DNA of 60,883 nt, the filler included. It is 5 parts of 5 records of this genome, joined end to end, with 100 filler letters (N's around TTAATTAATTAA, not from the genome) between each part and the next. Parts side by side here need not be neighbours in the genome. Positions count along the whole stretch, not along the records: positions 15,052 to 45,280 come from SRR20825019_3027; 4 more parts are not named here. One strand, given 5' to 3'. Each line of letters starts with the position of its first letter. Position 1 is the first letter of the stretch. Both the position numbers and the translations under genes were made by a program. Below are positions 1 to 60,883 of this stretch, in pieces. The notes below the pieces were generated by a model. The model made no database searches. It saw only the letters and a list, made by a program, of their open reading frames with translations, and was not told the origin of the DNA.

Positions 1-87
1 CTCGACCTCGCGGAAGTCCTTGACCAGCGAACGGCCCGCCTTGCGCGCGGCTTTGATCATGATGTTGAGGTTTGCACTGCCAACCAT
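1..87 (-). CDS. suhB: Inositol monophosphatase family protein, N-terminus only (runs off window start)
   Basis: Not in ORF track; hand translation MVGSANLNIMIKAARKAGRSLVKDFREVE is the typical alphaproteobacterial SuhB N-terminus; AGGAGAG RBS upstream. Confidence 0.85.
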   Translation of the reverse strand, partial: MVGSANLNIMIKAARKAGRSLVKDFREVE

Positions 88-239
88 TGGGGACTCTCCT
101 AGAGGGATCAGGCCGCGCGTATACGCGCACTGTTCCAAGATGCCAAGGGCCTGTGCGTATTGTGCCGCGCCGTGGCGTCACGGCTTGCCCCCGCGCGCGC
201 GCAGGTTCACGCTGCGCACAATCAATGGGAGAGAAATCA

Positions 240-1277
240 ATGACCGACCAAATGCACCGTATTACCCTGGCCAGCCGCCCCGACGGCGCGCCGACCGCGG
301 ACAACTTCAAGATGGAAACCGGCCCCGTGCCCACGCCCGGCGAGGGCGAGGTTCTGGTGCGCGTCCACTACATGTCGCTGGACCCCTATATGCGTGGCCG
401 CATGGATGATGCAAAATCCTATGCGGCCCCCGTGCCCATTGGTGGCACCATGGAAGGCGGTGCCGTGGGCGAGGTGATCGCGTCAAACTCGGATGCGTTC
501 AAACCGGGCGATTTCGCCTTTGGCATGTTCGGCTGGGCCACGCACGGCGTGCAGCCCGCGAAAATGCTGCGCAAAGTTGACCCTGCGCACGGACCGATCA
601 CCGCAAGCCTTGGCGTGTTGGGCATGCCGGGGTTCACCGGCTATCACGGGCTGACCGAGATTGGCCGCCCCAAGGCAGGCGAAACGCTGGTTGTGGCCGC
701 CGCCACCGGTCCCGTCGGGTCGATGGTGGGTCAGATCGCCAAAAGCATGGGGCTGCGCACCGTTGGCATCGCAGGCGGGGCTGACAAATGCGAGATGGCC
801 GTCGAGACCTTTGGCTTTGACGCCTGTCTGGACCACCGCGCCTATGACGATGCCAAGGCCCTGCGCGAAGCCTTGAAAGCGGAATGCCCCAAGGGCATCG
901 ACATCTATTTCGAGAATGTCGGCGGCAAGGTGCTGGAGGCGGTCATGCCGATGATGAACCCGCACGGGCGCATCCCGATCTGTGGCATGATCGCCTGGTA
1001 CAACGCGGGCGGTTTGGGGGACGGGGCGAACGCGCCGCTGACCGCGCCAAAGCTGTGGCGGACGATCCTGGTGAATTTCCTGTCTGTTCAGGGCTTTATC
1101 ATTTCGAACCACTGGAACCAGTTCCCCGCCTTCCTGTCCGAGATCGGCCCCAAGGTCGCCAGCGGCGAGATCAAGGTGGTCGAGGATGTGGCCGAAGGGT
1201 TGGAGAATGCACCGCAGGCGTTCATCGGCCTGTTGCAAGGCAAGAACATGGGCAAGCAGATCGTCAAGGTGATCTGA
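240..1277 (+). CDS. NADP-dependent oxidoreductase (MDR family, CurA/prostaglandin reductase-like)
   Basis: ITLASRPDG, SLDPYMRGRM, AATGPVGS and YFENVGG motifs; start placed at MTDQ after GGGAGAG. Confidence 0.9.
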   Translation: MTDQMHRITLASRPDGAPTADNFKMETGPVPTPGEGEVLVRVHYMSLDPYMRGRMDDAKSYAAPVPIGGTMEGGAVGEVIASNSDAFKPGDFAFGMFGWATHGVQPAKMLRKVDPAHGPITASLGVLGMPGFTGYHGLTEIGRPKAGETLVVAAATGPVGSMVGQIAKSMGLRTVGIAGGADKCEMAVETFGFDACLDHRAYDDAKALREALKAECPKGIDIYFENVGGKVLEAVMPMMNPHGRIPICGMIAWYNAGGLGDGANAPLTAPKLWRTILVNFLSVQGFIISNHWNQFPAFLSEIGPKVASGEIKVVEDVAEGLENAPQAFIGLLQGKNMGKQIVKVI

Positions 1278-1311
1278 CGCCTGTGCAGGGGCGGTGCACG
1301 CCGCCCCTGCC

Positions 1312-2217
1312 CTAAGCCTGCTGCAATTTACGCGCCTCGATACGTGCCAGCGAAATCAGCCGCTCCATATAGGGTTTGCCGCGCTCGTCACTGCGCACGG
1401 CGGCATACAGCCTGCGCGTCAGCCCCTTGGCGGTCAGCGGGCGGGTCACATAATCGGATGAGTATTTGACCTCGCGCACCACCCAGTCGGGCAGCACCGA
1501 CACGCCGCGGTTAGAGGCCACCAGCAGCAGAATCACCGCCGTCAGCTCCGCCTGACGCACCGCGGCAGGTTCAACCTTGGCCGGGTTCAACAACTGGCTG
1601 AACACATCCAGACGGCTGCGTTCCACCGGATAGGTGATGAGCGTCTGGTCGCGGAAATCCTCGGCTTCGATATAGGGTTTTGCGGCCAGCGGATTGTCCT
1701 TTGAGGCCACGAAAACCGGGGCGTAATCGAAAAGCTCGATGAATTCGACGCCTGCAAGTTCTTCTGGGTCCGAGGAGACAACCAGATCGACCTCTTCTTT
1801 CAACAAAGCAGGCAGCGCCTCGAAGGCCAGACCGGGGCGGATGTCCACGTCGACATCGGGCCAGTCCTTGCGGAATCGTTCCAGCACCGGAAACAGCCAC
1901 TCAAAGCAGGCGTGACATTCGATGGCGATGTGCATACGCCCCGAACGCCCGTCGCGCAGGCCGCTGAATTCATCCTGCATCGCCTGCACCTGCGGCAAAA
2001 TCTGTTCGGCCAGTCGCAAAAGCCGCAATCCCGCCGCCGACAGCTTCATCGGTTTCGAGCGGCGCACGAACAGTTCAACGCCTGCCTGATCTTCCAACCC
2101 CTTGATCTGATGGGACAAGGCCGATTGCGTGATGTGCAGCTGTTCGGCGGCCTTGGCCAGCCCTCCGGCCTCGTGGATGGCCTTGATCGTGCGCAGGTGG
2201 CGGAATTCAATATGCAT
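1312..2217 (-). CDS. metR: LysR-family regulator MetR
   Basis: LysR HTH (QSALSHQIK) and MetR-typical IAIECHACFEWL; divergent from metF. Confidence 0.9.
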   Translation of the reverse strand: MHIEFRHLRTIKAIHEAGGLAKAAEQLHITQSALSHQIKGLEDQAGVELFVRRSKPMKLSAAGLRLLRLAEQILPQVQAMQDEFSGLRDGRSGRMHIAIECHACFEWLFPVLERFRKDWPDVDVDIRPGLAFEALPALLKEEVDLVVSSDPEELAGVEFIELFDYAPVFVASKDNPLAAKPYIEAEDFRDQTLITYPVERSRLDVFSQLLNPAKVEPAAVRQAELTAVILLLVASNRGVSVLPDWVVREVKYSSDYVTRPLTAKGLTRRLYAAVRSDERGKPYMERLISLARIEARKLQQA

Positions 2218-2245
2218 ACGGAACTCATGTTCATGATGAGAGTTA

Positions 2246-2258
2246 TGAATTTGTCTCA
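2246..2258. promoter_or_regulatory. Putative MetR box
   Basis: TGAATTTGTCTCA, a near match to TGAA-N5-TTCA (T-N11-A), in the metR-metF intergenic region. Confidence 0.5.
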
Positions 2259-2313
2259 CATCACAAAGCATGCGACAAGGCCTCAACACCGCACGCCTGT
2301 AAGGAATTTCAAT

Positions 2314-3171
2314 ATGACCGCCCTTTCATTCGAAGTCTTCCCGCCCAAGTCCATCGACGCAGGGTTTCGCCTGTGGGACACGGTGCAGGCGCTGACGCCG
2401 CTTGAGCCGCGTTTCTTCTCGGTCACTTACGGTGCCGGTGGCAGCACGCAAGACCTGACCCACGAGGCAGCGCAGACCCTGCGCCGGTCCTCGGGCCTGC
2501 CGGTGGCGGCACATCTGACCTGCGTGGGTGCGACCCGCGAAAAGGTTCTGAAAACCGCCGCCAAATTTGCCGATGCCGGGATCACCGACATCGTGGCCCT
2601 GCGCGGTGATCCGGTGGATGGCACCGATTTCCAGCAGGTGGAGGGTGGCTTTGCCAACAGCATCGAACTGGTCGAGGCGCTGGCCGACACAGGCCGGTTC
2701 ACCATCCGCGTGGGCGCCTATCCCGAAAGCCACGCCGACGCCGCAGACAGCGCACAGAACATCGCTTGGCTGAAAGCCAAGATCGATGCAGGTGCGTCCG
2801 AGGCGATCACGCAGTTTTTCTTTGAAGCGGAAACCTTCCTGCGCTTCCGCGACGCCTGCGTCAAAGCGGGCATCACCGCCCCCATCGTGCCGGGCATCCT
2901 GCCGGTGGGCAACTGGACCAGCATCCAGAAATTCGCCAGCCAATGCGGGGCCGATGTGCCGGTGACCCTGGCCCAAGGGTTCGAAAATGCCGCCCGCGAC
3001 GGCAACAGCGACCTCTTCGCCCTGGCCCACTGCACCGAGATGTGTGACGAGCTGCGCGGCGAAGGCGTGGATGCGCTGCATTTCTACACGCTGAACCGCC
3101 CCGACCTGACCCGCGAAGCCTGCCGTGCGCTGGGTCTGATCCCTGCCGCTGCGATGCGCAACGTCGCGTAA
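2314..3171 (+). CDS. metF: 5,10-methylenetetrahydrofolate reductase
   Basis: SFEVFPPK, SVTYGAGG, AHLTCV, ALRGD, AITQFFF and HFYTLN motifs. Confidence 0.95.
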   Translation: MTALSFEVFPPKSIDAGFRLWDTVQALTPLEPRFFSVTYGAGGSTQDLTHEAAQTLRRSSGLPVAAHLTCVGATREKVLKTAAKFADAGITDIVALRGDPVDGTDFQQVEGGFANSIELVEALADTGRFTIRVGAYPESHADAADSAQNIAWLKAKIDAGASEAITQFFFEAETFLRFRDACVKAGITAPIVPGILPVGNWTSIQKFASQCGADVPVTLAQGFENAARDGNSDLFALAHCTEMCDELRGEGVDALHFYTLNRPDLTREACRALGLIPAAAMRNVA

Positions 3172-3228
3172 GGCTTGGCAAAGCGGGCGGGCGTTTCTAG
3201 CTTCGGGCAGCCAACCGGAGAAACGCCC

Positions 3229-3711
3229 ATGCCCCGCATCGCCAAACGTCCCGAAGACCTTTTGAGCCTCGATGAGTTGAAAAAACTCTCGGGGCTTGAA
3301 TTCATTCAGGGGATGATGGACGGCACCCTGCCCGGCCCGCCCATCGGCGAGACCCTGAACTATAGCCTGCACGCAGTCGAAAAAGGCCGGGTCGTGTTTC
3401 GCGGATCGCCCCAGTTCGCGGCCACCAACCCCTTGGGCACGGTGCACGGCGGCTGGTATGGCACATTGCTGGACAGCGCGATGGCCTGCGCGGTACAGAC
3501 CTGCATTCCGCGTGGCTCGATCTATACGACGTTGGAATACAAGATCAACATCACCCGCGCGATCCCGCTGGGCATGGTGATCGACTGCATCGGCGCGGTG
3601 GATCACGTTGGGCGTTCCACCGGCGTGTCCAAGGCCGAGATTCGCGGTGTCGAGGATGGCAAGCTCTATGCCACCGGATCAACGACCTGCATCATCATGA
3701 GTGCGGGTTAA
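3229..3711 (+). CDS. PaaI family thioesterase
   Basis: NPLGTVHGG..TLLDSAM hotdog-fold motif. Confidence 0.9.
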   Translation: MPRIAKRPEDLLSLDELKKLSGLEFIQGMMDGTLPGPPIGETLNYSLHAVEKGRVVFRGSPQFAATNPLGTVHGGWYGTLLDSAMACAVQTCIPRGSIYTTLEYKINITRAIPLGMVIDCIGAVDHVGRSTGVSKAEIRGVEDGKLYATGSTTCIIMSAG

Positions 3712-3821
3712 GCCAGAGCTCACCACGGTGGTCCTCGCGCCCCGGGCCTGATGGCTGGCGCGGACGCCACGCATCTTTTTCCCTGCTTGCCCGCCCTTCG
3801 GGTATTTGCGAGAGAGTCGGC

Positions 3822-4505
3822 ATGGATCACACCCGCACCCTTGCAGACCAGACGCCCAGCCGCGCCGAACTGGAGAACATCTTTTCGCAAGGCCACCGCG
3901 CGTCCCTTGAAAACTGCGATCTGAGCGGGCTGAACCTGTCCGATCTTGACCTATCGGGATCGCAGTTCACGGGCTGCAAACTGGCGCGCACCGCTTTCAA
4001 TGGCACACGGCTTGACGAGGTGCGATTTGCCAATTGCCGCGCGGCTGGGGCCAGTTTTGTCGGGGCCAATCTGCAAGAGGCCACAATTGAGGGCGGGGAT
4101 TTCAGCAACACCAGCTTTCGCGCGGCGACGCTGAATGCAACCAGAATCCTGAACTGCAAGATGACGGGCTCGGACTTCACCGATGCGAAAACGCTGGGCT
4201 TTTCCATCGAGGGCGTTTTGCTGGTGCTTGCGGTCCTGCCGCGCATGTCCTTTCGCAAGATGACCCTGAAAGAGGTGGATTTCACCGACGCCGACCTGCG
4301 GTCCTGTGATTTCCGAGAGGCGGTTTTCGAGGAGTGTTCGCTGCGCGACGCGCATCTGCCGGAGTGCCGGTTCGAAGGGGCAGACCTGCGCGGGGCGGAT
4401 TTGGGCGGGGTCCGGCTGACCGATGCGCGGCTGTTCAAGGGGGCGGTTATTTCCAAGCATCAGGCGGCTGACCTGCTGGGGCAGCTTGGGTTGACGGTTC
4501 TTTAG
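3822..4505 (+). CDS. Pentapeptide repeat protein
   Basis: Nearly continuous A/C-D/N-L/F-x-x repeats (CDLSGLNLSDLDLSG, ADLRGADLGG). Confidence 0.9.
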   Translation: MDHTRTLADQTPSRAELENIFSQGHRASLENCDLSGLNLSDLDLSGSQFTGCKLARTAFNGTRLDEVRFANCRAAGASFVGANLQEATIEGGDFSNTSFRAATLNATRILNCKMTGSDFTDAKTLGFSIEGVLLVLAVLPRMSFRKMTLKEVDFTDADLRSCDFREAVFEECSLRDAHLPECRFEGADLRGADLGGVRLTDARLFKGAVISKHQAADLLGQLGLTVL

Positions 4506-4577
4506 GGTAAGGACCCCTTCCCTTCCCGATCAACGGCTGTCAAACTTTTGGCCGCAACAACAGCCAAGGCGAACACG

Positions 4578-5303
4578 TTGAAACTGAACCTGACCCATGT
4601 GCGCGGTGCGCGCGGTTCCACTCATGATCTGATCCTAAGCTACAACGCGGTTCAGGCTGCGTTTAACGCAGAGCACAAGACCCTGTTTCACCGGATCGAA
4701 AATGCGATTCAGCAGACCGGCGAAAAAGGCAAGATGCCGTTGTGGGAAGGCTATGAGCAGATCCCGGAATACGTGCAAAGCACCGGCCCGGGCGCACGGC
4801 GCAGCATGACCCAGGTCAGGACGGGGCAAGGGATTTGCCAGTTTTACACCTGGTTGGCCGTTCAACGGCAGCCCGAAACGATATTGGAATTCGGCGCAGC
4901 CTTTGGGGCCAGTGGCATGTATTGGCTGGCGGGGTTGGGAATTGCGGAGAGTGGCCAGTTGGTCAGCTTCGAGCCGAACGCGCAATGGTGTGACATTGCC
5001 CGCGCGAACTTTGACTTGGTGAACGACCGCCATGTTCTGACCGCGGGCACGTTTGAGGAGAATACGGCGCTGGTGTCGCCGGCAGCGGGGATCACGTTGA
5101 TTGATGCGATCCACACCAAATCCGTGGTTCTGGCGCAATTCGAGCTGGTCAAACAGGTCAGCGCGCCCGGCGCCTTGGTCATTTTCGACGATTTGAATTT
5201 CTCGGACGATATGTGGGCGTGCTGGCAAGAGGTTTGCGCCGCAAGCGACGTTGCCGCCGCATGGCAAATCGGCAAGCGGGTAGGAATTGTGGAACTGCGC
5301 TGA
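4578..5303 (+). CDS. Class I SAM-dependent methyltransferase
   Basis: ILEFGAAFGASG motif I, IDAIH, IFDD; TTG start uncertain. Confidence 0.8.
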   Translation: MKLNLTHVRGARGSTHDLILSYNAVQAAFNAEHKTLFHRIENAIQQTGEKGKMPLWEGYEQIPEYVQSTGPGARRSMTQVRTGQGICQFYTWLAVQRQPETILEFGAAFGASGMYWLAGLGIAESGQLVSFEPNAQWCDIARANFDLVNDRHVLTAGTFEENTALVSPAAGITLIDAIHTKSVVLAQFELVKQVSAPGALVIFDDLNFSDDMWACWQEVCAASDVAAAWQIGKRVGIVELR

Positions 5304-5312
5304 GGCCGCAGG

Positions 5313-5861
5313 TTAAGGCAATGGCAGATTTGACGGCAAAAACTCCACCGCTTTGTCGTCCACGGGCGCGGTCACGCCGGTCAGGGTGATCGTCGCGCCG
5401 GTCGACAGGGTGATGACCACGCCGTGATCGGTCATGTGCTGGGTGGCTATGGACAATCGTTCGGGTTGGTCTGCCGCGACGACGATGCAGTCGGTGGCCG
5501 GGTCGAAGTGATCGACGGTCGTGTTGCCGGTGCTGTCCTGCGCTGCAGCCGGTGTGTCGGTTAGAGGTTCGGCCATGATGCCCGCCGCCTCGTTCGGTTC
5601 CGCTTCGACGAAGGTCACCGCATCTTCGGGGATCATCGCGCCCTGCCCTTCGAGCAGCACGGCCTCGCCGGTGGAGAAGGTGACCCACAGCCCGGCAGGC
5701 GTGACCCGCTGGCCGGTGATGGCCGCGTCGACGCCCGGTGGCACCTCGATCAGCAGCACGTCCTCGGCGGCGTCAAAGCCTGCGATGGTGCTGTGCGGTG
5801 CGACCACGGGGGCGCCAATGGGCGGGATCAGCGCGTCGGTGTCAGTGCTGTGATCTCTCAT
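5313..5861 (-). CDS. Hypothetical protein with two tandem ~55-aa repeats resembling RTX/T1SS C-terminal domains
   Basis: TIAGFDAAEDVLLI...VTFSTGEAVLLEG versus TVDHFDPATDCIVV...ITLSTGATITLTG. Confidence 0.6.
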   Translation of the reverse strand: MRDHSTDTDALIPPIGAPVVAPHSTIAGFDAAEDVLLIEVPPGVDAAITGQRVTPAGLWVTFSTGEAVLLEGQGAMIPEDAVTFVEAEPNEAAGIMAEPLTDTPAAAQDSTGNTTVDHFDPATDCIVVAADQPERLSIATQHMTDHGVVITLSTGATITLTGVTAPVDDKAVEFLPSNLPLP

Positions 5862-5975
5862 GTCGCCGGTGCCTCTGGACGGGTCCGCGCCTGTGCGGTC
5901 GGACACAGCTTAGCGCGAAACGCGGGCCATTTCACCAGCGCAGCCACAGAAACAGCATGTTTCCGCAAACAGACC

Positions 5976-6656
5976 TCAGGTGGAGAGCCTGCCTGCATCC
6001 ATCCGCACCACGCGGTCCATACGCGCCGCCAGCTCCATGTTGTGCGTGGCGATCAGCGCAGACAGGCCGGTGCCGCGCACCAGCTCCATCAGCGCGCCAA
6101 AGACCTGATCGGATGTTTCGGGGTCCAGGTTGCCGGTGGGCTCATCCGCCAGCAACAGGCGCGGTGCGTTGGCCAGCGCACGGCAGAACGCCACCCGCTG
6201 CTGTTCACCACCCGACAGGGCCGCGGGGCGGTGATCGGCGCGCGGGGCGATGCCGACGCGGTCCAGCAGGTCGCGCGCGCGCGCCTCGGCCGCCTTGCGG
6301 GCGGTGCCTGCGGCCAGTTGCGGCAGCACGATGTTTTCCAGCGCCGAAAACTCGGGCAGCAGGTGGTGGAACTGGTAGATGAACCCGATGTCGGACCGCC
6401 GCGCGGCGGTGCGTTTGCGGTCGGAAAGGCCGGTCATGTCCTGCCCCGCAAGGCTGACCGTGCCGGTGTCGGGCACGTCCAGCAGGCCCGCGATGTGCAG
6501 CATGGTGGATTTGCCTGCCCCCGAGGGGGCAACCAACGCCACGACTTCGCCCGCGTTCACGGTCAGGTCGACGCCGCGCAGCACCTGCACCTCGCCGGGC
6601 AGGCCGGTGTTATAGGTCTTGTGCAGGCCTTGCAGGTGCAAAACAGGATCACTCAT
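5976..6656 (-). CDS. lolD: Lipoprotein-releasing ABC transporter ATP-binding protein
   Basis: APSGAGKS Walker [20 protein letters not shown]; follows a lolC/E-type permease. Confidence 0.9.
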
Positions 6657-7087
6657 AACGCAGCGCCTCGACAGGGTTCATTCGCGCCGCACGGCGGGCG
6701 GGGAATATGGTGACGATGAACGACAGGCCCAGCGACAGGCCCACGGCCTTGAGCACGTCCGACAGGTTCAACTGTGCGGGCAGCGCGTAAATGCCGCGAA
6801 TGGACGGGTCCCAGACGCCGCCGCCCATCACCACGTTCACGAAGGAAAAGATCGGGTCGATGTAGATGGCAAAGAGACAGCCAAGGATCACGCCCAGCGC
6901 CGTGCCAATCAGGCCGGTGAAGGCGCCGCAGATGAAGAACACCCGCAGGATGGACCCTTCGCTGAGGCCGATGGTGCGCAGGATGCCGATGTCGCGGCCC
7001 TTGTTTTTCACCAGCATGATCAGCCCCGACACGATGTTCATCGCGGCGATCAGCACGAGGATCGACAGGATGATGAACATCACGTTG
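6649..7087 (-). CDS. Lipoprotein-releasing ABC transporter permease LolC/E, C-terminal part (5' truncated by gap)
   Basis: [28 protein letters not shown] and [17 protein letters not shown]. Confidence 0.9.
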
Positions 7088-7187
7088 NNNNNNNNNNNNN
7101 NNNNNNNNNNNNNNNNNNNNNNNNNNNNNNNTTAATTAATTAANNNNNNNNNNNNNNNNNNNNNNNNNNNNNNNNNNNNNNNNNNNN
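7088..7187. other. Artificial contig linker
   Basis: 100-nt N run with central TTAATTAATTAA. Confidence 0.97.
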
Positions 7188-7287
7188 TGGCAAAGCGCGG
7201 CCGCCCGGCCAACTGGTGCGGCTTTCCTATACGAGACGACCGGGAATTACCATCACAATATCGTCGTTTATCCTTGCTCAGAAATGA

Positions 7288-8475
7288 TCACTGAAATGCC
7301 GGCGCGAAATCGACCGGATAGTTTTCATCTTTCAGTGTTCCACGATGCATCAAAATGGCACCGAGACGGCCGATCTCATCAGAGCTTTTCGCCCCCGCCC
7401 CGCACCCGGCGGTCAACACTGCGACACGGCTTGACGGCACAAAGCCGATCATCGGATAGCCGGATGGTGAATAGGATGTCACGCAGGTACCTGTCTTGGT
7501 ATTGAGAACACGGATGCCGGGCATGAGATCGCAAATGATCCGCGTCAGATGTTCGCGCGTCGCGTTCTGTCCTTCTGCGCGAAACCAGTGCCTGACAGCC
7601 GCTTCTGTCTTCAAAGGCAGGTTATCGGGGTCACCACCTATCTTGAGATAGAGCCGTCCGTCGGGATAACGGATCGGCGGAAGCAGATAAATACCACCGT
7701 CGCTCGGGCCAGGCTTATAGATCAGGCTTGGCATACCAGCGAGCGCTTCAGCCTCATCTTCATCAATTTCAAAAAACGCCACTGTACGGGCGAACACATG
7801 CAGATCGACTTTACGCGGCAGCAGCTTGTCGTTGATGGTGAAACCACCCGCGGCAACCAGCACATGCTCAGCCGTGTAAACCGCACCGCTACCGACCTCG
7901 ACAACGACATGCTCTGCTTTTTCGTGCACTTGCGTCACAGTTTCGACAATCACCGTTGCTCCGGCGTTTCCGGCCAGAAGCGATTGAGCAGCCACCATGC
8001 GGCGCGGCGAAATATGTCCGGCACTTTGCGTCTCATAGAGACCTTCGGAGGCACCTGCAAATTCGAAATAGGGAAACCACCGCGCAAGTGCTGTTTCGTC
8101 CAGCCTTTCCGGCGTCACCCCGCAGCTTGCGGCCGCGCTGATCACGGCCTCGATATAGCGACTGCACGACCTCGAAGGTGCAGCAATCAGTGCGCCGACC
8201 TCACTGTAGAAGTCGATCCCGCTTTCATGCTCTATCTCCCGGTAGCGCGCAATCGATCGGTTGGCGAGTTCGGCCCAGACCGGATCGCGGTCGATCGTCC
8301 GGGTGATACGGCCTTCGTCGTAATGGCTCGCGAAAACACCCTCATGGCTGGCCTTGTCCAGTGGCTCATCAGGCCCGATAACGGCTACACCGTCCGTCAT
8401 GGATGCAAGGTGCCGGGCGGCAGCGCTTCCCATCAACCCCCGACCAATAATGATTATTCTGAAATGTTGCGCCAT
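7288..8475 (-). CDS. FAD-dependent oxidoreductase (monomeric sarcosine oxidase/DAO family)
   Basis: IIGRGLMGSAAA dinucleotide-binding motif, SHYDEGRITR, GAGAKSSDEIG. Confidence 0.85.
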   Translation of the reverse strand: MAQHFRIIIIGRGLMGSAAARHLASMTDGVAVIGPDEPLDKASHEGVFASHYDEGRITRTIDRDPVWAELANRSIARYREIEHESGIDFYSEVGALIAAPSRSCSRYIEAVISAAASCGVTPERLDETALARWFPYFEFAGASEGLYETQSAGHISPRRMVAAQSLLAGNAGATVIVETVTQVHEKAEHVVVEVGSGAVYTAEHVLVAAGGFTINDKLLPRKVDLHVFARTVAFFEIDEDEAEALAGMPSLIYKPGPSDGGIYLLPPIRYPDGRLYLKIGGDPDNLPLKTEAAVRHWFRAEGQNATREHLTRIICDLMPGIRVLNTKTGTCVTSYSPSGYPMIGFVPSSRVAVLTAGCGAGAKSSDEIGRLGAILMHRGTLKDENYPVDFAPAFQ

Positions 8476-8565
8476 CCTCACCTTCCCACCAATCGGGATC
8501 GACGCCACCCTCTGCCGGGCACACACGATCACCTTTCAAAACCGCAATGGCCCTGCTGCCTGGTT

Positions 8566-9225
8566 TCAGCGCTCTGCATCGTAAAGAACGAAAATCGTAT
8601 CGGAAAGCGATTCCGCCGGATTATCAAGATTAGCCTCGTAAACCGGATCAATTGCGTAGTACTTCAGCACAAACCGCCCTTCATTCAGTTCCCAGTGTCC
8701 CGCAGAAAAGGCATCACCAAGTCCGCGCCACTTCTCAAACGTCGAAATCGTATTGGTTTCGGCATCAAAAACCGGATTGATCAGCAATGTATCGGCCTGA
8801 AAGCCACTGACGGCCGGATCAGTCTTCAGCCGGGTGTTTGTGGTATCGCCATCGGCATATTCAACACTATAGGTTGGCGAGGCAAATGAGACCAGTGCCA
8901 TATCCTTATCTTTTCCCGCCCCGGAGGCGAACACATAGGCCGCGACAAGATTATAGGCACCGGCATAACAGTTGACTTCGTATAGCTTTCCGTGACGTTC
9001 CACCGGCGCGCCGTCGTAATCGGTTTCCATCCAGGAAACAGAATACTGACGGTCGGAATCGCCGGAAAACATATCCAGATTGCACATATCCGGGTTTGCG
9101 CTGACAACGATCTCGCGCGCCCTCGCCAGGTCATCATCCTCGGCCAGAACCGGAATGGCAAATCCGCAAAAAACTGCGCCCGAAAGCAATACCGGGAACG
9201 CCAAAGTTCTATTGAGGGGAACCAT
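8566..9225 (-). CDS. Exported protein, DUF1176-like
   Basis: Signal peptide, CYAGAYN and KWRGLGD motifs. Confidence 0.7.
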   Translation of the reverse strand: MVPLNRTLAFPVLLSGAVFCGFAIPVLAEDDDLARAREIVVSANPDMCNLDMFSGDSDRQYSVSWMETDYDGAPVERHGKLYEVNCYAGAYNLVAAYVFASGAGKDKDMALVSFASPTYSVEYADGDTTNTRLKTDPAVSGFQADTLLINPVFDAETNTISTFEKWRGLGDAFSAGHWELNEGRFVLKYYAIDPVYEANLDNPAESLSDTIFVLYDAER

Positions 9226-9226
9226 A

Positions 9227-9937
9227 TCAGGCCGCCTTGCGCTCGCGTTCGATCTCTTCATAAGCTGCATTGATCATCGCCATACGATCATTGGCAGCGG
9301 CGTGAAACTCTTTCGGTACGCCCCGCGCAATCAGCTTGTCGGGGTGGTTTTCCGCCACCAGAGAACGATAACGGCTGCGGATCGTGGAGAAATCATCCGA
9401 GCGCTTAACCCCCAGAACCCGGTAAGGGTCATTCGGGCCACGATCAATGTGCCGTGCACAGATCGCCTTGAAACGGACTTCACTGATCCCGAATATTTCT
9501 GCAACGCGGGCCAGGAACTCCAGTTCGTTTTCGTGCACTGCGCCATCGGCCTTGGCGATGTGAAACAGTCCATCGATCACTTCCTCAAGGATAGGACAAC
9601 CTTCTTCACCTCCTGCACAAAGACCTTTGAGCTTCTGCGCATAAGCTTCATACCCGGCAACATCCTGCCGTGCGAGATTGTAAAGGCGGGCAACGTTGCC
9701 ACGCTCCTTGTCCGGGATCTCAAAAATTTCGTGAAATGCGTTGACCTCTTCCATCGTGACGAAACCATCGGCTTTTGCCATCTTGGCGGAAAGCGCAATC
9801 AGCGAGACGGAGAACGCAACCTGGCGCCGCGTTTCGGGGTCACCTTCAAAAAGCGTGCGCACGGCCTCGACCACGCCGGTCAGAACACTGCCGGCCGACT
9901 GGCTCACAAAATTCACCAGCTTTTCCCAGAAAGACAT
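9227..9937 (-). CDS. djlA: DjlA-like co-chaperone (TerB domain plus J domain)
   Basis: AKMAKADG TerB motif; DPYRVLGV...HPD J domain. Confidence 0.85.
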   Translation of the reverse strand: MSFWEKLVNFVSQSAGSVLTGVVEAVRTLFEGDPETRRQVAFSVSLIALSAKMAKADGFVTMEEVNAFHEIFEIPDKERGNVARLYNLARQDVAGYEAYAQKLKGLCAGGEEGCPILEEVIDGLFHIAKADGAVHENELEFLARVAEIFGISEVRFKAICARHIDRGPNDPYRVLGVKRSDDFSTIRSRYRSLVAENHPDKLIARGVPKEFHAAANDRMAMINAAYEEIERERKAA

Positions 9938-10387
9938 CAGGCGCACTCCTTCATTCTGGTCTAACGCAGAAAACCCGCCATCAGATTGAACAGTTTTATG
10001 TTTTTATGCAAGTCGAACCGATCGGTTCAATTTCAACTTTCCGCGACCACTTCATGAGATCCAACCTTCGTCGCAGCGCTCTTTTCATGACTTCGTATCC
10101 CCGGCAACCCCTTACAAAAATTTCCAATCGCGGCACACCGATTATCTTCATTCACGCGGAGGCCGCCAGACAAAAGCGTTTCAAAGCTGGAGGAAGGCCA
10201 GTAATTCAGGCTGTTTTCCGGTCGGGCTTCATCGCATCGGCAACATTGCGGCATCATTGATTTCTGCGCTGGGCATGACCCGGAACGACTATTTTCTTCA
10301 CCTGCAGGCTTTACAGCGGCAGCGCTCCTGTCGCATCCATGTCGCATACTGTATGAATAATTCCACCGTTTTGATGGAAGGATGAAA

Positions 10388-11602
10388 ATGTCGAGCCACA
10401 AGGTTGCCATGCTGACCGCCGGGGGTCTTGCACCCTGCCTCTCGTCTGCCGTGGGTGGGCTGATCGAGCGCTATTCCGATATTGCGCCCGATACGGAGAT
10501 CATCGCATACCGCTCAGGCTATGCCGGCCTTTTGACGGGTGACAGCTTCGCCATCACACCGGCCATTCGTGAACAGGCCTCGCGGTTGCACAAATTCGGC
10601 GGGTCGCCGATTGGCAACAGCCGTGTGAAACTGACCAATCAGAAAGACTGCGAAAAACGCGGCCTTGTCGGCCCCGGTGAAGACCCTCTGAAGATTGCCG
10701 CCGAACAGCTGACCAGGGATGGCATCACCATCCTTCACACGATTGGTGGGGACGATACCAACACCACGGCCGCTGACCTTGCCGCCTATCTGAAGAATAA
10801 CGGTTACGACCTGACCGTCGTCGGCCTGCCCAAAACGGTCGACAATGACGTCAAGCCGATCCGACAGACGCTCGGCGCCTGGACGGCTGCCGAATATGGC
10901 GCTGCTTTCTTCGATAATATTGCAAACGAGCAAAGCGCCGCACCACGCACGCTCATTATTCATGAAGTCATGGGCCGTAACTGCGGCTGGCTGACGGCTG
11001 CCACCGCACGCGCCTATCTCGAACGTCAACGCACCGTTGAATATGTCGAAGGTATGCTGATGGACCCGGCAATGAAGATGCTCGACGGCGTTTATCTGCC
11101 GGAGATGGCGTTCGACCTTCAAACCGAAGCTGCCCGGCTGAAAGATGTGATGGACAAGAACGGCTCCGTATCACTTTTTGTCTCGGAAGGCGCCTGCCTT
11201 GATGCCATTGTTGCCGAACGCGAAGCCGCAGGCGCGGAAGTCTCCCGTGATGCATTCGGTCATGTCAAGCTCGACAAGATCAACGTCGGCGACTGGTTCG
11301 CCAAGCAGTTTGCAGCGCTTCTCGGCGCCGAACGCTCAATGGTCCAGAAATCCGGCTACTACGCCCGCTCGGCGCCTGCCAACAGCGATGACCTTCGGCT
11401 GATCCATTCGATGGTCGATCTGGCCGTCGAAAGCGCGTTGGACGGTGTGTCCGGTGTCACGGGCCACGATGTCGAACGCAACGGCCAGTTGCGCACGATT
11501 GAATTCAACCGGATCAAGGGCGGTGGTCATTTCGACCTGAAAACAAGCTGGTTTGAAGCCGTCATGGACGAAATCGGGCAGGATTTCGGTCCCTCTCATT
11601 GA
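10388..11602 (+). CDS. pfp: Pyrophosphate-dependent phosphofructokinase
   Basis: TAGGLAPC, GGDDT (PPi-type Asp), PKTVDND and EVMGR motifs. Confidence 0.92.
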   Translation: MSSHKVAMLTAGGLAPCLSSAVGGLIERYSDIAPDTEIIAYRSGYAGLLTGDSFAITPAIREQASRLHKFGGSPIGNSRVKLTNQKDCEKRGLVGPGEDPLKIAAEQLTRDGITILHTIGGDDTNTTAADLAAYLKNNGYDLTVVGLPKTVDNDVKPIRQTLGAWTAAEYGAAFFDNIANEQSAAPRTLIIHEVMGRNCGWLTAATARAYLERQRTVEYVEGMLMDPAMKMLDGVYLPEMAFDLQTEAARLKDVMDKNGSVSLFVSEGACLDAIVAEREAAGAEVSRDAFGHVKLDKINVGDWFAKQFAALLGAERSMVQKSGYYARSAPANSDDLRLIHSMVDLAVESALDGVSGVTGHDVERNGQLRTIEFNRIKGGGHFDLKTSWFEAVMDEIGQDFGPSH

Positions 11603-11654
11603 TTTTTCCTCCCTCCGGGGCTTTTATGTTCCTGTTGGCAGGAGGTGGTATAAA

Positions 11655-12290
11655 TTGTCAGTCGAAGCCATGATCGCCTTTTCGGCGCTGGTTTTCGTGG
11701 TGCTGTCGCTCCCCTCGGGCAGAATGCTTGGTTTTGCCCGCTGGCAGTTTCAGCGTCGCCTGAGTGCGCGGTTTGCCGCTGGTCTCGGACTTTTCGTTGC
11801 CCGGGCCGTCTCATTTTGTGCGGCTGCCGGATTGGTCTTTTTCTTCCTCATGGCCATGCCGGATGGCATTGTCCTGGCTCGTATCGTAGCAGTTGCATTC
11901 CTGCTTATTTTGTCAATCAGGACACTGATACAAGCCAGGCGCTCTTTCCCCGTCGCCTCCAATGACAATAAACCAGTTCAGAAGCTCCATCGAATCTTCT
12001 GGTATGCAGTTGTGGCCAAGGCCAGACCTTCAACGGAACTGGCCCTTCCGGCTGCTGTTCTGGTTCTCTTTCTTGAACCTTCCGCATTATCGCGTGACCC
12101 CTTACAGACAATCTCTCTTCTTTACATCTGCATGGCCGCCCTTTCACTGATTTCCTATGCCCTTGTATCGCGGCTTCTGGCCTCTCGTGTTCGCAAGGAA
12201 AATGCTCAGGACCGCAAGCTGAGAATTGAAAAGCTGTTGCGCTCCGGCTTGCCGCGCGTTTCAGCCCGCTACCGTCAGGATGCCGCCTGA
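11655..12290 (+). CDS. Divergent LysE/RhtB-like membrane protein
   Basis: Multiple TM segments and LysE-like N-terminus (PSG where PGP is usual); TTG start after GGAGG. Confidence 0.55.
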   Translation: MSVEAMIAFSALVFVVLSLPSGRMLGFARWQFQRRLSARFAAGLGLFVARAVSFCAAAGLVFFFLMAMPDGIVLARIVAVAFLLILSIRTLIQARRSFPVASNDNKPVQKLHRIFWYAVVAKARPSTELALPAAVLVLFLEPSALSRDPLQTISLLYICMAALSLISYALVSRLLASRVRKENAQDRKLRIEKLLRSGLPRVSARYRQDAA

Positions 12291-12323
12291 GCGCTGTCCA
12301 ACGTTCGCTCCAACGATTTTTCT

Positions 12324-12341
12324 CCGTCATCAAACTTTAGC
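12324..12341 (+). promoter_or_regulatory. Putative Pho box upstream of btaAB
   Basis: CCGTCAT-CAAA-CTTTAGC fits the 7-4-7 CTGTCAT Pho-box layout; bta genes are PhoB-controlled in rhizobia. Confidence 0.6.
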
Positions 12342-12440
12342 AGAGATCATCTAGGTGCTTGATATCAAGGGCGGCACACTGGCAGATGATTCATGCCTGT
12401 TCAGACCTGTTTCCCCCAAGCGCAGAGGACGGCAGCGACG

Positions 12441-13682
12441 ATGAGCAGCCTTGAGCGGCGAAACGATCCAACAACCGGCAATCGGTTAAAAACTGCTTTG
12501 CTGCAACATCGTGCGTTTTCGCGGGACGGGCTTTCGGAGCGTTTTTTCGGGCTTTTGTTTTCTGGTCTTGTTTACCCGCAGATATGGGAAGATCCAGATG
12601 TCGATATCGAGGCTATGGAACTGGGCGCAAGGCATCGTGTGGTCACCATCGGTTCTGGCGGATGTAATGTTCTGGCTTATCTCACATGCGCGCCAGAGCG
12701 AATTGACGTTGTTGACCTCAATACACACCATATCGCCCTCAACAGACTGAAGCTGGCAGCGTTTCGACACGCACCTGATCACGCATCCATTCTGCGATTA
12801 TTCGGGAACGGGGAAAAAGGTGGTGCAAGCGAATATGACCTGCATATTGCCGATCACCTTGACCCGCCGACACGCAGCTATTGGGACAGCCGGGACAAGC
12901 TTGGTCGCAGGCGCATCACTGTGTTCGAGCGCAACATTTACCGCACCGGCCTGCTTGGCAACTTCATTGGCGCAGGTCACGCCATCGCCCGCATGCACGG
13001 CGTCAATATTTCCCGATTAACCGAAACCAAATCGCTGCGCGAACAACGGCGTTTCTTTGATGAGAAGATTGCCCCCCTTTTCGACAAGCCGCTTATTCGC
13101 TGGACGACCTCACGCAAATCCTCTTTATTCGGGCTGGGTATCCCACCCCAGCAATATGAGGAACTGGCAAAAGCCAGCCCGGACGGAACACTTGCCCCTT
13201 TGCTACGCGCAAGGCTGGAGAAGCTTGCCTGCCAGTTTCCGCTGAAAGACAACTATTTCGCCTGGCAGGCCTTTGGCCGCTGCTACCCAAATGCAGGTGA
13301 CGGCGCAATGCCGACCTACCTTCAGGAAACCGCGTTCAACCCGATCCGCGAGAATGCAGCACGGGTGAATGTACATCATGCCGGTTTTACCGAGCTTCTT
13401 GCGGGCAAAGAGGCCGCCTCGACCGACCGCTACGTGCTTCTCGACGCACAGGACTGGATGAATGATCATCAGCTCAACGCGCTCTGGGCCGAAATCACGC
13501 GCACCGCGCGGGATGGCGCCCGGGTCATTTTCCGCACCGCCGGAGAACCAAGCGTGATCGCAGGACGTATCTGGCCAGAGATTGCAGGCCAGTGGCGCTA
13601 CCTTGACCAACAGTCCGAAGAACTGGGGAGGAAGGATCGCTCCGCTATCTACGGCGGTTTCCATATCTATGAAAAGGTCTGA
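12441..13682 (+). CDS. btaA: Betaine lipid synthase BtaA (SAM:diacylglycerol 3-amino-3-carboxypropyltransferase)
   Basis: LVYPQIWEDP, SGGCN, NYFAWQAF, LLDAQDWM and DRSAIYGGFH motifs. Confidence 0.92.
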   Translation: MSSLERRNDPTTGNRLKTALLQHRAFSRDGLSERFFGLLFSGLVYPQIWEDPDVDIEAMELGARHRVVTIGSGGCNVLAYLTCAPERIDVVDLNTHHIALNRLKLAAFRHAPDHASILRLFGNGEKGGASEYDLHIADHLDPPTRSYWDSRDKLGRRRITVFERNIYRTGLLGNFIGAGHAIARMHGVNISRLTETKSLREQRRFFDEKIAPLFDKPLIRWTTSRKSSLFGLGIPPQQYEELAKASPDGTLAPLLRARLEKLACQFPLKDNYFAWQAFGRCYPNAGDGAMPTYLQETAFNPIRENAARVNVHHAGFTELLAGKEAASTDRYVLLDAQDWMNDHQLNALWAEITRTARDGARVIFRTAGEPSVIAGRIWPEIAGQWRYLDQQSEELGRKDRSAIYGGFHIYEKV

Positions 13683-13684
13683 AA

Positions 13685-14344
13685 ATGACAGATCATGAAG
13701 GAACCGGCAAAGACCGCCACGCAGCCGCCATGGATTCGATGTATCGTTATCAACGACACATCTACGACCTGACCCGGAAATACTACCTCTTCGGCCGTGA
13801 CCGAATGATCGAAGGTCTCGATGTTCCGCCGGGCGGCTCCCTGCTGGAAGTGGCCTGCGGCACGGCCCGCAATCTGAAACAGGCTGCAAGCCGCTATCCC
13901 GATGCACGACTTTACGGTTTCGACATCTCCACCGAAATGCTGGTGAGTGCCCGTGCGGCTTTCAAAAACGAAGACCGCCAACCGGTCTTCAAGGCGGTAG
14001 ATGCCTGTAATTTCCACGCAGAAGACTTCGGCATCCATGGCTTTGACCGGATCATGATTTCCTATGCAATTTCGATGATCCCCGGCTGGGAGAAGGCAAC
14101 CGAATGCGCGCTTAATGCCCTCAATCCAGGAGGATCACTTCATGTCGTTGACTTTGGTCAGCAGGAGGGCCTGCCCGGCTGGTTTAAGGCCGGGTTACAA
14201 GGCTGGCTTGAGAAATTTAATGTCACGCCGCGCGCAGACATGCATGACGTGCTGTCGTCACATGCACAGAATTCAGACGCGAAATTCTCCTTCACCTCGA
14301 TCAATCGCGGCTATGCTTGGTTGGCAGTGCTGACACGCCGGTGA
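13685..14344 (+). CDS. btaB: DGHS N-methyltransferase BtaB
   Basis: YRYQRHIYDLTRKYYLFGRD, LEVACGT; directly follows btaA. Confidence 0.9.
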   Translation: MTDHEGTGKDRHAAAMDSMYRYQRHIYDLTRKYYLFGRDRMIEGLDVPPGGSLLEVACGTARNLKQAASRYPDARLYGFDISTEMLVSARAAFKNEDRQPVFKAVDACNFHAEDFGIHGFDRIMISYAISMIPGWEKATECALNALNPGGSLHVVDFGQQEGLPGWFKAGLQGWLEKFNVTPRADMHDVLSSHAQNSDAKFSFTSINRGYAWLAVLTRR

Positions 14345-14465
14345 AACCACCGGCTCCGGTTGTTGGGTTGCAGCGCAGATTTTAATGAAAGCTTAGGCGG
14401 ATCAGGCTAGGCTTGCCCTGACCAGTATATTCTGTCGAACAGGCACAAGCTTTGAGGAGACGCCT

Positions 14466-14951
14466 ATGTTTTCCAGGACTATCCGTGCGGCGATTGTAGC
14501 CGCCGGACTTTCATCACTCGCAGCAAGCCCTGCAATGGCGCAGCAATGCGGCGGCCCTCTTTCCGAATTTCTGAATGGCGTCAAACGCGAAGCGGTTCAA
14601 AAGGGCCTTTCGCCAAGTGCTGCCGATGCCGTTCTGGCGGGCGCTTCGATCAGTAATCAGGTTCTGAAAATGGACCGGGCGCAGGGTGTGTTTAAGCAGA
14701 CCTTTCTTGAGTTCTCGCAGCGCACCGCCAGTAATTCCCGCCTTCAGATCGGTGCCAAGAAAATCCAGCAATATGCCAGCACATTCAACCGGGCGAAATC
14801 GCAATATGGCGTACCTGCCGGAGTGCTGACAGCATTCTGGGCCATGGAGACCGACTTCGGCGCCGTTCAGGGTAGCTTCAACACGCGTAACGCGCTTGTA
14901 ACGCTGGCACATGATTGCCGACGTCCGGAAATCTTCCGCCCGCAGCTGATC
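14466..14951 (+). CDS. Lytic murein transglycosylase (MltB family), 3' truncated
   Basis: Signal peptide, FWAMETDFG catalytic motif, TLAHDCRR. Confidence 0.88.
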
Positions 14952-15051
14952 NNNNNNNNNNNNNNNNNNNNNNNNNNNNNNNNNNNNNNNNNNNNTTAAT
15001 TAATTAANNNNNNNNNNNNNNNNNNNNNNNNNNNNNNNNNNNNNNNNNNNN
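14952..15051. other. Artificial contig linker
   Basis: N run with TTAATTAATTAA; abrupt switch from GC-rich to AT-rich sequence. Confidence 0.97.
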
Positions 15052-15448
15052 AGATATGCTTCGTTACCATACATTTACTGCTGGTGCTGGATGGGCTTAT
15101 GATTATGGAACTGCTGAAGACAGTAAAGAGATGTTTGAGTATTTAAAAGGATACTCTCCATTAAATAATGTAAAAGAAGGCACTAGTTATCCAGCAACAT
15201 TAATTACAACAGGTGATCATGATGATAGAGTAGTTCCTGCGCACAGTTTTAAATTTGCTGCGGAGCTTCAATCGAAGCATGTTGGAGATAACCCTGTTTT
15301 AATTCGAATTGAAACTGATGCGGGTCATGGTGCAGGAACACCGGTAAGCAAAACCATCGAGCAGTATGCAGATATTTTTGGTTTTACTCTTTTCAATATG
15401 GGGTATGAAGAATTGCCAGAAAGTATAAATAAAGCTATTAAGCAATAA
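15052..15448 (+). CDS. Prolyl oligopeptidase, C-terminal part (5' truncated)
   Basis: [17 protein letters not shown] and AGHGAG catalytic Asp/His motifs. Confidence 0.9.
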
Positions 15449-15453
15449 AAAAA

Positions 15454-15507
15454 CTGCCTGAAATGTATTATAAATCGGTTTTTAATCGACCAATACATTT
15501 CAGGCAG
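15454..15507. terminator. Bidirectional terminator between convergent genes
   Basis: Perfect 16-bp inverted repeat CTGCCTGAAATGTATT/AATACATTTCAGGCAG flanked by A and T tracts. Confidence 0.8.
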
Positions 15508-15514
15508 CTTCTTT

Positions 15515-16519
15515 TTAATCTAACTTATCTGTTAGCTTCTTAAAGGTTTTTTTTGGATCTTTATTTTCGTATAAAACTTCATAAACTGCATCAATAATAG
15601 GTGTTTTGGCTTTTTTCTTACCTTTTTGTTGATTTAGTTTATAAGCACTTTTGGTAGCATAATATCCTTCCGCAATCATACTCATTTCTAATTGGGCACT
15701 TTTAACGGTGTATCCTTTTCCTATCATTGTGCCAAACAAACGGTTTCGGCTGAAAACGGAATATCCTGTTACCAATAAATCTCCTAAATAAGCTGAATCA
15801 TTAATATCCCGCTTCATTTTATGGACTTTCTTCACATACTTTTTCATCTCGCGGATGGCGTTGCTCATCAAAACACTTTGAAAATTATCACCATAACCAA
15901 GTCCGTGGGCAATACCTGCGGCAACGGCATAAATATTTTTTAGCATGGCAGCATATTCCGTTCCTAAAACATCGTCGCTGGTGGTGCATTTAATGTAATC
16001 GCTTCGTAAAACGTTGGCAATAATTTTTGCTTTTTCATCATCTGCACTAGCAATGGTAAGATAGGAGAGGCGTTCAAGTGCAACTTCTTCTGCATGACAA
16101 GGGCCAGAAATTACACCAATATTGTTGAATGGAACTTTATAAAATGTATTGAAATGATCGCCCACAATCAAGCTTGTTTCTGGAACAATCCCTTTAATTG
16201 CTGAGAAAACTATTTTATCTTCTAAAGAAACTGTCAATTTTTCAAGTTCTTGGTGAAGAAAGGCAGATGGAATCACAAAGATTAAATAATCTGCTGCTGA
16301 AACGGTTTCATTGATATCGTTACTGAGTTTCAATTGCTTTAAATTGAATTCAACAGAACTTAAATAATTTGGATTGTGATTATTCTTTTTAATAAAATCC
16401 AAAGACTCCTTCCCTCGCATGTACCAATGTACTTCATTGAGATTTTCGCAAAGCATTTTTACAATTGCAGTAGCCCAGCTTCCACCGCCAAATACTGCAA
16501 ATTTTGGTTTATCAGACAT
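15515..16519 (-). CDS. gpsA: NAD(P)H-dependent glycerol-3-phosphate dehydrogenase
   Basis: GGGSWATA, SGPCHAEE, LKNIYAVAAG and GDLLVT..SRN motifs. Confidence 0.93.
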   Translation of the reverse strand: MSDKPKFAVFGGGSWATAIVKMLCENLNEVHWYMRGKESLDFIKKNNHNPNYLSSVEFNLKQLKLSNDINETVSAADYLIFVIPSAFLHQELEKLTVSLEDKIVFSAIKGIVPETSLIVGDHFNTFYKVPFNNIGVISGPCHAEEVALERLSYLTIASADDEKAKIIANVLRSDYIKCTTSDDVLGTEYAAMLKNIYAVAAGIAHGLGYGDNFQSVLMSNAIREMKKYVKKVHKMKRDINDSAYLGDLLVTGYSVFSRNRLFGTMIGKGYTVKSAQLEMSMIAEGYYATKSAYKLNQQKGKKKAKTPIIDAVYEVLYENKDPKKTFKKLTDKLD

Positions 16520-16537
16520 TATTTTTATTTATAGCAC

Positions 16538-16545
16538 CAAAAGTA
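16538..16545 (-). promoter_or_regulatory. Bacteroidetes housekeeping promoter -7 element (gpsA)
   Basis: TACTTTTG matches TAnnTTTG. Confidence 0.55.
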
Positions 16546-16731
16546 CATAATTTCTTGTTTTAAACATTTAACAGTAGCTTAAGAATGGCCGTGCAATGAT
16601 TCAAGAATATGTTTCGTTATTGCATTTGATTGTTGAGGTGGGTTTCCCATCAATACGAAAGTAGTTTCAATGATTTTGGTTGGTTATTTAGTTGAGGCCG
16701 TTCTCCAAAGTTAATTTGGCGGGCGGTTTTT

Positions 16732-17322
16732 CTATTTGTAAAAATTCATTTCATCTAGATATTTCCAAACGTTAGCAGCAAGCATCGGTTGGATATTTTT
16801 ACCAGATTTTATACTTTTTCTAATAAACGTAGACGATAACTCAATAATGGGAGCATCAATTTTTGTTATCTTTTTATGATTGTTGAATTGTGTTTCAACA
16901 GTTCCTTCGGAGATCCTTGGATACACATAAATAGCATACCTTTCAAGAATTATTTCGTAGTTTTTCCACTTCTGAAAACTTTTTAGATTGTCTTCACCCA
17001 TAATTAAACAAAAATGTTTTTCAGGATGTTTTTCTTCCAAATAAGCCAATGTATTTACAGTGTAATTGGGTTGTGGCAAGTCAAACTCTACATTGCTGGC
17101 ATGCAATTTTGGGTAGTCATCCACAGCAATCTGAACCATTGCCAATCGGTGGTGATCTTCAAGTAATGTTTTCTTCTTTTTATGAGGGTTGTGGGGTGTT
17201 ACCACAAACCAAACTTCATCTAAATCGCTAAACTCCGCCATATAGTTGGCAAGAATTAAATGCCCAGCATGAATGGGATTGAATGTGCCAAAGTAGAGCC
17301 CTATTTTTTTTGAAGATTTCAA
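16732..17322 (-). CDS. nadD: Nicotinate-nucleotide adenylyltransferase
   Basis: GTFNPIHAGH, MGEDN and SSTFIR motifs. Confidence 0.93.
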   Translation of the reverse strand: MKSSKKIGLYFGTFNPIHAGHLILANYMAEFSDLDEVWFVVTPHNPHKKKKTLLEDHHRLAMVQIAVDDYPKLHASNVEFDLPQPNYTVNTLAYLEEKHPEKHFCLIMGEDNLKSFQKWKNYEIILERYAIYVYPRISEGTVETQFNNHKKITKIDAPIIELSSTFIRKSIKSGKNIQPMLAANVWKYLDEMNFYK

Positions 17323-17332
17323 ATCTTGGTAC

Positions 17333-17905
17333 TTATTTATTTATAAAACCTTCCACCAAATCATGCGCTTCGTTTAAGGCAGTTTCTAGGTCGTAGTTTT
17401 TTATGATGTAATCAAATTGTGGTGCAGTAGCAAGCTCTACAGAAGCTTTTGCAATACGCATATTTATGCGATCTTCGCTTTCTGTTTTACGCTTTTTTAA
17501 GCGAATTTTAAGCTCATCTATACTTGGTGGTTTTACAAAAACAGCCAAGGTTTTGTCAGGAAATTTCTTTTTAATACGAAGCCCTCCTGCAACATCAATA
17601 TCGAAAATTACGTTTTTGCCATGACTCCAAATACGTTCTATTTCTGTTTTTAAGGTTCCGTAAAAATTATCGCGATATACTTCTTCCCACTCTAAAAAGT
17701 CTTCGTCTTTTATATGTTGCTTAAAATCTTTTAGTGAAATAAAATAATAATTTTCACCGTGTTTTTCATCGCCACGAGCTTCTCGGGAAGTACACGAAAT
17801 GGAAAATTCCAAATTAAGATCTTTTTGTTTTAGTAAATGTTGTACAATGGTGGTTTTGCCACTTCCGGAAGGTGCCGAAAATACTATCAATTTTCCTCCT
17901 TTCAT
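17333..17905 (-). CDS. gmk: Guanylate kinase
   Basis: APSGSGKTT, SCTSR and FYGT motifs. Confidence 0.95.
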   Translation of the reverse strand: MKGGKLIVFSAPSGSGKTTIVQHLLKQKDLNLEFSISCTSREARGDEKHGENYYFISLKDFKQHIKDEDFLEWEEVYRDNFYGTLKTEIERIWSHGKNVIFDIDVAGGLRIKKKFPDKTLAVFVKPPSIDELKIRLKKRKTESEDRINMRIAKASVELATAPQFDYIIKNYDLETALNEAHDLVEGFINK

Positions 17906-18763
17906 CTATAAAACGTTTAAAGCTTGCTCTTTAATTTTTTCTAACTCGTCTTTCATTTGTACTACAATTTGCTGCATAGGCGCATAATTTGCCTTGCTAC
18001 CAATGGTGTTGATTTCACGTCCAATTTCTTGTGTGATGAAGCCTAATTTTTTTCCGTTAGAATCGTGCGAGCTAAGTGATTGCTCAAAATATTCCAAATG
18101 GTTTTTTAAACGAACCTTTTCTTCGGTGATGTCATATTTTTCAAGATAATAGATCAATTCTTGCTCAAAACGGTTTTCGTCTACTTTTTCTTTTAAATCT
18201 GAAACAGCTTTTCGAAGACGTTCTTTAACAGCATCTATACGTTCTGGGTCTATTGCAATTACTTCATCCAGCAATTTTGAAATGGTTTTGGTACGTGCTA
18301 TAAAATCATTTTCGAGCACCAAACCTTCATCGGTTCTGTAGGTATTGATTGCTTCAAGTGCTTTGTTTAATCCTTTTAAAATTGCTTCATATTCCTTTTC
18401 ATCAATTTCCTCACGCTCTGTTTTTAAAGCATCTGGCATTCGAACTGCCATTTTTAAAAGCTCCACAGGATCACCGTTCACCACATTTGCCAACTGTTCA
18501 ATATATTTTTTTACGGTAGCCTCATTAAGCTGGGTGCTAACCTCTTCGCCAGTTACTTCTATATAAAGTGAAAGATCCACTTTTCCTCTTTGTAATGATT
18601 TTGCTAATAAATCACGAATTTCTAGTTCCTTTTCTCGATATGTGGAAGGTACGCGGGTGTTAAGGTCAAGCCCTTTACTGTTTAGCGATTTAACTTCAAT
18701 AGTTATTGTTTTGGATGGCAATTGAACAACTTCTTTGCCGTATCCGGTCATGGATTGGATCAT
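17906..18763 (-). CDS. yicC: YicC/YloC family endoribonuclease
   Basis: MIQSMTGYG, DITEEKVRL, QEIGREINTIGSKA. Confidence 0.92.
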   Translation of the reverse strand: MIQSMTGYGKEVVQLPSKTITIEVKSLNSKGLDLNTRVPSTYREKELEIRDLLAKSLQRGKVDLSLYIEVTGEEVSTQLNEATVKKYIEQLANVVNGDPVELLKMAVRMPDALKTEREEIDEKEYEAILKGLNKALEAINTYRTDEGLVLENDFIARTKTISKLLDEVIAIDPERIDAVKERLRKAVSDLKEKVDENRFEQELIYYLEKYDITEEKVRLKNHLEYFEQSLSSHDSNGKKLGFITQEIGREINTIGSKANYAPMQQIVVQMKDELEKIKEQALNVL

Positions 18764-18783
18764 ATTCCTGTTTTATTGAAGGG

Positions 18784-18791
18784 CAAAGGTA
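18784..18791 (-). promoter_or_regulatory. Bacteroidetes -7 promoter element (yicC-gmk-nadD)
   Basis: TACCTTTG about 20 nt before the start codon. Confidence 0.55.
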
Positions 18792-18840
18792 CTAAAATTA
18801 GGTGGTTGGTTGTAGTTTGGAGCTGTGCGGGTTTTATTTC

Positions 18841-19797
18841 TTATTCTTTTAAAAATGCTAAAGCCTTTTTTTCGCTGTAGTAAACTTTGTTTGACTGATA
18901 AAAACCAACGTGCCCACCATAGTTTGGGGTTTCTAAATGTAAATTCTTCATTTTTGAAGCCAATTCGTTTGGGTAACATTCCGATGAAAGAAAAGTATCG
19001 TTTTTAGCGTTTAATAGATAGATTGGAATCTTAATATTTGGAAGAAACTGCAAACTACTATTTTTCTCATAATAATCTAAAGCATCTTTAAAACCATGTG
19101 CTGGAGCAGTGTATAGATTGTCAAATTCAAAAAGTGAAGTGATTTTTTTATAGTCTTCAGCTGTCATTTTTTCGGGAAAATCCTTCATTTTTGATTTGTA
19201 TTTCTTCCGAAGATTTATCAAAAAAGAACTTCTATAAACCCAGTTATAGTATTGGCTTAAAGATTCTAAAGAACCTTTTAAACTAAGTGGCGTTGAAATA
19301 GCAACAGCTTTTTTAATTTCCTTCGGAAGGGTTTCACGTTCTCCTAAATATTTAAGAAGTAAATTCCCTCCGAGACTAAAACCAAGCAAGTTAATTTCAA
19401 AATAAGCATCCTTTTTTAAAATGAAACTAATAACACTTTCTAAATCGTCTGTTTTTCCAGCATTGTATGATTGATAGGTAGTATTTGTTTCCCCGCTACA
19501 CCCACGAAAGTTCACTGCAGCAACGTCCCAGCCATTTTTATTTAAAATATTAGCCTGTCCTTTTATGTACGTTCGCTGGGCATTACCTTCTAATCCGTGA
19601 AGGATTATTATAACTTTTTGATTCGGGTTATGGGCAAACGACCAATCAATATCTAAGAAATCACCATCGGGTAATTGCAAACGTTCCCGTTGTTGTGCTA
19701 TACTTGGGGAAGGCCTAAGCTTAGCAGAATAAATGGTAGAAAAATGTGCATTTCTAAAGGGGAAAGGTGGTTTGTAATTACTTTTAATTTGAGGCAT
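18841..19797 (-). CDS. YheT-family alpha/beta hydrolase
   Basis: HGLEG, NFRGCSG, GFSLGG nucleophile elbow, GGHVGF. Confidence 0.88.
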   Translation of the reverse strand: MPQIKSNYKPPFPFRNAHFSTIYSAKLRPSPSIAQQRERLQLPDGDFLDIDWSFAHNPNQKVIIILHGLEGNAQRTYIKGQANILNKNGWDVAAVNFRGCSGETNTTYQSYNAGKTDDLESVISFILKKDAYFEINLLGFSLGGNLLLKYLGERETLPKEIKKAVAISTPLSLKGSLESLSQYYNWVYRSSFLINLRKKYKSKMKDFPEKMTAEDYKKITSLFEFDNLYTAPAHGFKDALDYYEKNSSLQFLPNIKIPIYLLNAKNDTFLSSECYPNELASKMKNLHLETPNYGGHVGFYQSNKVYYSEKKALAFLKE

Positions 19798-19883
19798 TTT
19801 CTTAAAATAATTTTAACAAAAACTAAACAAATTTATTATGCTTGCATAACAAAAGTACTTTAAATTTGTATAAAAATTTGAAG

Positions 19884-20357
19884 ATGTACATTAAACAATT
19901 TGAAATACGCTGGAGTGATGTTGATGCCAATCGCCATTTGCGAAATAGTGCATATATAGATTTTATGAGTCACACTCGAATGAGCTATATGTTAGAAAAG
20001 GGGCTTGGTCACCAACATTTAGCAAAACATGATCTTGGACCTGTGGCTTTTTATGAACACATGAATTATTTTCGAGAAGCTTTTCCTGGAAAACCGGTTC
20101 GTGTTTCCCTTCAACTTAAAGGTATTTCTGAAGATGGTATGTATTTTCAGTTTCTTCATAATTTCTATGATGAAAATGGTAAGAATTTTGCACGATGCGA
20201 AATGATGGGTGGTTGGATTAATTTGAAAGAACGCAAATTAGTTGGACTCCCAAAAGATCTTTTTGATAAGCTAGAATCCCTAGAAAAAACAGAAGATTTT
20301 AAAATTTTAACTAAAGAAGACACACGTAAAAAAAGCGAACGGCCACAGGATCTTTAA
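19884..20357 (+). CDS. Acyl-CoA thioesterase (4HBT/YbgC-like)
   Basis: IRWSDVDANRHLRNSAY motif. Confidence 0.85.
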   Translation: MYIKQFEIRWSDVDANRHLRNSAYIDFMSHTRMSYMLEKGLGHQHLAKHDLGPVAFYEHMNYFREAFPGKPVRVSLQLKGISEDGMYFQFLHNFYDENGKNFARCEMMGGWINLKERKLVGLPKDLFDKLESLEKTEDFKILTKEDTRKKSERPQDL

Positions 20358-21256
20358 TTTTCTATTTTTTTAGATGGCTTTATTGTAGAAAGGTAAACAC
20401 CCAAAAATATCATCGCCGCTGCGCCTATTCGTAGTGGTGATAAACTATCTGCGCCAACCAAAATAGCAAAAAGCACGGCAATAACAGGTTGAAGATATAT
20501 AAAAGCGCCAAGGGTTGTGGGGCTTAATTGTTTTAAGGCATAAATATTTAAAAGGTAGGTCATTACCGTTGTGCATAGCACTACAAAGCCCAATTTCCAT
20601 ATATCATCAAAAGCAAGGCTTGTCCATTCAACTGCTGAAAATTCAGAAATTCCGATGGGAAGATTTATCAGTAATGCGAATAGGAAAAGAAATTTCATTA
20701 GGGTAATTGAGCTGTATTTTTTAGTTAAGGGTTTTACTAAAATTAAGTAAACAGAATAGGCAGTTGCGTTAATGATGAATAAGAAATTGCCCAACGGGAT
20801 GTTTGGAGCATTTGGTTGTTCTTTTAAACCAAATAATATAAGTACTAAAGCTCCTGCCAGTCCTAAAAATATTCCGAAGCTTTTTATTAGTGTAATTTTT
20901 TCCTTTAAAATAAATGCAGAAAGCACTAAAAGCAAGACAGGTGAAAGTGTAATAATTACAGAACTATTAATGGGTGTAGATAGGCTTAACCCTTTAAAAA
21001 AGGCGAGCATATTTAAAGCCATTCCAAAAAAAGCGCAAACAATAAAACGAAGCCAATCTTTACGATCTATTTTTTCAGAAGGAAAAAACAAACTGATAGC
21101 CCAAAAAAACACTGCAGCTCCCATTACACGAAGTAATATAAATCCAAAAGGGTTGATTACTTCGGGCATTAACCCCTTTGCAATTGTGTGGTTTATGCCA
21201 TAAATTGTGCTGGCAGTAGTTGCAGCTAAAAGTGCAAAAATGCGTTGTTTGTTCAA
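20354..21256 (-). CDS. DMT/EamA family transporter
   Basis: About 10 TM segments in two EamA halves; FIYLQPV. Confidence 0.88.
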   Translation of the reverse strand: MNKQRIFALLAATTASTIYGINHTIAKGLMPEVINPFGFILLRVMGAAVFFWAISLFFPSEKIDRKDWLRFIVCAFFGMALNMLAFFKGLSLSTPINSSVIITLSPVLLLVLSAFILKEKITLIKSFGIFLGLAGALVLILFGLKEQPNAPNIPLGNFLFIINATAYSVYLILVKPLTKKYSSITLMKFLFLFALLINLPIGISEFSAVEWTSLAFDDIWKLGFVVLCTTVMTYLLNIYALKQLSPTTLGAFIYLQPVIAVLFAILVGADSLSPLRIGAAAMIFLGVYLSTIKPSKKIEN

Positions 21257-21609
21257 TTTTTATGGATAGATTTTTTTGCTGCGGCTACTGTTTTTGCACT
21301 ACTACCAATAAAAATTTCATCATTATTAACAATTACAGGACGCTTTAAAAAGGTGTAATGATCTAAGATCAAACTTTTATAATCTTCTTCTAAAAGATTT
21401 TTATCTTTTAGACTTCTTTCTTGGTAAAGTTTAGCTCTACGACTAAAAAGGTCTTCATATTTATCAGTAAGATTAAAAAGTTCGTTCAATTCTTCCTCTG
21501 TAATTCCTTGAACTTTTATGTCCTGTTTTATAAATGATGACGGAAGCGCGATTTCAGCTAACACTCTTTTACAGGTATCACAACTTGATAAATAATATAC
21601 TTTTTGCAT
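21253..21609 (-). CDS. ArsC/Spx family protein
   Basis: SSCDTCKR CxxC and FLKRPV. Confidence 0.85.
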   Translation of the reverse strand: MQKVYYLSSCDTCKRVLAEIALPSSFIKQDIKVQGITEEELNELFNLTDKYEDLFSRRAKLYQERSLKDKNLLEEDYKSLILDHYTFLKRPVIVNNDEIFIGSSAKTVAAAKKSIHKN

Positions 21610-21618
21610 GGGTTAAAA

Positions 21619-22377
21619 TTAATGAATATTAAGAAAAGGGGTTGCTTCTTTTATGGGTATTTTTAGCTCAATTGGGCCGTCTGCATAACTAGCAATATCG
21701 TATTGATTGTAGACGAAAATGATGCTGTCATTAGTAAATCCAGTGCTTTCAGGCAAATAAAAAATTTCATCATCAAACCAAAAACCTGTGCTGTTTATAG
21801 AACTATTTGAAGCTATATTTTGTTGTTCTCGAAATTTACTTTCAGCAAAAGCAATAAAGGTTTCATTGTTTTTAAAGAGCTCATTTGAAGTCATTCTATT
21901 CCCTGTTTTTGGGTTTATGTTCAAAAATGAGGTAGTACCATACCCATGAGCACCGCCAGTGAAAAGATATTGACGCATTTCAAAACAGATATGCGCTGGC
22001 GAATTGTATATTTCGTTTATAGAAATTTCAGCAAAATATTCTCCTGCCATATCTGGAAACTGAAGCTTGTCTGCATTATATGCTTCAATAAAATTTGTAG
22101 CTGCTTCTTGAATGGTTTTTGCAGTAGGGATAGTATCTTCACCCATTAGCAAAGAGCTGAAAATAAAGTTTTTTATTTCTTCATTTATTTTCTTAGAAAC
22201 GGAATCGTCGCCAAATACTTCAACATAGTTTATTGTTACTTCTGGGCAAGGGTTGTTTTTGCAAATAGAAAGTTCTTTTTCAGTAAAACTTTCTGATGCG
22301 AATTCAATACTTTTTTCTTGATCGCAACTCATGCAGATAAACGCAATTAGAGCAAGGATCGTAATCTTATTTTTCAT
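21619..22377 (-). CDS. DUF3298/DUF4163 (RsiV/PdaC-like) lipoprotein
   Basis: Lipobox CMSC, FTGGAHG, YDIASYADG. Confidence 0.8.
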   Translation of the reverse strand: MKNKITILALIAFICMSCDQEKSIEFASESFTEKELSICKNNPCPEVTINYVEVFGDDSVSKKINEEIKNFIFSSLLMGEDTIPTAKTIQEAATNFIEAYNADKLQFPDMAGEYFAEISINEIYNSPAHICFEMRQYLFTGGAHGYGTTSFLNINPKTGNRMTSNELFKNNETFIAFAESKFREQQNIASNSSINSTGFWFDDEIFYLPESTGFTNDSIIFVYNQYDIASYADGPIELKIPIKEATPFLNIH

Positions 22378-22536
22378 AAGTTAAAAGAAATAGGTTTTTA
22401 GCATTGCCAAATGAAACTATTACATTTGTATTTCAAAAGTAATAACTTTAATACCAGCTATTGTGAAAGTTATATTAAATAGTATCATATAGCTTTATAA
22501 TTCTCTTTTTTTCACATTAAATTTTTCAAAACTTAT

Positions 22537-23679
22537 ATGAAATTCAACACCAAAACAATACACGGAGGACAGCATGATGTAGACCCAGCTTATGGCGCTG
22601 TAATGCCGCCGATTTATCAAACTACTACATATGCCCAAACTACGCCAGGAGGTCATCAAGGTTTTGAATATTCACGAAGCGGAAACCCAACAAGAGCCGC
22701 TTTAGAAAGAGCTTTTGCAAGTATAGAAAATGGTGAATTTGGACTTGCTTTTGGCAGTGGTCTTGCTGCAATTGATGCGGTGATGAAGTTATTAAAGCCT
22801 GGTGATGAGGTTATCACTACAAGCGATCTTTACGGAGGAACGTATCGTTTGTTTACAAAAATATTTGAAGGCTTTGGAATTAAATTTCACTTTGTGGGAA
22901 TGGAAAATGCAACTTCAATTGAAAGCTACATTAACAGTAAAACAAAATTAATTTGGGTTGAAACACCAACAAACCCAATGATGAATATTATTGATATTAA
23001 AAAAGCAGCTGCCATTGCAAAAAAGCACAATGTGCTACTTGCTGTAGACAATACTTTTGCAACACCTTATTTACAGCAACCGCTAGAAATGGGAGCAGCT
23101 ATTGTTATGCATAGCGCAACAAAATACCTTGGCGGACATAGCGACGTGGTTATGGGAGCATTAATTGTAAACGATAAAAAGCTTGCTGATAAGTTATATT
23201 TTATTCAGAATGCAAGTGGTGCCATTTGTGGCCCGCAGGATAGTTTTCTTGTTTTAAGAGGACTGAAAACACTTCATATTCGAATGCAACGTCATTGTGA
23301 AAATGGAAAAATTATTGCTGAATATTTAGCAACACATCCAAAGATTGAAAAAGTATATTGGCCAGGTTTTGAAACTCATCCAAACCATACAATAGCAAAG
23401 GAGCAAATGAAGGATTTTGGAGGAATGATTTCATTCGTAACCAAAGGAAATAACTATAAAGATGCTATTAAAATAGTTGAAAACCTTAAAATTTTCACTT
23501 TAGCAGAAAGTTTAGGAGGGGTGGAAAGTTTGGCTGGACATCCTGCAAGTATGACTCATGCAAGCATACCGAAAGAAGAGCGCGAAAAAACAGGCATTGT
23601 AGATGCGTTAATTAGATTGAGTGTAGGAATTGAAGATGTAGATGATTTGATTGCAGATTTAAAACAAGCTATTGGATAA
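22537..23679 (+). CDS. Cystathionine gamma-synthase/gamma-lyase family PLP enzyme
   Basis: YSRSGNPT, ETPTNP, DNTFAT, HSATKYLGGHSD, AESLGG. Confidence 0.93.
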   Translation: MKFNTKTIHGGQHDVDPAYGAVMPPIYQTTTYAQTTPGGHQGFEYSRSGNPTRAALERAFASIENGEFGLAFGSGLAAIDAVMKLLKPGDEVITTSDLYGGTYRLFTKIFEGFGIKFHFVGMENATSIESYINSKTKLIWVETPTNPMMNIIDIKKAAAIAKKHNVLLAVDNTFATPYLQQPLEMGAAIVMHSATKYLGGHSDVVMGALIVNDKKLADKLYFIQNASGAICGPQDSFLVLRGLKTLHIRMQRHCENGKIIAEYLATHPKIEKVYWPGFETHPNHTIAKEQMKDFGGMISFVTKGNNYKDAIKIVENLKIFTLAESLGGVESLAGHPASMTHASIPKEEREKTGIVDALIRLSVGIEDVDDLIADLKQAIG

Positions 23680-23714
23680 TAACTTTCTATAAGCTAAAAC
23701 CCTTAGTTAGTTGT

Positions 23715-24515
23715 TTAATCTATATAATAAATGTACCCAATATTCAACCAATAAATCCATTCTTTAGATTTATTTTCAGGTACGGGCCTTGAACCATTAT
23801 TCTCAAGTGTTGGATTAAGACCGTCTACTGTATCAGAAAAATAATATTGCCATCTACTATCTAACATTAAATCGCTTGATCGAGATAGTTTATAACGAAA
23901 ACCAACACTACCAACAAGAGCCCATGTGTTGTCTGGGTTTTGGTAGAAGGAGTTAATGTATTTTGTTGGGGTAGATACAGGGCTATTTAAGGGGCCTAAA
24001 GTAGATTCAACTTCAGGGTCATAACTTACCCAATGCACACCCAAGCTTACAAAAGGTGCTATTTTATAATCACCACCACCAAAATCTCGAATACTTAAAG
24101 GAAAATATTCTATTTGTGAACCTATTTCTAAAACAGTAACGGTACCACTCATTGCGCGAAGCTGGTCCGCAAATAAAGACGTTTGGTCGGGTTCAACCCA
24201 GCGGCCATAATGTTCAAGACTTGTTTTATGATAATCTATTTCATTTCGAACTTTAAAATGGTCGTTAAAATACTTATCGCGTGTATAGCATTTACAATCC
24301 GCACTATATGAAAAATTGATATAGTGAATAAGTCCAACCCCAAAACCAACGTTGTTTGAATTTGTGTCAAAATCATTACGCTGACCAAAATCTGAATAAA
24401 ATACTACTGGACCAGCAATTATACCCAATTCATTAGAAAAGCCTAATTGGCTAAATGCTTGTTGATTACTTAAAAACAACAGTGAAAATACCACTAATAA
24501 TACTCTGGTATTCAT
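23715..24515 (-). CDS. Outer-membrane beta-barrel protein (Flavobacteriaceae family found next to gdhA)
   Basis: Signal peptide, alternating aromatic strands, C-terminal LNIGYIYYID. Confidence 0.65.
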   Translation of the reverse strand: MNTRVLLVVFSLLFLSNQQAFSQLGFSNELGIIAGPVVFYSDFGQRNDFDTNSNNVGFGVGLIHYINFSYSADCKCYTRDKYFNDHFKVRNEIDYHKTSLEHYGRWVEPDQTSLFADQLRAMSGTVTVLEIGSQIEYFPLSIRDFGGGDYKIAPFVSLGVHWVSYDPEVESTLGPLNSPVSTPTKYINSFYQNPDNTWALVGSVGFRYKLSRSSDLMLDSRWQYYFSDTVDGLNPTLENNGSRPVPENKSKEWIYWLNIGYIYYID

Positions 24516-24721
24516 TAAAATAGGGTTTAGTGTGAGAAGCAGCAAATATATAAAAACATATTCAAGACCGAAACTTTAAAATGTGTTTTAGCTAATTTGT
24601 AAAAAATTGAGTTACAGTTTTTATCATAACACTTATATTTGTGCTTCCTTTTGTAACTTGTTCATTCAATGTCTTTTTTCAGCTTTATTAAAAAGTAGTT
24701 TTGTAAGACATATTGTGCTAA

Positions 24722-26110
<1,389 letters not shown>

Positions 26111-26135
26111 TATTCCACAATTAAAATAAGTTAAT

Positions 26136-26183
26136 GCCTTTTCAATTATCTTTTACAATTTAAAAGATAGGGAAAGGCTTTTT
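26136..26183 (+). terminator. Rho-independent terminator after gdhA
   Basis: GCCTTTTC..TATCTTTTA/TAAAAGATA..GAAAGGC stem followed by TTTTT. Confidence 0.7.
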
Positions 26184-26239
26184 CATTTATATACCGCAAT
26201 AAATAGTATTTTAGCGTGTTAATAAACAAAACCTTTTTT

Positions 26240-28564
26240 ATGAAGCAGTGGGTTATTGCTTTCCTTATACTATTTCCTATTCTTGTCTGTGCTCAAAATT
26301 TTGAAGACAATTGGACAGGCCATTTTTCATATATTTCAATAAAAGACATTTCCCAAGGAGGAAATAAAATGTATGTAGGTGCCGAAAATGCAGTCTATTC
26401 ATATAACCTTTCAACAAAAGAAGTTAAAACTTTTTCTACTATAAATGGACTTTCAGGAGAGTTTATTACGACAATTCATTATAGCGAAGAATATGAATTA
26501 TTAGTAATTGGCTATGAAAGTGGATTGATGGAAATCGTAAAAAATGGCGATGAAAATATCTTGAAAGTGGTAGACATTATAGATAAACAAACCATTCCCG
26601 CAGATAGAAAACGAATAAATAACTTTAAAGAATATAACGGGAATCTATACATTGCTACACAATATGGAATCTCGGTGTACAATCTCGCCAGACTTGAATT
26701 TGGAGATACCTATTTTATTGGTGACGGTGGAAGCCAAATAAACATCATGCAGATTGCCGTAAAAGAACCTTATATTTATGCTGCAAGCGCTTCAAATGGA
26801 ATGCGAAGAGCCGCAGTTGCCGATGATAATCTGATTGATTATGAAAATTGGACAACGATTATGGGAGGCAGTTATACTGCGGTGGAAAGTTTACGAAATG
26901 AGCTTTATGCAGCTACTTCATCAAATAGCGTGCTTCGTTTTACCTCTACTGGTGCCAATACGGTTGTAGAGAATTTTAATTCAAGTATTCAAAAATTTAG
27001 ATCTGCAGACAAACTACTTACTATAACCACTACAAAATCCATTCAAACCTATTCTGAAGGTTTTGTAATGGAAGCTTCAGTAACAACACTTCCAGATTTT
27101 GAGCTTAATCTTTTATCTGGATATGCGTACGATTCGAATTTATATTTAGGAACTGCTGACGATGGATTATTAATTGTTCCTTTTGGAAGCAGACAGCCAT
27201 TACAAATATTGCCAAATGGCCCGATTAGAAACGATCCATTTTCTATTGCAAGTTCTCCAGGTCAATTATGGGTTATTTTTGGGGAAGTAGATATTAATTT
27301 CAACCCCTACTTTCCAAATGGAGCCTTAAGTAAAAGAGGTATAAGCCAGTTAAAGGATACACTTTGGAACAACACTCCCTACAAAGATTTAAATACTGCT
27401 GTTGGTGCAGACCCAACAGATTTAGTAAAAGTTACAATAAATCCACAGGATCCTTCCGAAGTTTTTATGAGTTCTTATCAAAAAGGGCTTCTTAAGGTTA
27501 AGGAAGAGATTCCTACTATTTTATATGACGAAACCAATAGTCCATTAGATAGAGTGTTTATTCCAAAACCAGGTGGTGGATTTGATGATGCAGGAATACG
27601 TATTTATGGCTCAGAGTATGATTCTCAAGGAAATTTGTGGTTTGTGCAAAGTAGAGAAAATGAAGGTTTAATTATGCTTAGCCCAAACGGAGCGTTTCAA
27701 AAGATAGATATTTCAAGCATTATAGATAATGAAAAAGAAACCGCGCTAACTAAACTTGCAATTAGTCGTGAAGGGCATGTTTTTTTTGGAACCTATGGCG
27801 CCGGACTTATAGGCTATAATCGTACAACTAAAGAATTTAATATAATAACCGAAAATGCTGGCTCGGGGAATCTTCCCAATAAAGATATTCGCGCACTTTC
27901 ATTCGATAAGCAAAATAGACTATGGATTGGAACCCGAAAAGGATTAAGGGTGATTTATAGTCCTGGAAGTTTTTTCGAACAAGGTACCACGCCAGAATCG
28001 CAATCAATTATTATACTTGAAGATGGGGTGGCTCAAGAACTTTTATTTGAACAGTCCATAACAGATATTGAAGTAGATGGTTCCAATAATAAATGGGTTG
28101 CTACAGCTACGTCAGGTGTATTTTATTTATCTCCAAATGGCCAGGAAACGCTACTTCGTTTCACAAAAGATAATTCTCCATTGCCCACAAATAATGTTCA
28201 AGATATCGCAATAGACCCATTTACTGGAGTTGTATATTTTGCAACCACTCAAGGTCTTGTTGCTTTTAAAGGAAGTGCCACCGCACCTAGTGATAATTTA
28301 GAAAACCTTCATGCTTTTCCTAATCCTGTACGCCCAGGTTTCTTTGGAAATGTTACTATTGACGGTCTTACTGCTCAAGCCAATGTAAAAATAACCGATA
28401 TTACTGGCAATCTTGTTTTTGAAGAAACTTCTGAAGGGGGAAGTGTTTTGTGGGATACAACGGCTTTTGGAAAATATAAAGTGCGTTCAGGAGTCTATTT
28501 AGTTCTAGTTACTACAGATGATAGTTTGGAAACTAAAGTGGCTAAAATTATGATTATTCGCTAA
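26240..28564 (+). CDS. porZ: T9SS PorZ-like beta-propeller protein with C-terminal sorting domain
   Basis: Propeller repeats (DGSNNKWVAT, NSPLP), CTD (AFPNPV...GVYLV), adjacent to recO. Confidence 0.8.
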   Translation: MKQWVIAFLILFPILVCAQNFEDNWTGHFSYISIKDISQGGNKMYVGAENAVYSYNLSTKEVKTFSTINGLSGEFITTIHYSEEYELLVIGYESGLMEIVKNGDENILKVVDIIDKQTIPADRKRINNFKEYNGNLYIATQYGISVYNLARLEFGDTYFIGDGGSQINIMQIAVKEPYIYAASASNGMRRAAVADDNLIDYENWTTIMGGSYTAVESLRNELYAATSSNSVLRFTSTGANTVVENFNSSIQKFRSADKLLTITTTKSIQTYSEGFVMEASVTTLPDFELNLLSGYAYDSNLYLGTADDGLLIVPFGSRQPLQILPNGPIRNDPFSIASSPGQLWVIFGEVDINFNPYFPNGALSKRGISQLKDTLWNNTPYKDLNTAVGADPTDLVKVTINPQDPSEVFMSSYQKGLLKVKEEIPTILYDETNSPLDRVFIPKPGGGFDDAGIRIYGSEYDSQGNLWFVQSRENEGLIMLSPNGAFQKIDISSIIDNEKETALTKLAISREGHVFFGTYGAGLIGYNRTTKEFNIITENAGSGNLPNKDIRALSFDKQNRLWIGTRKGLRVIYSPGSFFEQGTTPESQSIIILEDGVAQELLFEQSITDIEVDGSNNKWVATATSGVFYLSPNGQETLLRFTKDNSPLPTNNVQDIAIDPFTGVVYFATTQGLVAFKGSATAPSDNLENLHAFPNPVRPGFFGNVTIDGLTAQANVKITDITGNLVFEETSEGGSVLWDTTAFGKYKVRSGVYLVLVTTDDSLETKVAKIMIIR

Positions 28565-29283
28565 TGGTTGTCGCTACAAAAGCCATTGTTTTTTCAGCTA
28601 TAAAATATTCCGAAGCAGATTTAATTGTTAGTTGTTATACCGAAATTGCTGGAGTTAAAAGCTATTTACTTCGCAACATCCTAAAATCTAGAAAAGGGAA
28701 ATTAAAAGCGTCTTATTTTCTTCCACTTACACAACTAGAACTTATTGCCGACCATAAAAATAAAGGCACTTTAGAATATATAAAAGAAGCAAAAATTAAT
28801 AATCCGTACCAGACTTTACATACCGATATTGTAAAGTCTGGATTGGTATTATTTTTATCTGAAATGCTAAAAAACTGTATCCGTGAAGAAGAAACCAACC
28901 AAGAGCTCTATACTTTTTTAGAAAACGCTATGCATTGGTTAGACCAAAATGATGAAGTTGCCAACTTCCATATTTACTTCTTGTTACAGTTAAGTATGTA
29001 TTTGGGTTTCTATCCAGATGCTTCCAATATTGAACAAAAATATTTCAATATTAGCGAAGGAAATTTTCAAGCAATAAACACAAATAATTATTGCTTAGAA
29101 GGTGAAAGAATAGAAAATTTTAAAAGTTTTTTTGAAGTAAAAATACAAGCAATAAAAAATATTAAGCTCACCAAAAAACAACGCCATGATGTGTTGGAGT
29201 TGATTTTGAGTTATTATAGCTTTCATATGCAAGGATACCAAAAGCCGAAATCGCTTGCAGTTTTAAACCAGCTATTTTCTTAA
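28564..29283 (+). CDS. recO: DNA repair protein RecO
   Basis: KYSEADLIV, PLTQLE, YLGFYP, KSLAVL. Confidence 0.9.
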   Translation: MVVATKAIVFSAIKYSEADLIVSCYTEIAGVKSYLLRNILKSRKGKLKASYFLPLTQLELIADHKNKGTLEYIKEAKINNPYQTLHTDIVKSGLVLFLSEMLKNCIREEETNQELYTFLENAMHWLDQNDEVANFHIYFLLQLSMYLGFYPDASNIEQKYFNISEGNFQAINTNNYCLEGERIENFKSFFEVKIQAIKNIKLTKKQRHDVLELILSYYSFHMQGYQKPKSLAVLNQLFS

Positions 29284-29305
29284 TTGAAGTAAGAAAATTT
29301 ATTTT

Positions 29306-30874
29306 TTATTCAACTTTTTGGAAATCCAAATCCTGAAAATCATAGCTAAAATCAGTCAATGGCGAGATGGCACTAATTAAGAAACCAGCCGCTTTAGCTT
29401 CTTCATCTAAACTAAAATTAACAAATGCATCTGCTTTTAATGCTGGATCATCCCAATAAACCACATAGGTTGTTCCTTTATAGAAAGTCATGGTTCCCTT
29501 TAAATCTGCAGATTTTTCTGAAGTAAAGCGTAGTTTCCCATTTTGGTTACTGATAGTAACTTTGCCAAACCAAGCATCTTCGTATACACCAATATAATCT
29601 AATGGATTTGGTTTTTGAGCTTTGGTTTTAAGTTGGGCAGCAATATTTTTTTCTACAGCCAGCACAATGCTATCTGCTTTGCGTTCTCCTGCCAAACGAC
29701 GGTCGTTGTATTGTTTAATTCTATCTTCACCTTTTATATTAAAATAACCATCTTTTATAGAATTAGTGATAGCTGTAAACGCTGCGCCACTTTGTTGGTT
29801 GGTAAGCACAATTATCCCTAAATCTAATTCTGGAATAAGGGTTACTTGACTAACAATTCCTAACAAACCTCCTGTGTGTGTAGCTTGAAAATAACCGTTT
29901 ACATCACTTAAAAACCAGCCCAAACCATAGGCTGAAAAATGAGTGTTGTATGGACCTTTTCCACTTCTTAAAATAGTTTGTGGCGTCCACATTTCAGTGT
30001 GAATATCTTTACTAAAAAGACTATCCTGTAATTTTTCGCCATACCTGCCACTATTTAATTGTGCTTGCGCCCAAACACTCATATCATTTATTGATGCATA
30101 AATACCACCGGCTGGCGTGGCGAGTTGAGTAAATGTATCTCCTGTAACCTCCAGTTTTCCGTTTACTGGAGCATGACCGTCAATACGGTTTGCATCGGCC
30201 TTTATTTCTGGAATAGACAGTAAAGAGCGGTTCATTCCTAAGGGCTTAAAAAAGTTATCTGAAATATAATTATCAAAATCTTTGCCTGAAACTCTTGAAA
30301 CTATTTCACCCGCAACGATATAGAGTAAATTGTCATAATCAAACTTGCTCCTAAAGGAAGAAACAGGTTTTAAATAACGAAGATTATGAATTAATTCATC
30401 TTTTGTAGTTGTATTTGAAGCAGGAAAAATCATTAAATCCCCAGCGCCAAGCCCTAAACCACTTCGATGAGTTACAAGATCGCGTACTGTAAATTCACTT
30501 GTAACGTAGGCGTCATGTAATTTAAATTCAGGAATAATATCTGTTACTTTGGTATCCCATGTTAATTTTCCCTGATCTATAAGTTGCCCCAAAGCAGCTG
30601 TTGTAAATGCTTTGGTGTTTGAAGCTACGCCAAAAAGTGTGTTTTCGTTTACTGCAGCATTTGATTTAAGGGAACGTACACCAAAGGTGTTTTTATGATA
30701 AATTTTTCCATCCTTTAAAACAGCTACTGCCATTCCTGGAACATCAAAAGTTTTCATTGTTTTCTGAACCAAGCTATCAATTTGTGATCCACTTAAAACT
30801 TGGGCATTCACTGAAAAACAAAAGAAAAGAAGCGGAAATAGAAAGAGTGTAATTTTAGTAGAAAAAGATTTCAT
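29306..30874 (-). CDS. Serine hydrolase, beta-lactamase/AmpC family with C-terminal DUF3471-like domain
   Basis: SNTK (SxxK), YDN (YxN) and HTG motifs; signal peptide. Confidence 0.85.
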   Translation of the reverse strand: MKSFSTKITLFLFPLLFFCFSVNAQVLSGSQIDSLVQKTMKTFDVPGMAVAVLKDGKIYHKNTFGVRSLKSNAAVNENTLFGVASNTKAFTTAALGQLIDQGKLTWDTKVTDIIPEFKLHDAYVTSEFTVRDLVTHRSGLGLGAGDLMIFPASNTTTKDELIHNLRYLKPVSSFRSKFDYDNLLYIVAGEIVSRVSGKDFDNYISDNFFKPLGMNRSLLSIPEIKADANRIDGHAPVNGKLEVTGDTFTQLATPAGGIYASINDMSVWAQAQLNSGRYGEKLQDSLFSKDIHTEMWTPQTILRSGKGPYNTHFSAYGLGWFLSDVNGYFQATHTGGLLGIVSQVTLIPELDLGIIVLTNQQSGAAFTAITNSIKDGYFNIKGEDRIKQYNDRRLAGERKADSIVLAVEKNIAAQLKTKAQKPNPLDYIGVYEDAWFGKVTISNQNGKLRFTSEKSADLKGTMTFYKGTTYVVYWDDPALKADAFVNFSLDEEAKAAGFLISAISPLTDFSYDFQDLDFQKVE

Positions 30875-30955
30875 AAACAGATTTTTTTTGGAGCTTAAAG
30901 GTATTAAATCTTTTTTTTTAAATCTACGTTTGCTACGCTACGACATCTAGGTGGT

Positions 30956-32344
30956 TTACACCAATTTCAACTGATTTACTATTTCTTGCAAGGAAGCCTT
31001 TGCGTCACCAAAAAGGATGCTACAGTTATCAAGTCCAAAAAGATCATTTTGAATTCCTGCGTAGCCTTTATTCATACTTCTTTTCATAACAATAACTTGC
31101 TTGCTTTCATACGCACGAATTATAGGCATCCCGAACACAGGGCTATCCGGATTATTTTCAGCCGCAGGGTTTACCACATCATTGGCTCCTAAAACTAAAA
31201 CAGTATCGTATTGCGCCATGTTTTCATTGCCTTCATCCATTTCTTTTAGACGTGCATAATCTACGTTTGCTTCAGCAAGTAGCACGTTCATGTGTCCAGG
31301 CATACGGCCAGCAACGGGGTGAATAATATAATCGACTTCACAATTTCTTTTTTCTAATAACTGCTGAAGTTGGCCGCAAATATGTTGTGCCTGCGCAACT
31401 GCTAATCCATACCCAGGGATAATTGCAACTTTTTGAGCAAATGATAGTGTTAAGGCAGTTTCAGATATACTTATTTCCTTTATTTCTTGTTCTTCTTCAA
31501 TTGCACCAGCCTTACTCTTTTTAAAAGTTCCTGCGAGTACTTTCATTAGTGAACGGTTCATCGCTTTACACATTAAAAGTGTAAGTAAAATCCCTGCAGC
31601 TCCAACAAAAATACCACCAGCAATCATTGCTTTATTGCCATAAACGAAGCCAGCAAAAGCAGTTGCAATACCTGTAATACTATTTAAAAGTGAAATTACA
31701 ACTGGCATATCTGCACCACCAATTGGCAGTACAAAAAGCACCCCATATATCATGGCGATTGTAGCCAAAACATACATAAAAGCAGTAAAACCTATAGGAA
31801 TAAGGCCAACAAAATATACTATTGGTAATACGACCATTAACCCTAAAAGTATTCTTGCTGAAAAGATAACAGCTTTACTACGCCTATCTTTTACTTTTCC
31901 TGCCAGTTTTCGTTCAGCAATGATACTTCCTGTTAAGGCAATTGCACCAGTAACTAAACCAGCTATAAGTAGTATTTTATTTCCTAAAATTGTAGTTGAA
32001 ACATCAATTTGGTTGGCTTCCATTAATCCTAAAAGCATTGCACAACCTCCACCAGTTGCGTTAAACAAAGAAACCAATTGAGGCATTCCTGTCATTTCTA
32101 CTTTATCTGAAAGACGTTTGCCTACTACAGTTCCCACAGCTATTGCCAAAAACATTATTATCAGGTTTGTGTAAGGAACAGTTGCGGTAATAGCGGCTAT
32201 AAAAGTTAGTATTACGGCCAAAACCATACCAATGGCGGCTATTAAATTTCCTGTTTTTGCGCTTTTTGGGGAACTCATAAACTTTAATCCTCCCAAAAAG
32301 GATAGGGTGGCCAATAAATAGCCTACTTCAATAATTGCGTGCAT
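30956..32344 (-). CDS. pntB: NAD(P) transhydrogenase beta subunit
   Basis: GGADMPVVISLLNS, HPVAGRMPGHMNVLLAEA, GANDVVNPAA. Confidence 0.95.
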   Translation of the reverse strand: MHAIIEVGYLLATLSFLGGLKFMSSPKSAKTGNLIAAIGMVLAVILTFIAAITATVPYTNLIIMFLAIAVGTVVGKRLSDKVEMTGMPQLVSLFNATGGGCAMLLGLMEANQIDVSTTILGNKILLIAGLVTGAIALTGSIIAERKLAGKVKDRRSKAVIFSARILLGLMVVLPIVYFVGLIPIGFTAFMYVLATIAMIYGVLFVLPIGGADMPVVISLLNSITGIATAFAGFVYGNKAMIAGGIFVGAAGILLTLLMCKAMNRSLMKVLAGTFKKSKAGAIEEEQEIKEISISETALTLSFAQKVAIIPGYGLAVAQAQHICGQLQQLLEKRNCEVDYIIHPVAGRMPGHMNVLLAEANVDYARLKEMDEGNENMAQYDTVLVLGANDVVNPAAENNPDSPVFGMPIIRAYESKQVIVMKRSMNKGYAGIQNDLFGLDNCSILFGDAKASLQEIVNQLKLV

Positions 32345-32350
32345 GGTTTA

Positions 32351-32647
32351 TTATTTTTTAGGGCTAAACATTTTTAGCATACGCCCAGTAACAAAAAATC
32401 CTCCAGAAATATTAAGGGTGCCGAGAAAAATTGCGATTCCACCCAAAGTGAGGTTTAAGTAATCATCGGCAGGAACGCGAAGCATTACAATAATTGCTCC
32501 TACCAAAATTACTCCGCTTATGGCGTTGGCGCCAGACATTAATGGAGTGTGTAAAATGGCAGGTACATTTGCAATTACTTCAATGCCAATAAAGACACAG
32601 AAAATCACAAAATAAATTTCTTGAATATGTAGGTTAATGAAATCCAT
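32351..32647 (-). CDS. NAD(P) transhydrogenase alpha subunit, membrane part (PntAb)
   Basis: LHTPLMSGANAISG and GGFFVTGRML.MF. Confidence 0.93.
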   Translation of the reverse strand: MDFINLHIQEIYFVIFCVFIGIEVIANVPAILHTPLMSGANAISGVILVGAIIVMLRVPADDYLNLTLGGIAIFLGTLNISGGFFVTGRMLKMFSPKK

Positions 32648-32649
32648 GG

Positions 32650-33780
32650 TTATGCTGGTTGTAGTTGTTTTGTAAAATGAGGGTGTGACCATTCACCATT
32701 ATCCAATATTTTGCAAGCAGAAAGCAAAGTGTCTTCTGGATTTTCAGATTTAGACATATATTTAATAAATGAGAAATAGTTGTTTGAAAGTAATTTGGAA
32801 GCTGCTGCGGGTACTTCGGCAGAAAGGCTTGAGTTTCCAATTATGGTAATTCCGTTATAGTTTATAACTTCTTTGTTTTTTGAAAGTTCACAGTTTCCTC
32901 CTTGTTCTGCAGCAAGATCGATAATAACACTTCCAGGCTGCATCGCATTTACAGAGCGCGTTTCTATGAGTAAAGGTGCTTTTCTTCCAGGAATGTTTGC
33001 GGTACTGATTATAATATTTGCAGATTGTATATGCTTGTGTATTAATTCTTTTTGCTTCTGTTGGTATTCTTCGGTTTGTTCTACAGCATAACCTCCAGCA
33101 TTTGAAGATTCTACATAGCCTTCCACTTCAATAAATGTTGCACCAAGGCTACGTACTTCTTCACCAGCAGATTTTCTAACGTCAAAAACTTCAACTACGG
33201 CACCCAATCTTCTTGCTGTGGCAATGGCTTGCAAACCAGCAACACCAGCACCCAATACTAATATTTTTGCTGGGGTAAGTGTTCCAGCAGCCGTTGTAAA
33301 CATTGGAAAAACTCCATTATAAAACTCAGCCGATTTTAATATGGCACGATAACCTGCCAAAGACGCCATGGACGAAAGTACATCCATAGATTGCGCTAGC
33401 GTAGTTCTTGGTAAAAGGTCTAGGCTAAAAACAGTAGCGCCATGATTTTTGTATGTAGCGAATTTCGAATCATGAAATAGGGGATTGAAAATACCAATGA
33501 AGCAACAATCCCCCTTCATTTCCACTTCGCTAAAAGTATGATTTATGGATACAATGGTATCCGATTTTTTAAATACGCTTTCACGAGGTATGCACGTGGC
33601 TCCCGCTTTTGTGTATTCTTCATCTTCAATTTGAAGCGAGCTGCCCAGCCCAGGTTCAAAAAGCACATTGAGGTTCAACTCTCCTGTAATACGTGCTACC
33701 TCCTTGGGCAACAAACAAACCCGTGGATCATTTGGGGTTTTTAAAATTCCAATTGTCATAGGCTTTGGCTGCTCGCTCAT
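32650..33780 (-). CDS. pntA: NAD(P) transhydrogenase alpha subunit, NAD-binding part (PntAa)
   Basis: AQSMDVLSS, GAGVAGLQA, GGYA, DLAAEQGGNC. Confidence 0.93.
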   Translation of the reverse strand: MSEQPKPMTIGILKTPNDPRVCLLPKEVARITGELNLNVLFEPGLGSSLQIEDEEYTKAGATCIPRESVFKKSDTIVSINHTFSEVEMKGDCCFIGIFNPLFHDSKFATYKNHGATVFSLDLLPRTTLAQSMDVLSSMASLAGYRAILKSAEFYNGVFPMFTTAAGTLTPAKILVLGAGVAGLQAIATARRLGAVVEVFDVRKSAGEEVRSLGATFIEVEGYVESSNAGGYAVEQTEEYQQKQKELIHKHIQSANIIISTANIPGRKAPLLIETRSVNAMQPGSVIIDLAAEQGGNCELSKNKEVINYNGITIIGNSSLSAEVPAAASKLLSNNYFSFIKYMSKSENPEDTLLSACKILDNGEWSHPHFTKQLQPA

Positions 33781-33807
33781 TGTTTTTAAATAAATTATTA
33801 GTTGTAC

Positions 33808-34188
33808 TTATTTGCTAAGAATTGAAAAATATTCTTCTTTAACTTCTCTATACTTTTTTAAATGAAGCATGTATTTTTTTCTGAATTTCTCATGTTCTGT
33901 TATATAAAACATATCACAATCTGCATCTTCACATTCAGTAGCTTTAGGAAGTGCTTCTTTATATTTTAAAAAATCGTTTATAACTCGCGTATTATCTTCA
34001 TTTTCCTTTTTGAGTTTAATACGAATAGTTTCAGATGCTTCTTTTTTATGATCTCCTAAATTCTCAAGATTTAACAAGTTTGTTATTTCTTTATCTATAT
34101 AATAGAGATGCTCAATCCAGCTTTCTAATTCAATTGAATTGTTTTTGAAAGTGATTGTTTCCGGTGAGTCGTGATCGTAAATCTGCAT
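33808..34188 (-). CDS. Hypothetical helical protein with CEDADCD motif
   Basis: 126-aa ORF in operon position; amphipathic helices. Confidence 0.7.
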   Translation of the reverse strand: MQIYDHDSPETITFKNNSIELESWIEHLYYIDKEITNLLNLENLGDHKKEASETIRIKLKKENEDNTRVINDFLKYKEALPKATECEDADCDMFYITEHEKFRKKYMLHLKKYREVKEEYFSILSK

Positions 34189-34216
34189 TATATAACTAAT
34201 TTTCAGGTGATAATTT

Positions 34217-34633
34217 CTATAATAAAACGTCTATATCGATAGGCTTTTCGGCTTGTTTTACACTTGTAATCTGTAATTCTTTAGCACCATTTGGAAAATT
34301 CCATATAACGGAATCTCCTTCTGCATAGCCCATTACGGCAGAACCCATTGGCGCTAAAATGGAAATTTTGTTGGCCGAAATATCACGGTCTGTTGGAATT
34401 ACCAATTGAAATTGGGTTTCCCAAGTCCCAGATTTTACTGTAACAAGGCTGTTGAAGCGAATTACATCTTCAGGCATGCTTTCATTGTCGTAAATAATTG
34501 CGCTGGTAAGCTCACCACTTAATTTTTTTAAAGAATCTTTTGTGTTTTGGTCTTTGTAATAACCAGTTACATTCAAAAGTCGCTTTAGAAAAACATATTC
34601 TTTTTTCTCTAATACTATATTTTCATATTTCAT
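34217..34633 (-). CDS. GreA/GreB-family factor, Rnk-like (short N-terminal coiled coil)
   Basis: MPEDVIRFNS, KISILAPMGSAVMG; 138 aa. Confidence 0.85.
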   Translation of the reverse strand: MKYENIVLEKKEYVFLKRLLNVTGYYKDQNTKDSLKKLSGELTSAIIYDNESMPEDVIRFNSLVTVKSGTWETQFQLVIPTDRDISANKISILAPMGSAVMGYAEGDSVIWNFPNGAKELQITSVKQAEKPIDIDVLL

Positions 34634-34654
34634 CGCTCTTCAATTTTTTAAATA

Positions 34655-34701
34655 TGGTGAAACATCCATTAGTGTATTATTTCACAATAGATGTTTCACC
34701 A
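34655..34701 (-). promoter_or_regulatory. Strong intergenic hairpin between gdh2 and the rnk-like gene
   Basis: Perfect 12-bp inverted repeat TGGTGAAACATC/GATGTTTCACCA with further inner pairing. Confidence 0.65.
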
Positions 34702-34713
34702 ACCCCACATTTA

Positions 34714-36009
34714 TTATGGGAAAATACCTCTTAAAATATATGCTTTTTCAATACGTTCTATGGCGATACTAAAGGCCGCAGTACGCATGTCTACTGAGTT
34801 TTCTTCAGAATAGGTTGTAACCTTTTTAAAGGTAGTGCGAAGTTTTTTCTCTAGTTTTTCAAGGATTTCATCCATTTGCCAAAGCTCTCCGTTACGGTTT
34901 TGAAGCCATTCAAAATAGCTGCCAATTACTCCGCCAGAATTACACATAATGTCTGGAATAATAGTAATACCACGCTCCAACAATATTTTTTCACCTTCCA
35001 CATCTGTAGGGCCATTAGCGCCTTCAGCAATTAATGATGCTTTTACAGAATGAGCGTTGTGTTTTGTAATTTGGTTGCCCAAAGCTGCAGGAATACAGAT
35101 GTCGCAATCTAACGCAAAGAAATCATTGCTTTCTAAAGATGTAGCCTCAGGGAATCCTACAATGCTGCCATTATTCGCTTTTCCGTAGTTAAAAAGATCC
35201 TCAACGGTGATTCCAGAATTGTTTTGAACACTTCCGAAGGCATCTTGAACACCGATCATTTTTGCGCCTTCATTTTCAAGAAAATGTGCAGCCCAATACC
35301 CAACATTTCCAAAACCTTGAACAATAAATGTTTTACCTTTTAGGCTTTGGTTGTTTTTTTCAGCCCAAAACTTAATAGTTAAAAATACACCATAACCAGT
35401 TGCGCGGTCACGACCTTCTAAACCACCACTACCTACAGGTTTTCCTGTAACTACGTGTTGGTTTTTAGAACGTTCACTCGTATTTTTAGTACTCATATAC
35501 GTATCTGCAATCCACGCCATTGTTTGGTCGTTTGTGTTTACGTCTGGTGCGGGAATATCATGTTCAGGACCAATATTTTCACCTAAAGCATAGGTGAATC
35601 TACGTGTAATTCGTTCTAATTCACTTTTAGAATACTTCGAAGGATCTATCTGAATTCCTCCTTTAGCACCGCCATAGGGTAAACCTGCTAATGATGTTTT
35701 CCATGTCATCCACATTGCTAAAGCACGTGCAGCGTCAATATCTACAGTTGGGTGATAGCGAAGACCTCCTTTATATGGGCCTAATGCATTGTTGTGTTGT
35801 ACTCTATATCCAGTAAATATTTGTACATCACCATTGTCCATACGAACCGGAAAATTGATGATTATCTCTGTATTAGTAATACTTAGAATTTTGCGAACGT
35901 TTGGGTTTAGCTTTATTTGGTCGGCAGCTGTATTAAACTGTTCCAACACATTTTCCAACATTCCTTTTTTTACAGTTATTGGTTTTTCCACTGTTTGTTC
36001 ATTTGTCAT
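34714..36009 (-). CDS. Second Glu/Leu/Phe/Val dehydrogenase (probably NAD-type glutamate dehydrogenase)
   Basis: [37 protein letters not shown]. Confidence 0.92.
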   Translation of the reverse strand: MTNEQTVEKPITVKKGMLENVLEQFNTAADQIKLNPNVRKILSITNTEIIINFPVRMDNGDVQIFTGYRVQHNNALGPYKGGLRYHPTVDIDAARALAMWMTWKTSLAGLPYGGAKGGIQIDPSKYSKSELERITRRFTYALGENIGPEHDIPAPDVNTNDQTMAWIADTYMSTKNTSERSKNQHVVTGKPVGSGGLEGRDRATGYGVFLTIKFWAEKNNQSLKGKTFIVQGFGNVGYWAAHFLENEGAKMIGVQDAFGSVQNNSGITVEDLFNYGKANNGSIVGFPEATSLESNDFFALDCDICIPAALGNQITKHNAHSVKASLIAEGANGPTDVEGEKILLERGITIIPDIMCNSGGVIGSYFEWLQNRNGELWQMDEILEKLEKKLRTTFKKVTTYSEENSVDMRTAAFSIAIERIEKAYILRGIFP

Positions 36010-36021
36010 TTTAATATTTTT

Positions 36022-36195
36022 TTAAATTGTAACCAATTCTGGCTCGCTTTTTTTGATTTTCACAATAGGTTTTGGTGCTTGGTACTGTGATTCATCAAAT
36101 TCACTACATGAAAATACCAAGCTTTTATTGTGCGTTAACACACAAAAAGATTCGTACGCACATTTAGGACAAAGGTTTAAAGAATTAGCATTCAT
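36022..36195 (-). CDS. Unannotated 57-aa cysteine-rich small protein (C-x2-C-x5-C-x11-C)
   Basis: Hand translation MNANSLNLCPKCAYESFCVLTHNKSLVFSCSEFDESQYQAPKPIVKIKKSEPELVTI; fills the gap between the sigma54 promoter and gdh2, ending 12 nt before it. Confidence 0.7.
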   Translation of the reverse strand: MNANSLNLCPKCAYESFCVLTHNKSLVFSCSEFDESQYQAPKPIVKIKKSEPELVTI

Positions 36196-36223
36196 AGATA
36201 CTTTTTGTTTGCTATTCCTATTG

Positions 36224-36238
36224 GCAAGCTGTGTGCCA
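36224..36238 (-). promoter_or_regulatory. Sigma54 (-24/-12) promoter
   Basis: Minus strand TGGCAC-ACAGC-TTGC, exact TGGCAC-N5-TTGC spacing, next to a GAFTGA activator gene. Confidence 0.85.
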
Positions 36239-36326
36239 TTAGCGCTTTTCTAGTTTAAACTATTAATTAAGCAACTGAAATAAAGAGATTTAAGTGTTTT
36301 TAGGGGATTTTTAAGACATAGTTTAT

Positions 36327-36365
36327 GTGGGGAAATTCGCACCGCGTTGGGGTAAAATTCCCCAA
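36327..36365. promoter_or_regulatory. Paired palindromic upstream activator sites
   Basis: GTGGGGAAATTCGCAC and TTGGGGTAAAATTCCCCAA: GC-rich dyads in AT-rich DNA, about 90-125 bp upstream of the -24 element. Confidence 0.7.
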
Positions 36366-36418
36366 TAACGCTATTCTAAACTATTTAATTTAGAATATAA
36401 TTTATAGAAATATAAAAA

Positions 36419-37735
36419 CTACTTTTTGAATTTACTGCGAAGTGTTTTGCGGTCAATTTTTAGAATTTCTGCAGCTTTTGTTTGATTGTTATCTGTTGCA
36501 GCCAATACTTTTTCAATATACTTTTTTTCAATTTCCTTTAAAGAAAGCATATCGTCCTCTGGAAAATCTATTTGATATTTTAAACTTTCAGGCAAATCTT
36601 TGATGCCAATAGTTCTATCACACATAATTACGGCACGCTGAATTACATTTTCTAACTCACGAATATTTCCAGGCCAATTATACCGTTGCATCAGCGTTTT
36701 TGCTTCCGAATCAATTGTTATATAGCGATCTTTGTATTCGTTTCCGTATTTTAGAAGAAATTTATCCGCCAATAATGGAATATCTTCCTTGCGTTCGCGA
36801 AGTGGTGGAACATTAATTTCAACAACCGTTAATCGGTAAAAAAGATCTTCACGAAAGGTTTCCTTTGCAATCATTTCTTTTAAATTGCTATTGGTAGCCG
36901 CGATAACACGTGCGTCTATTTTTTCACTAGTACGAGCACCTACTTTTACAATTTCTTTTTCTTGTAAAACTCTTAAAAGTCTAGATTGTACTGCAAGTGA
37001 AGCGTTGCCTATTTCATCAAGAAAAATTGTACCACCTTCAGCGGCTTGAAAAAACCCTTCACGATTGTCGTTTGCTCCTGTAAAAGCACCTTTTATATAC
37101 CCAAATAGTTCAGATTCTAACAGGTTTTCTGGAATTCCACCACAATTAACTGCTATGAATGGCGCGCGAGAAAACTTTCCGTTATAATGAATGGAGCGTG
37201 CAACGAGCTCTTTACCGGTACCGCTTTCACCACTTATATAAATTGTTGCTTTGTTATCTTTTACACGATCAATAATTTGGGTTACATTTTTTATAGCTTC
37301 ACTTTCACCAATTATTTCGTTGTATTTTTTAGTCTGCTTGCTTTCAGAAGAAGTTTTTTTATTCTTTTCTGGCGGAAGCGATTTTAGCACACTTTTTTTT
37401 AATTCTTCTTTTGTAAAAGGTTTTACCAAATAATCTACAGCGCCAAATTTAATTACAGATAGTTCATCCTGTATAGACGGGTAACCCGTAACCACAAGTT
37501 TTGGTAAAGTAGGATAATGTTCTGCGGCAAATTTTATAAGTTGAAAACCATCAACTTCAGGCATTTTTAGGTCTGTAATAAGCAAATCGATGTCAGTATC
37601 ACGCAGAATGACGATGGCTTCTTTTACTGAAACGGCTTTGTATGTATGGTAATTTAATGATTGCAAATGACGCTGGATAAGCTCCAGAATATTGATGTCG
37701 TCATCTACAATTAATATGTTTTCCTTTTGCAGCAT
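36419..37735 (-). CDS. Sigma54-dependent response regulator (NtrC/AtoC family)
   Basis: Receiver domain (VDDD, TDLKMP), GESGTGKE, GAFTGA, WPGNIREL, Fis-type HTH. Confidence 0.95.
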   Translation of the reverse strand: MLQKENILIVDDDINILELIQRHLQSLNYHTYKAVSVKEAIVILRDTDIDLLITDLKMPEVDGFQLIKFAAEHYPTLPKLVVTGYPSIQDELSVIKFGAVDYLVKPFTKEELKKSVLKSLPPEKNKKTSSESKQTKKYNEIIGESEAIKNVTQIIDRVKDNKATIYISGESGTGKELVARSIHYNGKFSRAPFIAVNCGGIPENLLESELFGYIKGAFTGANDNREGFFQAAEGGTIFLDEIGNASLAVQSRLLRVLQEKEIVKVGARTSEKIDARVIAATNSNLKEMIAKETFREDLFYRLTVVEINVPPLRERKEDIPLLADKFLLKYGNEYKDRYITIDSEAKTLMQRYNWPGNIRELENVIQRAVIMCDRTIGIKDLPESLKYQIDFPEDDMLSLKEIEKKYIEKVLAATDNNQTKAAEILKIDRKTLRSKFKK

Positions 37736-37740
37736 TGTTG

Positions 37741-38829
37741 TTATTGTTTCGGAAAAGTAATAATAAATAATGCACCTGTTGGGTTATTAGCTTGATAATC
37801 TATGGTGCCTTGATGGCTTTTTATAATTCCATGAACCACGCTTAACCCTAAACCAGAGCCATCACCCACGGTTTTTGTTGTAAAAAATGGCTGAAATATT
37901 TTCTGAACATTTTCTGGTTCAATGCCAGACCCTTCATCAGAAATTTTAAGAATTATTTTTTTTGAAGTTTCTTCCAAAGTTATTTCAATCAAGCCATTTT
38001 TAGGTGAAAAATAAATGGCGTTTAGCACCAAATTAAAGATTACTTGGGTAAGCTGAATGGTGTCAGCTTTTAGTAAAACTTCTCCTTTTGGGAATTTAGT
38101 TTTATAATTTAATTCATTTTTTTTGAAAGTTGCATCTAGAAGATTTATGGCATCTTTTATTACGGGAACAATGTCGGTTTTTATGAAATTTTGCGGCATT
38201 TCACAAGCAAAGAACATTAGTTTTTTTACTACTTCACGCGAAAAAATAGCACTGTTTATAATTTTATCGAGATCTTTATTAGCTTGAATGCTGTTTGGCT
38301 CTTTGCCTTTAAGGAGTTCTGCAAAGCCTAAAATATTTGCAAGAGGTGTGTTGAGTTCGTGTGCTATTCCTGCAGTAATTTCCCCCAAAATACTTAAGCG
38401 GTCTGCGTGTTCCATTTTTCGTTTTATAACGGCCTCGTTTTCTCTAATGGCAACACGTTCTAATAAATCGCCTACATTGATGGCAACGTTTTTTAGCAAT
38501 TTTTTTTCCTCTTTTAAAAAATCTTTTTTCTCAAATTTATCTGTGGAATAGTGAACTTTTATATATCCTTTTGGCTCATTGAAAATAGTAATCTTACTTT
38601 CAATAAACACACTTTTATGTGGTAAAGCTGAAGTAATAAGATGAAATTTCTCAGCCTTGATTTCTACTATAGTGTTTTTACTATACTGAAAAGACTTGCG
38701 TAAACTAAGTGCGATGGAGTAAAGCGTTTTATCTACTTCTTTATAATCGTTATTTACTATTATAGAAGAAACTTCGTATAGACAGGTAAGTTCTTTAATG
38801 CGTTCTTTAAGGTTTTTCTCTATAGTCAT
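37741..38829 (-). CDS. Cytoplasmic sensor histidine kinase
   Basis: AHELNTPL H-box, N/G/F boxes (FQPFFTTK, GSGLGL); no TM segment; N-terminal LKERIKELTCLY. Confidence 0.92.
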   Translation of the reverse strand: MTIEKNLKERIKELTCLYEVSSIIVNNDYKEVDKTLYSIALSLRKSFQYSKNTIVEIKAEKFHLITSALPHKSVFIESKITIFNEPKGYIKVHYSTDKFEKKDFLKEEKKLLKNVAINVGDLLERVAIRENEAVIKRKMEHADRLSILGEITAGIAHELNTPLANILGFAELLKGKEPNSIQANKDLDKIINSAIFSREVVKKLMFFACEMPQNFIKTDIVPVIKDAINLLDATFKKNELNYKTKFPKGEVLLKADTIQLTQVIFNLVLNAIYFSPKNGLIEITLEETSKKIILKISDEGSGIEPENVQKIFQPFFTTKTVGDGSGLGLSVVHGIIKSHQGTIDYQANNPTGALFIITFPKQ

Positions 38830-38849
38830 AAAAGCACTTCAAATTTTTT

Positions 38850-38857
38850 CAAAGGTA
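38850..38857 (-). promoter_or_regulatory. Bacteroidetes -7 promoter element for the two-component pair
   Basis: TACCTTTG 20 nt before the kinase start. Confidence 0.55.
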
Positions 38858-38954
38858 TTAATTAAAACTATCTCCGTCTAAAAACTTAAATAGTCCATTA
38901 ATCAAGGTGTAAAATGTTTTATATAGCAGTAAATAAATAAAAACGAAATGAGAA

Positions 38955-39308
38955 TTATTTTAGGTCTTTTTTCACCAACAGATAGAAATCATTATCCAGC
39001 GGTAAGTAACCTTGATCGTATAAATAAAAGTATGTTGCGCCAGATTTTGTGGTGTAAATCCCAGTAAAAAAATCAAAATTAAAACCCATTCGTAGCAGTT
39101 TATCTTTGGTGGTTTTGGTTTTGTCTTCGGGATTTAAAGTTTCAAGTATGCGATAGTTTTTTCGAAGCCTATTATTAATATTTCGAACCAGATTTTTGTT
39201 GTCCTTGTTCAACGAATTATTATGTGCGTTTCGACATGCATCACTACAGAATTTTTTGTCAATTCGCCCAATTAATTTATCGCCACATTCCGGACAAGTT
39301 CTTTCCAT
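38955..39308 (-). CDS. Zinc-ribbon hypothetical protein (DUF2116-like)
   Basis: CPECG...GRIDKKFCSDACR. Confidence 0.75.
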   Translation of the reverse strand: MERTCPECGDKLIGRIDKKFCSDACRNAHNNSLNKDNKNLVRNINNRLRKNYRILETLNPEDKTKTTKDKLLRMGFNFDFFTGIYTTKSGATYFYLYDQGYLPLDNDFYLLVKKDLK

Positions 39309-39368
39309 ATTTTAAAGATAGAATTTTTTTCCGAAAGGATAAAGTGCAAAAAAGAAGCAGTAGTATTG

Positions 39369-40277
39369 CTAGTTATCTTTTTCAGCTTCTTTTATATGAA
39401 ACCTATAAATAGCTTCAAATTTTAAAAATACACCCCCATTAAGTGCTGGGTTCAATTGAGTGCGATTGTCTCCAAAACTAAAGGCTGAAACTCCCAAATC
39501 CTGTTTATCGCCTGCGGCATACATTTCATAATTATTGCTGGAATACCCTAATTTTGCTCGTAATAAAACACTTTCTTCCAAGGCATTAAACTGTACATAG
39601 CTGGCAAACTCTAAAGAGCTGAGGTCTGCGTATAGTTTCGGGCTGTTTTTATACTGAACAGTATAGCTACGCCCAATTCCAAAATAATCTATCCCAATTG
39701 TTGTAATGCCCAATTTATAGCTTACATCTGCAGAAATAGGCAAGCTCATATCCATTTCAAACTTTTTATTAGGACTCATATAATACCAGCCTAAAATGGG
39801 TGTTGTAAAAAGTCCGAATGCTTCTTGAGATGCGTAAATACCAAAGCGGTATTTAAGATTTTCACTTTTTTTCAGTTTTAAAACCGCAAAACCACCCAAA
39901 TAAAAATCATCACTTGAAATGTTGTTATAATCGGATGCAATTTTGGGTAATAAAACAATAGTTGTGCTCCACTTTTCAGACCAAGTTGAAGCCATTCCTA
40001 GTTTTATGTTTGTGCTGTAAAGACTAACAAATTCGGTATCTGGAAAAAGCTGAAGGTTATTTCTACTGAAATCTGCACCTGTTATTAATGCATGCTTTTC
40101 GTTCAAAACAATAGGAAAAGTAAGTCCCGCTTCAAAAGATTTTACATAGGTACTGCTGTGTACACCTTCAAAATTATTATTGAAGGTTTGTCCATAACCA
40201 AGGCGAAAAATATCTACATACTCTTGTGAAAAAGTTATCCACGGAATGAATAAAAGTAAGAATATGATTTTTTTCAA
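39369..40277 (-). CDS. Outer-membrane beta-barrel protein (DUF6268-like)
   Basis: Signal peptide, aromatic-rich strands, LLPKIASD and terminal IYRF. Confidence 0.65.
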   Translation of the reverse strand: MKKIIFLLLFIPWITFSQEYVDIFRLGYGQTFNNNFEGVHSSTYVKSFEAGLTFPIVLNEKHALITGADFSRNNLQLFPDTEFVSLYSTNIKLGMASTWSEKWSTTIVLLPKIASDYNNISSDDFYLGGFAVLKLKKSENLKYRFGIYASQEAFGLFTTPILGWYYMSPNKKFEMDMSLPISADVSYKLGITTIGIDYFGIGRSYTVQYKNSPKLYADLSSLEFASYVQFNALEESVLLRAKLGYSSNNYEMYAAGDKQDLGVSAFSFGDNRTQLNPALNGGVFLKFEAIYRFHIKEAEKDN

Positions 40278-40288
40278 ATTACAATTTT

Positions 40289-42358
40289 TTATTTTTCAAA
40301 AGCGTCAATTCCGTTTCGCAACCAAGTATTGTATTCCTCAATATCTGGTGTATAACCAACAGGGTCTATAAGGTTTTCTTCGTTGTGATCCATTAAAACA
40401 TAGAAAGGTTGGGCGTTTGCTTTATACTTAAGAATTTGAAATTCACTCCATTTTTGACCAATATAGCGTAGTTTTTTCCCAGATATTTCTGAAACAATTT
40501 CTTGGCCATCAGGTAGCGGACGTTTATCGTCCACATAAAGTGAAATAAGTACAATATCTTCCTTAAGTGGCTTTAATATTTTTGGTTCACTCCAAACGCG
40601 TTCTTCCATTTTACGGCAATTTACACATGCATGCCCCGTGAAGTCAATCAAAACAGGCTTTCCAACTTTTTTGGCGTATGCCAAACCGGTTTCGTAATCG
40701 TGGAATGAAATAATATCGTGTGGCCCTAAATGTGCGCCTTCTGGAAATTCTTCAAGACTTGAAGTACCACCACTGCCTAATTTTGTATAACCAACACCAT
40801 ACGGAGATTCGCTATAATTCATAGCTGGTGGGAAACCACTAATTAATTTTAATGGTGCGCCCCATAGTCCAGGAATCATATAAATAGTAAAGGCTAAAAC
40901 CAATAAACCAAGACTCAATCTTCCTACAGAAATGTGTGATAAAGGAGAGTCATGTGGTAATTTTATTTTTCCGAATAAATACAGTGCCAAAATTCCAAAT
41001 ATAGCAATCCAAATAGCTAAGAATACTTCTCTTTCCAGCCAATGAAGCTGAAGCACTAAATCTGCATTCGATAAAAATTTGAATGCTAAAGCAAGTTCTA
41101 AAAAGCCTAAAAATACTTTTACTGTATTTAACCAACCACCTGATTTAGGAAGCGAGTTCATCCAGCCTGGGAAAGCTGCAAAAAGTGCAAAAGGCAATGC
41201 TAAAGCTAATGAGAACCCAAACATACCAACAAATGGCGCAATACCTCCTTTTGACGCTGCTTCAACTAGCAAAGTTCCTACAATTGGACCTGTACAAGAA
41301 AAGGAAACGATAGCCAATGCTAATGCCATAAAGAAAATTCCAATTAATCCACCACGATCTGCTTGTTTATCTACTTTATTTGCCCAAGAATTTGGTAGCA
41401 TAATTTCAAAAGCACCTAAGAATGAGAATGCAAAAACAACCAATAATAAAAAGAAGATAACATTAAACCAAACGTTTGTAGACAGGGCATTAAGAGCATC
41501 TGCTCCAAACAACCATGTAACTATTGCGCCTAGGAAAATGTATATAAGAATGATTGCAATGCCGTAAATTATTGCGTTTTTAATACCTGCAGCACGTGTT
41601 TTACTCTGTTTGGTAAAAAAACTAACCGTCATGGGTATCATCGGGAATACACATGGCGTTAGTAAAGCAGCGAAACCTGATAAAAAAGCAATGAAAAAGA
41701 TGGTCCAAAGTCCTTTATTTTCTTCTTTTTTGTTTTGTTCAACCGCAGTAAGGGAATCATCTTTTGTGTCAGTTTGAATTGTATCGTTTACAACTTCTGT
41801 TTGTGTGGTTTCAAGGGCTGTTGTGTCTTCACTTACTTCAGTAATACCAATCTCAGAATTAGTAGCATCATCTGGAATTACTACTGTTTCAGTAATTTGT
41901 TCTGGTGCAGGAATTTTAAAGACTAAATCTACGTAATTAGGTGGCAGACAGCGGGTGTCATCACAAACCATAAACTCAACTTCACCTTTTATAGTGGTTC
42001 CTTTAGCCCCAGTTAGCTTTACTCTTTTAGTGAATGTTGCTGTGTTTGAGAAGAAGGTAATTACCATATCGAACACAGGATCGAGTTCAGTAGTTCCTTT
42101 ACTTTCTTTTATTTTTCCTACAGATTGGTAGGCGTCGTTTTCTTCAAAAGTAAAAACAGTAGGTAAGGGTCCATTTTCAGGAACAACTTGCGAATATAAA
42201 TGCCAGTTATCCTCAATCGTTGCTTTTGAAATTAAATCGTATTCAGTCTCCGATATTTTTTTAATGCTTGTAGACCATTTTACGGGGTCAAGTATTTGAG
42301 ATTGAAGGGCTGTAAATGAAATTAATGCTAGAAGTAGGGATAGTAATAATTTTTTCAT
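40289..42358 (-). CDS. dsbD: Thiol:disulfide interchange protein DsbD family
   Basis: N-domain CDDTRC, TM LTPCVFPMIP and FSCTGP, thioredoxin CVNC. Confidence 0.92.
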   Translation of the reverse strand: MKKLLLSLLLALISFTALQSQILDPVKWSTSIKKISETEYDLISKATIEDNWHLYSQVVPENGPLPTVFTFEENDAYQSVGKIKESKGTTELDPVFDMVITFFSNTATFTKRVKLTGAKGTTIKGEVEFMVCDDTRCLPPNYVDLVFKIPAPEQITETVVIPDDATNSEIGITEVSEDTTALETTQTEVVNDTIQTDTKDDSLTAVEQNKKEENKGLWTIFFIAFLSGFAALLTPCVFPMIPMTVSFFTKQSKTRAAGIKNAIIYGIAIILIYIFLGAIVTWLFGADALNALSTNVWFNVIFFLLLVVFAFSFLGAFEIMLPNSWANKVDKQADRGGLIGIFFMALALAIVSFSCTGPIVGTLLVEAASKGGIAPFVGMFGFSLALALPFALFAAFPGWMNSLPKSGGWLNTVKVFLGFLELALAFKFLSNADLVLQLHWLEREVFLAIWIAIFGILALYLFGKIKLPHDSPLSHISVGRLSLGLLVLAFTIYMIPGLWGAPLKLISGFPPAMNYSESPYGVGYTKLGSGGTSSLEEFPEGAHLGPHDIISFHDYETGLAYAKKVGKPVLIDFTGHACVNCRKMEERVWSEPKILKPLKEDIVLISLYVDDKRPLPDGQEIVSEISGKKLRYIGQKWSEFQILKYKANAQPFYVLMDHNEENLIDPVGYTPDIEEYNTWLRNGIDAFEK

Positions 42359-42675
42359 TAGTGAAAATAATTTTATAGAAGTCTTAATTAAAGGACATCA
42401 AATTTGAGGGAAAAATTGCAGTATTCAAAATTATCATGTGTTTTTAAAGAAAAAAATTTAAAAAAACCCTAACAAATATAGATATACACAATGGTTATCT
42501 AATAGAAACAAAATAGAAAATTGCTGTTTAAGCCATTTAATCCATATTTTTACATTCTAATAAGGTGAGTGTCAATCGCTGTATTATATGAAATGAAAAC
42601 AGAATAAATAGTTTTGTTTTGGGTTTTGTAGTTAAAATGGTATTATATTCGCCGAAAATTTTAAAACTTTTGATT

Positions 42676-43191
42676 ATGAAACTAACAAAATTGATTTTCC
42701 TTTTTGCTATTTCTGTTGTAGCATTTAGCTGTAGTAGTGACGATGATGGTGGGCCAGCTCCATATGAGTATAACAAAGACAACCTTACGGGTACTTATGC
42801 ACTTGTTTCTTTCCAAACTAAAGAAGTAGAAACTGTAGACGTTAGTGGTTTTGATGTTGTTACTACAACTACTTCTATTGGTGATACATTTGATTTTACA
42901 GTTGTTTTTGCATCAAACAATACATTTACAGTTAATGGAACGTATAGAATATCTGAAACAGTAACACAAGGAAATCAGACGTCATCTGACACATATATCG
43001 TTGTTATAAATAATGAATCTGGTGGTTATGTGGTGAATTCTGCTACTTCTGAATTAACTCTAGATGGTGATACCTATCAAGTGAGTAATTTTAGCCCTAC
43101 TGGTTTCCAGCTAAACCTTTCTGAAACTATTACTGAGCCGAATGGCGATAATACTGTTTATACAGAGGAACTTAGATTTACAAAAGAGTAA
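42676..43191 (+). CDS. Lipoprotein, lipocalin-like
   Basis: Lipobox AFSC followed by SSDDD export signal; LTGTY motif. Confidence 0.75.
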   Translation: MKLTKLIFLFAISVVAFSCSSDDDGGPAPYEYNKDNLTGTYALVSFQTKEVETVDVSGFDVVTTTTSIGDTFDFTVVFASNNTFTVNGTYRISETVTQGNQTSSDTYIVVINNESGGYVVNSATSELTLDGDTYQVSNFSPTGFQLNLSETITEPNGDNTVYTEELRFTKE

Positions 43192-43213
43192 AATAGGTTC
43201 TAATCAATACATT

Positions 43214-43243
43214 AAAGCTACCTTCAATAAAGGTGGCTTTTTT
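43214..43243 (+). terminator. Rho-independent terminator
   Basis: AAAGCTACCTT/AAGGTGGCTTT stem plus T tract. Confidence 0.8.
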
Positions 43244-43315
43244 ATTTTATAAGCAACTGTAATTTTCTTCGCAAACTCAAACAAAAGAGCGAGCTACTTT
43301 TTCTTCAAAAAACCT

Positions 43316-43323
43316 TACTTTTG
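43316..43323 (+). promoter_or_regulatory. Bacteroidetes -7 promoter element (ileS)
   Basis: TACTTTTG 25 nt before ATG. Confidence 0.6.
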
Positions 43324-43348
43324 CACACTTTATTGCAACTGATATATT

Positions 43349-45280
43349 ATGAGCACAAAATTTAAAGAATACAAAGGGCTAGACCTCCCTAAAATGGCGG
43401 AAGAAGTACTCAATTTCTGGAAAGATGAAAACATCTTTGAGCAGAGTATTTCCATTCGTAAAGAGGCAGCTCCATTTGTATTTTTTGAAGGACCTCCATC
43501 TGCTAATGGACTTCCGGGAATTCATCACGTTATGGCGCGCGCTATAAAAGATATTTTTTGTCGCTATAAAACCCAAAAAGGATTTAAAGTAGATAGAAAA
43601 GCAGGTTGGGATACGCACGGTTTGCCTATTGAATTAGGCGTGGAAAAAGAACTCGGCATTACCAAAGAAGATATCGGTAAAAAAATCTCTGTTGAAGAAT
43701 ATAACGCTGCTTGTAAAAAAGCTGTAATGCGTTACACAGACGTTTGGAACAAAGTAACCGAAAGCTATGGATATTGGGTAGATATGGAAGATCCTTATGT
43801 TACCTACGAGTCAAAATACATGGAAACTGTTTGGTGGTTGCTAAAAGAAATTTACAATAAAAACTTAATTTATAAAGGCTATACAATTCAACCCTATTCT
43901 CCAAAAGCGGGAACAGGGCTAAGCTCACACGAGCTTAACCAGCCAGGAACTTACCAAGATGCTACAGACACAACAGTGGTAGCTCAGTTTAAAGCAATGG
44001 CAGAAACGTTGCCAGATTTCCTTGCAGTAGAATCAAACAATATTTGGTTTCTTGCTTGGACAACAACCCCTTGGACTTTACCCAGCAATACAGCACTAAC
44101 TGTAGGTGCGAAAATTGATTATGTGTTGGTAAAAACCTTTAACCAATACACGTTTCAACCCATCAATGTGATTTTGGCGAAAAACTTAGTTGCTAGTCAA
44201 TTCGCAAATAAATACGAAGAAAAACCAAATGAAGAATCATTAGAAGCCTTTACTCAAGGCGATAAATTGATTCCATATTATGTTTCAAAAGAATTTAAAG
44301 GTGCAGATTTACTAGGTATTCGTTATGAACAATTACTAGATTATACACTTCCATTTGAAAATCCTGAGAATGCATTTAGAATAATTTCTGGAGATTTTGT
44401 AACTACTGAAGACGGAACAGGAATTGTTCATACCGCGCCAACATTTGGTGCTGACGATGCAAAGGTTGCAAAAGAAGCGGTTCCAGAAGTACCGCCAATG
44501 CTTGTAAAAGATGAAAACGGAAACTTAGTTCCTTTGGTAGATCTTCAAGGGAAATTCCGCCCAGAAATGAAGGATCTTGCTGGTAAATATGTAAAAAATG
44601 AATATTATGACGATGCCGATGTTCCTGAGAAATCAGTGGATGTAGAAATTGCCATTAGATTAAAAACTGAAAACAAAGCTTTTAAAGTTGAAAAATACGT
44701 TCACAGCTATCCAAATTGCTGGCGAACCGACAAACCAATTTTATATTATCCGTTAGATTCTTGGTTTATTAAAGTGACCGATTTCCGTGATAGAATGTTC
44801 GATTTGAACAAAGAAGTAAATTGGAAACCAAAAGCCACAGGCGAAGGCCGTTTTGGTAACTGGCTTGCAAATGCAAACGACTGGAATCTTTCACGTTCCC
44901 GCTATTGGGGAATTCCGTTGCCAATCTGGAGAACGGATGATGGAAAAGAAGAAATAATCATTGGTTCAGTAGAAGAATTAATGACTGAAATGCACAAATC
45001 TGTTGCCGCTGGAGTAATGGAAAATGTCATTTTTGAAGATTTCAAGCCTGGAGATTTTTCAGAAGAAAACTATTCAAAAGTAGATCTTCATAAAAACATT
45101 GTAGACCAAATTACACTTGTTTCACCAAGTGGAAAACCAATGAAGCGTGAAGCAGATTTGATTGATGTTTGGTTTGACAGCGGAAGCATGCCGTATGCAC
45201 AATGGCATTATCCTTTCGAAAACAAGGAAAAAGTTGAAAATACGTGGCGAAAAGCAGATTTTATAGCCGAAGGTGTAGAC
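43349..45280 (+). CDS. ileS: Isoleucyl-tRNA synthetase (IleRS2 type), 3' truncated
   Basis: EGPPSANGLPGIHH, GWDTHGLP, WTTTPWTLP, GTGIVH, SRSRYWG. Confidence 0.96.
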
Positions 45281-45380
45281 NNNNNNNNNNNNNNNNNNNN
45301 NNNNNNNNNNNNNNNNNNNNNNNNTTAATTAATTAANNNNNNNNNNNNNNNNNNNNNNNNNNNNNNNNNNNNNNNNNNNN
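45281..45380. other. Artificial contig linker
   Basis: N run with TTAATTAATTAA. Confidence 0.97.
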
Positions 45381-46286
45381 TTCGCCGTACCCAATTAATG
45401 CAACAGTCCCGTCTCGACTTAGGTTGAAACCTACCTCATTCATGACGAAGGCTCCCTCGGCTCGAGGAAAATCATCGACATTCAGTCCGCGTCTTGCTTG
45501 ACGCACGGCTGCTACGTCGTTGATGCCACCGCTTGCGAGGTTGGAGACCATCTCCACATGGCCATCGTCGGTTCCGAACCTGGTGGACCTGGTTTCGACA
45601 TCCCCGTCGCTTGCTGACTTGACGGCGCGGCTCAAAGAGATGCGTGCGGTTCGGACAGAGCAGATTCCCAGTGCAGTAACTTCCTGCCACACTTGGTCGA
45701 TTGCGTTACTGTGATCGATTTCCTTACTACGGTGGATCAGTATGGCTACGAACGGGTCAGCGAAGCGCCATTCAAAACGTACCGTACTGCGATCAAGTCG
45801 CTGGCGGTAAGCTTCGTATTTGTATACCTCCAACCCTTCTTGCTGTGGGCTGATGTCTTTTGCACGAATACGGTTCCAACCTTCTTTTCCTTGCTGCCAA
45901 GCAAGCGAGATACCCTCTTCGCCCAGTTCGATGTTCGATAGCTGAAGTTCGTCGGGAAACTCGTAGCCAAACCCTTGCTCAATCAACGGAGAAAACTCAC
46001 TTTGCGAGATCGCTTCCTTTGCATCTCCCCGTGTGATTTCGGGGGGCTCGAATAGATAGAGATGTTGGTTACCCCATCCTTCGACCTGCTTAAGCCAAGC
46101 TTCGATCATCTCCCGAGTAAGGAGATCCTCGTCGATGGCGTTGGTTATGTTGGTCAGGAAGTCCTTTTTCGTGGAACCAATGGGAAGGCTGTTCTCCCTC
46201 AATAGCTCTTTGATATATTGGTTGCCTTGAATCAGCAGAATCTCTTCAACTTGCGTTTTTAAAAGTGCTTTGTCTTCTGCCGTCAT
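45381..46286 (-). CDS. Hypothetical protein, probable transposon cargo (3' truncated)
   Basis: >300-aa open frame, visibly lower GC than the neighbouring tns genes; no recognised family. Confidence 0.7.
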
Positions 46287-46747
46287 TACTAAAATCCGCT
46301 TAGTATTAATAGGAAAGACCATAACATAGCACAGCCCCAACGAGAAATCGTGTCTTTCTCCACAACTATTTGAACTTTACCTGTGGCCAGCGCCGATACC
46401 TAGTTCTTAGCGATGTTTGGCTAGGTTCCAGACTCATTGATTTTCACAGCCAGAACAAAACTATTGCGGCGAGGATGATGTAGGGGTTTTGTTGCACAAA
46501 TTAGCCGATGGCCGTGGCTCCCCTTTTCCCGGGCGGACTTAAACACATTCCTGCCGGACATTGAAACTCTCATAGCCACCACAGAATTTGCCGTCATTCT
46601 TATAAGGAATGCCAGATCCTATAATGTTGTCAAACACTTACCTCGCACTCATCGTCGAATAGTTATTGACCTAAGTGCGACGGACGTGATTCGATGTAGT
46701 CGTGGGTATGGTCCATATTTGGTATCTTCCACATGGAGGACCGCAAA

Positions 46748-46969
46748 ATGCTCGATCAGAACCGCCACAAGGAAATCAAGCGTCGACTACGCGAATGTGG
46801 CACTTCGATCACGCAAATCGCCCGTGATATCGGCAAGGATCAGAGTACGGTGACGATCGTCAGCCAAGGCCATCGTAAGTCCGATCCCATTCAGCGGGCG
46901 ATCGCGGAGCGGCTCGGCACAACCGCCGAAGCCCTTTTCCCCGAACGGTACAAGGAGGAAAGCGGATGA
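46748..46969 (+). CDS. Ner/SfsB-like HTH regulator
   Basis: IKRRLRECGTSITQIAR...IAERLGTTAEALFPERY; GGAGGA RBS. Confidence 0.8.
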   Translation: MLDQNRHKEIKRRLRECGTSITQIARDIGKDQSTVTIVSQGHRKSDPIQRAIAERLGTTAEALFPERYKEESG

Positions 46970-47199
46970 ATTAGATAGCCCAAAAACAAGAGAACTCCAA
47001 CAAGCATAGCCTGCCAGAGTCCTGATGTCGTATCGATTGGTACCCGATAGCTTCATCTTCCCTCACACGGCAGAAAAGTCAAGTCCGGTGGCGAGTGACC
47101 GCCCTCGGAAGTCGTGTTCAAATGAGATGAAAGGGGACCGCCTCCCCCGGTCAGTCGCGCGCTACGCATGGCACAGGGGGAGGTGTGTCCGATTAAGAA

Positions 47200-47886
47200 A
47201 TGAACCAACAAACACACACATTCCGTCCCCCTCACCCTTCGAGAGGCCTTCGCAAAATATCCTTTCGGTCCCGTGGTAGTTGCCGCACGTCGTCTGCGTG
47301 CTCAATGCCGAGCGTCGACGGTTTGATCACGGTCGACTGCGAAAGCAGGCTGGAGGACCGGACACGTTCGATCCTGCTTGCGCAACCCGGTCTTCATGAT
47401 CTGCGGGAGCAGTATCCACGCGTCGAGTATCACGGCAACGATGGCGTCCGCCGGTGGCACACGTTCGATTTCATGGCCACGTACCAAACGGGTCGCCGTA
47501 TCGCTATCGCCGTCAAACCAAAGAAGCTATCGGATCGGCGGCGGTTCTTCGAGGAACTCGTGGACGTTGAGGCTGCGCTACCTCGCCGCGTGGCCGACGA
47601 GGTAAGGCTCGTCACCGACGACGACATCGACCGCACCGAGGCGACGAATGCCGCCCGCTACCTTCATTTCGCGCGCGATACCGACCCGGAGGCGGATGCG
47701 TGGCTGACCGAACGTCTCCGGCGGGCGGACGGCCAACTCTCGGTGTCGGACCTGATCAACGAAAGCGACATGGGTGGGCGCATGTTCCGCGCAGTGTTCC
47801 GTGCGATTTACGTCGGACACCTTCGTGCCGATCGCCGCTCTCCGATCACGGTCGCAAGCGTCGTTTTCCGGGAGTCTGTCCAATGA
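47200..47886 (+). CDS. TnsA-like endonuclease-fold protein
   Basis: ESRLE, EQYP..Y, HTFDF, AVKP and a C-terminal wHTH-like region; coupled to tnsB. Confidence 0.7.
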   Translation: MNQQTHTFRPPHPSRGLRKISFRSRGSCRTSSACSMPSVDGLITVDCESRLEDRTRSILLAQPGLHDLREQYPRVEYHGNDGVRRWHTFDFMATYQTGRRIAIAVKPKKLSDRRRFFEELVDVEAALPRRVADEVRLVTDDDIDRTEATNAARYLHFARDTDPEADAWLTERLRRADGQLSVSDLINESDMGGRMFRAVFRAIYVGHLRADRRSPITVASVVFRESVQ

Positions 47887-50054
47887 CCATCCGCATGAAA
47901 TTTGCCGAGACGGACCGTCTTCTCATACACGGCACGGCTTACAGGGTCGCCGACCACGACGAATACAGCCTCACCGTGTTCCAACACGATAACCCCGGCA
48001 TAACCGAGACCATCGCGTTCGAGGAGATGTCGCGCCTTCTCCGCACACGAACGGCCCATCTTCAACGAGGGTTTTACGATCGGGCTTCCCGGAGCGCATC
48101 TTCGAATGATTTCGAGGGTTTGAACGACCTTCCGGCTGATGTGCAGAGCGAAGTTCTCTGGCGGCACCGTTGGTGTACCCTGCTCGACGAACGGCGCAAG
48201 CGAGGTGCCCTAGTTCTGACCCGGAACTCGATCCGACAGGCAATAACAGATCTCGTACCGCAGATCATCGAAATGGAAACCGCCGCACAGCGCGGAGCCC
48301 GGAAAAGACGGTCCGCTTCGAAAATCGAACTTCACGATCTCCCCAAACCATCCACTCTCCTCGAATGGTACCGGAATTATCGCGATGGCGCGCGTACGAT
48401 CATGGCTCTCGTCCCTGAATTGTATCGATCCGGCAATCGAACACGTCGCTTCAGCTTGGCCACGGAGGCATTCGTCAGCAAGAGCATCGAGGACTACGCT
48501 TGTCCACTGCGGCCCTCCAAGGCACAAGTCGTGGAAAGGACGATGCTTCGGATCAAAGAAGAGAACCGTTGCCGCACGGACGCCGGAGAATTGCCTCTCG
48601 ACCTTATGTCCGGTCGAACGATACGTCGTCGCCTGGATGGCCTCGATCCCTATCATACCTACGCGCAGCGGTTCGGCCCCGCTGCCGCCAACAGAAAGTT
48701 TAACATCAGTGAAAACGGCGACAAAGCGCTCTTCCCGATGGAGGTTCTCGAAACGGACTCGTGGAAGATTGATCTCATCACCTTGTTCGCGCGCAGCGGT
48801 ATCCTGGAAGGGCTAAACCCCGAGATGCGCGCGCGGCTCGAAAAGGGCCGACGATGGATCACGGTCGCGATCGACAAGGCCACGCGTGTCGTGGTCGCGT
48901 TCCGCATCGTCGACGCACCCTCGGCAGCGAGTTCGGTCGCCGTCATCGCGGACGCGACTCGAGACAAATCACATATCGCGCGAGCCATGGGCTGCGAAAA
49001 TCCGTGGCCCTTCCACGGGGGGCTAAACGTCGTCAGCGCCGACATGGGCCCCGAGAATAACAACGAGACCTTCCGCGCTGCCATCCACTCGGCGGGCGGA
49101 AACGTCATCTACGGGCCCGCGAGTCAGCCGCAGCTCAGGGGTATGGTCGAGAGCCTATTCCGCACCTTCGGACAGAAGCTCATGCCACTTCTCCACGCTC
49201 GCACGCATTCAAACCCCGTCGAGAAAGGCGACTATGACGCCGAGCGATACGCCAGTCTCGCCGATGACGAACTGACGCGGATAGTCACGAGGTACATCGT
49301 CGACATATATCACCAGCAAGGACACGAGGGGCTCGGAGGGGAAACGCCTGCGCACTGCTGGAAGCGCCTGAGTAATCTCTACGGCGTCACTCCGCCACCA
49401 GACGGACATGTCCGGCGGGCCGCATTCGGCATCCCAAACAACCGTATAATTGTTGGCGGCAACATTAAAGTTGTAGGGATAGAGTACACGTCCGATGCGG
49501 TTCGAAATCAATTTCTGCATGGTCACGATAGCAACGTCGATGTCCGCATGGATCCGCAGGACTTGGGCTGGATCACCGTTCGGATCGACCGGAAATGGCA
49601 CGCCGCCGAAGCTGTTCCCGAAGGGTTTCATGGTCGTTCTCTGGACGAGTGGATCGACACCTGTACAGCGCTGCGCCAGAAGCATCGACGTGATGCCGCG
49701 ATCCATGAAGACTCCATCCGCCGCGCATTCGACGGGATAGAAACGATCCAGAGGGACGCGCTTCTGAGGATGGAATTGACACCGAGCCGTATGTCAGCAG
49801 AGGCGCTACATCGCCTCGAAGGGGAATTGTTCCTCGGGCTGAACATCACGACGGAGGCCAAGCAGGGCGGTTCCGACGGATCGAGATTGATCGTCTCTCG
49901 CAATCGTCAAGAGGGACCGGACGAGGACGATTCGTCCGACATCGGGATCGGCAAGCCGGTTCGTCCGAACACCGACGGATCAGGGGGCAGTGCTGTGCCC
50001 GAGGACGATCATGAAGCCGACGGGCACTCGCCCTGGACACTGGAGGACGAATGA
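47883..50054 (+). CDS. TnsB/Mu-like DDE transposase
   Basis: LETDSW, AIDKATR, ADMGPE, RGMVESLF (D-D-E), YH..H.GL..TP, and C-terminal Mu-type domain (VRMDPQDLGWI). Confidence 0.9.
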   Translation: MTIRMKFAETDRLLIHGTAYRVADHDEYSLTVFQHDNPGITETIAFEEMSRLLRTRTAHLQRGFYDRASRSASSNDFEGLNDLPADVQSEVLWRHRWCTLLDERRKRGALVLTRNSIRQAITDLVPQIIEMETAAQRGARKRRSASKIELHDLPKPSTLLEWYRNYRDGARTIMALVPELYRSGNRTRRFSLATEAFVSKSIEDYACPLRPSKAQVVERTMLRIKEENRCRTDAGELPLDLMSGRTIRRRLDGLDPYHTYAQRFGPAAANRKFNISENGDKALFPMEVLETDSWKIDLITLFARSGILEGLNPEMRARLEKGRRWITVAIDKATRVVVAFRIVDAPSAASSVAVIADATRDKSHIARAMGCENPWPFHGGLNVVSADMGPENNNETFRAAIHSAGGNVIYGPASQPQLRGMVESLFRTFGQKLMPLLHARTHSNPVEKGDYDAERYASLADDELTRIVTRYIVDIYHQQGHEGLGGETPAHCWKRLSNLYGVTPPPDGHVRRAAFGIPNNRIIVGGNIKVVGIEYTSDAVRNQFLHGHDSNVDVRMDPQDLGWITVRIDRKWHAAEAVPEGFHGRSLDEWIDTCTALRQKHRRDAAIHEDSIRRAFDGIETIQRDALLRMELTPSRMSAEALHRLEGELFLGLNITTEAKQGGSDGSRLIVSRNRQEGPDEDDSSDIGIGKPVRPNTDGSGGSAVPEDDHEADGHSPWTLEDE

Positions 50055-51004
50055 TGTCCGAGGCTCTTCTGCAATTGGTCGGCGAGCAAATCGCCGACCT
50101 TCAGGCCCACTTCGTGCGGCACGAGCGGTTCCGACAGCTCGACGAGGTTTTCCGGCTCCTCAAACACAGGCGGCAGGCCGACCTTCGCGCTGGTCGATCC
50201 CGCGAGCTGCGTGGGATCGCCGTCATAGGTGCATCGGGAAGCGGCAAGACCACCGCCGTGGATAGACTTCTGCGAAACGCATCGAAAGACGGAGACACCG
50301 GCGACCATTGGGAAATCATCAGCCTGCGCGTTCCCTCGCCTGCCACGGTGAAATTCGTCGGGCAGACAATCCTTCGGGGGCTCGGCTATCCCGTCAACGG
50401 TCGGCGGGAGGCATGGTACGTCTGGAACCTCGTTCGTCACCACCTGCGGGAACGGCAAACACTCTTCCTCCATCTCGACGAAGCGCAGGACCTTGCGGCA
50501 CGGGGCACCGAACGCGAACGCCAGTCCGTCGTGAACCTTCTGAAATCCCTAATGCAGGACCCCGACTGGCCGGTCTGCCTCATTCTCTCTGGGACCGGCG
50601 AGCTTGCGGACATCCTGAATTTCGACCCGCAACTCGGCAGGCGGTTTCAGCCGATCCGGTTCGACCCCGTTAACGAGATCTCCGATCTGGGCAAGGTCCG
50701 CGACCTGCTTTCCGCGTATGTCGCCAAGACCTCTCTATCCGCCGACGACGGGATCGAGACGAACGAGTTCGCAGCCCGTCTCGTCCATGCTGCCGCCAAT
50801 GAGTTCGGCCTGATCATTGAGATCACAATCGCCGCCATCGAGGTAGCGTTTCTCAGGCAGGGGGCATCGCTGACGGTCGCGGATTTCGCCGGTGCGTTTC
50901 GGCGGCGGACGGGCTGCATCGACGGGCTCAATCCGTTCGTCGCGCAGAATTTCCGTCGGATCGACCCGCGCGAGCTGTTGGCTGACGAGGGACGGATCGC
51001 ATGA
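50051..51004 (+). CDS. TnsC/TniB AAA+ ATPase
   Basis: GASGSGKT Walker A, LHLDEAQ Walker B, QLGRRF arginine finger. Confidence 0.9.
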   Translation: MMSEALLQLVGEQIADLQAHFVRHERFRQLDEVFRLLKHRRQADLRAGRSRELRGIAVIGASGSGKTTAVDRLLRNASKDGDTGDHWEIISLRVPSPATVKFVGQTILRGLGYPVNGRREAWYVWNLVRHHLRERQTLFLHLDEAQDLAARGTERERQSVVNLLKSLMQDPDWPVCLILSGTGELADILNFDPQLGRRFQPIRFDPVNEISDLGKVRDLLSAYVAKTSLSADDGIETNEFAARLVHAAANEFGLIIEITIAAIEVAFLRQGASLTVADFAGAFRRRTGCIDGLNPFVAQNFRRIDPRELLADEGRIA

Positions 51005-52827
51005 CGGACATCAAGCCCCCGTCTCCGCTCTCCGTTCCGAGCCACGACGATGAGACATTCATGTCGCTCGTGTCCCGCATCGCGGCCCGGAACGGCGCTG
51101 CCGACCTCTCAGATTTCAGAAAAGACATTGGCGTCCGTCAGGAAGACATGTTTCGGGCTGATCCGGAAGCATTGGCGGAACTCGCGCTCGGTGCTGGTAT
51201 ACCCGATCATCCGTCTCTCCGGCGAACGCCCGTTGCGTTCGATGGCGGTCGCTTCGCTTACGGAAAAGCGATCCTGACGTCGAGAGATCTCGCCCGGTTT
51301 CACGTTCGCATTTGCCAGAAGTGCATCAACGGCGACCGGCGCCGCGATTCCGTACTCGGCCCCTATCAACGGATCGAATGGCTTCTCGCGGATGTCCACA
51401 CGTGCCACGAGCACAATTGCCTTCTGATTGATGTCACGGACACTGTGGGCTCGTGCGGCAGATTGGACTTTCACCTCGCGATCCAAAATGCTGATCTGCG
51501 AGCCTTTCCGCGGCTCGGCGACCGAGTCACGCCCCAGCATCGCGGCCTCGAAAACTACCTCATCGGACGGGTCGGGGGCGCTCGGGCATCCGCGTTTCTG
51601 GACGGGCTGGAGTACCGGGTCGTCGCAGCGACCTCTACTGCGCTCGGGTGCTTGATCCGGTCGGGTCCGAAGGCGAAACTCGACGACTTGTCCCAGCGGG
51701 AGATCCGTTCAGCAGGACACTACGGCTTTCAGGTCCTCAGCGAAGGCACGGCGTCGTTTCGGGAAGCTCTCGAAAGGATCCGTATGTCGAAGCCCGTAGC
51801 GGCGGCCAAGCACCGCAAACGTTTTGGAGGGTTCTTCGACTGGCTTCGGAACAAGGAAGACCCGGCATTCAATCCGATCAAGGATATAGTCCGTGAGTAT
51901 ATCCTCGACACGTTTCCGGTGCCGGAAGGAATGGAGGTGCTCGGTGTGGAATGCGGCGAGCAGCGTCGTCACACGCTCGCGACCGGGGCGCGAATGATCG
52001 ATATGAATCGTGCACGCCTGGGCCATCGTCTCGTTGAGCGTGGGTTGGCTTCAGTCAAACCCGGTAGACCTATTCCGGTTCTCCTTGACTACATCCCCGT
52101 CGATGTTCTGGAACAAATGAAGAAAGACGAGGCGACCGATTACGACCTCGACGAAGTCTGCGAGCTGTTCGGAGTGCATCGCAACATCGCCGGGCGTTTG
52201 GCGAGGGCTGGTTTTCTCGGAACGCGTTCGTTCGAGGATACCGGCACCTATAGATTCGAGCGAGACGACGTATGGAAGCTAAAGTATCGGCTTTTCGGCA
52301 CGGTTGCGACGCGCTCGCTCGGAACCGACACTCACCTGCCGCTTTTCGATGCGGCCCGTCAATTCCGCCTGCCGATCGAAGCCCTGATCCATTATTGCTG
52401 CAACGAAACGTTGAAGCTGAAGCATCCTCCATCGTCGCGACGCTTGTTAACCGACCTTCTCGTTCCCATCGACGAGTTGAAAAGGCACATCGAGCCGAAG
52501 CGCTCGGAGGGGCTTTTGCATAAGGACGCCGCCAAGACCCTGCATGTTGATCGGCAGACTATCTCCGAGTTGGTCGCTGCTGGTAAGCTGGTCGAGAAGT
52601 CCATCCACATTCCATATGCGGACCACAGCATACGCTACATCACGGTCGAATCGTTGCGTGCTTTTCGCGCAGACTATATTTCACTCGCCAACTTGGCTTT
52701 AAGCATCGACCGCGAACCTGGCCCTTACGCACAGTATCTGGCGGCACGCGGCATTCGGCCGTGCGTCGATATCGCGTCAAGTTCCCGCATCTACAAGCGC
52801 ACGGACTTTCGTCGCAAGAAAGACTGA
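51001..52827 (+). CDS. TniQ/TnsD family target selector with C-terminal HTH repeats
   Basis: DETFMSLVSRIAARNG, zinc motif CQKC...CHEH, then repeated HTH-like segments. Confidence 0.85.
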   Translation: MTDIKPPSPLSVPSHDDETFMSLVSRIAARNGAADLSDFRKDIGVRQEDMFRADPEALAELALGAGIPDHPSLRRTPVAFDGGRFAYGKAILTSRDLARFHVRICQKCINGDRRRDSVLGPYQRIEWLLADVHTCHEHNCLLIDVTDTVGSCGRLDFHLAIQNADLRAFPRLGDRVTPQHRGLENYLIGRVGGARASAFLDGLEYRVVAATSTALGCLIRSGPKAKLDDLSQREIRSAGHYGFQVLSEGTASFREALERIRMSKPVAAAKHRKRFGGFFDWLRNKEDPAFNPIKDIVREYILDTFPVPEGMEVLGVECGEQRRHTLATGARMIDMNRARLGHRLVERGLASVKPGRPIPVLLDYIPVDVLEQMKKDEATDYDLDEVCELFGVHRNIAGRLARAGFLGTRSFEDTGTYRFERDDVWKLKYRLFGTVATRSLGTDTHLPLFDAARQFRLPIEALIHYCCNETLKLKHPPSSRRLLTDLLVPIDELKRHIEPKRSEGLLHKDAAKTLHVDRQTISELVAAGKLVEKSIHIPYADHSIRYITVESLRAFRADYISLANLALSIDREPGPYAQYLAARGIRPCVDIASSSRIYKRTDFRRKKD

Positions 52828-52846
52828 TTTATTTATCCTTAGGATG

Positions 52847-52873
52847 GGGCCGACCTTCGGGGCGGTCCTTTTT
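52847..52873 (+). terminator. Terminator after tniQ
   Basis: GGGCCGACC-TTCG-GGGCGGTCC stem plus TTTTT. Confidence 0.75.
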
Positions 52874-52892
52874 CGTCGACCTAGTTGCGGAC

Positions 52893-53006
52893 GAGTCGGT
52901 GCCTTTTTGGCAAAGAGTCGGGATTGCGTGATACATCCGCCAGAACAGTATCGGAAAACCAGTGTCTATTCGTTTTTCTGAATCGGATACTTTGTGGCAC
53001 GTATCA
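52893..53006. repeat. Putative transposon end with four degenerate TnsB-binding sites
   Basis: GAGTCGGTGCCTTTTTGGCA (52893), GAGTCGGGATTGCGTGATAC (52915), GTATCGGAAAACCAGTGTCT (52948), GAATCGGATACTTTGTGGCA (52980), then CGTATCA. Confidence 0.6.
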
Positions 53007-53201
53007 TCCCCCAGTCGGGAGGATTTCCAGCACACTCCCAGGTAAAGACATCAACTGGCGGTCGTCCTATGGACGTAACCCGCTAGCGGCAGCGATTTGG
53101 CCCCGCATTGATCCGCTCTCTTGGTATCAAAAGCATACCTATGGGCGGTGCAGGCCAACCAGAACGCACTGCGCGTCATACCGTTCGCTTTGCGACGACC
53201 C

Positions 53202-53615
53202 CTACTCCTGAATGCTCTCCAGATAGGCCAGCAACCCCGCCAGCACGCGCGGTGTTGGTGTCAGCACGCCGTCGATCTCCACCGGCACCAGATCCTGTGC
53301 CATTGCGCCGCCAAACTCCGGCATGACGCGGGCAAGGTGGGACTGTTCGGGATCGCCATAGATATAGCTCAGCGCTCGCGCGGACGGGAACGTGCCGCCG
53401 TTGTGACGGCTCAGCGTGGTCAGATTGGCAGGCCTGGCTTGCAGCCCGTCGACAAAGGCGCCGTTGCCCCGCCCCCGAGCGCCATGACACGCCACGCAAT
53501 TGTCGGCAAAGAACGCCGCCCCGTCCGTCCGGTCGGGCATGACAGGATCGGTACAGGCCACAAGCCCTGCCGCCACCAAGGCCAGACTGACGGTGATCGA
53601 AAAGAAACTGCGCAT
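53202..53615 (-). CDS. c-type cytochrome lipoprotein
   Basis: Lipobox LVAC, CVACH haem motif, MPEFG axial Met. Confidence 0.9.
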   Translation of the reverse strand: MRSFFSITVSLALVAAGLVACTDPVMPDRTDGAAFFADNCVACHGARGRGNGAFVDGLQARPANLTTLSRHNGGTFPSARALSYIYGDPEQSHLARVMPEFGGAMAQDLVPVEIDGVLTPTPRVLAGLLAYLESIQE

Positions 53616-53717
53616 AGGACCCTCATTCCATAGTTCCCGCACAGTTTCGCGCGCGGCCCATCCCGCCGCCATGATCCACATCAAGTTGCCCGCAAATACC
53701 CCCTTGCAGGCAGCGCC

Positions 53718-55064
53718 TCAGCCCTTACCCTTCCACGGCACCAGAATCCGTTCGGCCCAGCGCATCAGCATGTCGATGCCAAAACCGATGATGCCGATCA
53801 AGATGATCCCCATCAACACGATGTCGGTGTCCTGAAACTTGGACGCCGCCACGATCATCTTGCCCACGCCCTTTTCCGCCGCCACCAGTTCGGCGGCCAC
53901 AACCGTGCCCCAGCATACGCCCATCGCCACGCGCGCGGCGGTGAAAATCTCGGGCAGGGAGTTGGGGATGATCACATGGCGCAGGATCTGCCACTTGCTG
54001 GCCCCCAGCGAATAGGCCGCGTGCACCTTGGTGATCTTCACCCCGGACACACCCGACCGTGCACCGATCGCCATGATCCACAGCGCGGCCAGGAACAGCA
54101 GGATGATCTTGCCCTGTTCACCAATGCCCGCCCAGATGATCACCAGCGGGATCAATGCCAGTGGCGGCACCGGGCGCATGAATTCGACAATCGGATCGAA
54201 CCAGCCGCGAAACCAGTTCGACAGGCCCATGGCATAGCCCAGCGGAATGCCCACGAGCGCGCCCAGCGCAAAGCCCACGATGACACGGAACAGCGAATAG
54301 CTGAGGTGTTCGGCCAGCGTCACGTTCTGATAGCCGTCCGCGCTGACCGACACCAACCGACGCCAGACGCTGTCAGGGGCCGGCAACCAGATGCTTTCCA
54401 TCTGCCAGCCCTGCCCCGGTTCGAAATTCAGCGTGCCCTTGTCCGTCAGCGCCACGCGACCAAAGCCGACATCGACATCTGTCGTGACATCAATCGCCCG
54501 ACCATCCACGGCGACAACCTTCGCGCCGTCCTTGCGCGTTACATCGTCGTTGGCGTCCCAGCTGATCAGCTTTGACCGATAGGCCTGCACCTCGACACTG
54601 TCGTTTTTCACGGGGCCCATGCCTGCGTCAAATTCGAGCGGCGCGGGTTCCTCACCCTGCCGGTAGACGGACACGAAAACGGTGGCATCGGCCTGCGTCC
54701 CGTCCTGTCGTTCGATTGTATAGGTGAACTTGTCCTGCCCGACAAAGGGTCCGGGCGCGTGCAATGGTCCCGGCAACCAACCCGATCCGGTGAACGCGCC
54801 CCAGATCACAAAGATCAGCACGATGGAAATCACCGACGCCGCCTTGTCCGAGACAACCGCGCTTTCGTCGCCGAATGTCACGGTTTTCAACGAGCGATAG
54901 TCGCGTACACGCCCCATTTGCGCGCGGATGAAATTCCAGATGACCATCGAAAGCAGGATCAGTGCCAGATAGCCGAGGATAAATGGGAACGCCCCCAGCA
55001 CGGAGAGGAACAATTGCGCCAGTTCGCCGCCGAGGTCTTGGAAAATCTGCAACATCTCAGACAC
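53718..55064 (-). CDS. ABC transporter permease, TauC/SsuC type, with an inserted soluble domain
   Basis: [27 protein letters not shown]. Confidence 0.85.
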
Positions 55065-55461
55065 TTTCCTCGCTGCGGCCCATGATCTCTTCTTCCATGT
55101 TCCAGATCATGTTCAGGATTTCCTCGCGGGTGGGCGCATAGTCGGGATGTTTCTTGACCTCGCGCAGGTCCGCGCCCACGCCCAGATCGGCAAAGGGCAG
55201 GCGGTATTCCTTGTGAATACGCCCCGGACGCGGCGCCATCACCACCAGACGCTCGCCCAGCAACAGCGCCTCTTCGACCGAGTGGGTGATCAGGATGATG
55301 GTCTTGCCCGTCTCCTTCCACAGCTTCAGCACCAGGCTTTGCATCTTTTCGCGGGTCAGCGCGTCCAGCGCGCCCAGCGGTTCGTCCATCAGGATCACAT
55401 CTGGGTCGTTGGCCAGACAGCGGGCCAGCGCCACGCGCTGTTGCATCCCGCCCGACAGTTC
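55057..55461 (-). CDS. ABC transporter ATP-binding protein, TauB type (5' truncated)
   Basis: [35 protein letters not shown]. Confidence 0.88.
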
Positions 55462-55561
55462 NNNNNNNNNNNNNNNNNNNNNNNNNNNNNNNNNNNNNNN
55501 NNNNNTTAATTAATTAANNNNNNNNNNNNNNNNNNNNNNNNNNNNNNNNNNNNNNNNNNNN
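55462..55561. other. Artificial contig linker
   Basis: N run with TTAATTAATTAA. Confidence 0.97.
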
Positions 55562-56432
55562 CTATTTCTCGATCCTGACGCTGGCCTTTGCGCAGATGTC
55601 GTACAATCTGGCCTATTCGGTGCTGGGCAATCCCACGTCGAACTTCAACCTGACCAATGGTGAAACCGGCCTGCAACTGCTGCTGACCGACCCGCGTGTG
55701 CTGGGCCAATCGACCACGGCGGACGGATCGCTGCCGGTGACCAACTTCTTTGGCATCGCCATGCGCGACAGCTACGAGCTGCGCTTGGGCGACTGGCTGT
55801 TCACCTTCAACGCGGGCTACTACCTGTGCGGCATCATCATGCTGATCTCTTTCTATATCTCGATCCGCATTTTCCGCTCGCCCTTTGGCATGATGCTGCG
55901 GGCGGTCAAATCGAACCAGCAGCGGATGAACTACACCGGCCTGAACACCAAGCCTTATACGCTGGCGGCCTTTGTCATCTCGGGCATCTATGCCGGTCTG
56001 GCAGGCGGCTTGCTGTCGTCAATGGACCCGCTGGCCGGGGCCGAGCGGATGCACTGGACCGCTTCGGGCGAGATCGTGATCATGGCGATTCTGGGCGGTG
56101 TTGGCACGTTGATCGGGCCGATCCTGGGCGCAGGGTTCAATGAGTATTTCAAGAACATCCTGAGCAAGATCAACGACGGCGTGTTGCATCAATGGCTTGG
56201 CTTCCTGCCGGACGGTGTCGAGGATTTCCTGGTCACTATCATCCACCCCTTCGTGGGCAAAGGCTGGCATCTGACGCTGGGGCTGCTGTTCATGATCGTC
56301 ATCATCTTCCTGCCCGGCGGGCTGGTCGAGGGCGGCAAGCGGCTGGGACGCATGATCTTTGGCCGCCCCAAACGTTCGACTGCCGAGGCCGAAGCCGACG
56401 CTGCCGAACAACGCAATCCCGCTGCCGAATAA
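55562..56432 (+). CDS. Branched-chain amino acid-type ABC permease (LivM-like), 5' truncated
   Basis: [33 protein letters not shown]. Confidence 0.88.
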
Positions 56433-56444
56433 AGGAGAGAAACA

Positions 56445-57206
56445 ATGGGTATTCTCGAAGTCAAAAATGTCGGCAAACGCTTTGGCGGGTTGCAGGCGCT
56501 GGGGGACGTGAACCTGAGCATCGCGGAAAACAGCGTGCACGCCATCATCGGCCCCAACGGCGCGGGCAAGTCGACGCTGCTGAACTGTCTGGTGGGCAAG
56601 CTGATCCCCGACACCGGGTCCGTGTTGTTTGACGGGCAATCCGTGCTGGGACGCAAACCCTATGAAATCAACCAGATGGGCATCAGCCGCGTGTTCCAGA
56701 CACCCGAGATCTTTGGCGATCTGACGGTGATGGAAAACATGATGATCCCCTGCTTTGCCAAGCGCGACGGATCATTCGGATTGAATGCGATGACCAACAT
56801 GCTGAACGACCGCGACATCGTGAACCGCGCCGAACATATGCTGGAAGAGATGAACATGGCCGACAAACGCCATATGCATTCCGCATCCCTGTCGCGCGGC
56901 GACAAGCGACGGCTGGAGATCGGGATGTGCCTGTCTCAGGAGCCCCGTCTGCTGCTGCTGGATGAACCCACCGCCGGCATGGCGCGGGCCGATACCAACA
57001 ACACCATCGACCTGCTGAAACAGATCAAGGACGAGCGCGACATTACAATCGCGATCATCGAACACGACATGCATGTTGTGTTCTCTCTGGCCGAACGGAT
57101 CACCGTTCTGGCGCAGGGTACACCGCTGGTCGAAGACACACCCGACAACATCAAGGGGCACCCCAAGGTGCGCGAAGCCTACCTTGGCGAAACCCAGGCA
57201 GCATAA
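56445..57206 (+). CDS. ABC ATP-binding protein (LivG-like)
   Basis: GPNGAGKST, LLDEPTAGM, IEHDM, VREAYLG. Confidence 0.9.
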   Translation: MGILEVKNVGKRFGGLQALGDVNLSIAENSVHAIIGPNGAGKSTLLNCLVGKLIPDTGSVLFDGQSVLGRKPYEINQMGISRVFQTPEIFGDLTVMENMMIPCFAKRDGSFGLNAMTNMLNDRDIVNRAEHMLEEMNMADKRHMHSASLSRGDKRRLEIGMCLSQEPRLLLLDEPTAGMARADTNNTIDLLKQIKDERDITIAIIEHDMHVVFSLAERITVLAQGTPLVEDTPDNIKGHPKVREAYLGETQAA

Positions 57207-57217
57207 GGACGGGCCGG

Positions 57218-57973
57218 ATGAACACACAACCCGACTTCTCGAAGAACGCCAACCACGCGGCAACCGCCCCGGCCTTTCTGTCGGTCTGGGACGTGCACGC
57301 CTATTATGGCGAAAGCTATATCGTGCAAGGCGTCAGCTTTAACGTCCACGAGGGCGAAATCCTGGCCCTGCTGGGGCGCAACGGGGCGGGCAAAACCTCG
57401 ACCCTGCGGTCCATTGCACGCATCGGCGATCCCGAGGTGCGCAAGGGCGAGATCTGGCTGGATCACAAACCGCTGCACAACATGTCCAGCTATGAGGCCG
57501 CGCAAGCGGGTCTGGGGCTGGTGCCCGAGGACCGGCGGATCATCCCCGGACTGACGGTCGAGGAGAACCTGAAGCTGGCGCAGATCGCGCCGCCGATCGG
57601 CTGGTCGATCGAGCGGCTCTATGATCTGTTCCCGCGCTTGGGCGAACGGCGGATGCAAGAGGGCGTGACCCTGTCGGGCGGTGAACAGCAGATGCTGGCG
57701 ATTGCCCGCGCGCTGGCCCGCGACATCAAGGTGCTGTTACTGGACGAACCCTACGAAGGTCTGGCGCCGGTCATCGTCGACGAGATCGAAAAGACCCTGC
57801 GCATCATCAAGGAACAGGGCATCACCACCGTGATCGTAGAACAGAACGCGGTGCGGGCGCTGAAACTGGCCGACCGCGCGGTGATTCTGGACACAGGCGG
57901 AATCGTCTTTGACGGAACCGCCGCCGAAGTGCTTGAGAACAAAGAGCTGCGCGAAGAGTATTTGGCGATCTGA
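57218..57973 (+). CDS. ABC ATP-binding protein (LivF-like)
   Basis: GRNGAGKT, VPEDRR, LSGGEQQMLA, VEQN. Confidence 0.9.
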   Translation: MNTQPDFSKNANHAATAPAFLSVWDVHAYYGESYIVQGVSFNVHEGEILALLGRNGAGKTSTLRSIARIGDPEVRKGEIWLDHKPLHNMSSYEAAQAGLGLVPEDRRIIPGLTVEENLKLAQIAPPIGWSIERLYDLFPRLGERRMQEGVTLSGGEQQMLAIARALARDIKVLLLDEPYEGLAPVIVDEIEKTLRIIKEQGITTVIVEQNAVRALKLADRAVILDTGGIVFDGTAAEVLENKELREEYLAI

Positions 57974-57998
57974 CTTCAGCCCATTCAACCAAAGATGG

Positions 57999-58026
57999 AA
58001 ACCGGCCCCCAGCGGCCGGTTTTTTT
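57999..58026 (+). terminator. Rho-independent terminator
   Basis: AAACCGGCC/GGCCGGTTT stem plus T tract. Confidence 0.85.
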
Positions 58027-58300
58027 ATGCATGATCACAAACGATCCCCGGCTTTTGTCCCTCATTTGGAAACACTTACCGTTTTCCCTAGGCCGCCACC
58101 TTCAAATAAGGCAAAATCGTGGCATTGACCTGGGGGGGGGTTGAACAAAATGATATTTTTATTGAAGAATTCTGCCGTCCGGCAGGGTTCTACCAGCAGT
58201 TTTGGGCCGTCCATCATGACGTGCACGGGGTCATCGACCCCAGAGGATGCCCACCGTCTCCCCCTTTTCCATTCACACGCGCAAAAGGGTTAGCCCACAG

Positions 58301-59497
58301 ATGGCACATCTTTCCTACGTTACCTTCACTCCCGGCAAGAACTTGACCGATCCGACCACGGTTACACTGGGCTCATTTCCGTACACCGTGACTTATTTCG
58401 GCGACATCCCCACTTCGAGAACAGTGAACCAGACAGCCTACAAAGCGACCATTCTCAGCGACGTCTCGATCACCGGCGGGTTCTTTGGACAAGGTGACGG
58501 CGACGCGGCATTTTTCATGGAAACAGGGGCGGCCATCTACGGCGACCTCGATATGATCGGCCAGGGCGAGCATTATCTGAACAACCTTGGACTGGTCAGC
58601 GGCGACGTCACCTTGGGCAACAGCAGTGACCTGATCGACAACTATGGCAGCATCGGCGGCGACGTGCGCATGGGCGGCGGTGACGATTATTTCCAGAACT
58701 TTGCAAACGACACGATGCGCGGCGACGTGGCGGGCACCCTGCGCATGGGCAGCGGCGATGACCGCGTTTTGAACGCAGGCACGCTGGACCGTGTGTTCCT
58801 GGGCGACGGCAATGATTTCTACAGTGCGGTGCAGGACGATCTGAGCAGCGACAACTACGACAATCCGGCGGTTTTTGCCTCGGAAGTGCGCGGCGGCAAC
58901 GGCAATGACGTGATGTACGGCGGCGTAAACAACGACGTGTTCATGGGTGGCCAGGGCCGTGACGTCCTGAACGGTCACGGCGGCAACGATACGCTGATGG
59001 GCGGCAACAACAAGGACGTGCTGCGCGGTGGCGACGGCAATGACACGCTGTACGGCGATGGCGGCAAGGACCGTCTGTACGGGGGCAACGGTGACGACGC
59101 CCTGTTCGGCGGCACTGGCGAGGACCAGATCGACGGCGGACGCGGCAACGACCTTCTCAGCGGCGGATCGGGCAGCGATGTCTTTGTCTTTGCCGGCAAC
59201 AGCGGTGCCGATATCATCACCGATTTCGACGCTGTGCGCGATGTGGTCAGCCTGCCCACTGCCCCCCTGGTTGGCGGTCTGCCTGCGTTCAGCGATGCCG
59301 ATGTGTTGGCGCACCTGACCTACACAGGCGGCAATGCCGTGCTTGATCTGTCGGGGCTCTATCAGGATCTGGGACTGGGCGGCATGAGCGGCTTTAGCAA
59401 CGCGGACGGCATCACCGTGACCTTCCTTGACGTGCAACCGGGTGAGTTGACCGGAGACAACTTCATGACGCCGGGCGACGTGTTCCTCGTCGCCTAA
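58301..59497 (+). CDS. RTX/hemolysin-type calcium-binding protein
   Basis: Many GGxGxDxL nonapeptides and a C-terminal GADIITDFD segment. Confidence 0.9.
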   Translation: MAHLSYVTFTPGKNLTDPTTVTLGSFPYTVTYFGDIPTSRTVNQTAYKATILSDVSITGGFFGQGDGDAAFFMETGAAIYGDLDMIGQGEHYLNNLGLVSGDVTLGNSSDLIDNYGSIGGDVRMGGGDDYFQNFANDTMRGDVAGTLRMGSGDDRVLNAGTLDRVFLGDGNDFYSAVQDDLSSDNYDNPAVFASEVRGGNGNDVMYGGVNNDVFMGGQGRDVLNGHGGNDTLMGGNNKDVLRGGDGNDTLYGDGGKDRLYGGNGDDALFGGTGEDQIDGGRGNDLLSGGSGSDVFVFAGNSGADIITDFDAVRDVVSLPTAPLVGGLPAFSDADVLAHLTYTGGNAVLDLSGLYQDLGLGGMSGFSNADGITVTFLDVQPGELTGDNFMTPGDVFLVA

Positions 59498-59523
59498 GGC
59501 CCTTGGACCGGAATTATCTAGGT

Positions 59524-59553
59524 TGCGGGCGCCGTGTCACAACGGCGCCCGCA
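59524..59553 (+). terminator. GC-rich hairpin downstream of the RTX gene
   Basis: Perfect 12-bp stem TGCGGGCGCCGT/ACGGCGCCCGCA; weak T tract. Confidence 0.55.
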
Positions 59554-59770
59554 CCTGCCTTTCAGGCCCGCGGCATCGTCCGTCCTCACCCAGTCCACAA
59601 TCTTGCCACGAACCGCGTCACCACGCCCCAGCCATGCGCACAACGGTGGCATGCAGGGGAACATGCATCAATCTGGCAAAGCCATGCTTTCCAATGGGGT
59701 ACATCTGGCCTATAACCCGACCCCAGAACAGGGGGCGTTCAACGCCCCTGACAAGAGGTCGAGGACGACA

Positions 59771-60265
59771 ATGACAAAGAACAAACACGACGACGACGTG
59801 GCCTTTATCAAGGCGCTGGCCGAACTGCTGCGCGAAAACGATCTGACAGAGCTTCAGGTCAAACGCGACTATGCCGAAGATGACAGCCTGAACGTGCGCG
59901 TCACACGCGAACACCCGCCTGTTGCAGGCTATGCGCCCGCACCAGCACAGATTTCTGCAGCACCGTCCGCTGCTGCCGCCCCGGCCGCCGCAGCGGCTGC
60001 CCCCGCCGCCAACGAAGATCCCGCGGATCATCCCGGCGCGGTCACATCGCCCATGGTTGGCACGGTCTATATGCAGGCCGAACCCGGCGCGCCCGCGTTC
60101 ATCTCGGTCGGCACCACGGTGGCCGAAGGCGACACGCTGCTGATCGTCGAGGCCATGAAAACCATGAACCACATTCCGGCCCCCCGCGCCGGCACCGTCA
60201 AGCGTATCCTGGTGGATGATGGCGCGGCGGTCGAATTTGGCGCACCGCTTGTGATCCTGGAATAA
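59771..60265 (+). CDS. accB: Acetyl-CoA carboxylase biotin carboxyl carrier protein
   Basis: Ala/Pro linker, SPMVGT, EAMK biotinylation motif. Confidence 0.95.
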
Positions 60266-60275
60266 GGGTCTGAAA

Positions 60276-60883
60276 ATGTTCAACAAAATCCTGATTGCCA
60301 ACCGCGGAGAAATCGCCCTGCGCGTCATCCGTGCGTGCCGTGAAATGGGCATCGGCAGCGTTGCGGTCCATTCGACCGCCGACAGCGACGCGATGCATGT
60401 GCGCATGGCCGACGAAAGCGTGTGCATCGGCCCACCGTCGTCGACACAGTCTTATCTGTCGATCCCGTCGATCATCGCCGCCTGCGAGATTACCGGAGCC
60501 GAGGCGATTCACCCCGGCTATGGCTTCCTGTCCGAAAACGCTGCATTCGTGCAGATCATCCAGGACCACGACCTGACCTTTATCGGCCCCACAGCCGACC
60601 ACATCCGTGTCATGGGGGACAAGATCACCGCCAAGGACACGATGAAAAAACTGGGTGTGCCCTGCGTCCCCGGTTCCGATGGCGGCGTGGACACATTGGA
60701 AGACGCCAAACGCATCGGTGCCGAAATGGGCTATCCGGTCATCATCAAGGCAACTGCCGGTGGTGGTGGCAAGGGCATGAAAGTCGCCGGGTCCGCCGCC
60801 GAGATGGAACGCGCCTTCATGACCGCGCGCGCCGAAGGCAAGTCGAACTTTGGCAACGACGAAGTCTATATCGAGAAATACCT
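60276..60883 (+). CDS. accC: Acetyl-CoA carboxylase biotin carboxylase (3' truncated by window end)
   Basis: Not in ORF track; [38 protein letters not shown]. Confidence 0.95.

Follow-up and report, generated by a model that had tools for sequence, protein, structure and literature searches.

The 60.9-kb stretch of DNA analysed here (the window) carries the Aequorivita version of a gene unit that recurs across Flavobacteriaceae, including many marine flavobacteria. In the explanation that we favor with moderate confidence, a GAF-type histidine kinase, an NtrC-class activator and sigma-54 would drive an operon for a glutamate-oxidising glutamate dehydrogenase (GDH), to which the transhydrogenase genes (pnt) would have been added in the Aequorivita/Ulvibacter lineage. 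ORF calls over the window placed all nine genes on the minus strand at 30956-38829, with intergenic gaps of 2-80 nt, and Pfam and NCBIfam searches confirmed the domains that an earlier, sequence-only reading had named for these nine co-oriented genes. That reading had also correctly picked out a soluble kinase, an activator with a GAFTGA motif, paired dyads and a -24/-12 promoter. The gene encoding sigma-54, rpoN, was not found on the 30-kb contig carrying the nine genes.

A conserved unit that ends before the pnt genes

The comparison set was obtained with GDH alone as query and consists of the best 80 Flavobacteriaceae loci of at least 594 relatives, spanning 29 named genera and unnamed Flavobacteriaceae. 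Among these best 80 of at least 594, the conserved unit comprised the kinase, the NtrC-class regulator, two dyads, the -24/-12 promoter, a small ORF with four cysteines (Cys4), GDH, a Rnk-like gene and a gene for a 126-aa protein; the genes flanking this unit were not conserved. In 73 of the 80 loci, adjacent kinase and regulator genes lay directly upstream with the same orientation; 75 had the Rnk-like gene downstream of GDH, and 76 had the 126-aa gene. The control region is conserved between the window and 52 aligned loci of many genera, which shows that the layout reflects more than chance. Three loci (L017, L048 and L072) were without an adjacent kinase and regulator yet retained dyads and promoter, as expected of a regulator acting in trans; in four others (L057, L062, L066 and L073) GDH was found without the control region. 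The regulatory circuit proposed earlier thus receives strong support from comparative genomics, with the adjacency of kinase and regulator, the dyads and the -24/-12 element all being kept.

PntAB, on the other hand, followed the unit in only 13/80 loci (Aequorivita/Ulvibacter clade), and 64/80 had no pnt genes within 10 kb. Thus, the conserved core ends at the 126-aa gene, and redox balancing by PntAB is not a general feature. The proposed synteny of kinase, regulator, gdh, rnk and pnt genes held for the first four and failed for pnt, and the notion of a self-contained nine-gene redox module did not survive as a conserved entity, with a hairpin in addition standing between GDH and the downstream genes in Aequorivita (see below). 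In sum, the earlier interpretation is partly supported. Its remark that it knew of no description of this gene set as one regulon agrees with our search, as no account of the set was found in the literature searched.

Kinase, regulator and control region

The kinase (362 aa; 37741..38829, minus strand) has Pfam HisKA and HATPase_c domains and a GAF-like N-terminus. No membrane segment was detected in it (maximum 19-residue hydropathy 1.36). Its sensor, residues 1 to about 135 ahead of HisKA and HATPase_c, contains an invariant Cys16 and had no Pfam match even at E<=10. An AF2 model of the sensor (pLDDT 93; 49 sequences) was compared with the PDB by Foldseek and matched GAF domains, with 6oap at 6e-4, A. 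aeolicus Nlh1 (4g3k) at 9e-4 and NifA (8jrc) at 6e-3; the CodY GAF domain was also among the matches. According to the model, the sensor adopts the fold of a small GAF domain, which would read the signal.

The regulator (438 aa; 36419..37735, minus strand) combines a REC domain, a Sigma54_activat AAA+ domain with GAFTGA and HTH_8. Its top NCBIfam matches were NtrC (402.8 bits) and AtoC (394.8 bits), both under their equivalog cut-offs, and the NtrX cut-off was likewise missed. With NtrB/NtrC, AtoSC and ZraSR the system shares the receiver domain, the sigma-54 AAA+ domain with GAFTGA, the Fis-type HTH and a paired kinase, as well as a -24/-12 promoter preceded at about 100 bp by dyad enhancers. 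In contrast to these systems, it has a minimal GAF-like sensor with an invariant cysteine, reaches no equivalog cut-off and targets a GDH operon, not glnA. The dyad, TGGGnAA-N5-yCCCA, presumably also differs from the NtrC site.

Two such dyads lie side by side in the upstream activating sequence (36328..36364, minus strand), about 90-125 nt upstream of the promoter. The first, TGGGGAATTTTACCCCA (36364..36348), is exact and the second (36344..36328) is weaker. In an alignment of 53 control regions (alignment A2; the window plus 52 loci representing many genera), the two dyads, the GG/TTG of the promoter and a central element in between all fell in register. A position weight matrix for the dyads, trained on 52 of the same 80 loci, scored at least 14 at the expected place in 74/80 loci, whereas none of 276 background windows scored above 10.4. 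We predict that the regulator binds to these dyads. The central element, TTTCAGTTGCTTA (36262..36290, minus strand), lies between dyads and promoter, with columns T95, A103 and T109 of the alignment nearly invariant. We take it to resemble the IHF consensus, and it may be a DNA-bending site.

The promoter, TGGCACACAGCTTGC (36224..36238, minus strand), matches TGGCAC-N5-TTGC with zero mismatch, is the only such match in the window, and ends 28 nt before the ATG of the small ORF. All 73 regulator-bearing loci had a -24/-12 element between the regulator gene and GDH; in 63 of them it had <=2 mismatches with GG and GC kept, and the other 10 were TTGT or TTGA variants. GG..A and TTG were invariant in the alignment. 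The operon is predicted to be transcribed by sigma-54 RNA polymerase.

The kinase-regulator pair has a candidate promoter of its own. The box TACCTTTG (38850..38857, minus strand), 20 nt before the kinase ATG, matches TAnnTTTG, which is the -7 box consensus of flavobacterial sigma-A according to a passage of PMC9723704. The sequence ATTTGATACCTTTGAA was conserved in the Aequorivita clade. Note that TAnnTTTG was not enriched in the window (50 observed versus 48 expected); in the 80 nt preceding the kinase ATG it occurred in 29/72 related loci, compared to 0/72 control stretches.

A second, specialised glutamate dehydrogenase

The GDH (431 aa; 34714..36009, minus strand; Pfam ELFV domains) belongs to the hexameric Thermotoga/RocG class. 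Its closest solved structures were 1b26 (3e-118), 3aoe and 3k92/3k8z (1.9e-103 for 3k92). The last two are named NAD-specific GDH and are, we assume, the catabolic B. subtilis enzymes RocG and GudB, while other close solved relatives presumably use NADP. Because both kinds are among the nearest relatives, the sequence does not tell which cofactor the enzyme uses or in which direction it works; oxidation of glutamate is the direction that we propose. The contig also encodes, at a distance of 9 kb, a canonical NADP-specific GdhA, which passes its equivalog cut-off and is 31% identical to the GDH of the cluster. Thus, the sigma-54 GDH constitutes a specialised second GDH.

These data also bear on whether the system serves NtrBC-like nitrogen assimilation, with the regulator turning on a 2-oxoglutarate-aminating GDH under nitrogen limitation and PntAB supplying NADPH. 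While NtrC is the top NCBIfam match of the regulator, and the NADPH made by PntAB is what assimilatory GDH usually takes as donor, the missed NtrC, NtrX and AtoC cut-offs, the GAF-like sensor of a kinase in which no PAS domain was found, and the NAD-specific naming of 3k92 and 3k8z all argue in the other direction. Moreover, glnA, glnB and amtB were absent both from the cluster and from its conserved neighbors, and the contig already has a canonical NADP-GdhA. We therefore regard nitrogen assimilation as very unlikely and continue with glutamate oxidation.

Genes downstream of GDH

A strong RNA hairpin (34649..34707, minus strand; -26.1 kcal/mol, z = -7.0) separates the GDH stop from the Rnk-like start, and 0/200 shuffles folded as well. 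Hairpins of differing sequence occupied the same place in 10 of 12 folded loci of the Aequorivita/Ulvibacter clade, several followed by U-rich tracts, and the hairpin was absent where the gap measured 14-27 nt. It is possibly a partial terminator or an mRNA-stabilising element and could keep most transcripts from reaching the Rnk-like, 126-aa and pnt genes, so that in Aequorivita these genes are not certain to be co-transcribed with GDH.

The Rnk-like protein (138 aa; 34217..34633, minus strand) resembles Rnk (regulator of nucleoside diphosphate kinase), a Gre-family protein of the RNA polymerase secondary channel, in size, in its GreA/GreB C-terminal domain (Pfam PF01272 GreA_GreB) and in its short N-terminal part. 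It matched 2pn0 (2.6e-14) and E. coli Rnk (3bmb; 1.8e-9) in the PDB. Unlike Rnk, it is encoded beside GDH inside a predicted sigma-54 operon, and its score with the NCBIfam Rnk model (84.8 bits) is below the cut-off of 109. The 126-aa protein (33808..34188, minus strand) is modelled as a three-helix bundle (AF2, pLDDT 89) with a conserved E-C-x-D-x2-C-D turn. It belongs to no known family, with no Foldseek match in the PDB at E<0.1 and no profile match; W24, E34, C86 and K117 are invariant, and E85, C91 and D92 nearly so. Fifteen loci have a second, tandem paralog.

PntAA follows after 27 nt (376 aa; 32650..33780, minus strand; AlaDh_PNT_N and AlaDh_PNT_C) and constitutes the soluble, NAD(H)-binding alpha part. 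The membrane 4TM alpha part, PntAB (32351..32647, minus strand), has Pfam PNTB_4TM at residues 26-110 of a 113-aa ORF; this ORF opens at 32692, and its likely start is Met16 at 32647, 2 nt past the PntAA stop. The beta subunit PntB (462 aa; 30956..32344, minus strand) matches Pfam PNTB over its full length (524 bits), and no hairpin was found after it. The Pfam domains of all three proteins are full length. The division of alpha into soluble dI and 4TM parts, followed by beta, is that of the three-polypeptide, proton-translocating transhydrogenase of Rhodospirillum rubrum. What differs is the connection with a sigma-54 GDH operon or, in Zunongwangia, with the same enhancer; no report of such regulation of a transhydrogenase was found in the literature searched.

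In Zunongwangia (L065), pntAA is preceded by its own double dyad and -24/-12 promoter, which is independent evidence that pntAAB belongs to the same regulon. The proposed link between GDH and PntAB hence has two independent supports, the appended genes in 13/80 loci and these separate sites. L065 also has a double dyad and -24/-12 element ahead of a unit of small ORFs, a Rnk paralog and Usp, and in L036 a ferritin/Dps-like gene has its own double dyad with a -24/-12 element. These extra sites scored 27-38, compared to the background maximum of 10.4.

The hairpin and the patchy occurrence of pnt could mean that the nine genes are not one unit: the sigma-54 transcript would stop after GDH, expression of the Rnk-like, 126-aa and pntAAB genes would be separate, and their adjacency to GDH would lack regulatory meaning. 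Such hairpins in the window and 10 related loci, with U-rich tracts in several, and the absence of pnt from most loci fit this possibility. On the other hand, there was no TAnnTTTG box on the minus strand from 33262 to 37444, and no dyads or -24/-12 element from the hairpin to pntAA; in none of the 13 loci where pnt follows the 126-aa gene were dyads or a -24/-12 promoter of its own found ahead of PntAa. The hairpin is just 15 nt from the Rnk-like ATG, the tract after it in the window, AUAUUUAAAAAA, is a poor U-run, GDH and the Rnk-like gene are close in most other genera (median gap 21 nt), and pnt is under the same dyads in Zunongwangia. Separate expression thus appears quite unlikely, and we prefer co-transcription with read-through past the hairpin.

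The Cys4 protein and the nature of the signal

The first gene of the predicted sigma-54 transcript encodes a 57-aa protein (36022..36195, minus strand) with the motif C-x2-C-x5-C-x11-C, from a family without a name. The ORF was present in 68/80 loci, its start usually 23-37 nt past the -12 element. The four cysteines were invariant in 59 sequences, and pairwise differences at codon positions 1/2/3 were 0.35/0.30/0.58. Invariant cysteines together with variation at the third position indicate a real gene under coding selection. A profile search recovered 717 representatives (E<=1e-3), among them proteins with 2-3 tandem repeats; neither a Pfam match, even at E<=10, nor a PDB match was obtained for the protein itself. 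The ORF was decayed in five Aequorivita-clade loci (L008, L009, L010, L016 and L017) and missing in seven others; this loss in 12/80 loci shows that it is dispensable.

C-x2-C-x5-C is the spacing of the Fe-S ligands in FNR and WhiB, and a two-repeat relative of the Cys4 protein reached 21.6 bits with the WhiB Pfam model, just under the cut-off of 23.6. In contrast to these Fe-S sensors, the fourth cysteine is located downstream rather than upstream and a DNA-binding part is lacking.

Conserved cysteines raise the question of whether the genes form a starvation, hypoxia or redox-stress regulon instead of a substrate-induced catabolic operon. The GAF kinase, and perhaps Cys4, would then sense redox or oxygen, GDH and PntAB would rebalance NAD(P)H, and the Rnk-like protein would reprogram RNA polymerase. 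Besides the Cys4 spacing and the sub-cut-off WhiB score, the invariant cysteine of the kinase sensor and the conserved CX4C turn of the 126-aa protein fit this scheme, as do classical stress proteins in the regulon of other genera (tandem Usp after the 126-aa gene in 16/80 loci; the Dps-like gene in L036). The Usp and Dps-like genes are, however, accessory and absent from the window, the Cys4 ORF is without a Pfam match and is lost in 12 loci, and small metabolites are the commoner GAF ligands, with NifA and CodY among the sensor's matches. As the signal, a metabolite is as good a fit as redox or oxygen. We consider a stress regulon rather unlikely and a catabolic operon the better account.

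A predicted sigma-54-controlled GDH operon outside Bacillota

A catabolic GDH under sigma-54 is already known from Bacillus RocR/RocG. The system predicted here shares with B. subtilis RocR/SigL-rocG the sequence class of its hexameric GDH and the control of that enzyme through a sigma-54 promoter by a dedicated AAA+ activator. RocR is a one-component PAS-AAA+ activator that lacks a receiver domain and acts from an enhancer downstream of rocG. In contrast, the present system, from another phylum, has a GAF kinase, a receiver-domain regulator and two upstream dyads, and its operon adds the Cys4, Rnk-like and three-helix proteins and, in this lineage, PntAB. For Bacillota, passages of PMC12316311 and PMC3162934 state that GDH is controlled by sigma-54.

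In the mechanism we propose, the soluble histidine kinase would phosphorylate the NtrC-class activator in response to an intracellular metabolite or redox signal sensed by its small GAF-type domain. The activator, bound to the two adjacent dyads about 90-125 bp upstream of the -24/-12 promoter, would switch on the operon together with sigma-54 RNA polymerase. The order of products would be the Cys4 protein, the RocG/Thermotoga-class GDH, the Rnk-like, putative RNA polymerase factor and the three-helix CX4C protein. In the Aequorivita/Ulvibacter lineage, pntAA-pntAB-pntB at the 3' end would add NADH/NADPH interconversion by read-through past the GDH hairpin. The most likely physiology would be that of an inducible second GDH which, beside the housekeeping NADP-GdhA, oxidises glutamate, the hub of amino acid catabolism in these peptide-feeding bacteria, with PntAB turning the NADH made by GDH into NADPH.

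Genomic setting of the cluster

The window of 60,883 bases consists of five contigs rather than a single molecule, joined by 100-base linkers of the form N44 + TTAATTAATTAA + N44 (7088-7187, 14952-15051, 45281-45380 and 55462-55561). The GC contents of the contigs, in order 0.63, 0.56, 0.35, 0.59 and 0.60, indicate that at least two organisms are mixed in the source assembly. The cluster under study (minus strand, 30956-38829) lies entirely within contig 3 (15052-45280; 30,229 bases; GC 0.349), which, alone among the five, appears to be Aequorivita-like. Its glutamate dehydrogenase (GDH) shares 92% identity with the GDH of an Aequorivita MAG, and its 126-aa protein (33808..34188, minus strand) 93% with a protein named from Aequorivita sp. 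Q41. An rpoN gene was not found on this 30-kb contig.

The two-component system

All nine open reading frames named in the sequence-only reading were recovered on the minus strand at their assigned positions, and its description of a soluble kinase and a GAFTGA activator agreed with our domain searches. The kinase contains HisKA and HATPase_c domains and lacks a membrane segment. The regulator carries GAFTGA in its translation and combines REC (PF00072, 1.2e-23), sigma-54 AAA+ (PF00158, 7.4e-68) and HTH_8 (PF02954, 1.6e-12) domains, the architecture of an NtrC-class enhancer-binding protein. Equivalog cut-offs were missed by the regulator for NtrC proper (TIGR01818 / PRK10923; 402.8 vs 558.6 bits and 328.2 vs 620 bits), AtoC (394.8 vs 714) and ZraR (357.7 vs 760), and by the kinase for AtoS (168.7 vs 646) and ZraS (144.8 vs 479).

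Residues 1-135 of the kinase matched no Pfam family at E<=10, GAF models included. The AF2 model of this region (pLDDT 93) displays four strands in a reduced GAF fold, and the top Foldseek matches were GAF domains (probability 1.00, query-normalised TM-score 0.5-0.7, E 6e-4 to 1e-2), among them those of sigma-54 activators, NifA, CodY and cyanobacteriochromes. An atlas lead to GAF families (0.86-0.87) was weak alone and was used only jointly with the fold search. Judged from the model, the sensor is probably a reduced GAF domain. It contains the invariant motif L-x-E-R-I-K-E-L-T-C-L-Y.

A housekeeping-type promoter had been proposed in front of the kinase. PMC9723704 gives TAnnTTTG as the flavobacterial sigma-A -7 consensus. 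Such a box lies 20 nt before the kinase start and recurs upstream of related kinases, within 80 nt of the ATG in 29 of 72 related loci compared with 0 of 72 controls. The window as a whole shows no enrichment of the motif. A consensus scan for sigma-70 promoters returned fewer promoter-like sites than were found in shuffled sequence.

The control region

The proposed exact -24/-12 promoter, TGGCAC-N5-TTGC, is present at 36238..36224 (minus strand) as the single exact match in the window, ending 28 nt before the ATG at 36195 of a 57-codon ORF with four cysteines (Cys4 ORF; 36022..36195, minus strand). Upstream of it lie the paired dyads, an exact TGGGGAATTTTACCCCA and a weaker second copy. To place these elements in context we used 80 Flavobacteriaceae loci (L001-L080), of which 73 carry the regulator. 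With the GG and GC kept and up to two mismatches allowed, a -24/-12 element was found between regulator and GDH in 63 of these 73, the remaining 10 having TTGT or TTGA at -12.

We aligned 170 bases of control region each from the window and 52 loci (alignment A2). Four features were in register: the pair of adjacent dyads (consensus TGGGnAATTTTTCCCCA-nn-TGGGnAATTnTTnCCCA), an element between dyads and promoter that reads TTG..TCAG...TTTA (36262..36290 in the window, minus strand), the -24 GG..A and the -12 TTG, the last two being invariant. We take the element between dyads and promoter to resemble the IHF consensus. A position matrix for the double dyad scored at least 14 at the expected distance in 74 of the 80 loci, a count that is partly circular as the matrix was trained on 52 of them; the best scores in 276 random 300-base stretches from the same loci reached at most 10.4, with a median of -6.7. 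L017, L048 and L072 have kept dyads and promoter with no kinase and regulator adjacent, which would fit a regulator acting in trans. Overall, the predicted architecture of two-component system, enhancer, -24/-12 promoter and operon is well supported.

Two further elements were observed in other loci. A second TGGCA(C/T) 11 nt upstream of the -24 TGGCAC, e.g. TTGGCACGCCCAATGGCACAACAGTTGC, forms a tandem -24-like element in L013, L018, L022, L023, L038, L043, L053 and others (A2 columns ~145-165), and is not found in the window. Between dyads and promoter, a hairpin AAACCCTTT-N-AAAGGGTTT followed by Ts is present in L011, L013, L018, L022, L033, L036, L043, L044, L069 and others, at the position of the IHF-like element of the window. 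It could terminate transcription of the regulator gene or serve as a site of DNA bending. As this hairpin is missing in the window, read-through of the kinase-regulator transcript is possible there.

Conservation and operon structure

The loci were retrieved in a genome-contig scan with GDH alone as query. They are the top-ranking 80 out of at least 594 relatives (73-92% identity), from 29 named genera and unnamed Flavobacteriaceae. Window proteins were compared with them by tblastn (E<=1e-5), followed by ORF calling. In 73 of these top 80 loci the kinase-regulator pair is immediately upstream and co-oriented; it is absent from L017, L048, L057, L062, L066, L072 and L073. The Rnk-like gene occurs in 75 of the 80, and 76 have the 126-aa gene. 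In the same sample, the transhydrogenase genes (pnt) lie 3' of the 126-aa gene in only 13 loci, all of the Aequorivita/Ulvibacter clade (L001-L010, L012, L016 and L017), at a distance of 26-101 nt. In L062 pnt is immediately 3' of GDH and the control region is absent; in L034 and L065 pnt is located upstream of the kinase. Thus, the synteny check did not uphold the proposed self-contained nine-gene redox module as what is conserved: the conserved entity runs from the kinase and regulator through the promoter, the small ORF, GDH and the Rnk-like gene to the 126-aa gene, with PntAB as a lineage-specific addition. All-against-all clustering of ORFs of at least 80 aa around the 80 loci revealed nothing further that is widely conserved.

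Extra ORFs are found between Cys4 ORF and GDH in a number of loci (L011, L013, L015, L023, L031, L033, L036, L037, L042-L044, L046, L047, L053-L055, L060, L065, L069, L071 and L074). Loci with a long promoter-to-GDH distance contain one or two conserved small basic ORFs of 38-49 aa, absent from the window, one type ending ...ERSI(T/S)NR(L/Y)FK and the other containing ...F-x-T-I-R-x-S-P-Y-x-F-S-N...; the two L065 copies tested matched no Pfam family. In L079 (4288-5640) and L080 (8097-9960) genes for an Rnk paralog of 160 aa and a secreted protein of 120 aa (in L080 also a 195-aa protein) separate the promoter from Cys4 ORF and GDH.

The gaps between genes in the window, from Cys4 ORF through pntB, measure 12, 80, 28, 27, 2 and 6 nt, and no minus-strand TAnnTTTG box occurs between 33262 and 37444. 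The 80-nt gap 3' of GDH contains a hairpin (-26.1 kcal/mol, z = -7.0). Hairpins of differing sequence follow GDH in 10 of 12 folded Aequorivita/Ulvibacter-clade loci, several of them with U-rich tracts behind, and loci with GDH-to-Rnk-like gaps of 14-27 nt yielded no hairpin on folding. No fold was detected at the other junctions of the window cluster or after pntB. A consensus terminator scan reported no intergenic terminator; it missed the post-GDH hairpin, detected by folding instead, because the inner loop exceeds the limit of the scan. Rfam gave no match in 29000-40000. With this hairpin after GDH, the Rnk-like, 126-aa and pnt genes are probably expressed by read-through. This would lower their levels relative to GDH, but the hairpin could also end the transcript.

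Several genes flank the cluster in the window. A 522-aa secreted serine hydrolase with a beta-lactamase/transpeptidase fold and DUF3471 (29306-30874, minus strand) begins 81 nt past pntB with no hairpin between; its scores were far under the cut-off of every NCBIfam beta-lactamase model. As its distance is 170-2360 nt in related loci, it is probably outside the conserved unit. Upstream of the kinase, a 117-aa protein with a zinc-ribbon-like N-terminus (CxxC...CxxxC; 38955-39308, minus strand) belongs to no family above threshold and is shared with 8 of the 80 loci (76-94% identity), all among L001-L016. Further upstream on the same strand are a DUF6268 outer-membrane-like protein (39369-40277) and a 689-aa DsbD-like thiol:disulfide interchange protein (40289-42358, minus strand), neither of which is conserved beside the unit in other genera.

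Three small proteins

An ORF with the pattern C-x2-C-x5-C-x11-C is located between promoter and GDH in 68 of the 80 loci, usually starting 23-37 nt past the -12 element, and an alignment of 59 sequences shows no change in any of its four cysteines. Sequence pairs differ by 0.35, 0.30 and 0.58 at the first, second and third codon position, with Cys codons alternating between TGT and TGC, which marks the 57-codon ORF as a real gene. It is nevertheless dispensable: five loci of the Aequorivita clade carry a decayed copy and seven further loci have none. Searching 1.84 billion representatives with a profile recovered 717 proteins at E<=1e-3, of which 73 reached E<=1e-10. In some of the proteins the module occurs twice or three times in tandem; the named relatives are all "hypothetical protein" and all from Flavobacteriaceae. 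The single 57-aa sequence retrieved no homologues, though the profile searches found the family, a result due to the word index. Pfam (E<=10), PDB and named atlas entries gave no match, and the PDB search returned generic helical bundles or nothing. Among WhiB/FNR-like Fe-S proteins no family model matches the window protein, which has no Pfam hit at E<=10; a two-repeat relative (P0193) reached 21.6 vs 23.6 bits on PF02467 (WhiB), just under threshold.

The 126-aa protein is modelled by AF2 as a three-helix bundle (pLDDT 89) with a conserved E-C-x-D-x2-C-D turn. It matches no family, and Foldseek and a profile search of the PDB produced generic helical bundles or nothing. The 138-aa Rnk-like protein contains the GreA/GreB C-terminal domain, and its nearer structural matches are of Rnk type (2pn0, 3bmb) rather than GreA or Gfh1. 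Rnk is its best NCBIfam model; assignment as Rnk proper was rejected at 84.8 bits vs a cut-off of 109 (NF004396).

The enzymes

The cluster GDH contains both ELFV domains and groups, in comparison with PDB entries, with the hexameric enzymes of Thermotoga, Thermus, plants and Bacillus. Its relatives 3k92 and 3k8z are named NAD-specific GDH; we take these to be B. subtilis RocG and GudB. A second GDH of 447 aa (24767-26110, plus strand) scores 779 bits on the NCBIfam equivalog model of NADP-specific GdhA, above its cut-off of 536. It is located 9 kb from the cluster GDH on contig 3, with 31% identity between the two, and its presence on the same contig marks the sigma-54 GDH as an extra, specialised enzyme. 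Assigning the cofactor of the cluster GDH from the dinucleotide fold was rejected: in both enzymes the second strand ends in Asp, a residue that is not known to discriminate in this family. PntAA, PntAB and PntB carry full-length PF05222, PF01262, PF12769 and PF02233 domains in adjacent genes, PF02233 scoring 524 bits over profile positions 2-455 of 456. On the NCBIfam models the alpha part scored 314 vs 383 (a 510-position model, the protein here being split) and beta 389 vs 689.

In Bacillus, RocG is controlled by RocR, a PAS-AAA+ one-component activator with a downstream enhancer. The present system is similar in having a RocG-class GDH behind a sigma-54 promoter. In contrast, its activator is a receiver-domain regulator with a partner kinase, and the dyads are upstream. 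Sigma-54 control of catabolic GDH in Bacillus is described in PMC12316311 and PMC3162934.

We infer an inducible, glutamate-oxidising GDH combined with NADH-to-NADPH conversion. This reading is favoured because a housekeeping NADP-GdhA is present, because the GDH class includes the sigma-54-controlled catabolic Bacillus enzyme, and because these are peptide-fed bacteria. An NtrBC-like assimilatory system is less likely.

Predicted further members of the regulon

Scanning the loci with the double-dyad matrix yielded five additional sites scoring at least 20, two each in L065 (a Zunongwangia MAG) and L036 (Winogradskyella) and one in L011 (Winogradskyella). In L065, where pntAAB precedes the kinase, three double dyads are accompanied by -24/-12 elements (3829-4033 and 12807-14859), the third being that before the Cys4-GDH operon. 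The first, at 3829, is followed by TGGCACAGCAATTGA at 3951 and the pntAA start at 4033. From this order, the Zunongwangia transhydrogenase appears to be under the same enhancer in a second and different arrangement. Where pnt follows the 126-aa gene, as in 13 loci, pntAA is never preceded by dyads or a -24/-12 element of its own. The other L065 site, a dyad at 12807 with an exact TGGCACATAGATTGC at 12934, precedes two small basic ORFs, a second Rnk-like gene and a tandem Usp. Among the 80 loci, a tandem Usp lies 3' of the 126-aa gene in 16 and a second copy of the 126-aa gene is found in 15. A dyad is also located before a ferritin/Dps-like gene in L036; in both L036 and L011 one is found before a gene of ~205 aa that encodes a four-helix-bundle sensory domain and directly precedes the kinase (sites for the two genes: L036 3562-4238 and 5901-6688; L011 6187-6952). 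Our filter detected no clear -24/-12 element at the ~205-aa gene in either locus.

A stress or redox regulon is a serious rival to glutamate oxidation, given that Usp and Dps-like proteins are among its members and that cysteines are conserved. A further reading appears improbable to us: the Cys4 family would be a new kind of Fe-S (C-x2-C-x5-C) redox or oxygen sensor. Its partners would be the GAF kinase with its cysteine, the three-helix CX4C protein and the Rnk-like RNA-polymerase factor, and together they would form an undescribed circuit in marine Flavobacteriaceae that couples the oxidation of amino acids, the balance of NADH and NADPH and the stress proteins Usp and Dps to the redox state. 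Inducible glutamate oxidation remains the reading we favour. In sum, the observation made in the sequence-only reading is confirmed and its interpretation partly supported.

Significance

The predicted system is a variant of the known control of catabolic GDH by sigma-54 and an enhancer-binding protein, with three unnamed protein families attached. Full-text literature searches did not find a description of this gene set, and the literature searched contained no description of GDH regulation in Flavobacteriaceae. The Dokdonia MED134 genome paper is reportedly cited for a sigma-54 regulon and may bear on prior description. Flavobacteriaceae are major marine consumers of protein and peptides, and GDH is the exit of amino nitrogen from such a diet. 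The locus represents a complete and compact regulon, with sensor, activator, enhancer sequence, promoter and targets, in at least 29 named genera. It gives a context to three nameless families: the Cys4 protein, which is widespread beyond this phylum's operon, the three-helix CX4C protein and the minimal GAF sensor. PntAB, to judge from gene order and dyads, appears to have been recruited twice to the same enhancer, in two distinct gene arrangements.

Follow-up and report, generated by a model that had tools for sequence, protein, structure and literature searches.

The window, a stretch of 60,883 nucleotides joined from five parts, contains a cassette of genes on the (-) strand in which a two-component signalling pair is followed by a short gene for a four-cysteine (Cys4) microprotein and by a glutamate dehydrogenase gene, gdh (Table 1). 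The conserved order of the cassette is kinase, sigma-54 regulator, microprotein, gdh, Rnk-like gene and 126-amino-acid protein gene. The theme of the operon is NAD(P)H and glutamate.

Table 1. Genes and regulatory features of the gdh cassette, ordered by position in the window
Feature	Coordinates	Strand	Basis
pntAA, pntAB, pntB (proton-translocating NAD(P) transhydrogenase)	30956..33780	(-)	names from reading of translations
126-amino-acid protein, conserved E-C-x4-C-D motif	33808..34188	(-)	ORF
Rnk-like protein, 138 amino acids, GreA/GreB C-terminal domain	34217..34633	(-)	PF01272 (2.2e-18)
Glutamate dehydrogenase (gdh), 431 amino acids, RocG/GudB/Thermotoga type, second cistron	34714..36009	(-)	PF00208, PF02812
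Four-cysteine microprotein, 57 codons and stop	36022..36195	(-)	translation, conservation
Predicted sigma-54 promoter, -24 GG / -12 GC, TGGCAC-N5-TTGCC	36223..36238	(-)	pattern match; start predicted near 36212
Putative activator-binding site (UAS)	36326..36364	(-)	inverted repeat TGGGGAAATT / AAATTCCCCA and direct repeat of half-site
NtrC-type response regulator: receiver, sigma-54 AAA+ activator domain, Fis-type HTH	36419..37735	(-)	PF00072 (1.2e-23), PF00158 (7.4e-68), PF02954 (1.6e-12)
Soluble histidine kinase, HisKA and HATPase_c	37741..38829	(-)	Pfam domains

The histidine kinase has an N-terminal domain of about 140 amino acids, which contains an E-R-x-K-E-L-x-C-x-Y motif that is invariant in an alignment of 63 sequences. 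This domain matches no Pfam family and residues 1–145 of the kinase have no relative in the PDB. The first-pass annotation of this DNA described the kinase as lacking a membrane sensor. This agrees with the protein, in which no membrane segment is found and the highest Kyte-Doolittle mean over 19 residues is 1.36.

Comparison of the window Gdh with proteins of known structure gives 1b26 (3e-118) and the Bacillus NAD-specific glutamate dehydrogenases 3k92 and 3k8z (approximately 1e-103). The Rnk-like protein is related to the PDB entry 2pn0 (2.6e-14) and to Rnk itself (3bmb, 1.8e-9). The 126-amino-acid protein has no family in Pfam or NCBIfam and no match in the PDB. An alignment of 77 sequences of its family shows W24, E34 and C86 to be present in all members and C91 in 98% of them. 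The pnt genes are found by tblastn synteny to be linked to the cassette only in the Aequorivita group and in one further locus, L133, which is described below.

Conservation of the microprotein gene and its promoter

The cysteines of the window microprotein are residues 9, 12, 18 and 30, giving the pattern C-x2-C-x5-C-x11-C. The Cys4 module covers approximately residues 5–35 and is followed by a variable tail (residues 36–57), the last residues of which are E-L-V-T-I. A 57-amino-acid ORF with this cysteine pattern, missing from the supplied gene track, had been claimed in the first-pass annotation, and the sequence and its translation bear this out (36195..36022 on the (-) strand). A distance of 12 nt separates the stop codon (36024–36022) from the ATG of gdh (36009), exactly as claimed. 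The leader would be approximately 17 nt long if transcription begins at the predicted start near 36212, which fits the earlier statement that the ORF opens just beyond this start. The exact window protein is absent from a collection of about 15 billion predicted proteins, which indicates that the gene has gone unannotated in this genome, while its relatives are called as genes elsewhere.

We collected 80 loci from species-representative genomes with the Gdh protein alone as bait. All of these loci belong to Flavobacteriaceae or to unclassified Bacteroidota, and the nearest Gdh relatives of the window are from Aequorivita (85–92% Gdh identity). Of the 80 loci, 68 have an in-frame ORF ahead of gdh that shares the cysteine pattern of the microprotein. 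The microprotein alignment, which we call A1, has 79 rows comprising the window sequence, 65 of the 68 loci and 13 of 31 representatives found in a protein library; three near-duplicate loci and those representatives with long N-terminal extensions were left out.

Nothing in the microprotein family is better conserved than its cysteine pattern. M1, C9, C12, C18 and C30 are invariant across the 79 aligned sequences, and L20, T21, S29 and E32 each reach a conservation of at least 90%. In 69 of 69 sequences 11 residues separate the third cysteine from the fourth, and 60 of these sequences have exactly four cysteines. At the nucleotide level, pN is lower than pS in all 36 pairs that can be formed from nine sequences of the Aequorivita group. 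The dN/dS of the Cys module lies between 0 and 0.45 in the 28 of these 36 pairs for which dS is estimable and not saturated, and that of the tail between 0.05 and 1.08 in pairs of the same group. Across the family the entropy of the three codon positions is 0.94, 0.79 and 1.41, such that the third position varies most. As judged from these sequence comparisons, the pattern of selection is that of a translated protein under purifying selection and is unlike that of an RNA element. The first-pass annotation had proposed looking for the ORF upstream of orthologous gdh genes and estimating dN/dS, and the recurrence of the ORF, its invariant cysteines and the low ratios all come out in favour of the gene.

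Relatives of the microprotein are also present in protein collections. When 1.84 billion representatives are searched exhaustively with phmmer, 31 relatives emerge at E<=0.001, and a profile search gives 53 proteins that are called as genes in other genomes. Every named relative is labelled 'hypothetical' or 'uncharacterized'. Of the 53, 52 lack a Pfam domain, and the one domain that is listed (PF13751 on protein P0077) looks spurious. A word-index homologue search with the single window protein gives no match. Fused or longer forms are not found among 5,004 candidates, which is weak evidence. Taken on its sequence conservation, the microprotein gene is a genuine conserved protein gene and represents an uncharacterised family.

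The promoter predicted upstream of the microprotein gene has GG and GC elements 10 nt apart, and a regulator with a PF00158 domain adjoins it. The position of the transcription start follows from counting the C of the -12 GC (36224) as -12. The strict sigma-54 pattern is found upstream of the microprotein ORF in 50 of the 68 loci. It lies 24–42 nt before the ATG in 49 of the 68, and in the remaining locus the match is 174 nt upstream of the ATG. A relaxed pattern, for which the background rate is 0.011 per 120 nt, is found in 57 of the 68 loci, and most of the 11 loci without it have a TTGT variant of the -12 element. The next ORF begins within 60 nt of the end of the microprotein ORF in 63 of the 68 loci, the median distance being 15 nt. 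The conserved motif before the ATG and the short gap to the next ORF together put the microprotein gene at the head of a conserved operon behind a predicted sigma-54 promoter, where the first-pass annotation had also placed it.

In the window as a whole the strict sigma-54 pattern has two matches, where 0.57 would be expected by chance. The other match falls inside unrelated GC-rich DNA.

The arms of the inverted repeat (TGGGGAAATT and AAATTCCCCA) lie at 36328–36337 and 36355–36364, approximately 90–130 bp upstream of the -24 element. Of 69 upstream regions, 27 contain a half-site 7-mer related to this repeat, TGGGTAA, whose median position is -156 from the ATG. Elements of the form GGGGA...TCCCC, which are similar to the window repeat, precede two-module forms of the microprotein in the loci L130 and L132. 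From its sequence and position, the inverted repeat is likely to be the binding site of the adjoining NtrC-type regulator. A search of Rfam over positions 35800–36600 gives no match at E<=1, and an RNA element is therefore not indicated.

Tandem forms, losses and distribution

Several relatives of the microprotein contain two copies of the Cys4 module. The library match P0031 is a two-module protein of 100 amino acids. In the metagenome contigs L130 and L131 its gene has that of a sigma-54 regulator on one side and a RocG-type gdh on the other, and a kinase with the same N-terminal motif as the window kinase precedes the regulator. Both contigs are short, and neither the Rnk-like gene nor the 126-amino-acid protein gene is seen in them.

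The GC-rich contig L133 encodes a two-module protein of 115 amino acids. Here the order of genes is sigma-54 regulator, a 142-amino-acid protein, pntAA/AB/B, the tandem protein, Gdh and Rnk-like genes. There are two Rnk-like genes in L133, and they flank a cysteine-rich protein of 210 amino acids. The L133 Gdh is 454 amino acids long and belongs to a different class from the window Gdh. Another short contig, L132, encodes a two-module protein of 86 amino acids behind a sigma-54 regulator, and the ORF that comes next is something other than gdh. A further two-module form, of 87 amino acids, is found within the usual cassette at the locus L123, which comes from the sample of the family.

All eight cysteines of the tandem forms are invariant in an alignment of nine sequences. 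Comparison of A1 with the L133 and L132 proteins by hhalign gives a probability of 93% and E values of 2–3e-7. In the tandem forms the protein ends with the second module, without a tail, which points to the Cys4 module as the unit of function. Since tandem forms exist, two modules probably act together, and by the same reasoning from sequence the single-module proteins may dimerise, as the tandem forms suggest.

The ORF is absent from 12 of the 80 loci collected with Gdh. Four of these (L008, L009, L010 and L017) have a sigma-54 element that can still be aligned, and in them the ORF has decayed in different ways. L008 has other codons in place of those for cysteine, L009 has an early stop, and the sequences of L010 and L017 have diverged. 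A truncated remnant of the ORF is found in L051.

On the Gdh tree the presence and absence of the ORF requires eight changes, at least five of which are forced by well-supported branches. These changes indicate that the ORF is ancestral to this clade of gdh and was lost repeatedly. Because the ORF decayed at least five times where promoter and gdh were retained, the microprotein is accessory and not indispensable. Seven loci keep the kinase and the regulator without the ORF. Six of these keep the rest of the cassette whole, and the seventh (L078) also lacks the 126-amino-acid protein gene. The system must therefore be able to work without the microprotein, and for this reason the microprotein cannot be an obligatory sensor.

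The distribution of the gene was examined by profile search. Among 301 sampled genomes of the family the microprotein gene is present in 45, with one match per genome, save for one genome that has a second, interrupted match. In a phylum-wide sample 7 of 401 genomes give a match at E<=0.01. Three of these matches are strong, and the genomes concerned also belong to the Flavobacteriaceae sample. The other four are weak, and three of them have internal stops.

From the 46 places found by the profile search, 40 were chosen without reference to gdh as a second set of loci, anchored on the small ORF. The Cys4 ORF is present in all 40. Of these loci, 39 have the kinase and regulator, 39 have gdh and 39 have the Rnk-like gene, and the 126-amino-acid protein gene is present in 36. 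This set and the Gdh-anchored set overlap and come from the same collection of genomes, and so they are not independent samples. In the Gdh-anchored set all six genes of the cassette are found in 61 of the 80 loci.

The ORF stands before gdh in 39 of the 40 small-ORF-anchored loci and in all 68 Gdh-anchored loci that carry it. In 15 loci another small ORF lies between the microprotein gene and gdh. The ORF is kept without a gdh behind it in L111, and L132 is apparently a similar case. There are also loci in which the microprotein ORF is present and the kinase and regulator are absent from the stretch of DNA that was fetched, namely L047, L048 and L072 (3 of the 68) and L117. The ORF occurs in 65 of 72 loci with an adjacent kinase and regulator and in 3 of 8 without; this association (Fisher p 0.0014) is confounded by shared ancestry. 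A tree-aware paired test of the same association gives a median p of 0.5, with just 5–7 pairs, and is underpowered.

The Cys4 module

The microprotein family has members of approximately 45–70 amino acids, each consisting of the C-x2-C-x5-C-x11-C module of about 30 residues, in which the fourth cysteine stands within S-C-S-E-[YF], and a tail. The tail is variable in length and has a net charge of between -8 and +6. Its last residues fit [LMIV]-x-[LMTVIF]-[IVLA] in 41 of 69 sequences, and this hydrophobic end could be a docking or turnover signal, to go by its sequence.

The window protein has no match in Pfam (E<=0.1) or in NCBIfam (E<=1). Scanning the 79 members singly against Pfam likewise gives no significant match and sub-threshold matches only. 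The most frequent of these is the IS1595 zinc ribbon (Zn_ribbon_IS1595, PF12760), which is seen in 24 of the 79 members at E values up to 10 (best 0.0035) and not in the window member. Classical zinc ribbons need two CxxC knuckles and the microprotein module has one. Opy2 gives a sub-threshold match in 16 of the 79 members. NADH-G_4Fe-4S_3 (PF10588) gives one in four of the 79, with a best E value of 0.012. This latter domain binds a [4Fe-4S] cluster through histidine and cysteine ligands in the pattern H-x3-C-x2-C-x5-C, and a conserved histidine four residues before the first cysteine is absent from the 79-sequence alignment.

Structural comparison gives no relatives for the module. Profile A1 has no match among PDB sequences at E<=10. 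With a model of moderate confidence as query, Foldseek gives no match at E<=10 and VIA-align gives none at Z>=2 among 48,161 chains; these null results mean little for a module of about 30 residues of which there is only a moderate model. The ESM Atlas returns only unnamed 'hypothetical' Bacteroidota clusters, and DUF6472 scores 0.80 there, which is chance level. The AlphaFold2 model predicted from A1 is weak overall (mean pLDDT 64.6, pTM 0.36). It shows a compact module with pLDDT values of 70–80 over approximately residues 8–35, a predicted helix at residues 30–38 and a disordered tail. The microprotein has no hydrophobic stretch resembling a signal peptide (highest Kyte-Doolittle value 0.65).

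The four invariant cysteines fall within a span of 22 residues, and one pair forms a C-P-x-C knuckle. It is probable, from the sequences and the predicted model, that the four cysteines hold one metal centre. That the microprotein may bind Zn or Fe-S had been suggested in the first-pass annotation as well. Zinc is the most likely metal because of the C-P-x-C knuckle. Iron or an iron-sulfur cluster is possible because the C-x2-C-x5-C spacing is used by some [4Fe-4S] sites. A metal centre of this kind would make the module a rigid mini-domain for contacts with other proteins.

Possible functions and known systems

We propose tentatively, from gene order and conservation, that the microprotein gives feedback on the kinase/regulator pair, a reading that we prefer while holding it to be quite possibly wrong. 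The first-pass annotation had suggested that the microprotein could sense for the adjacent kinase or give feedback on it. The kinase/regulator pair would fire the sigma-54 promoter, and the microprotein would be made only then. The new protein would in turn influence the kinase or the regulator, serving as a feedback subunit that depends on dosage or on redox state or metal, and would be an accessory tuner and not an obligatory part. Feedback is proposed because the microprotein would be made only when the pair is active, and because a sigma-54 regulator is nearby in every lineage found. It is favoured further because the regulator is nearby even where the Gdh belongs to a different class (L133) and because the ORF persists where gdh is not next to it (L111 and L132). 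The role of a tuner fits the repeated decay of the ORF while the rest of the cassette stayed.

The ORF lies directly before gdh in nearly all loci, and by position a link with Gdh is equally well supported. The main alternative is that the microprotein may be a small regulatory or accessory subunit of Gdh, produced alongside the enzyme and modulating it, for example in a redox-responsive way through the Cys4 site. Small proteins of this kind are known, as CP12 modulates GAPDH and PRK, and GarA and OdhI modulate the actinobacterial Gdh. The short distance to the next ORF, the operon theme and the L133 tandem form, which precedes a Gdh beside pnt genes, would all suit such a subunit. The same L133 Gdh also tells against it, however, since the interface would need to persist across two distant classes of Gdh. 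The ORF is moreover kept in L111 where no gdh follows, it is separated from gdh by another small ORF in 15 loci, and close Gdh orthologues work without the microprotein after the ORF has decayed. We consider that a Gdh subunit is possible and rather unlikely.

On a further reading, the Cys4 module would be a redox- or metal-sensitive (possibly iron-sulfur) input subunit. The soluble kinase, with its N-terminal domain of no known family, would then not detect its signal by itself and would read it through a 6-kDa metalloprotein of its own regulon. On what the sequences offer we regard this as unlikely. If true, this reading would give sigma-54 two-component systems a new kind of device, at once a split sensor and a means of feedback, through which marine Flavobacteriaceae would control the catabolism of glutamate and the balance of NAD(P)H.

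Another partner may be sought further down the cassette. The microprotein could work with the Rnk-like protein, and hence with RNA polymerase, or with the 126-amino-acid protein, possibly at a shared metal site. The genes for these proteins accompany the small ORF in 39 and 36 respectively of the 40 loci anchored on it, two Rnk-like genes occur beside the tandem form in L133, and the 126-amino-acid protein has two near-invariant cysteines. Co-occurrence is the sole basis for this proposal, however, and it is not complete. The Rnk-like gene is missing from L049, L050 and L068 and the 126-amino-acid protein gene from L077, all four of which keep the ORF, and neither gene is seen in the short contigs L130 and L131. 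Such a partnership is improbable.

A first cistron with a short leader and, in many loci, a very short gap to gdh might also act through its translation alone: as a leader or upstream ORF it would couple the translation of gdh or gate it, and the peptide would be functionless. The amino acid sequence is nevertheless under purifying selection with invariant cysteines, and the module has been naturally duplicated in tandem. In many loci the gap is 119–135 nt to the next ORF or 160–450 nt to gdh, and gdh and the promoter persist after the ORF has decayed. Conservation, tandem duplication and variable distances fit a pure leader peptide so poorly that we reject it as very improbable.

A precursor of a ribosomally synthesised and modified peptide (RiPP) was also considered and rejected, because the ORFs and domain matches of the cassette include no modifying enzymes. 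A chance ORF in AT-rich intergenic DNA, which would account for the absence of the ORF from the supplied track and of its exact sequence from the 15-billion-protein collection and for the lack of a family match, is for practical purposes refuted by the recurrence in 68 of 80 loci, the invariant cysteines, the purifying selection and the 31 phmmer representatives and 53 profile-search proteins called as genes.

Small proteins are routinely missed by annotation. Here a missed ORF turns out to belong to a conserved family with a fixed cysteine signature and to be the first product of a predicted sigma-54 promoter that would drive a catabolic Gdh across many marine Flavobacteriaceae. The finding provides a handle on an uncharacterised regulatory cassette comprising a soluble kinase, an NtrC-type regulator, a Rnk-like factor and the 126-amino-acid protein. 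Should the microprotein prove to be a subunit for feedback or sensing, sigma-54 two-component signalling would gain a new class of accessory protein. Should it modulate Gdh, a central enzyme of nitrogen and carbon metabolism would have a new small regulator. Marine Flavobacteriaceae are major degraders of protein-rich organic matter. In the literature that we searched there is no description of the ORF or of the cassette in Flavobacteriaceae.

PspA is the product of the first gene of the sigma-54-dependent psp operon of enterobacteria and acts on PspF, the activator of its own operon. The microprotein resembles PspA in its position in the operon and in the feedback logic of the mechanism we prefer, where binding is only proposed. 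The two proteins have no relation in sequence or fold. PspA is a coiled-coil protein of approximately 220 amino acids without a Cys4 site, and PspF does not belong to a two-component system.

ZraP is a small zinc-binding accessory protein of the sigma-54 two-component system ZraS/ZraR. The likeness here is that of a small metal-binding product of the regulated promoter that tunes a kinase and an NtrC-type regulator, a role that for the microprotein is proposed. ZraP differs in being periplasmic, larger, not of the Cys4 type and divergently transcribed, whereas in the cassette the kinase is soluble and the microprotein has no stretch like a signal peptide.

The haloarchaeal C(P)xCG zinc-finger micro-proteins, such as HVO_2753, contain paired CxxC knuckles. 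In common with the microprotein they have fewer than 70 amino acids, four cysteines including a C-P-x-C knuckle and no enzymatic domain, and they are often missed by annotation. Their paired knuckles contrast with the one knuckle and two lone cysteines at fixed spacing found here, and they come from a different taxon. Neither HVO_2753_ZBP nor any other zinc-ribbon model in Pfam reaches threshold for the microprotein family. The microprotein belongs to none of the PspA, ZraP or small zinc-finger families.

Iron-sulfur motifs of the form C-x2-C-x5-C are found in the N-terminus of FNR, in Wbl proteins, in cluster N5 of NuoG and in Endo III. In these proteins the spacing of three of the four cysteines is identical to that of the microprotein, but the position of the fourth ligand and the surrounding fold differ.

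The rocG gene of Bacillus subtilis is dependent on RocR and SigL. It shares with the window operon a catabolic RocG-type Gdh, a sigma-54 promoter and a dedicated enhancer-binding protein. The activator here is instead a regulator with a phospho-receiver domain and its own kinase, and a Cys4 microprotein gene precedes gdh; we know of no Cys4 microprotein ORF before rocG. Control of RocG-type Gdh by sigma-54 is known in Bacillota, as a published account states (PMC12316311). What is described here is an uncharacterised family of Cys4 microproteins at a defined regulatory position.

Uncharacterised proteins of the gdh cassette

The cassette includes a 126-aa protein for which searches of Pfam, NCBIfam and PDB found no relative. 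An alignment of 77 sequences shows strong conservation of an E-C-x4-C-D motif, together with W24 and E34. This protein is a second uncharacterised family within the operon that holds gdh and the gene of the four-cysteine microprotein (the Cys4 ORF).

At its N-terminus the kinase has a domain of about 140 aa that matched no family in Pfam or PDB. This domain includes the motif E-R-x-K-E-L-x-C-x-Y, which is invariant across 63 kinase sequences, among them the distant kinase of L131, a contig with a tandem (two-module) Cys protein next to a sigma-54 regulator. The domain is a putative cytoplasmic sensor domain of an uncharacterised family. The gene directly upstream of the kinase encodes a 117-aa protein with a treble-clef-like motif (C-x2-C...C-x3-C) at its N-terminus and only weak matches in Pfam and NCBIfam. 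The Aequorivita loci L008-L010 and L016 carry this gene in a syntenic position.

Positions of features in the window and in Gdh-anchored and related loci
Feature	Location	Strand	Position or context
126-aa cassette protein	window 33808-34188	(-)	
Kinase N-terminal domain	window 38395-38829	(-)	
117-aa protein gene	window 38955-39308	(-)	
Second small ORF	L011, L031, L033, L036, L037, L042-L044, L046, L053-L055, L060, L069, L074		~20-25 nt past Cys4 ORF
Second small ORF	L038 3805-3924; L051 3835-3954		Cys4 ORF lost
Extra TGGCA(C/T) element	L013, L021, L034, L043, L044, L053, L065, L075		~60 nt before small-ORF ATG
Two Rnk-like genes and 210-aa protein	L133 6933-8529		downstream of tandem Cys protein and gdh

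Variation upstream of gdh

In 15 loci an additional conserved small ORF of 40-49 aa separates the Cys4 ORF from gdh. Two further loci, from which the Cys4 ORF has been lost, also contain it, which gives 17 of the 80 Gdh-anchored loci; none occurs in the window. Its product is basic, with conservation in the C-terminal part, which ends in E-R-S-I-x-N-R-[LY]-F-K.

In several loci an extra TGGCA(C/T) element precedes the sigma-54 promoter's -24 element by 12-21 nt. It could represent either a duplication of the -24 box or a promoter that overlaps the first. No such element is found upstream of the -24 element in the window.

In the representative genome of Aequorivita viscosa (G002, locus L016) there is no match to the Cys4 family and the region upstream of gdh has no ORF. 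The protein collection includes a 90-aa relative of this family (P0037, 63% identity) named 'hypothetical protein [Aequorivita viscosa]', which presumably comes from a different assembly bearing that species name.

Base composition and a GC-rich lineage

The central ~30 kb of the window (15000-45000), which contains the Cys4 ORF locus, is Aequorivita-like and has a GC content of 0.33-0.37, and both flanks (1-14500 and 46000-60883) have 0.55-0.63. Such a compositional mosaic suggests that contigs were joined or that the assembly is chimeric.

In the GC-rich contig L133 the tandem Cys protein is followed by gdh and then by two Rnk-like genes, one on either side of the gene for a 210-aa protein. 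The latter contains several CxxC pairs, and its N-terminus appears to resemble NuoE.

Follow-up and report, generated by a model that had tools for sequence, protein, structure and literature searches.

The locus studied here raises the question of whether a Ner-type repressor gene followed by tnsA, tnsB, tnsC, and tniQ belongs to an intact Tn7-like transposon and, if so, where that element ends, which site it enters, and where its cargo lies. The window, i.e., the whole 60,883-nucleotide stretch of DNA that was analyzed, consists of contigs chained by N44-TTAATTAATTAA-N44 linkers at 7088-7187, 14952-15051, 45281-45380, and 55462-55561, and the Tn7-like module sits on a 10,081-bp contig at 45381-55461. 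The 34% GC block at 15052-45280 is a separate contig with housekeeping genes and the type IX secretion protein PorZ; it is Bacteroidota-like, comes from another organism, and is not cargo. Windows of joined contigs can thus fake cargo, and what physically lies upstream of the module on its own contig is 45381-46547 only. An inverted-repeat search of the whole window returned the linkers only, and an Rfam search of the contig at E up to 0.1 gave no match. The features of this contig are given below, with L001 denoting the locus of Pseudosulfitobacter pseudonitzschiae DSM 26824 that holds a 97.4% identical copy.

45381-45413, no strand: contig edge, probably an insertion sequence (IS) end (blastn 33/33 to L001 4573-4605, after an IS6-family transposase gene)
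45414-46340, minus strand: conserved hypothetical cargo gene, family of about 332 aa, recognized by homologues only
46548-46732, plus strand: left edge of the conserved module (junction with variable cargo) and ner upstream region; the 97.4% identity with L001 begins sharply at 46548
46748-46969 (alternative start 46733), plus strand: ner, small Ner-type helix-turn-helix (HTH) repressor gene (Pfam HTH_35, 3.3e-10; PHROG 769 "transcriptional repressor," 1.2e-12)
47031-47083, no strand: ner-tnsA spacer motifs conserved in 11 aligned elements, an inverted repeat TATCG-N9-CGATA (47031-47049) and a AAAAGTCAA box (47075-47083)
47200-47886, plus strand: tnsA, TnsA-type endonuclease (Pfam Tn7_TnsA-like_N, 5.8e-5, under the curated cut-off; profile match to 1f1z)
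47883-50054, plus strand: tnsB, DDE transposase (D292, D387, and E423 invariant in 28 sequences)
50051-51004, plus strand: tnsC, TniB-type AAA+ regulator (Pfam TniB, 4.5e-23)
51001-52827, plus strand: tniQ, TnsD-like target selector of 608 aa (Pfam TniQ, 1.7e-13; HTH_17, 1.5e-8)
About 52846-52873, plus strand: terminator-like stem-loop with T5, also in L001 with base changes
52894-52912, minus strand: inner TnsB-site-like repeat (degenerate end pattern)
52981-53006, minus strand: terminal TnsB-site-like repeat with the terminus ...GTATCA, its A at 53006 (homology limit; related ends)
53007-53011, no strand: TCCCC, where the right copy of the 5-bp target duplication is expected; in the empty site, these are bases +6 to +10 counted from the CCA of tRNA-Ala(GGC)
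53012-55461, no strand: host flank with a cytochrome c-like ORF (53202-53684, minus) and an ABC permease (53718-55064, minus), up to the contig end (profile matches)

Gene content and regulation of the module

A preliminary description of this DNA had read a ner-like HTH gene followed by tnsA-like, tnsB, tnsC, and tniQ genes, the last four joined by ATGA overlaps. The domain matches and the open reading frames (ORFs), all five of which are open, bear out this gene order, and the overlaps were seen at 47883, 50051, and 51001, linking tnsA-tnsB-tnsC-tniQ. For ner, the start at 46748 is favored over 46733, with GGAGG 8 nt upstream and relatives aligning from residue 6; when the Ner-like protein was compared to solved structures, no Mu Ner chain was found at E up to 1. 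Single-sequence queries with TniQ and TnsA found no solved structure. A 16-sequence TnsA profile aligned to Tn7 TnsA 1f1z (E 0.002), placing E52, D90, and K106 opposite E, D, and K of that chain, which we take to be the catalytic residues of Tn7 TnsA. By profile scores against solved structures, the best-scoring TnsB chains are type I-F3 CAST proteins, with PseCAST TnsAB at 1.8e-62 and Tn6677 TnsB at 1.7e-52, followed by ShCAST TnsB (2.4e-29) and Tn7 TnsB (1.2e-13), and the sole solved relative found for TnsC was VchTnsC (3.4e-3). TniQ is made up of a TniQ core and C-terminal winged-helix modules (AF2 model, pLDDT 84.7); in Foldseek searches, the model matched type I-F3 TniQ chains with a best E of 3.2e-5, and its C-terminal units matched Xis, BldC, and MerR-type domains, all above E 0.1. 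As had been noted before, no tnsE, cas gene, or resolvase was found among the contig ORFs scanned (cas by Pfam/NCBIfam).

A search with a 10-sequence alignment yielded 38 related alphaproteobacterial loci from Rhodobacterales and a few Hyphomicrobiales, and the alphaproteobacterial origin suggested earlier holds for every named one. All 38 are colinear, with tnsA in 33, tnsC in 34, tniQ in 30, and a ner homologue 5' of tnsA in 17; tnsA, tnsB, tnsC, and tniQ occur together in 28, and the TniQ domain was present in 19/19 family members scanned.

Within the ner-tnsA spacer, all three repeat pairs of the inverted repeat are kept in 11/11 elements aligned, with changes on both sides in four rows at one pair and in one row at another. 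Because RNAalifold gave a weak consensus for this spacer (-3.23 kcal/mol), the repeat is read as a protein site and not as RNA, and the two spacer motifs are a candidate operator and promoter. The ORF at 47025-47279 was rejected as a gene, having no family match and resembling only its near-identical copy. At the other end of the operon, a terminator had been proposed after tniQ; a stem-loop with T5 is indeed present, but shuffled sequence folds just as well (z 0.09), and the stem-loop was not among the calls of a terminator scan.

Element ends, attachment site, and cargo

Identity with the L001 copy, whose flanks differ from those of the window, stops at 53008, and related ends all terminate in ...CA at the matching position. 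The probable end suggested earlier can thus be set exactly at 53006 (...CA-3'), 179 bp past the tniQ stop, so that the operon does read toward an element end with tniQ beside it. By the convention given in section 2.6.1 of PMC11406308, the end that precedes the tns genes is called the right end; the 53006 end is the left end. The 87-bp spacing from inner to terminal repeat is kept in four elements (the window's copy, G006, G001, and G004). The degenerate end-repeat pattern was derived from the two window sites themselves and, at up to three mismatches, gave 3 matches versus 2.5 expected per window, a count that proves nothing alone. An inverted partner of the terminal repeat adjoins tRNA-Ala in DSM 26824, such partners being seen in relatives only. 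A 16-mer scan with three mismatches had offered 46494 as a partner of the terminal 29 bp; the site is absent from the DSM 26824 copy and was taken as chance.

The 20-mer end motif had no inverted copy in the 10-kb flanks of seven loci, and a pattern search across whole genomes located the partners, which lie just beyond. Both ends were identified for six elements, which are inserted 9-10 bp beyond the tRNA-Ala(GGC) 3' end. The preliminary description had made its reading depend on ends and a target site duplication (TSD) being found; in these relatives the ends were found, and the 5-bp TSD is perfect in two of the six (ACATG on both sides of G001, CCAAC on both sides of G037a) and matches at 4 of 5 bases in two others (TCATT/TCATG in G002, TCTTT/TCTTG in G006 of DSM 26824), but G005 and G045 have an end-like sequence beside the tRNA with differing flanking 5-mers, and in one of these two tnsB is interrupted by a stop codon. 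In 6/6 elements with an end beside tRNA-Ala(GGC), the tns operon is oriented away from that gene. The sole inverted partners of the tniQ-side end in G001 and G037a adjoin the tRNA at a distance of 16-22 kb upstream, and the 5-bp duplications match there. A search of up to 45 kb of upstream sequence recovered both positive controls but gave no partner end for eight more distant elements; the layout is therefore shown for the tRNA-Ala subgroup only. Two further candidates for attachment sites, tRNA-Pro(CGG) and tRNA-Arg(ACG) upstream of three other elements, had no matching end and were rejected on present data.

The right flank of the window, 89-97% identical in four related genomes, is the tRNA-Ala(GGC) site and fits the same orientation. 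Comparison with empty-site genomes, as had been proposed, revealed the site empty and directly joined to this flank in three relatives, reading CCA-TCCCC-TCCCC-CAGTCGGGAGG in G013:C7. Site specificity, presumed earlier, is thus supported by the tRNA-Ala(GGC) flank both in relatives and in the window. The tRNA-side end of the window's copy is absent from the contig, and no duplication is visible for this copy. In DSM 26824, the same flank is taken by a second family member, and the end-like sequence of another element directly adjoins the tniQ-side end in DSM 26824 and G005.

Cargo had been placed upstream of the operon. This holds in relatives with both ends, where the tRNA-side end is separated from ner by about 10-17 kb of cargo (G001, G002, G005, G037a, and G006), but not for the DNA first read as cargo in the window, which belongs to another contig. 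Defense genes were present in both relatives' cargoes scanned (2/2): G001 carries type I restriction-modification genes and Mrr, i.e., restriction genes only, and DSM 26824 carries an IS6-family transposase, a resolvase, and an ABC-3C/PDC-M68 candidate defense system, the resolvase lying beside the IS6-family transposase gene, outside the module. On the window's own contig, the only visible cargo gene (45414-46340) reaches, at its 3' end, the IS end and contig edge before any stop codon. It had no Pfam, NCBIfam, or PADLOC match and has 52 homologues, 88-89% identical in Sulfitobacter-type records and 40-53% identical in Rhizobium, Dokdonella, Pseudomonas, and Sphingomonas. The transposase gene next to the matching sequence in L001 (3828-4547) is DDE_Tnp_IS240 (E 1.8e-48), and the contig probably breaks at 45381 because of this IS6-type end.

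Placement among known systems

Features of Tn7-like transposons found here comprise the TnsB triad, a TnsC/TniB gene beside tnsB, a TniQ selector, E/D/K in TnsA, two end repeats 87 bp apart with a ...TCA terminus, and single-orientation insertion beside a conserved host gene; with a Ner-type regulator present and no cas gene among the ORFs scanned, the earlier description as a cas-free Tn7-like transposon holds. We conclude that 46548-53006 very probably constitutes an intact transposition module together with the conventional left end of a heteromeric (TnsA + TnsB) cut-and-paste Tn7-like transposon of a Rhodobacterales clade with a few Hyphomicrobiales members. In the mechanism that we propose, TniQ, through its I-F3-like core and tandem Xis/MerR-type winged helices, would bind the tRNA-Ala(GGC) gene and recruit the small TniB-like TnsC, which would in turn recruit TnsA and TnsB bound to both ends; insertion would follow 5-10 bp beyond the 3' end of the tRNA, always with the tns-upstream end of the element turned toward it. 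The Ner-type protein would repress the tns promoter, probably via the conserved inverted repeat in the ner-tnsA spacer.

Prototypic Tn7 shares with this element heteromeric TnsA/TnsB with TnsA E/D/K aligned, AAA+ TnsC, a fixed orientation with the end upstream of tns facing the target gene, and a TniQ-domain selector that has a DNA-binding region at its C-terminus, with insertion just outside a conserved gene. Some relatives also show the 5-bp duplication of Tn7. The operon had been described as reversed compared to Tn7. This is not so relative to the target, since in Tn7 at glmS the end upstream of the tns genes abuts the target gene and the right end does the same here; what differs is the cargo position. 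In prototypic Tn7, the tns operon lies directly inside the right end and cargo lies between the selector gene and the left end, whereas here the cargo separates the right end from the tns genes (about 10-17 kb 5' of ner in relatives) and tniQ abuts the left end at 179 bp. In addition, TnsB is only distantly related to that of Tn7 (1.2e-13), there is no TnsE, and the target is tRNA-Ala(GGC), with insertion 5-10 bp past the gene. Section 2.1 of PMC11406308 describes TnsD as reading a conserved gene and directing insertion just outside it.

Type I-F3 CASTs (Tn6677/VchCAST and Tn7016/PseCAST) provide the nearest solved relatives of TnsB, TnsC, and the TniQ core and share separate tnsA and tnsB genes and a small HTH regulator, Xre-family transposition regulators being described for I-F3 elements in section 3.3.2 of PMC11406308. 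CASTs are defined by cas effector genes and a CRISPR array within the element, and no Cas Pfam/NCBIfam match occurred in the contig ORFs scanned; the present element further differs in having cargo upstream of the tns operon and a 608-aa TniQ with its own C-terminal DNA-binding modules, which predict targeting by protein and not by RNA. Compared by description, the cyanobacterial tRNA-targeting I-B2 and I-D CASTs (CyCAST and McCAST) share a TniQ/TnsD selector and insertion downstream of a tRNA gene, PMC10293859 and PMC9881144 describing protein-guided TnsD homing there; they differ by fused TnsAB, cas genes, and another phylum, and CyCAST homing falls 30-33 nt past the tRNA (PMC10293859) versus 5-10 bp here. 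Tn5053/Tn402 elements (TniA, TniB, TniQ, and TniR, with no TnsA) share a TniB-type ATPase and a TniQ-domain protein, but TnsA is present here, the module holds no resolvase or res site, and the target is a tRNA site. The target of Tn5053 is a res site.

It is possible, though we would not count on it, that the clade forms an undescribed Tn7-like branch, sister to the type I-F3 CAST machinery, with a protein selector for tRNA-Ala(GGC), insertion only 5-10 bp off, a cargo bay between the right end and the Ner-controlled tns promoter, and a left end 179 bp past the tniQ stop. The clade may already be listed in Table S1 of PMC8649781 or in the supplements of PMC10293859.

Alternative readings and implications

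The window's copy might have become an immobilized remnant, an intact-looking module no longer self-mobile after an IS6-mediated rearrangement removed the tRNA-side end and most cargo, and we assign this a minor but appreciable chance. The 33-bp IS6-type terminal sequence at which the contig stops lies only 1.1 kb ahead of the module, the single cargo ORF reaches the edge without a stop codon, and no second end-type repeat occurs anywhere in the window; against this, all five ORFs are open, the 97.4% identical copy sits at a different array position in another genome, which points to recent movement, and short-read assemblies are expected to break at a repeated IS, whatever the DNA beyond it. 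This alternative concerns the window's copy only and is compatible with the family description. It is improbable that target choice is independent of TniQ reading the tRNA gene and instead follows a hairpin located just 3' of the tRNA or, in a tandem array, the end of an element already in place. The insertion point does lie inside an inverted repeat after the tRNA in three genera, and the tniQ-side end abuts another element's end-like sequence in DSM 26824 and G005, but the tRNA gene and the 9-10 bp distance stay constant across genera whose hairpin sequences vary, empty sites occur without a resident element, and Tn7-type elements generally avoid targets that already bear their own ends.

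Were the layout that of standard Tn7, the element would have its right end immediately before ner and continue rightward past 53006, which would be the module/cargo junction; homology with DSM 26824 also has a sharp limit 185 bp before ner, and right ends of Tn7 type typically lie at such a distance. We consider this highly improbable, as there are no end-type repeats between 46548 and ner, so that 46548-46732 is not a transposon end, the sole inverted partners in G001 and G037a lie beside the tRNA as described above, and the DNA right of 53006 is host DNA directly after tRNA-Ala in the three empty-site genomes. Phage Mu also has a Ner-type HTH_35 gene heading an operon with a Mu-type DDE transposase and an AAA+ partner (ner, A, B), and this likeness is what a remnant of a Mu-like transposable prophage would explain. 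Mu-like phages, however, join the ner-A-B early operon to late genes and insert near-randomly, whereas TnsA and TniQ are present here as conserved partners across the family, no phage gene lies on the contig, and insertion is specific for one tRNA site; we give this origin practically no credence.

With the module read as part of a Tn7-like transposon homing to tRNA-Ala(GGC), the attachment site, exact ends, and consistent orientation are now defined for a Tn7-like clade that is common in marine Rhodobacterales and carries defense genes in the relatives examined. Tn7-type elements can hold cargo ahead of the transposition operon, unlike Tn7, and the clade accounts for the tRNA-Ala(GGC) island, including two family members apparently stacked at one site in one strain. 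Type I-F3 CAST proteins are in use for genome engineering, and the present machinery is a candidate protein-guided, orientation-specific integration system for alphaproteobacteria. If the clade is indeed an undescribed branch, the Tn7 machinery would be bound neither to the order "right end, tns genes, cargo, left end" nor to a displacement of about 25-60 bp from the recognized site, and marine Rhodobacterales would possess a compact, native, site-specific integration system.

Composition of the window and its five-gene module

An inverted-repeat search, with direct reading of the sequence, revealed four identical 100-nt blocks of the form N44-TTAATTAATTAA-N44 in the window. These blocks are artificial joiners, so that the window is made up of five contigs in a row, whose order is arbitrary and whose neighbourhood across the joiners is meaningless.

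7088-7187, 14952-15051, 45281-45380 and 55462-55561: joiner blocks
15052-45280: separate 30-kb contig
45381-55461: fourth contig (10,081 bp), carrying the Tn7-like module

The 30-kb contig has a GC content of 31-39%, compared to about 60% in the other contigs, and encodes GpsA, two glutamate dehydrogenases, PntB, DsbD, a sigma-54 activator, the type IX secretion protein PorZ and a class I aminoacyl-tRNA synthetase. It is a Bacteroidota-like chromosome fragment, not transposon cargo, and probably represents contamination of the assembly or bin. The preliminary description had proposed putative cargo upstream of the transposition genes; this holds in relatives, in which cargo lies between the tRNA-side end and ner, but not for 15052-45280, a different contig with housekeeping genes and PorZ.

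The five genes named in that description, ner, tnsA, tnsB, tnsC and tniQ, are all present and open, and the ATGA overlaps were read directly at 47883, 50051 and 51001. Its ner start at 46748 is better than one at 46733, with GGAGG located 8 nt upstream and relatives aligning from residue 6. The ner product matched Pfam HTH_35 (E 3.3e-10) and PHROG 769, "transcriptional repressor" (1.2e-12). As a single sequence TnsA scored under Pfam's cut-off (5.8e-5), while a 16-member family profile aligned to Tn7 TnsA (1f1z; E 0.002), placing E52, D90 and K106 against the E, D and K in the 1f1z motifs SDLE, TDF and QVKP, the catalytic residues of Tn7 TnsA. In TnsB, D292, D387 and E423 are invariant among 28 relatives; TnsC is TniB-type (Pfam TniB, 4.5e-23), and the tniQ product combines a TniQ domain (1.7e-13) with an HTH_17 domain (1.5e-8).

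Element end and attachment site

The closest TnsB relative, from Pseudosulfitobacter pseudonitzschiae, shares 98% identity. When the window was compared with the family locus of strain DSM 26824 (L001), 97.4% identity was observed over 46548-53008 only, with both limits sharp and the flanks unrelated. In relatives, the region after tniQ contains a repeated motif and terminates in ...CA at the position that corresponds to window 53006. The window has two copies of this end repeat, set 87 bp apart as they are in three other elements.

46548: sharp limit of homology
52894-52912 and 52981-52999: copies of the end repeat
53006: element end

The ...CA terminus of relatives, the repeats and their recurring spacing indicate that 53006 is a genuine terminus; the end had been guessed in the preliminary description, and the sharp homology limit agrees with it. 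Searches of the window for end repeats found none of this type at 46548. Because the homology limit there is sharp without such a repeat, we read 46548 as the junction of the conserved module with variable cargo.

A search that covered relatives of DSM 26824 located the right flank of the window directly after tRNA-Ala(GGC), without the element, in three genomes (97%, 93% and 91% identity). The closest empty site reads CCA-TCCCC-TCCCC-CAGTCGGGAGG, with CCA as the tRNA 3' end, and the window reads ...GTATCA joined to TCCCCCAGTCGGGAGG. Since this flank is tRNA-Ala(GGC)-adjacent DNA in the empty-site genomes, the window element evidently occupies the same attachment site, and the expected duplication is TCCCC (+6 to +10). 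Three genera have, after tRNA-Ala(GGC), a terminator-like inverted repeat that contains the insertion point (L039, about 2090-2110 and 18096-18120; L040; the empty site L046), so that an inserted element comes to lie between the tRNA and the second hairpin arm.

At the contig edge, which cuts the element off before its left junction, 33 bp (45381-45413) are identical to L001 sequence beside an IS6-family transposase gene (L001 3828-4605). Both copies have IS6-type sequence in their cargo, 1.1 kb from ner in the window versus about 4 kb in DSM 26824. The adjacent cargo ORF (45414-46340, minus strand) belongs to an unannotated family of ~332 aa, which is patchily distributed in Sulfitobacter, Rhizobium, Dokdonella, Pseudomonas and Sphingomonas, the pattern expected of an accessory gene.

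DSM 26824 harbors a second family member, 35-47% identical, that precedes the flank sequence of the window, and the 97% identical copy in this strain adjoins end-like sequence of another element. In these regions (G006:C22 1-25085 and G006:C13 139163-152900; L001, L041, L045), the tRNA-nearest copy has further end-like sequence and a C-5 cytosine methylase gene behind it, and another contig carries the second tns module, which adjoins the host flank there. The simplest reading would be that the two members form a tandem array at one tRNA-Ala site, although the two contigs are not joined.

Related elements and their cargo

A family scan that took a single genome for each species yielded 38 loci, and all named hosts were Alphaproteobacteria. 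The genes found were colinear in 38 of 38 loci; tnsA was present in 33, tnsC in 34, tniQ in 30 and ner in 17, and tnsA-tnsB-tnsC-tniQ was complete in 28. Partner ends were found by whole-genome pattern searches, at positions just beyond the 10-kb flanks.

Table. Elements at tRNA-Ala(GGC) and their flanking 5-mers
Genome; host; position of end; flanking 5-mers
G001; Paracoccus cavernae; end adjoins tRNA-Ala(GGC); ACATG / ACATG
G037a; Ruegeria MAG; end adjoins tRNA-Ala(GGC); CCAAC / CCAAC
G002; Paenirhodobacter MAG; end adjoins tRNA-Ala(GGC); TCATT / TCATG
G006; DSM 26824; end adjoins tRNA-Ala(GGC); TCTTT / TCTTG
G005; Pseudodonghicola MAG; end-like sequence beside tRNA-Ala(GGC); without match
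G045; Paracoccaceae MAG; end-like sequence beside tRNA-Ala(GGC); without match

The ends of the P. cavernae element begin TGGCAAGTGCCAGATAG... and TGGACAGTGCCAGATAG.... The six elements are ~16-23 kb in length, and in every one the tRNA-side end lies 9-10 bp past CCA and the tns operon is directed away from the tRNA. In the two elements scanned, cargo fills the interval from the tRNA-side end to ner, comprising a type I restriction-modification system together with an Mrr nuclease in P. cavernae, and an IS6-family transposase, a resolvase and an ABC-3C/PDC-M68 candidate defence system in DSM 26824. Searches reaching up to 45 kb upstream yielded no partner end for eight elements that are more distantly related; the cargo-upstream layout is shown for the tRNA-Ala subgroup only.

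The element of the Paracoccaceae MAG has an in-frame TAG in tnsB (G045:C1 267799-269530) and looks decayed. In three Paracoccus loci (L015, L016 and L030), the shared sequence stops inside the 3' end of tniQ (around 14554-14616) and TniQ is shorter, about 400-500 aa, which together suggests swapped C-terminal target-binding regions. Large plasmids and chromids in Rhodobacterales and Rhizobiales, e.g., Phaeobacter inhibens plasmid pP78_a (L087), carry TnsB relatives of 27-36% identity.

Relation to known systems and proposed mechanism

The relation to named families was gauged by profile scores against solved structures; by these scores, type I-F3 CASTs are the nearest TnsB relatives (1.8e-62 and 1.7e-52), followed by ShCAST (2.4e-29), with Tn7 far behind (1.2e-13). 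The sole solved relative found for TnsC was VchTnsC. An AlphaFold model of TniQ from 19 sequences (pLDDT 84.7) gave matches to type I-F3 TniQ chains that span about 420 columns, the best at E 3.2e-5, and its C-terminal repeated strand-helix-helix units weakly matched Xis, BldC and MerR-type winged helices (E above 0.1).

It is well established that Tn7-like elements can target tRNA genes (e.g., PMC10293859, PMC9881144). In the literature searched, no paper pairing "Tn7-like" with "tRNA-Ala" was found. Among the matches listed, no such element appeared for Rhodobacter... with "Tn7-like", by title and start of abstract, and none was relevant by title for Tn7, TniQ and Ner; those listed for "Tn7-like", "cargo" and "upstream of tnsA" were all Vibrio or CAST systems. 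Large surveys such as PMC8649781, with 6,549 elements, may include the clade in their supplements.

When the ner-tnsA spacer (47031-47083) was aligned with those of ten other elements (L003, L005-L007, L010, L015, L016, L030, L033 and L038), a short inverted repeat was observed, at 47031-47049 in the window, followed by a conserved AAAGTCAA box and then a hairpin of variable sequence. The arms of the repeat change together between elements (ATCG/CGAT, GTCG/CGAC, GTAG/CTAC, ACCG/CGGT). Type I-F3 CASTs also use small regulators, of the Xre family there and Ner-type here (PMC11406308, section 3.3.2). The spacer possibly constitutes operator, promoter and leader.

In Tn7 inserted at glmS, the right end faces the target gene. 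By convention, the right end is the one that lies upstream of the transposition genes (PMC11406308, section 2.6.1); on this definition the tRNA-side end of this family reads as the right end, facing its target gene, and polarity relative to that gene is conserved as in Tn7. The difference is in cargo position: in relatives the right end is separated from the tns operon by cargo, and in the window element only 179 bp lie between the tniQ stop and the left end. The earlier statement that the operon reads outward to the end is apt as a description but implies no reversed machine.

Beyond this anatomy, the mechanism we propose is inferred. A Ner-type protein would probably repress the operon via the inverted repeat in the ner-tnsA spacer. 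Winged helices in the C-terminal region of TniQ, residues about 380-608, would read the tRNA-Ala(GGC) gene, TnsC would link TniQ with the TnsA and TnsB bound at the paired ends, and cut-and-paste insertion would occur 5-10 bp past the tRNA, compared to 30-33 nt past the tRNA in the TnsD-guided homing of a cyanobacterial CAST (PMC10293859).
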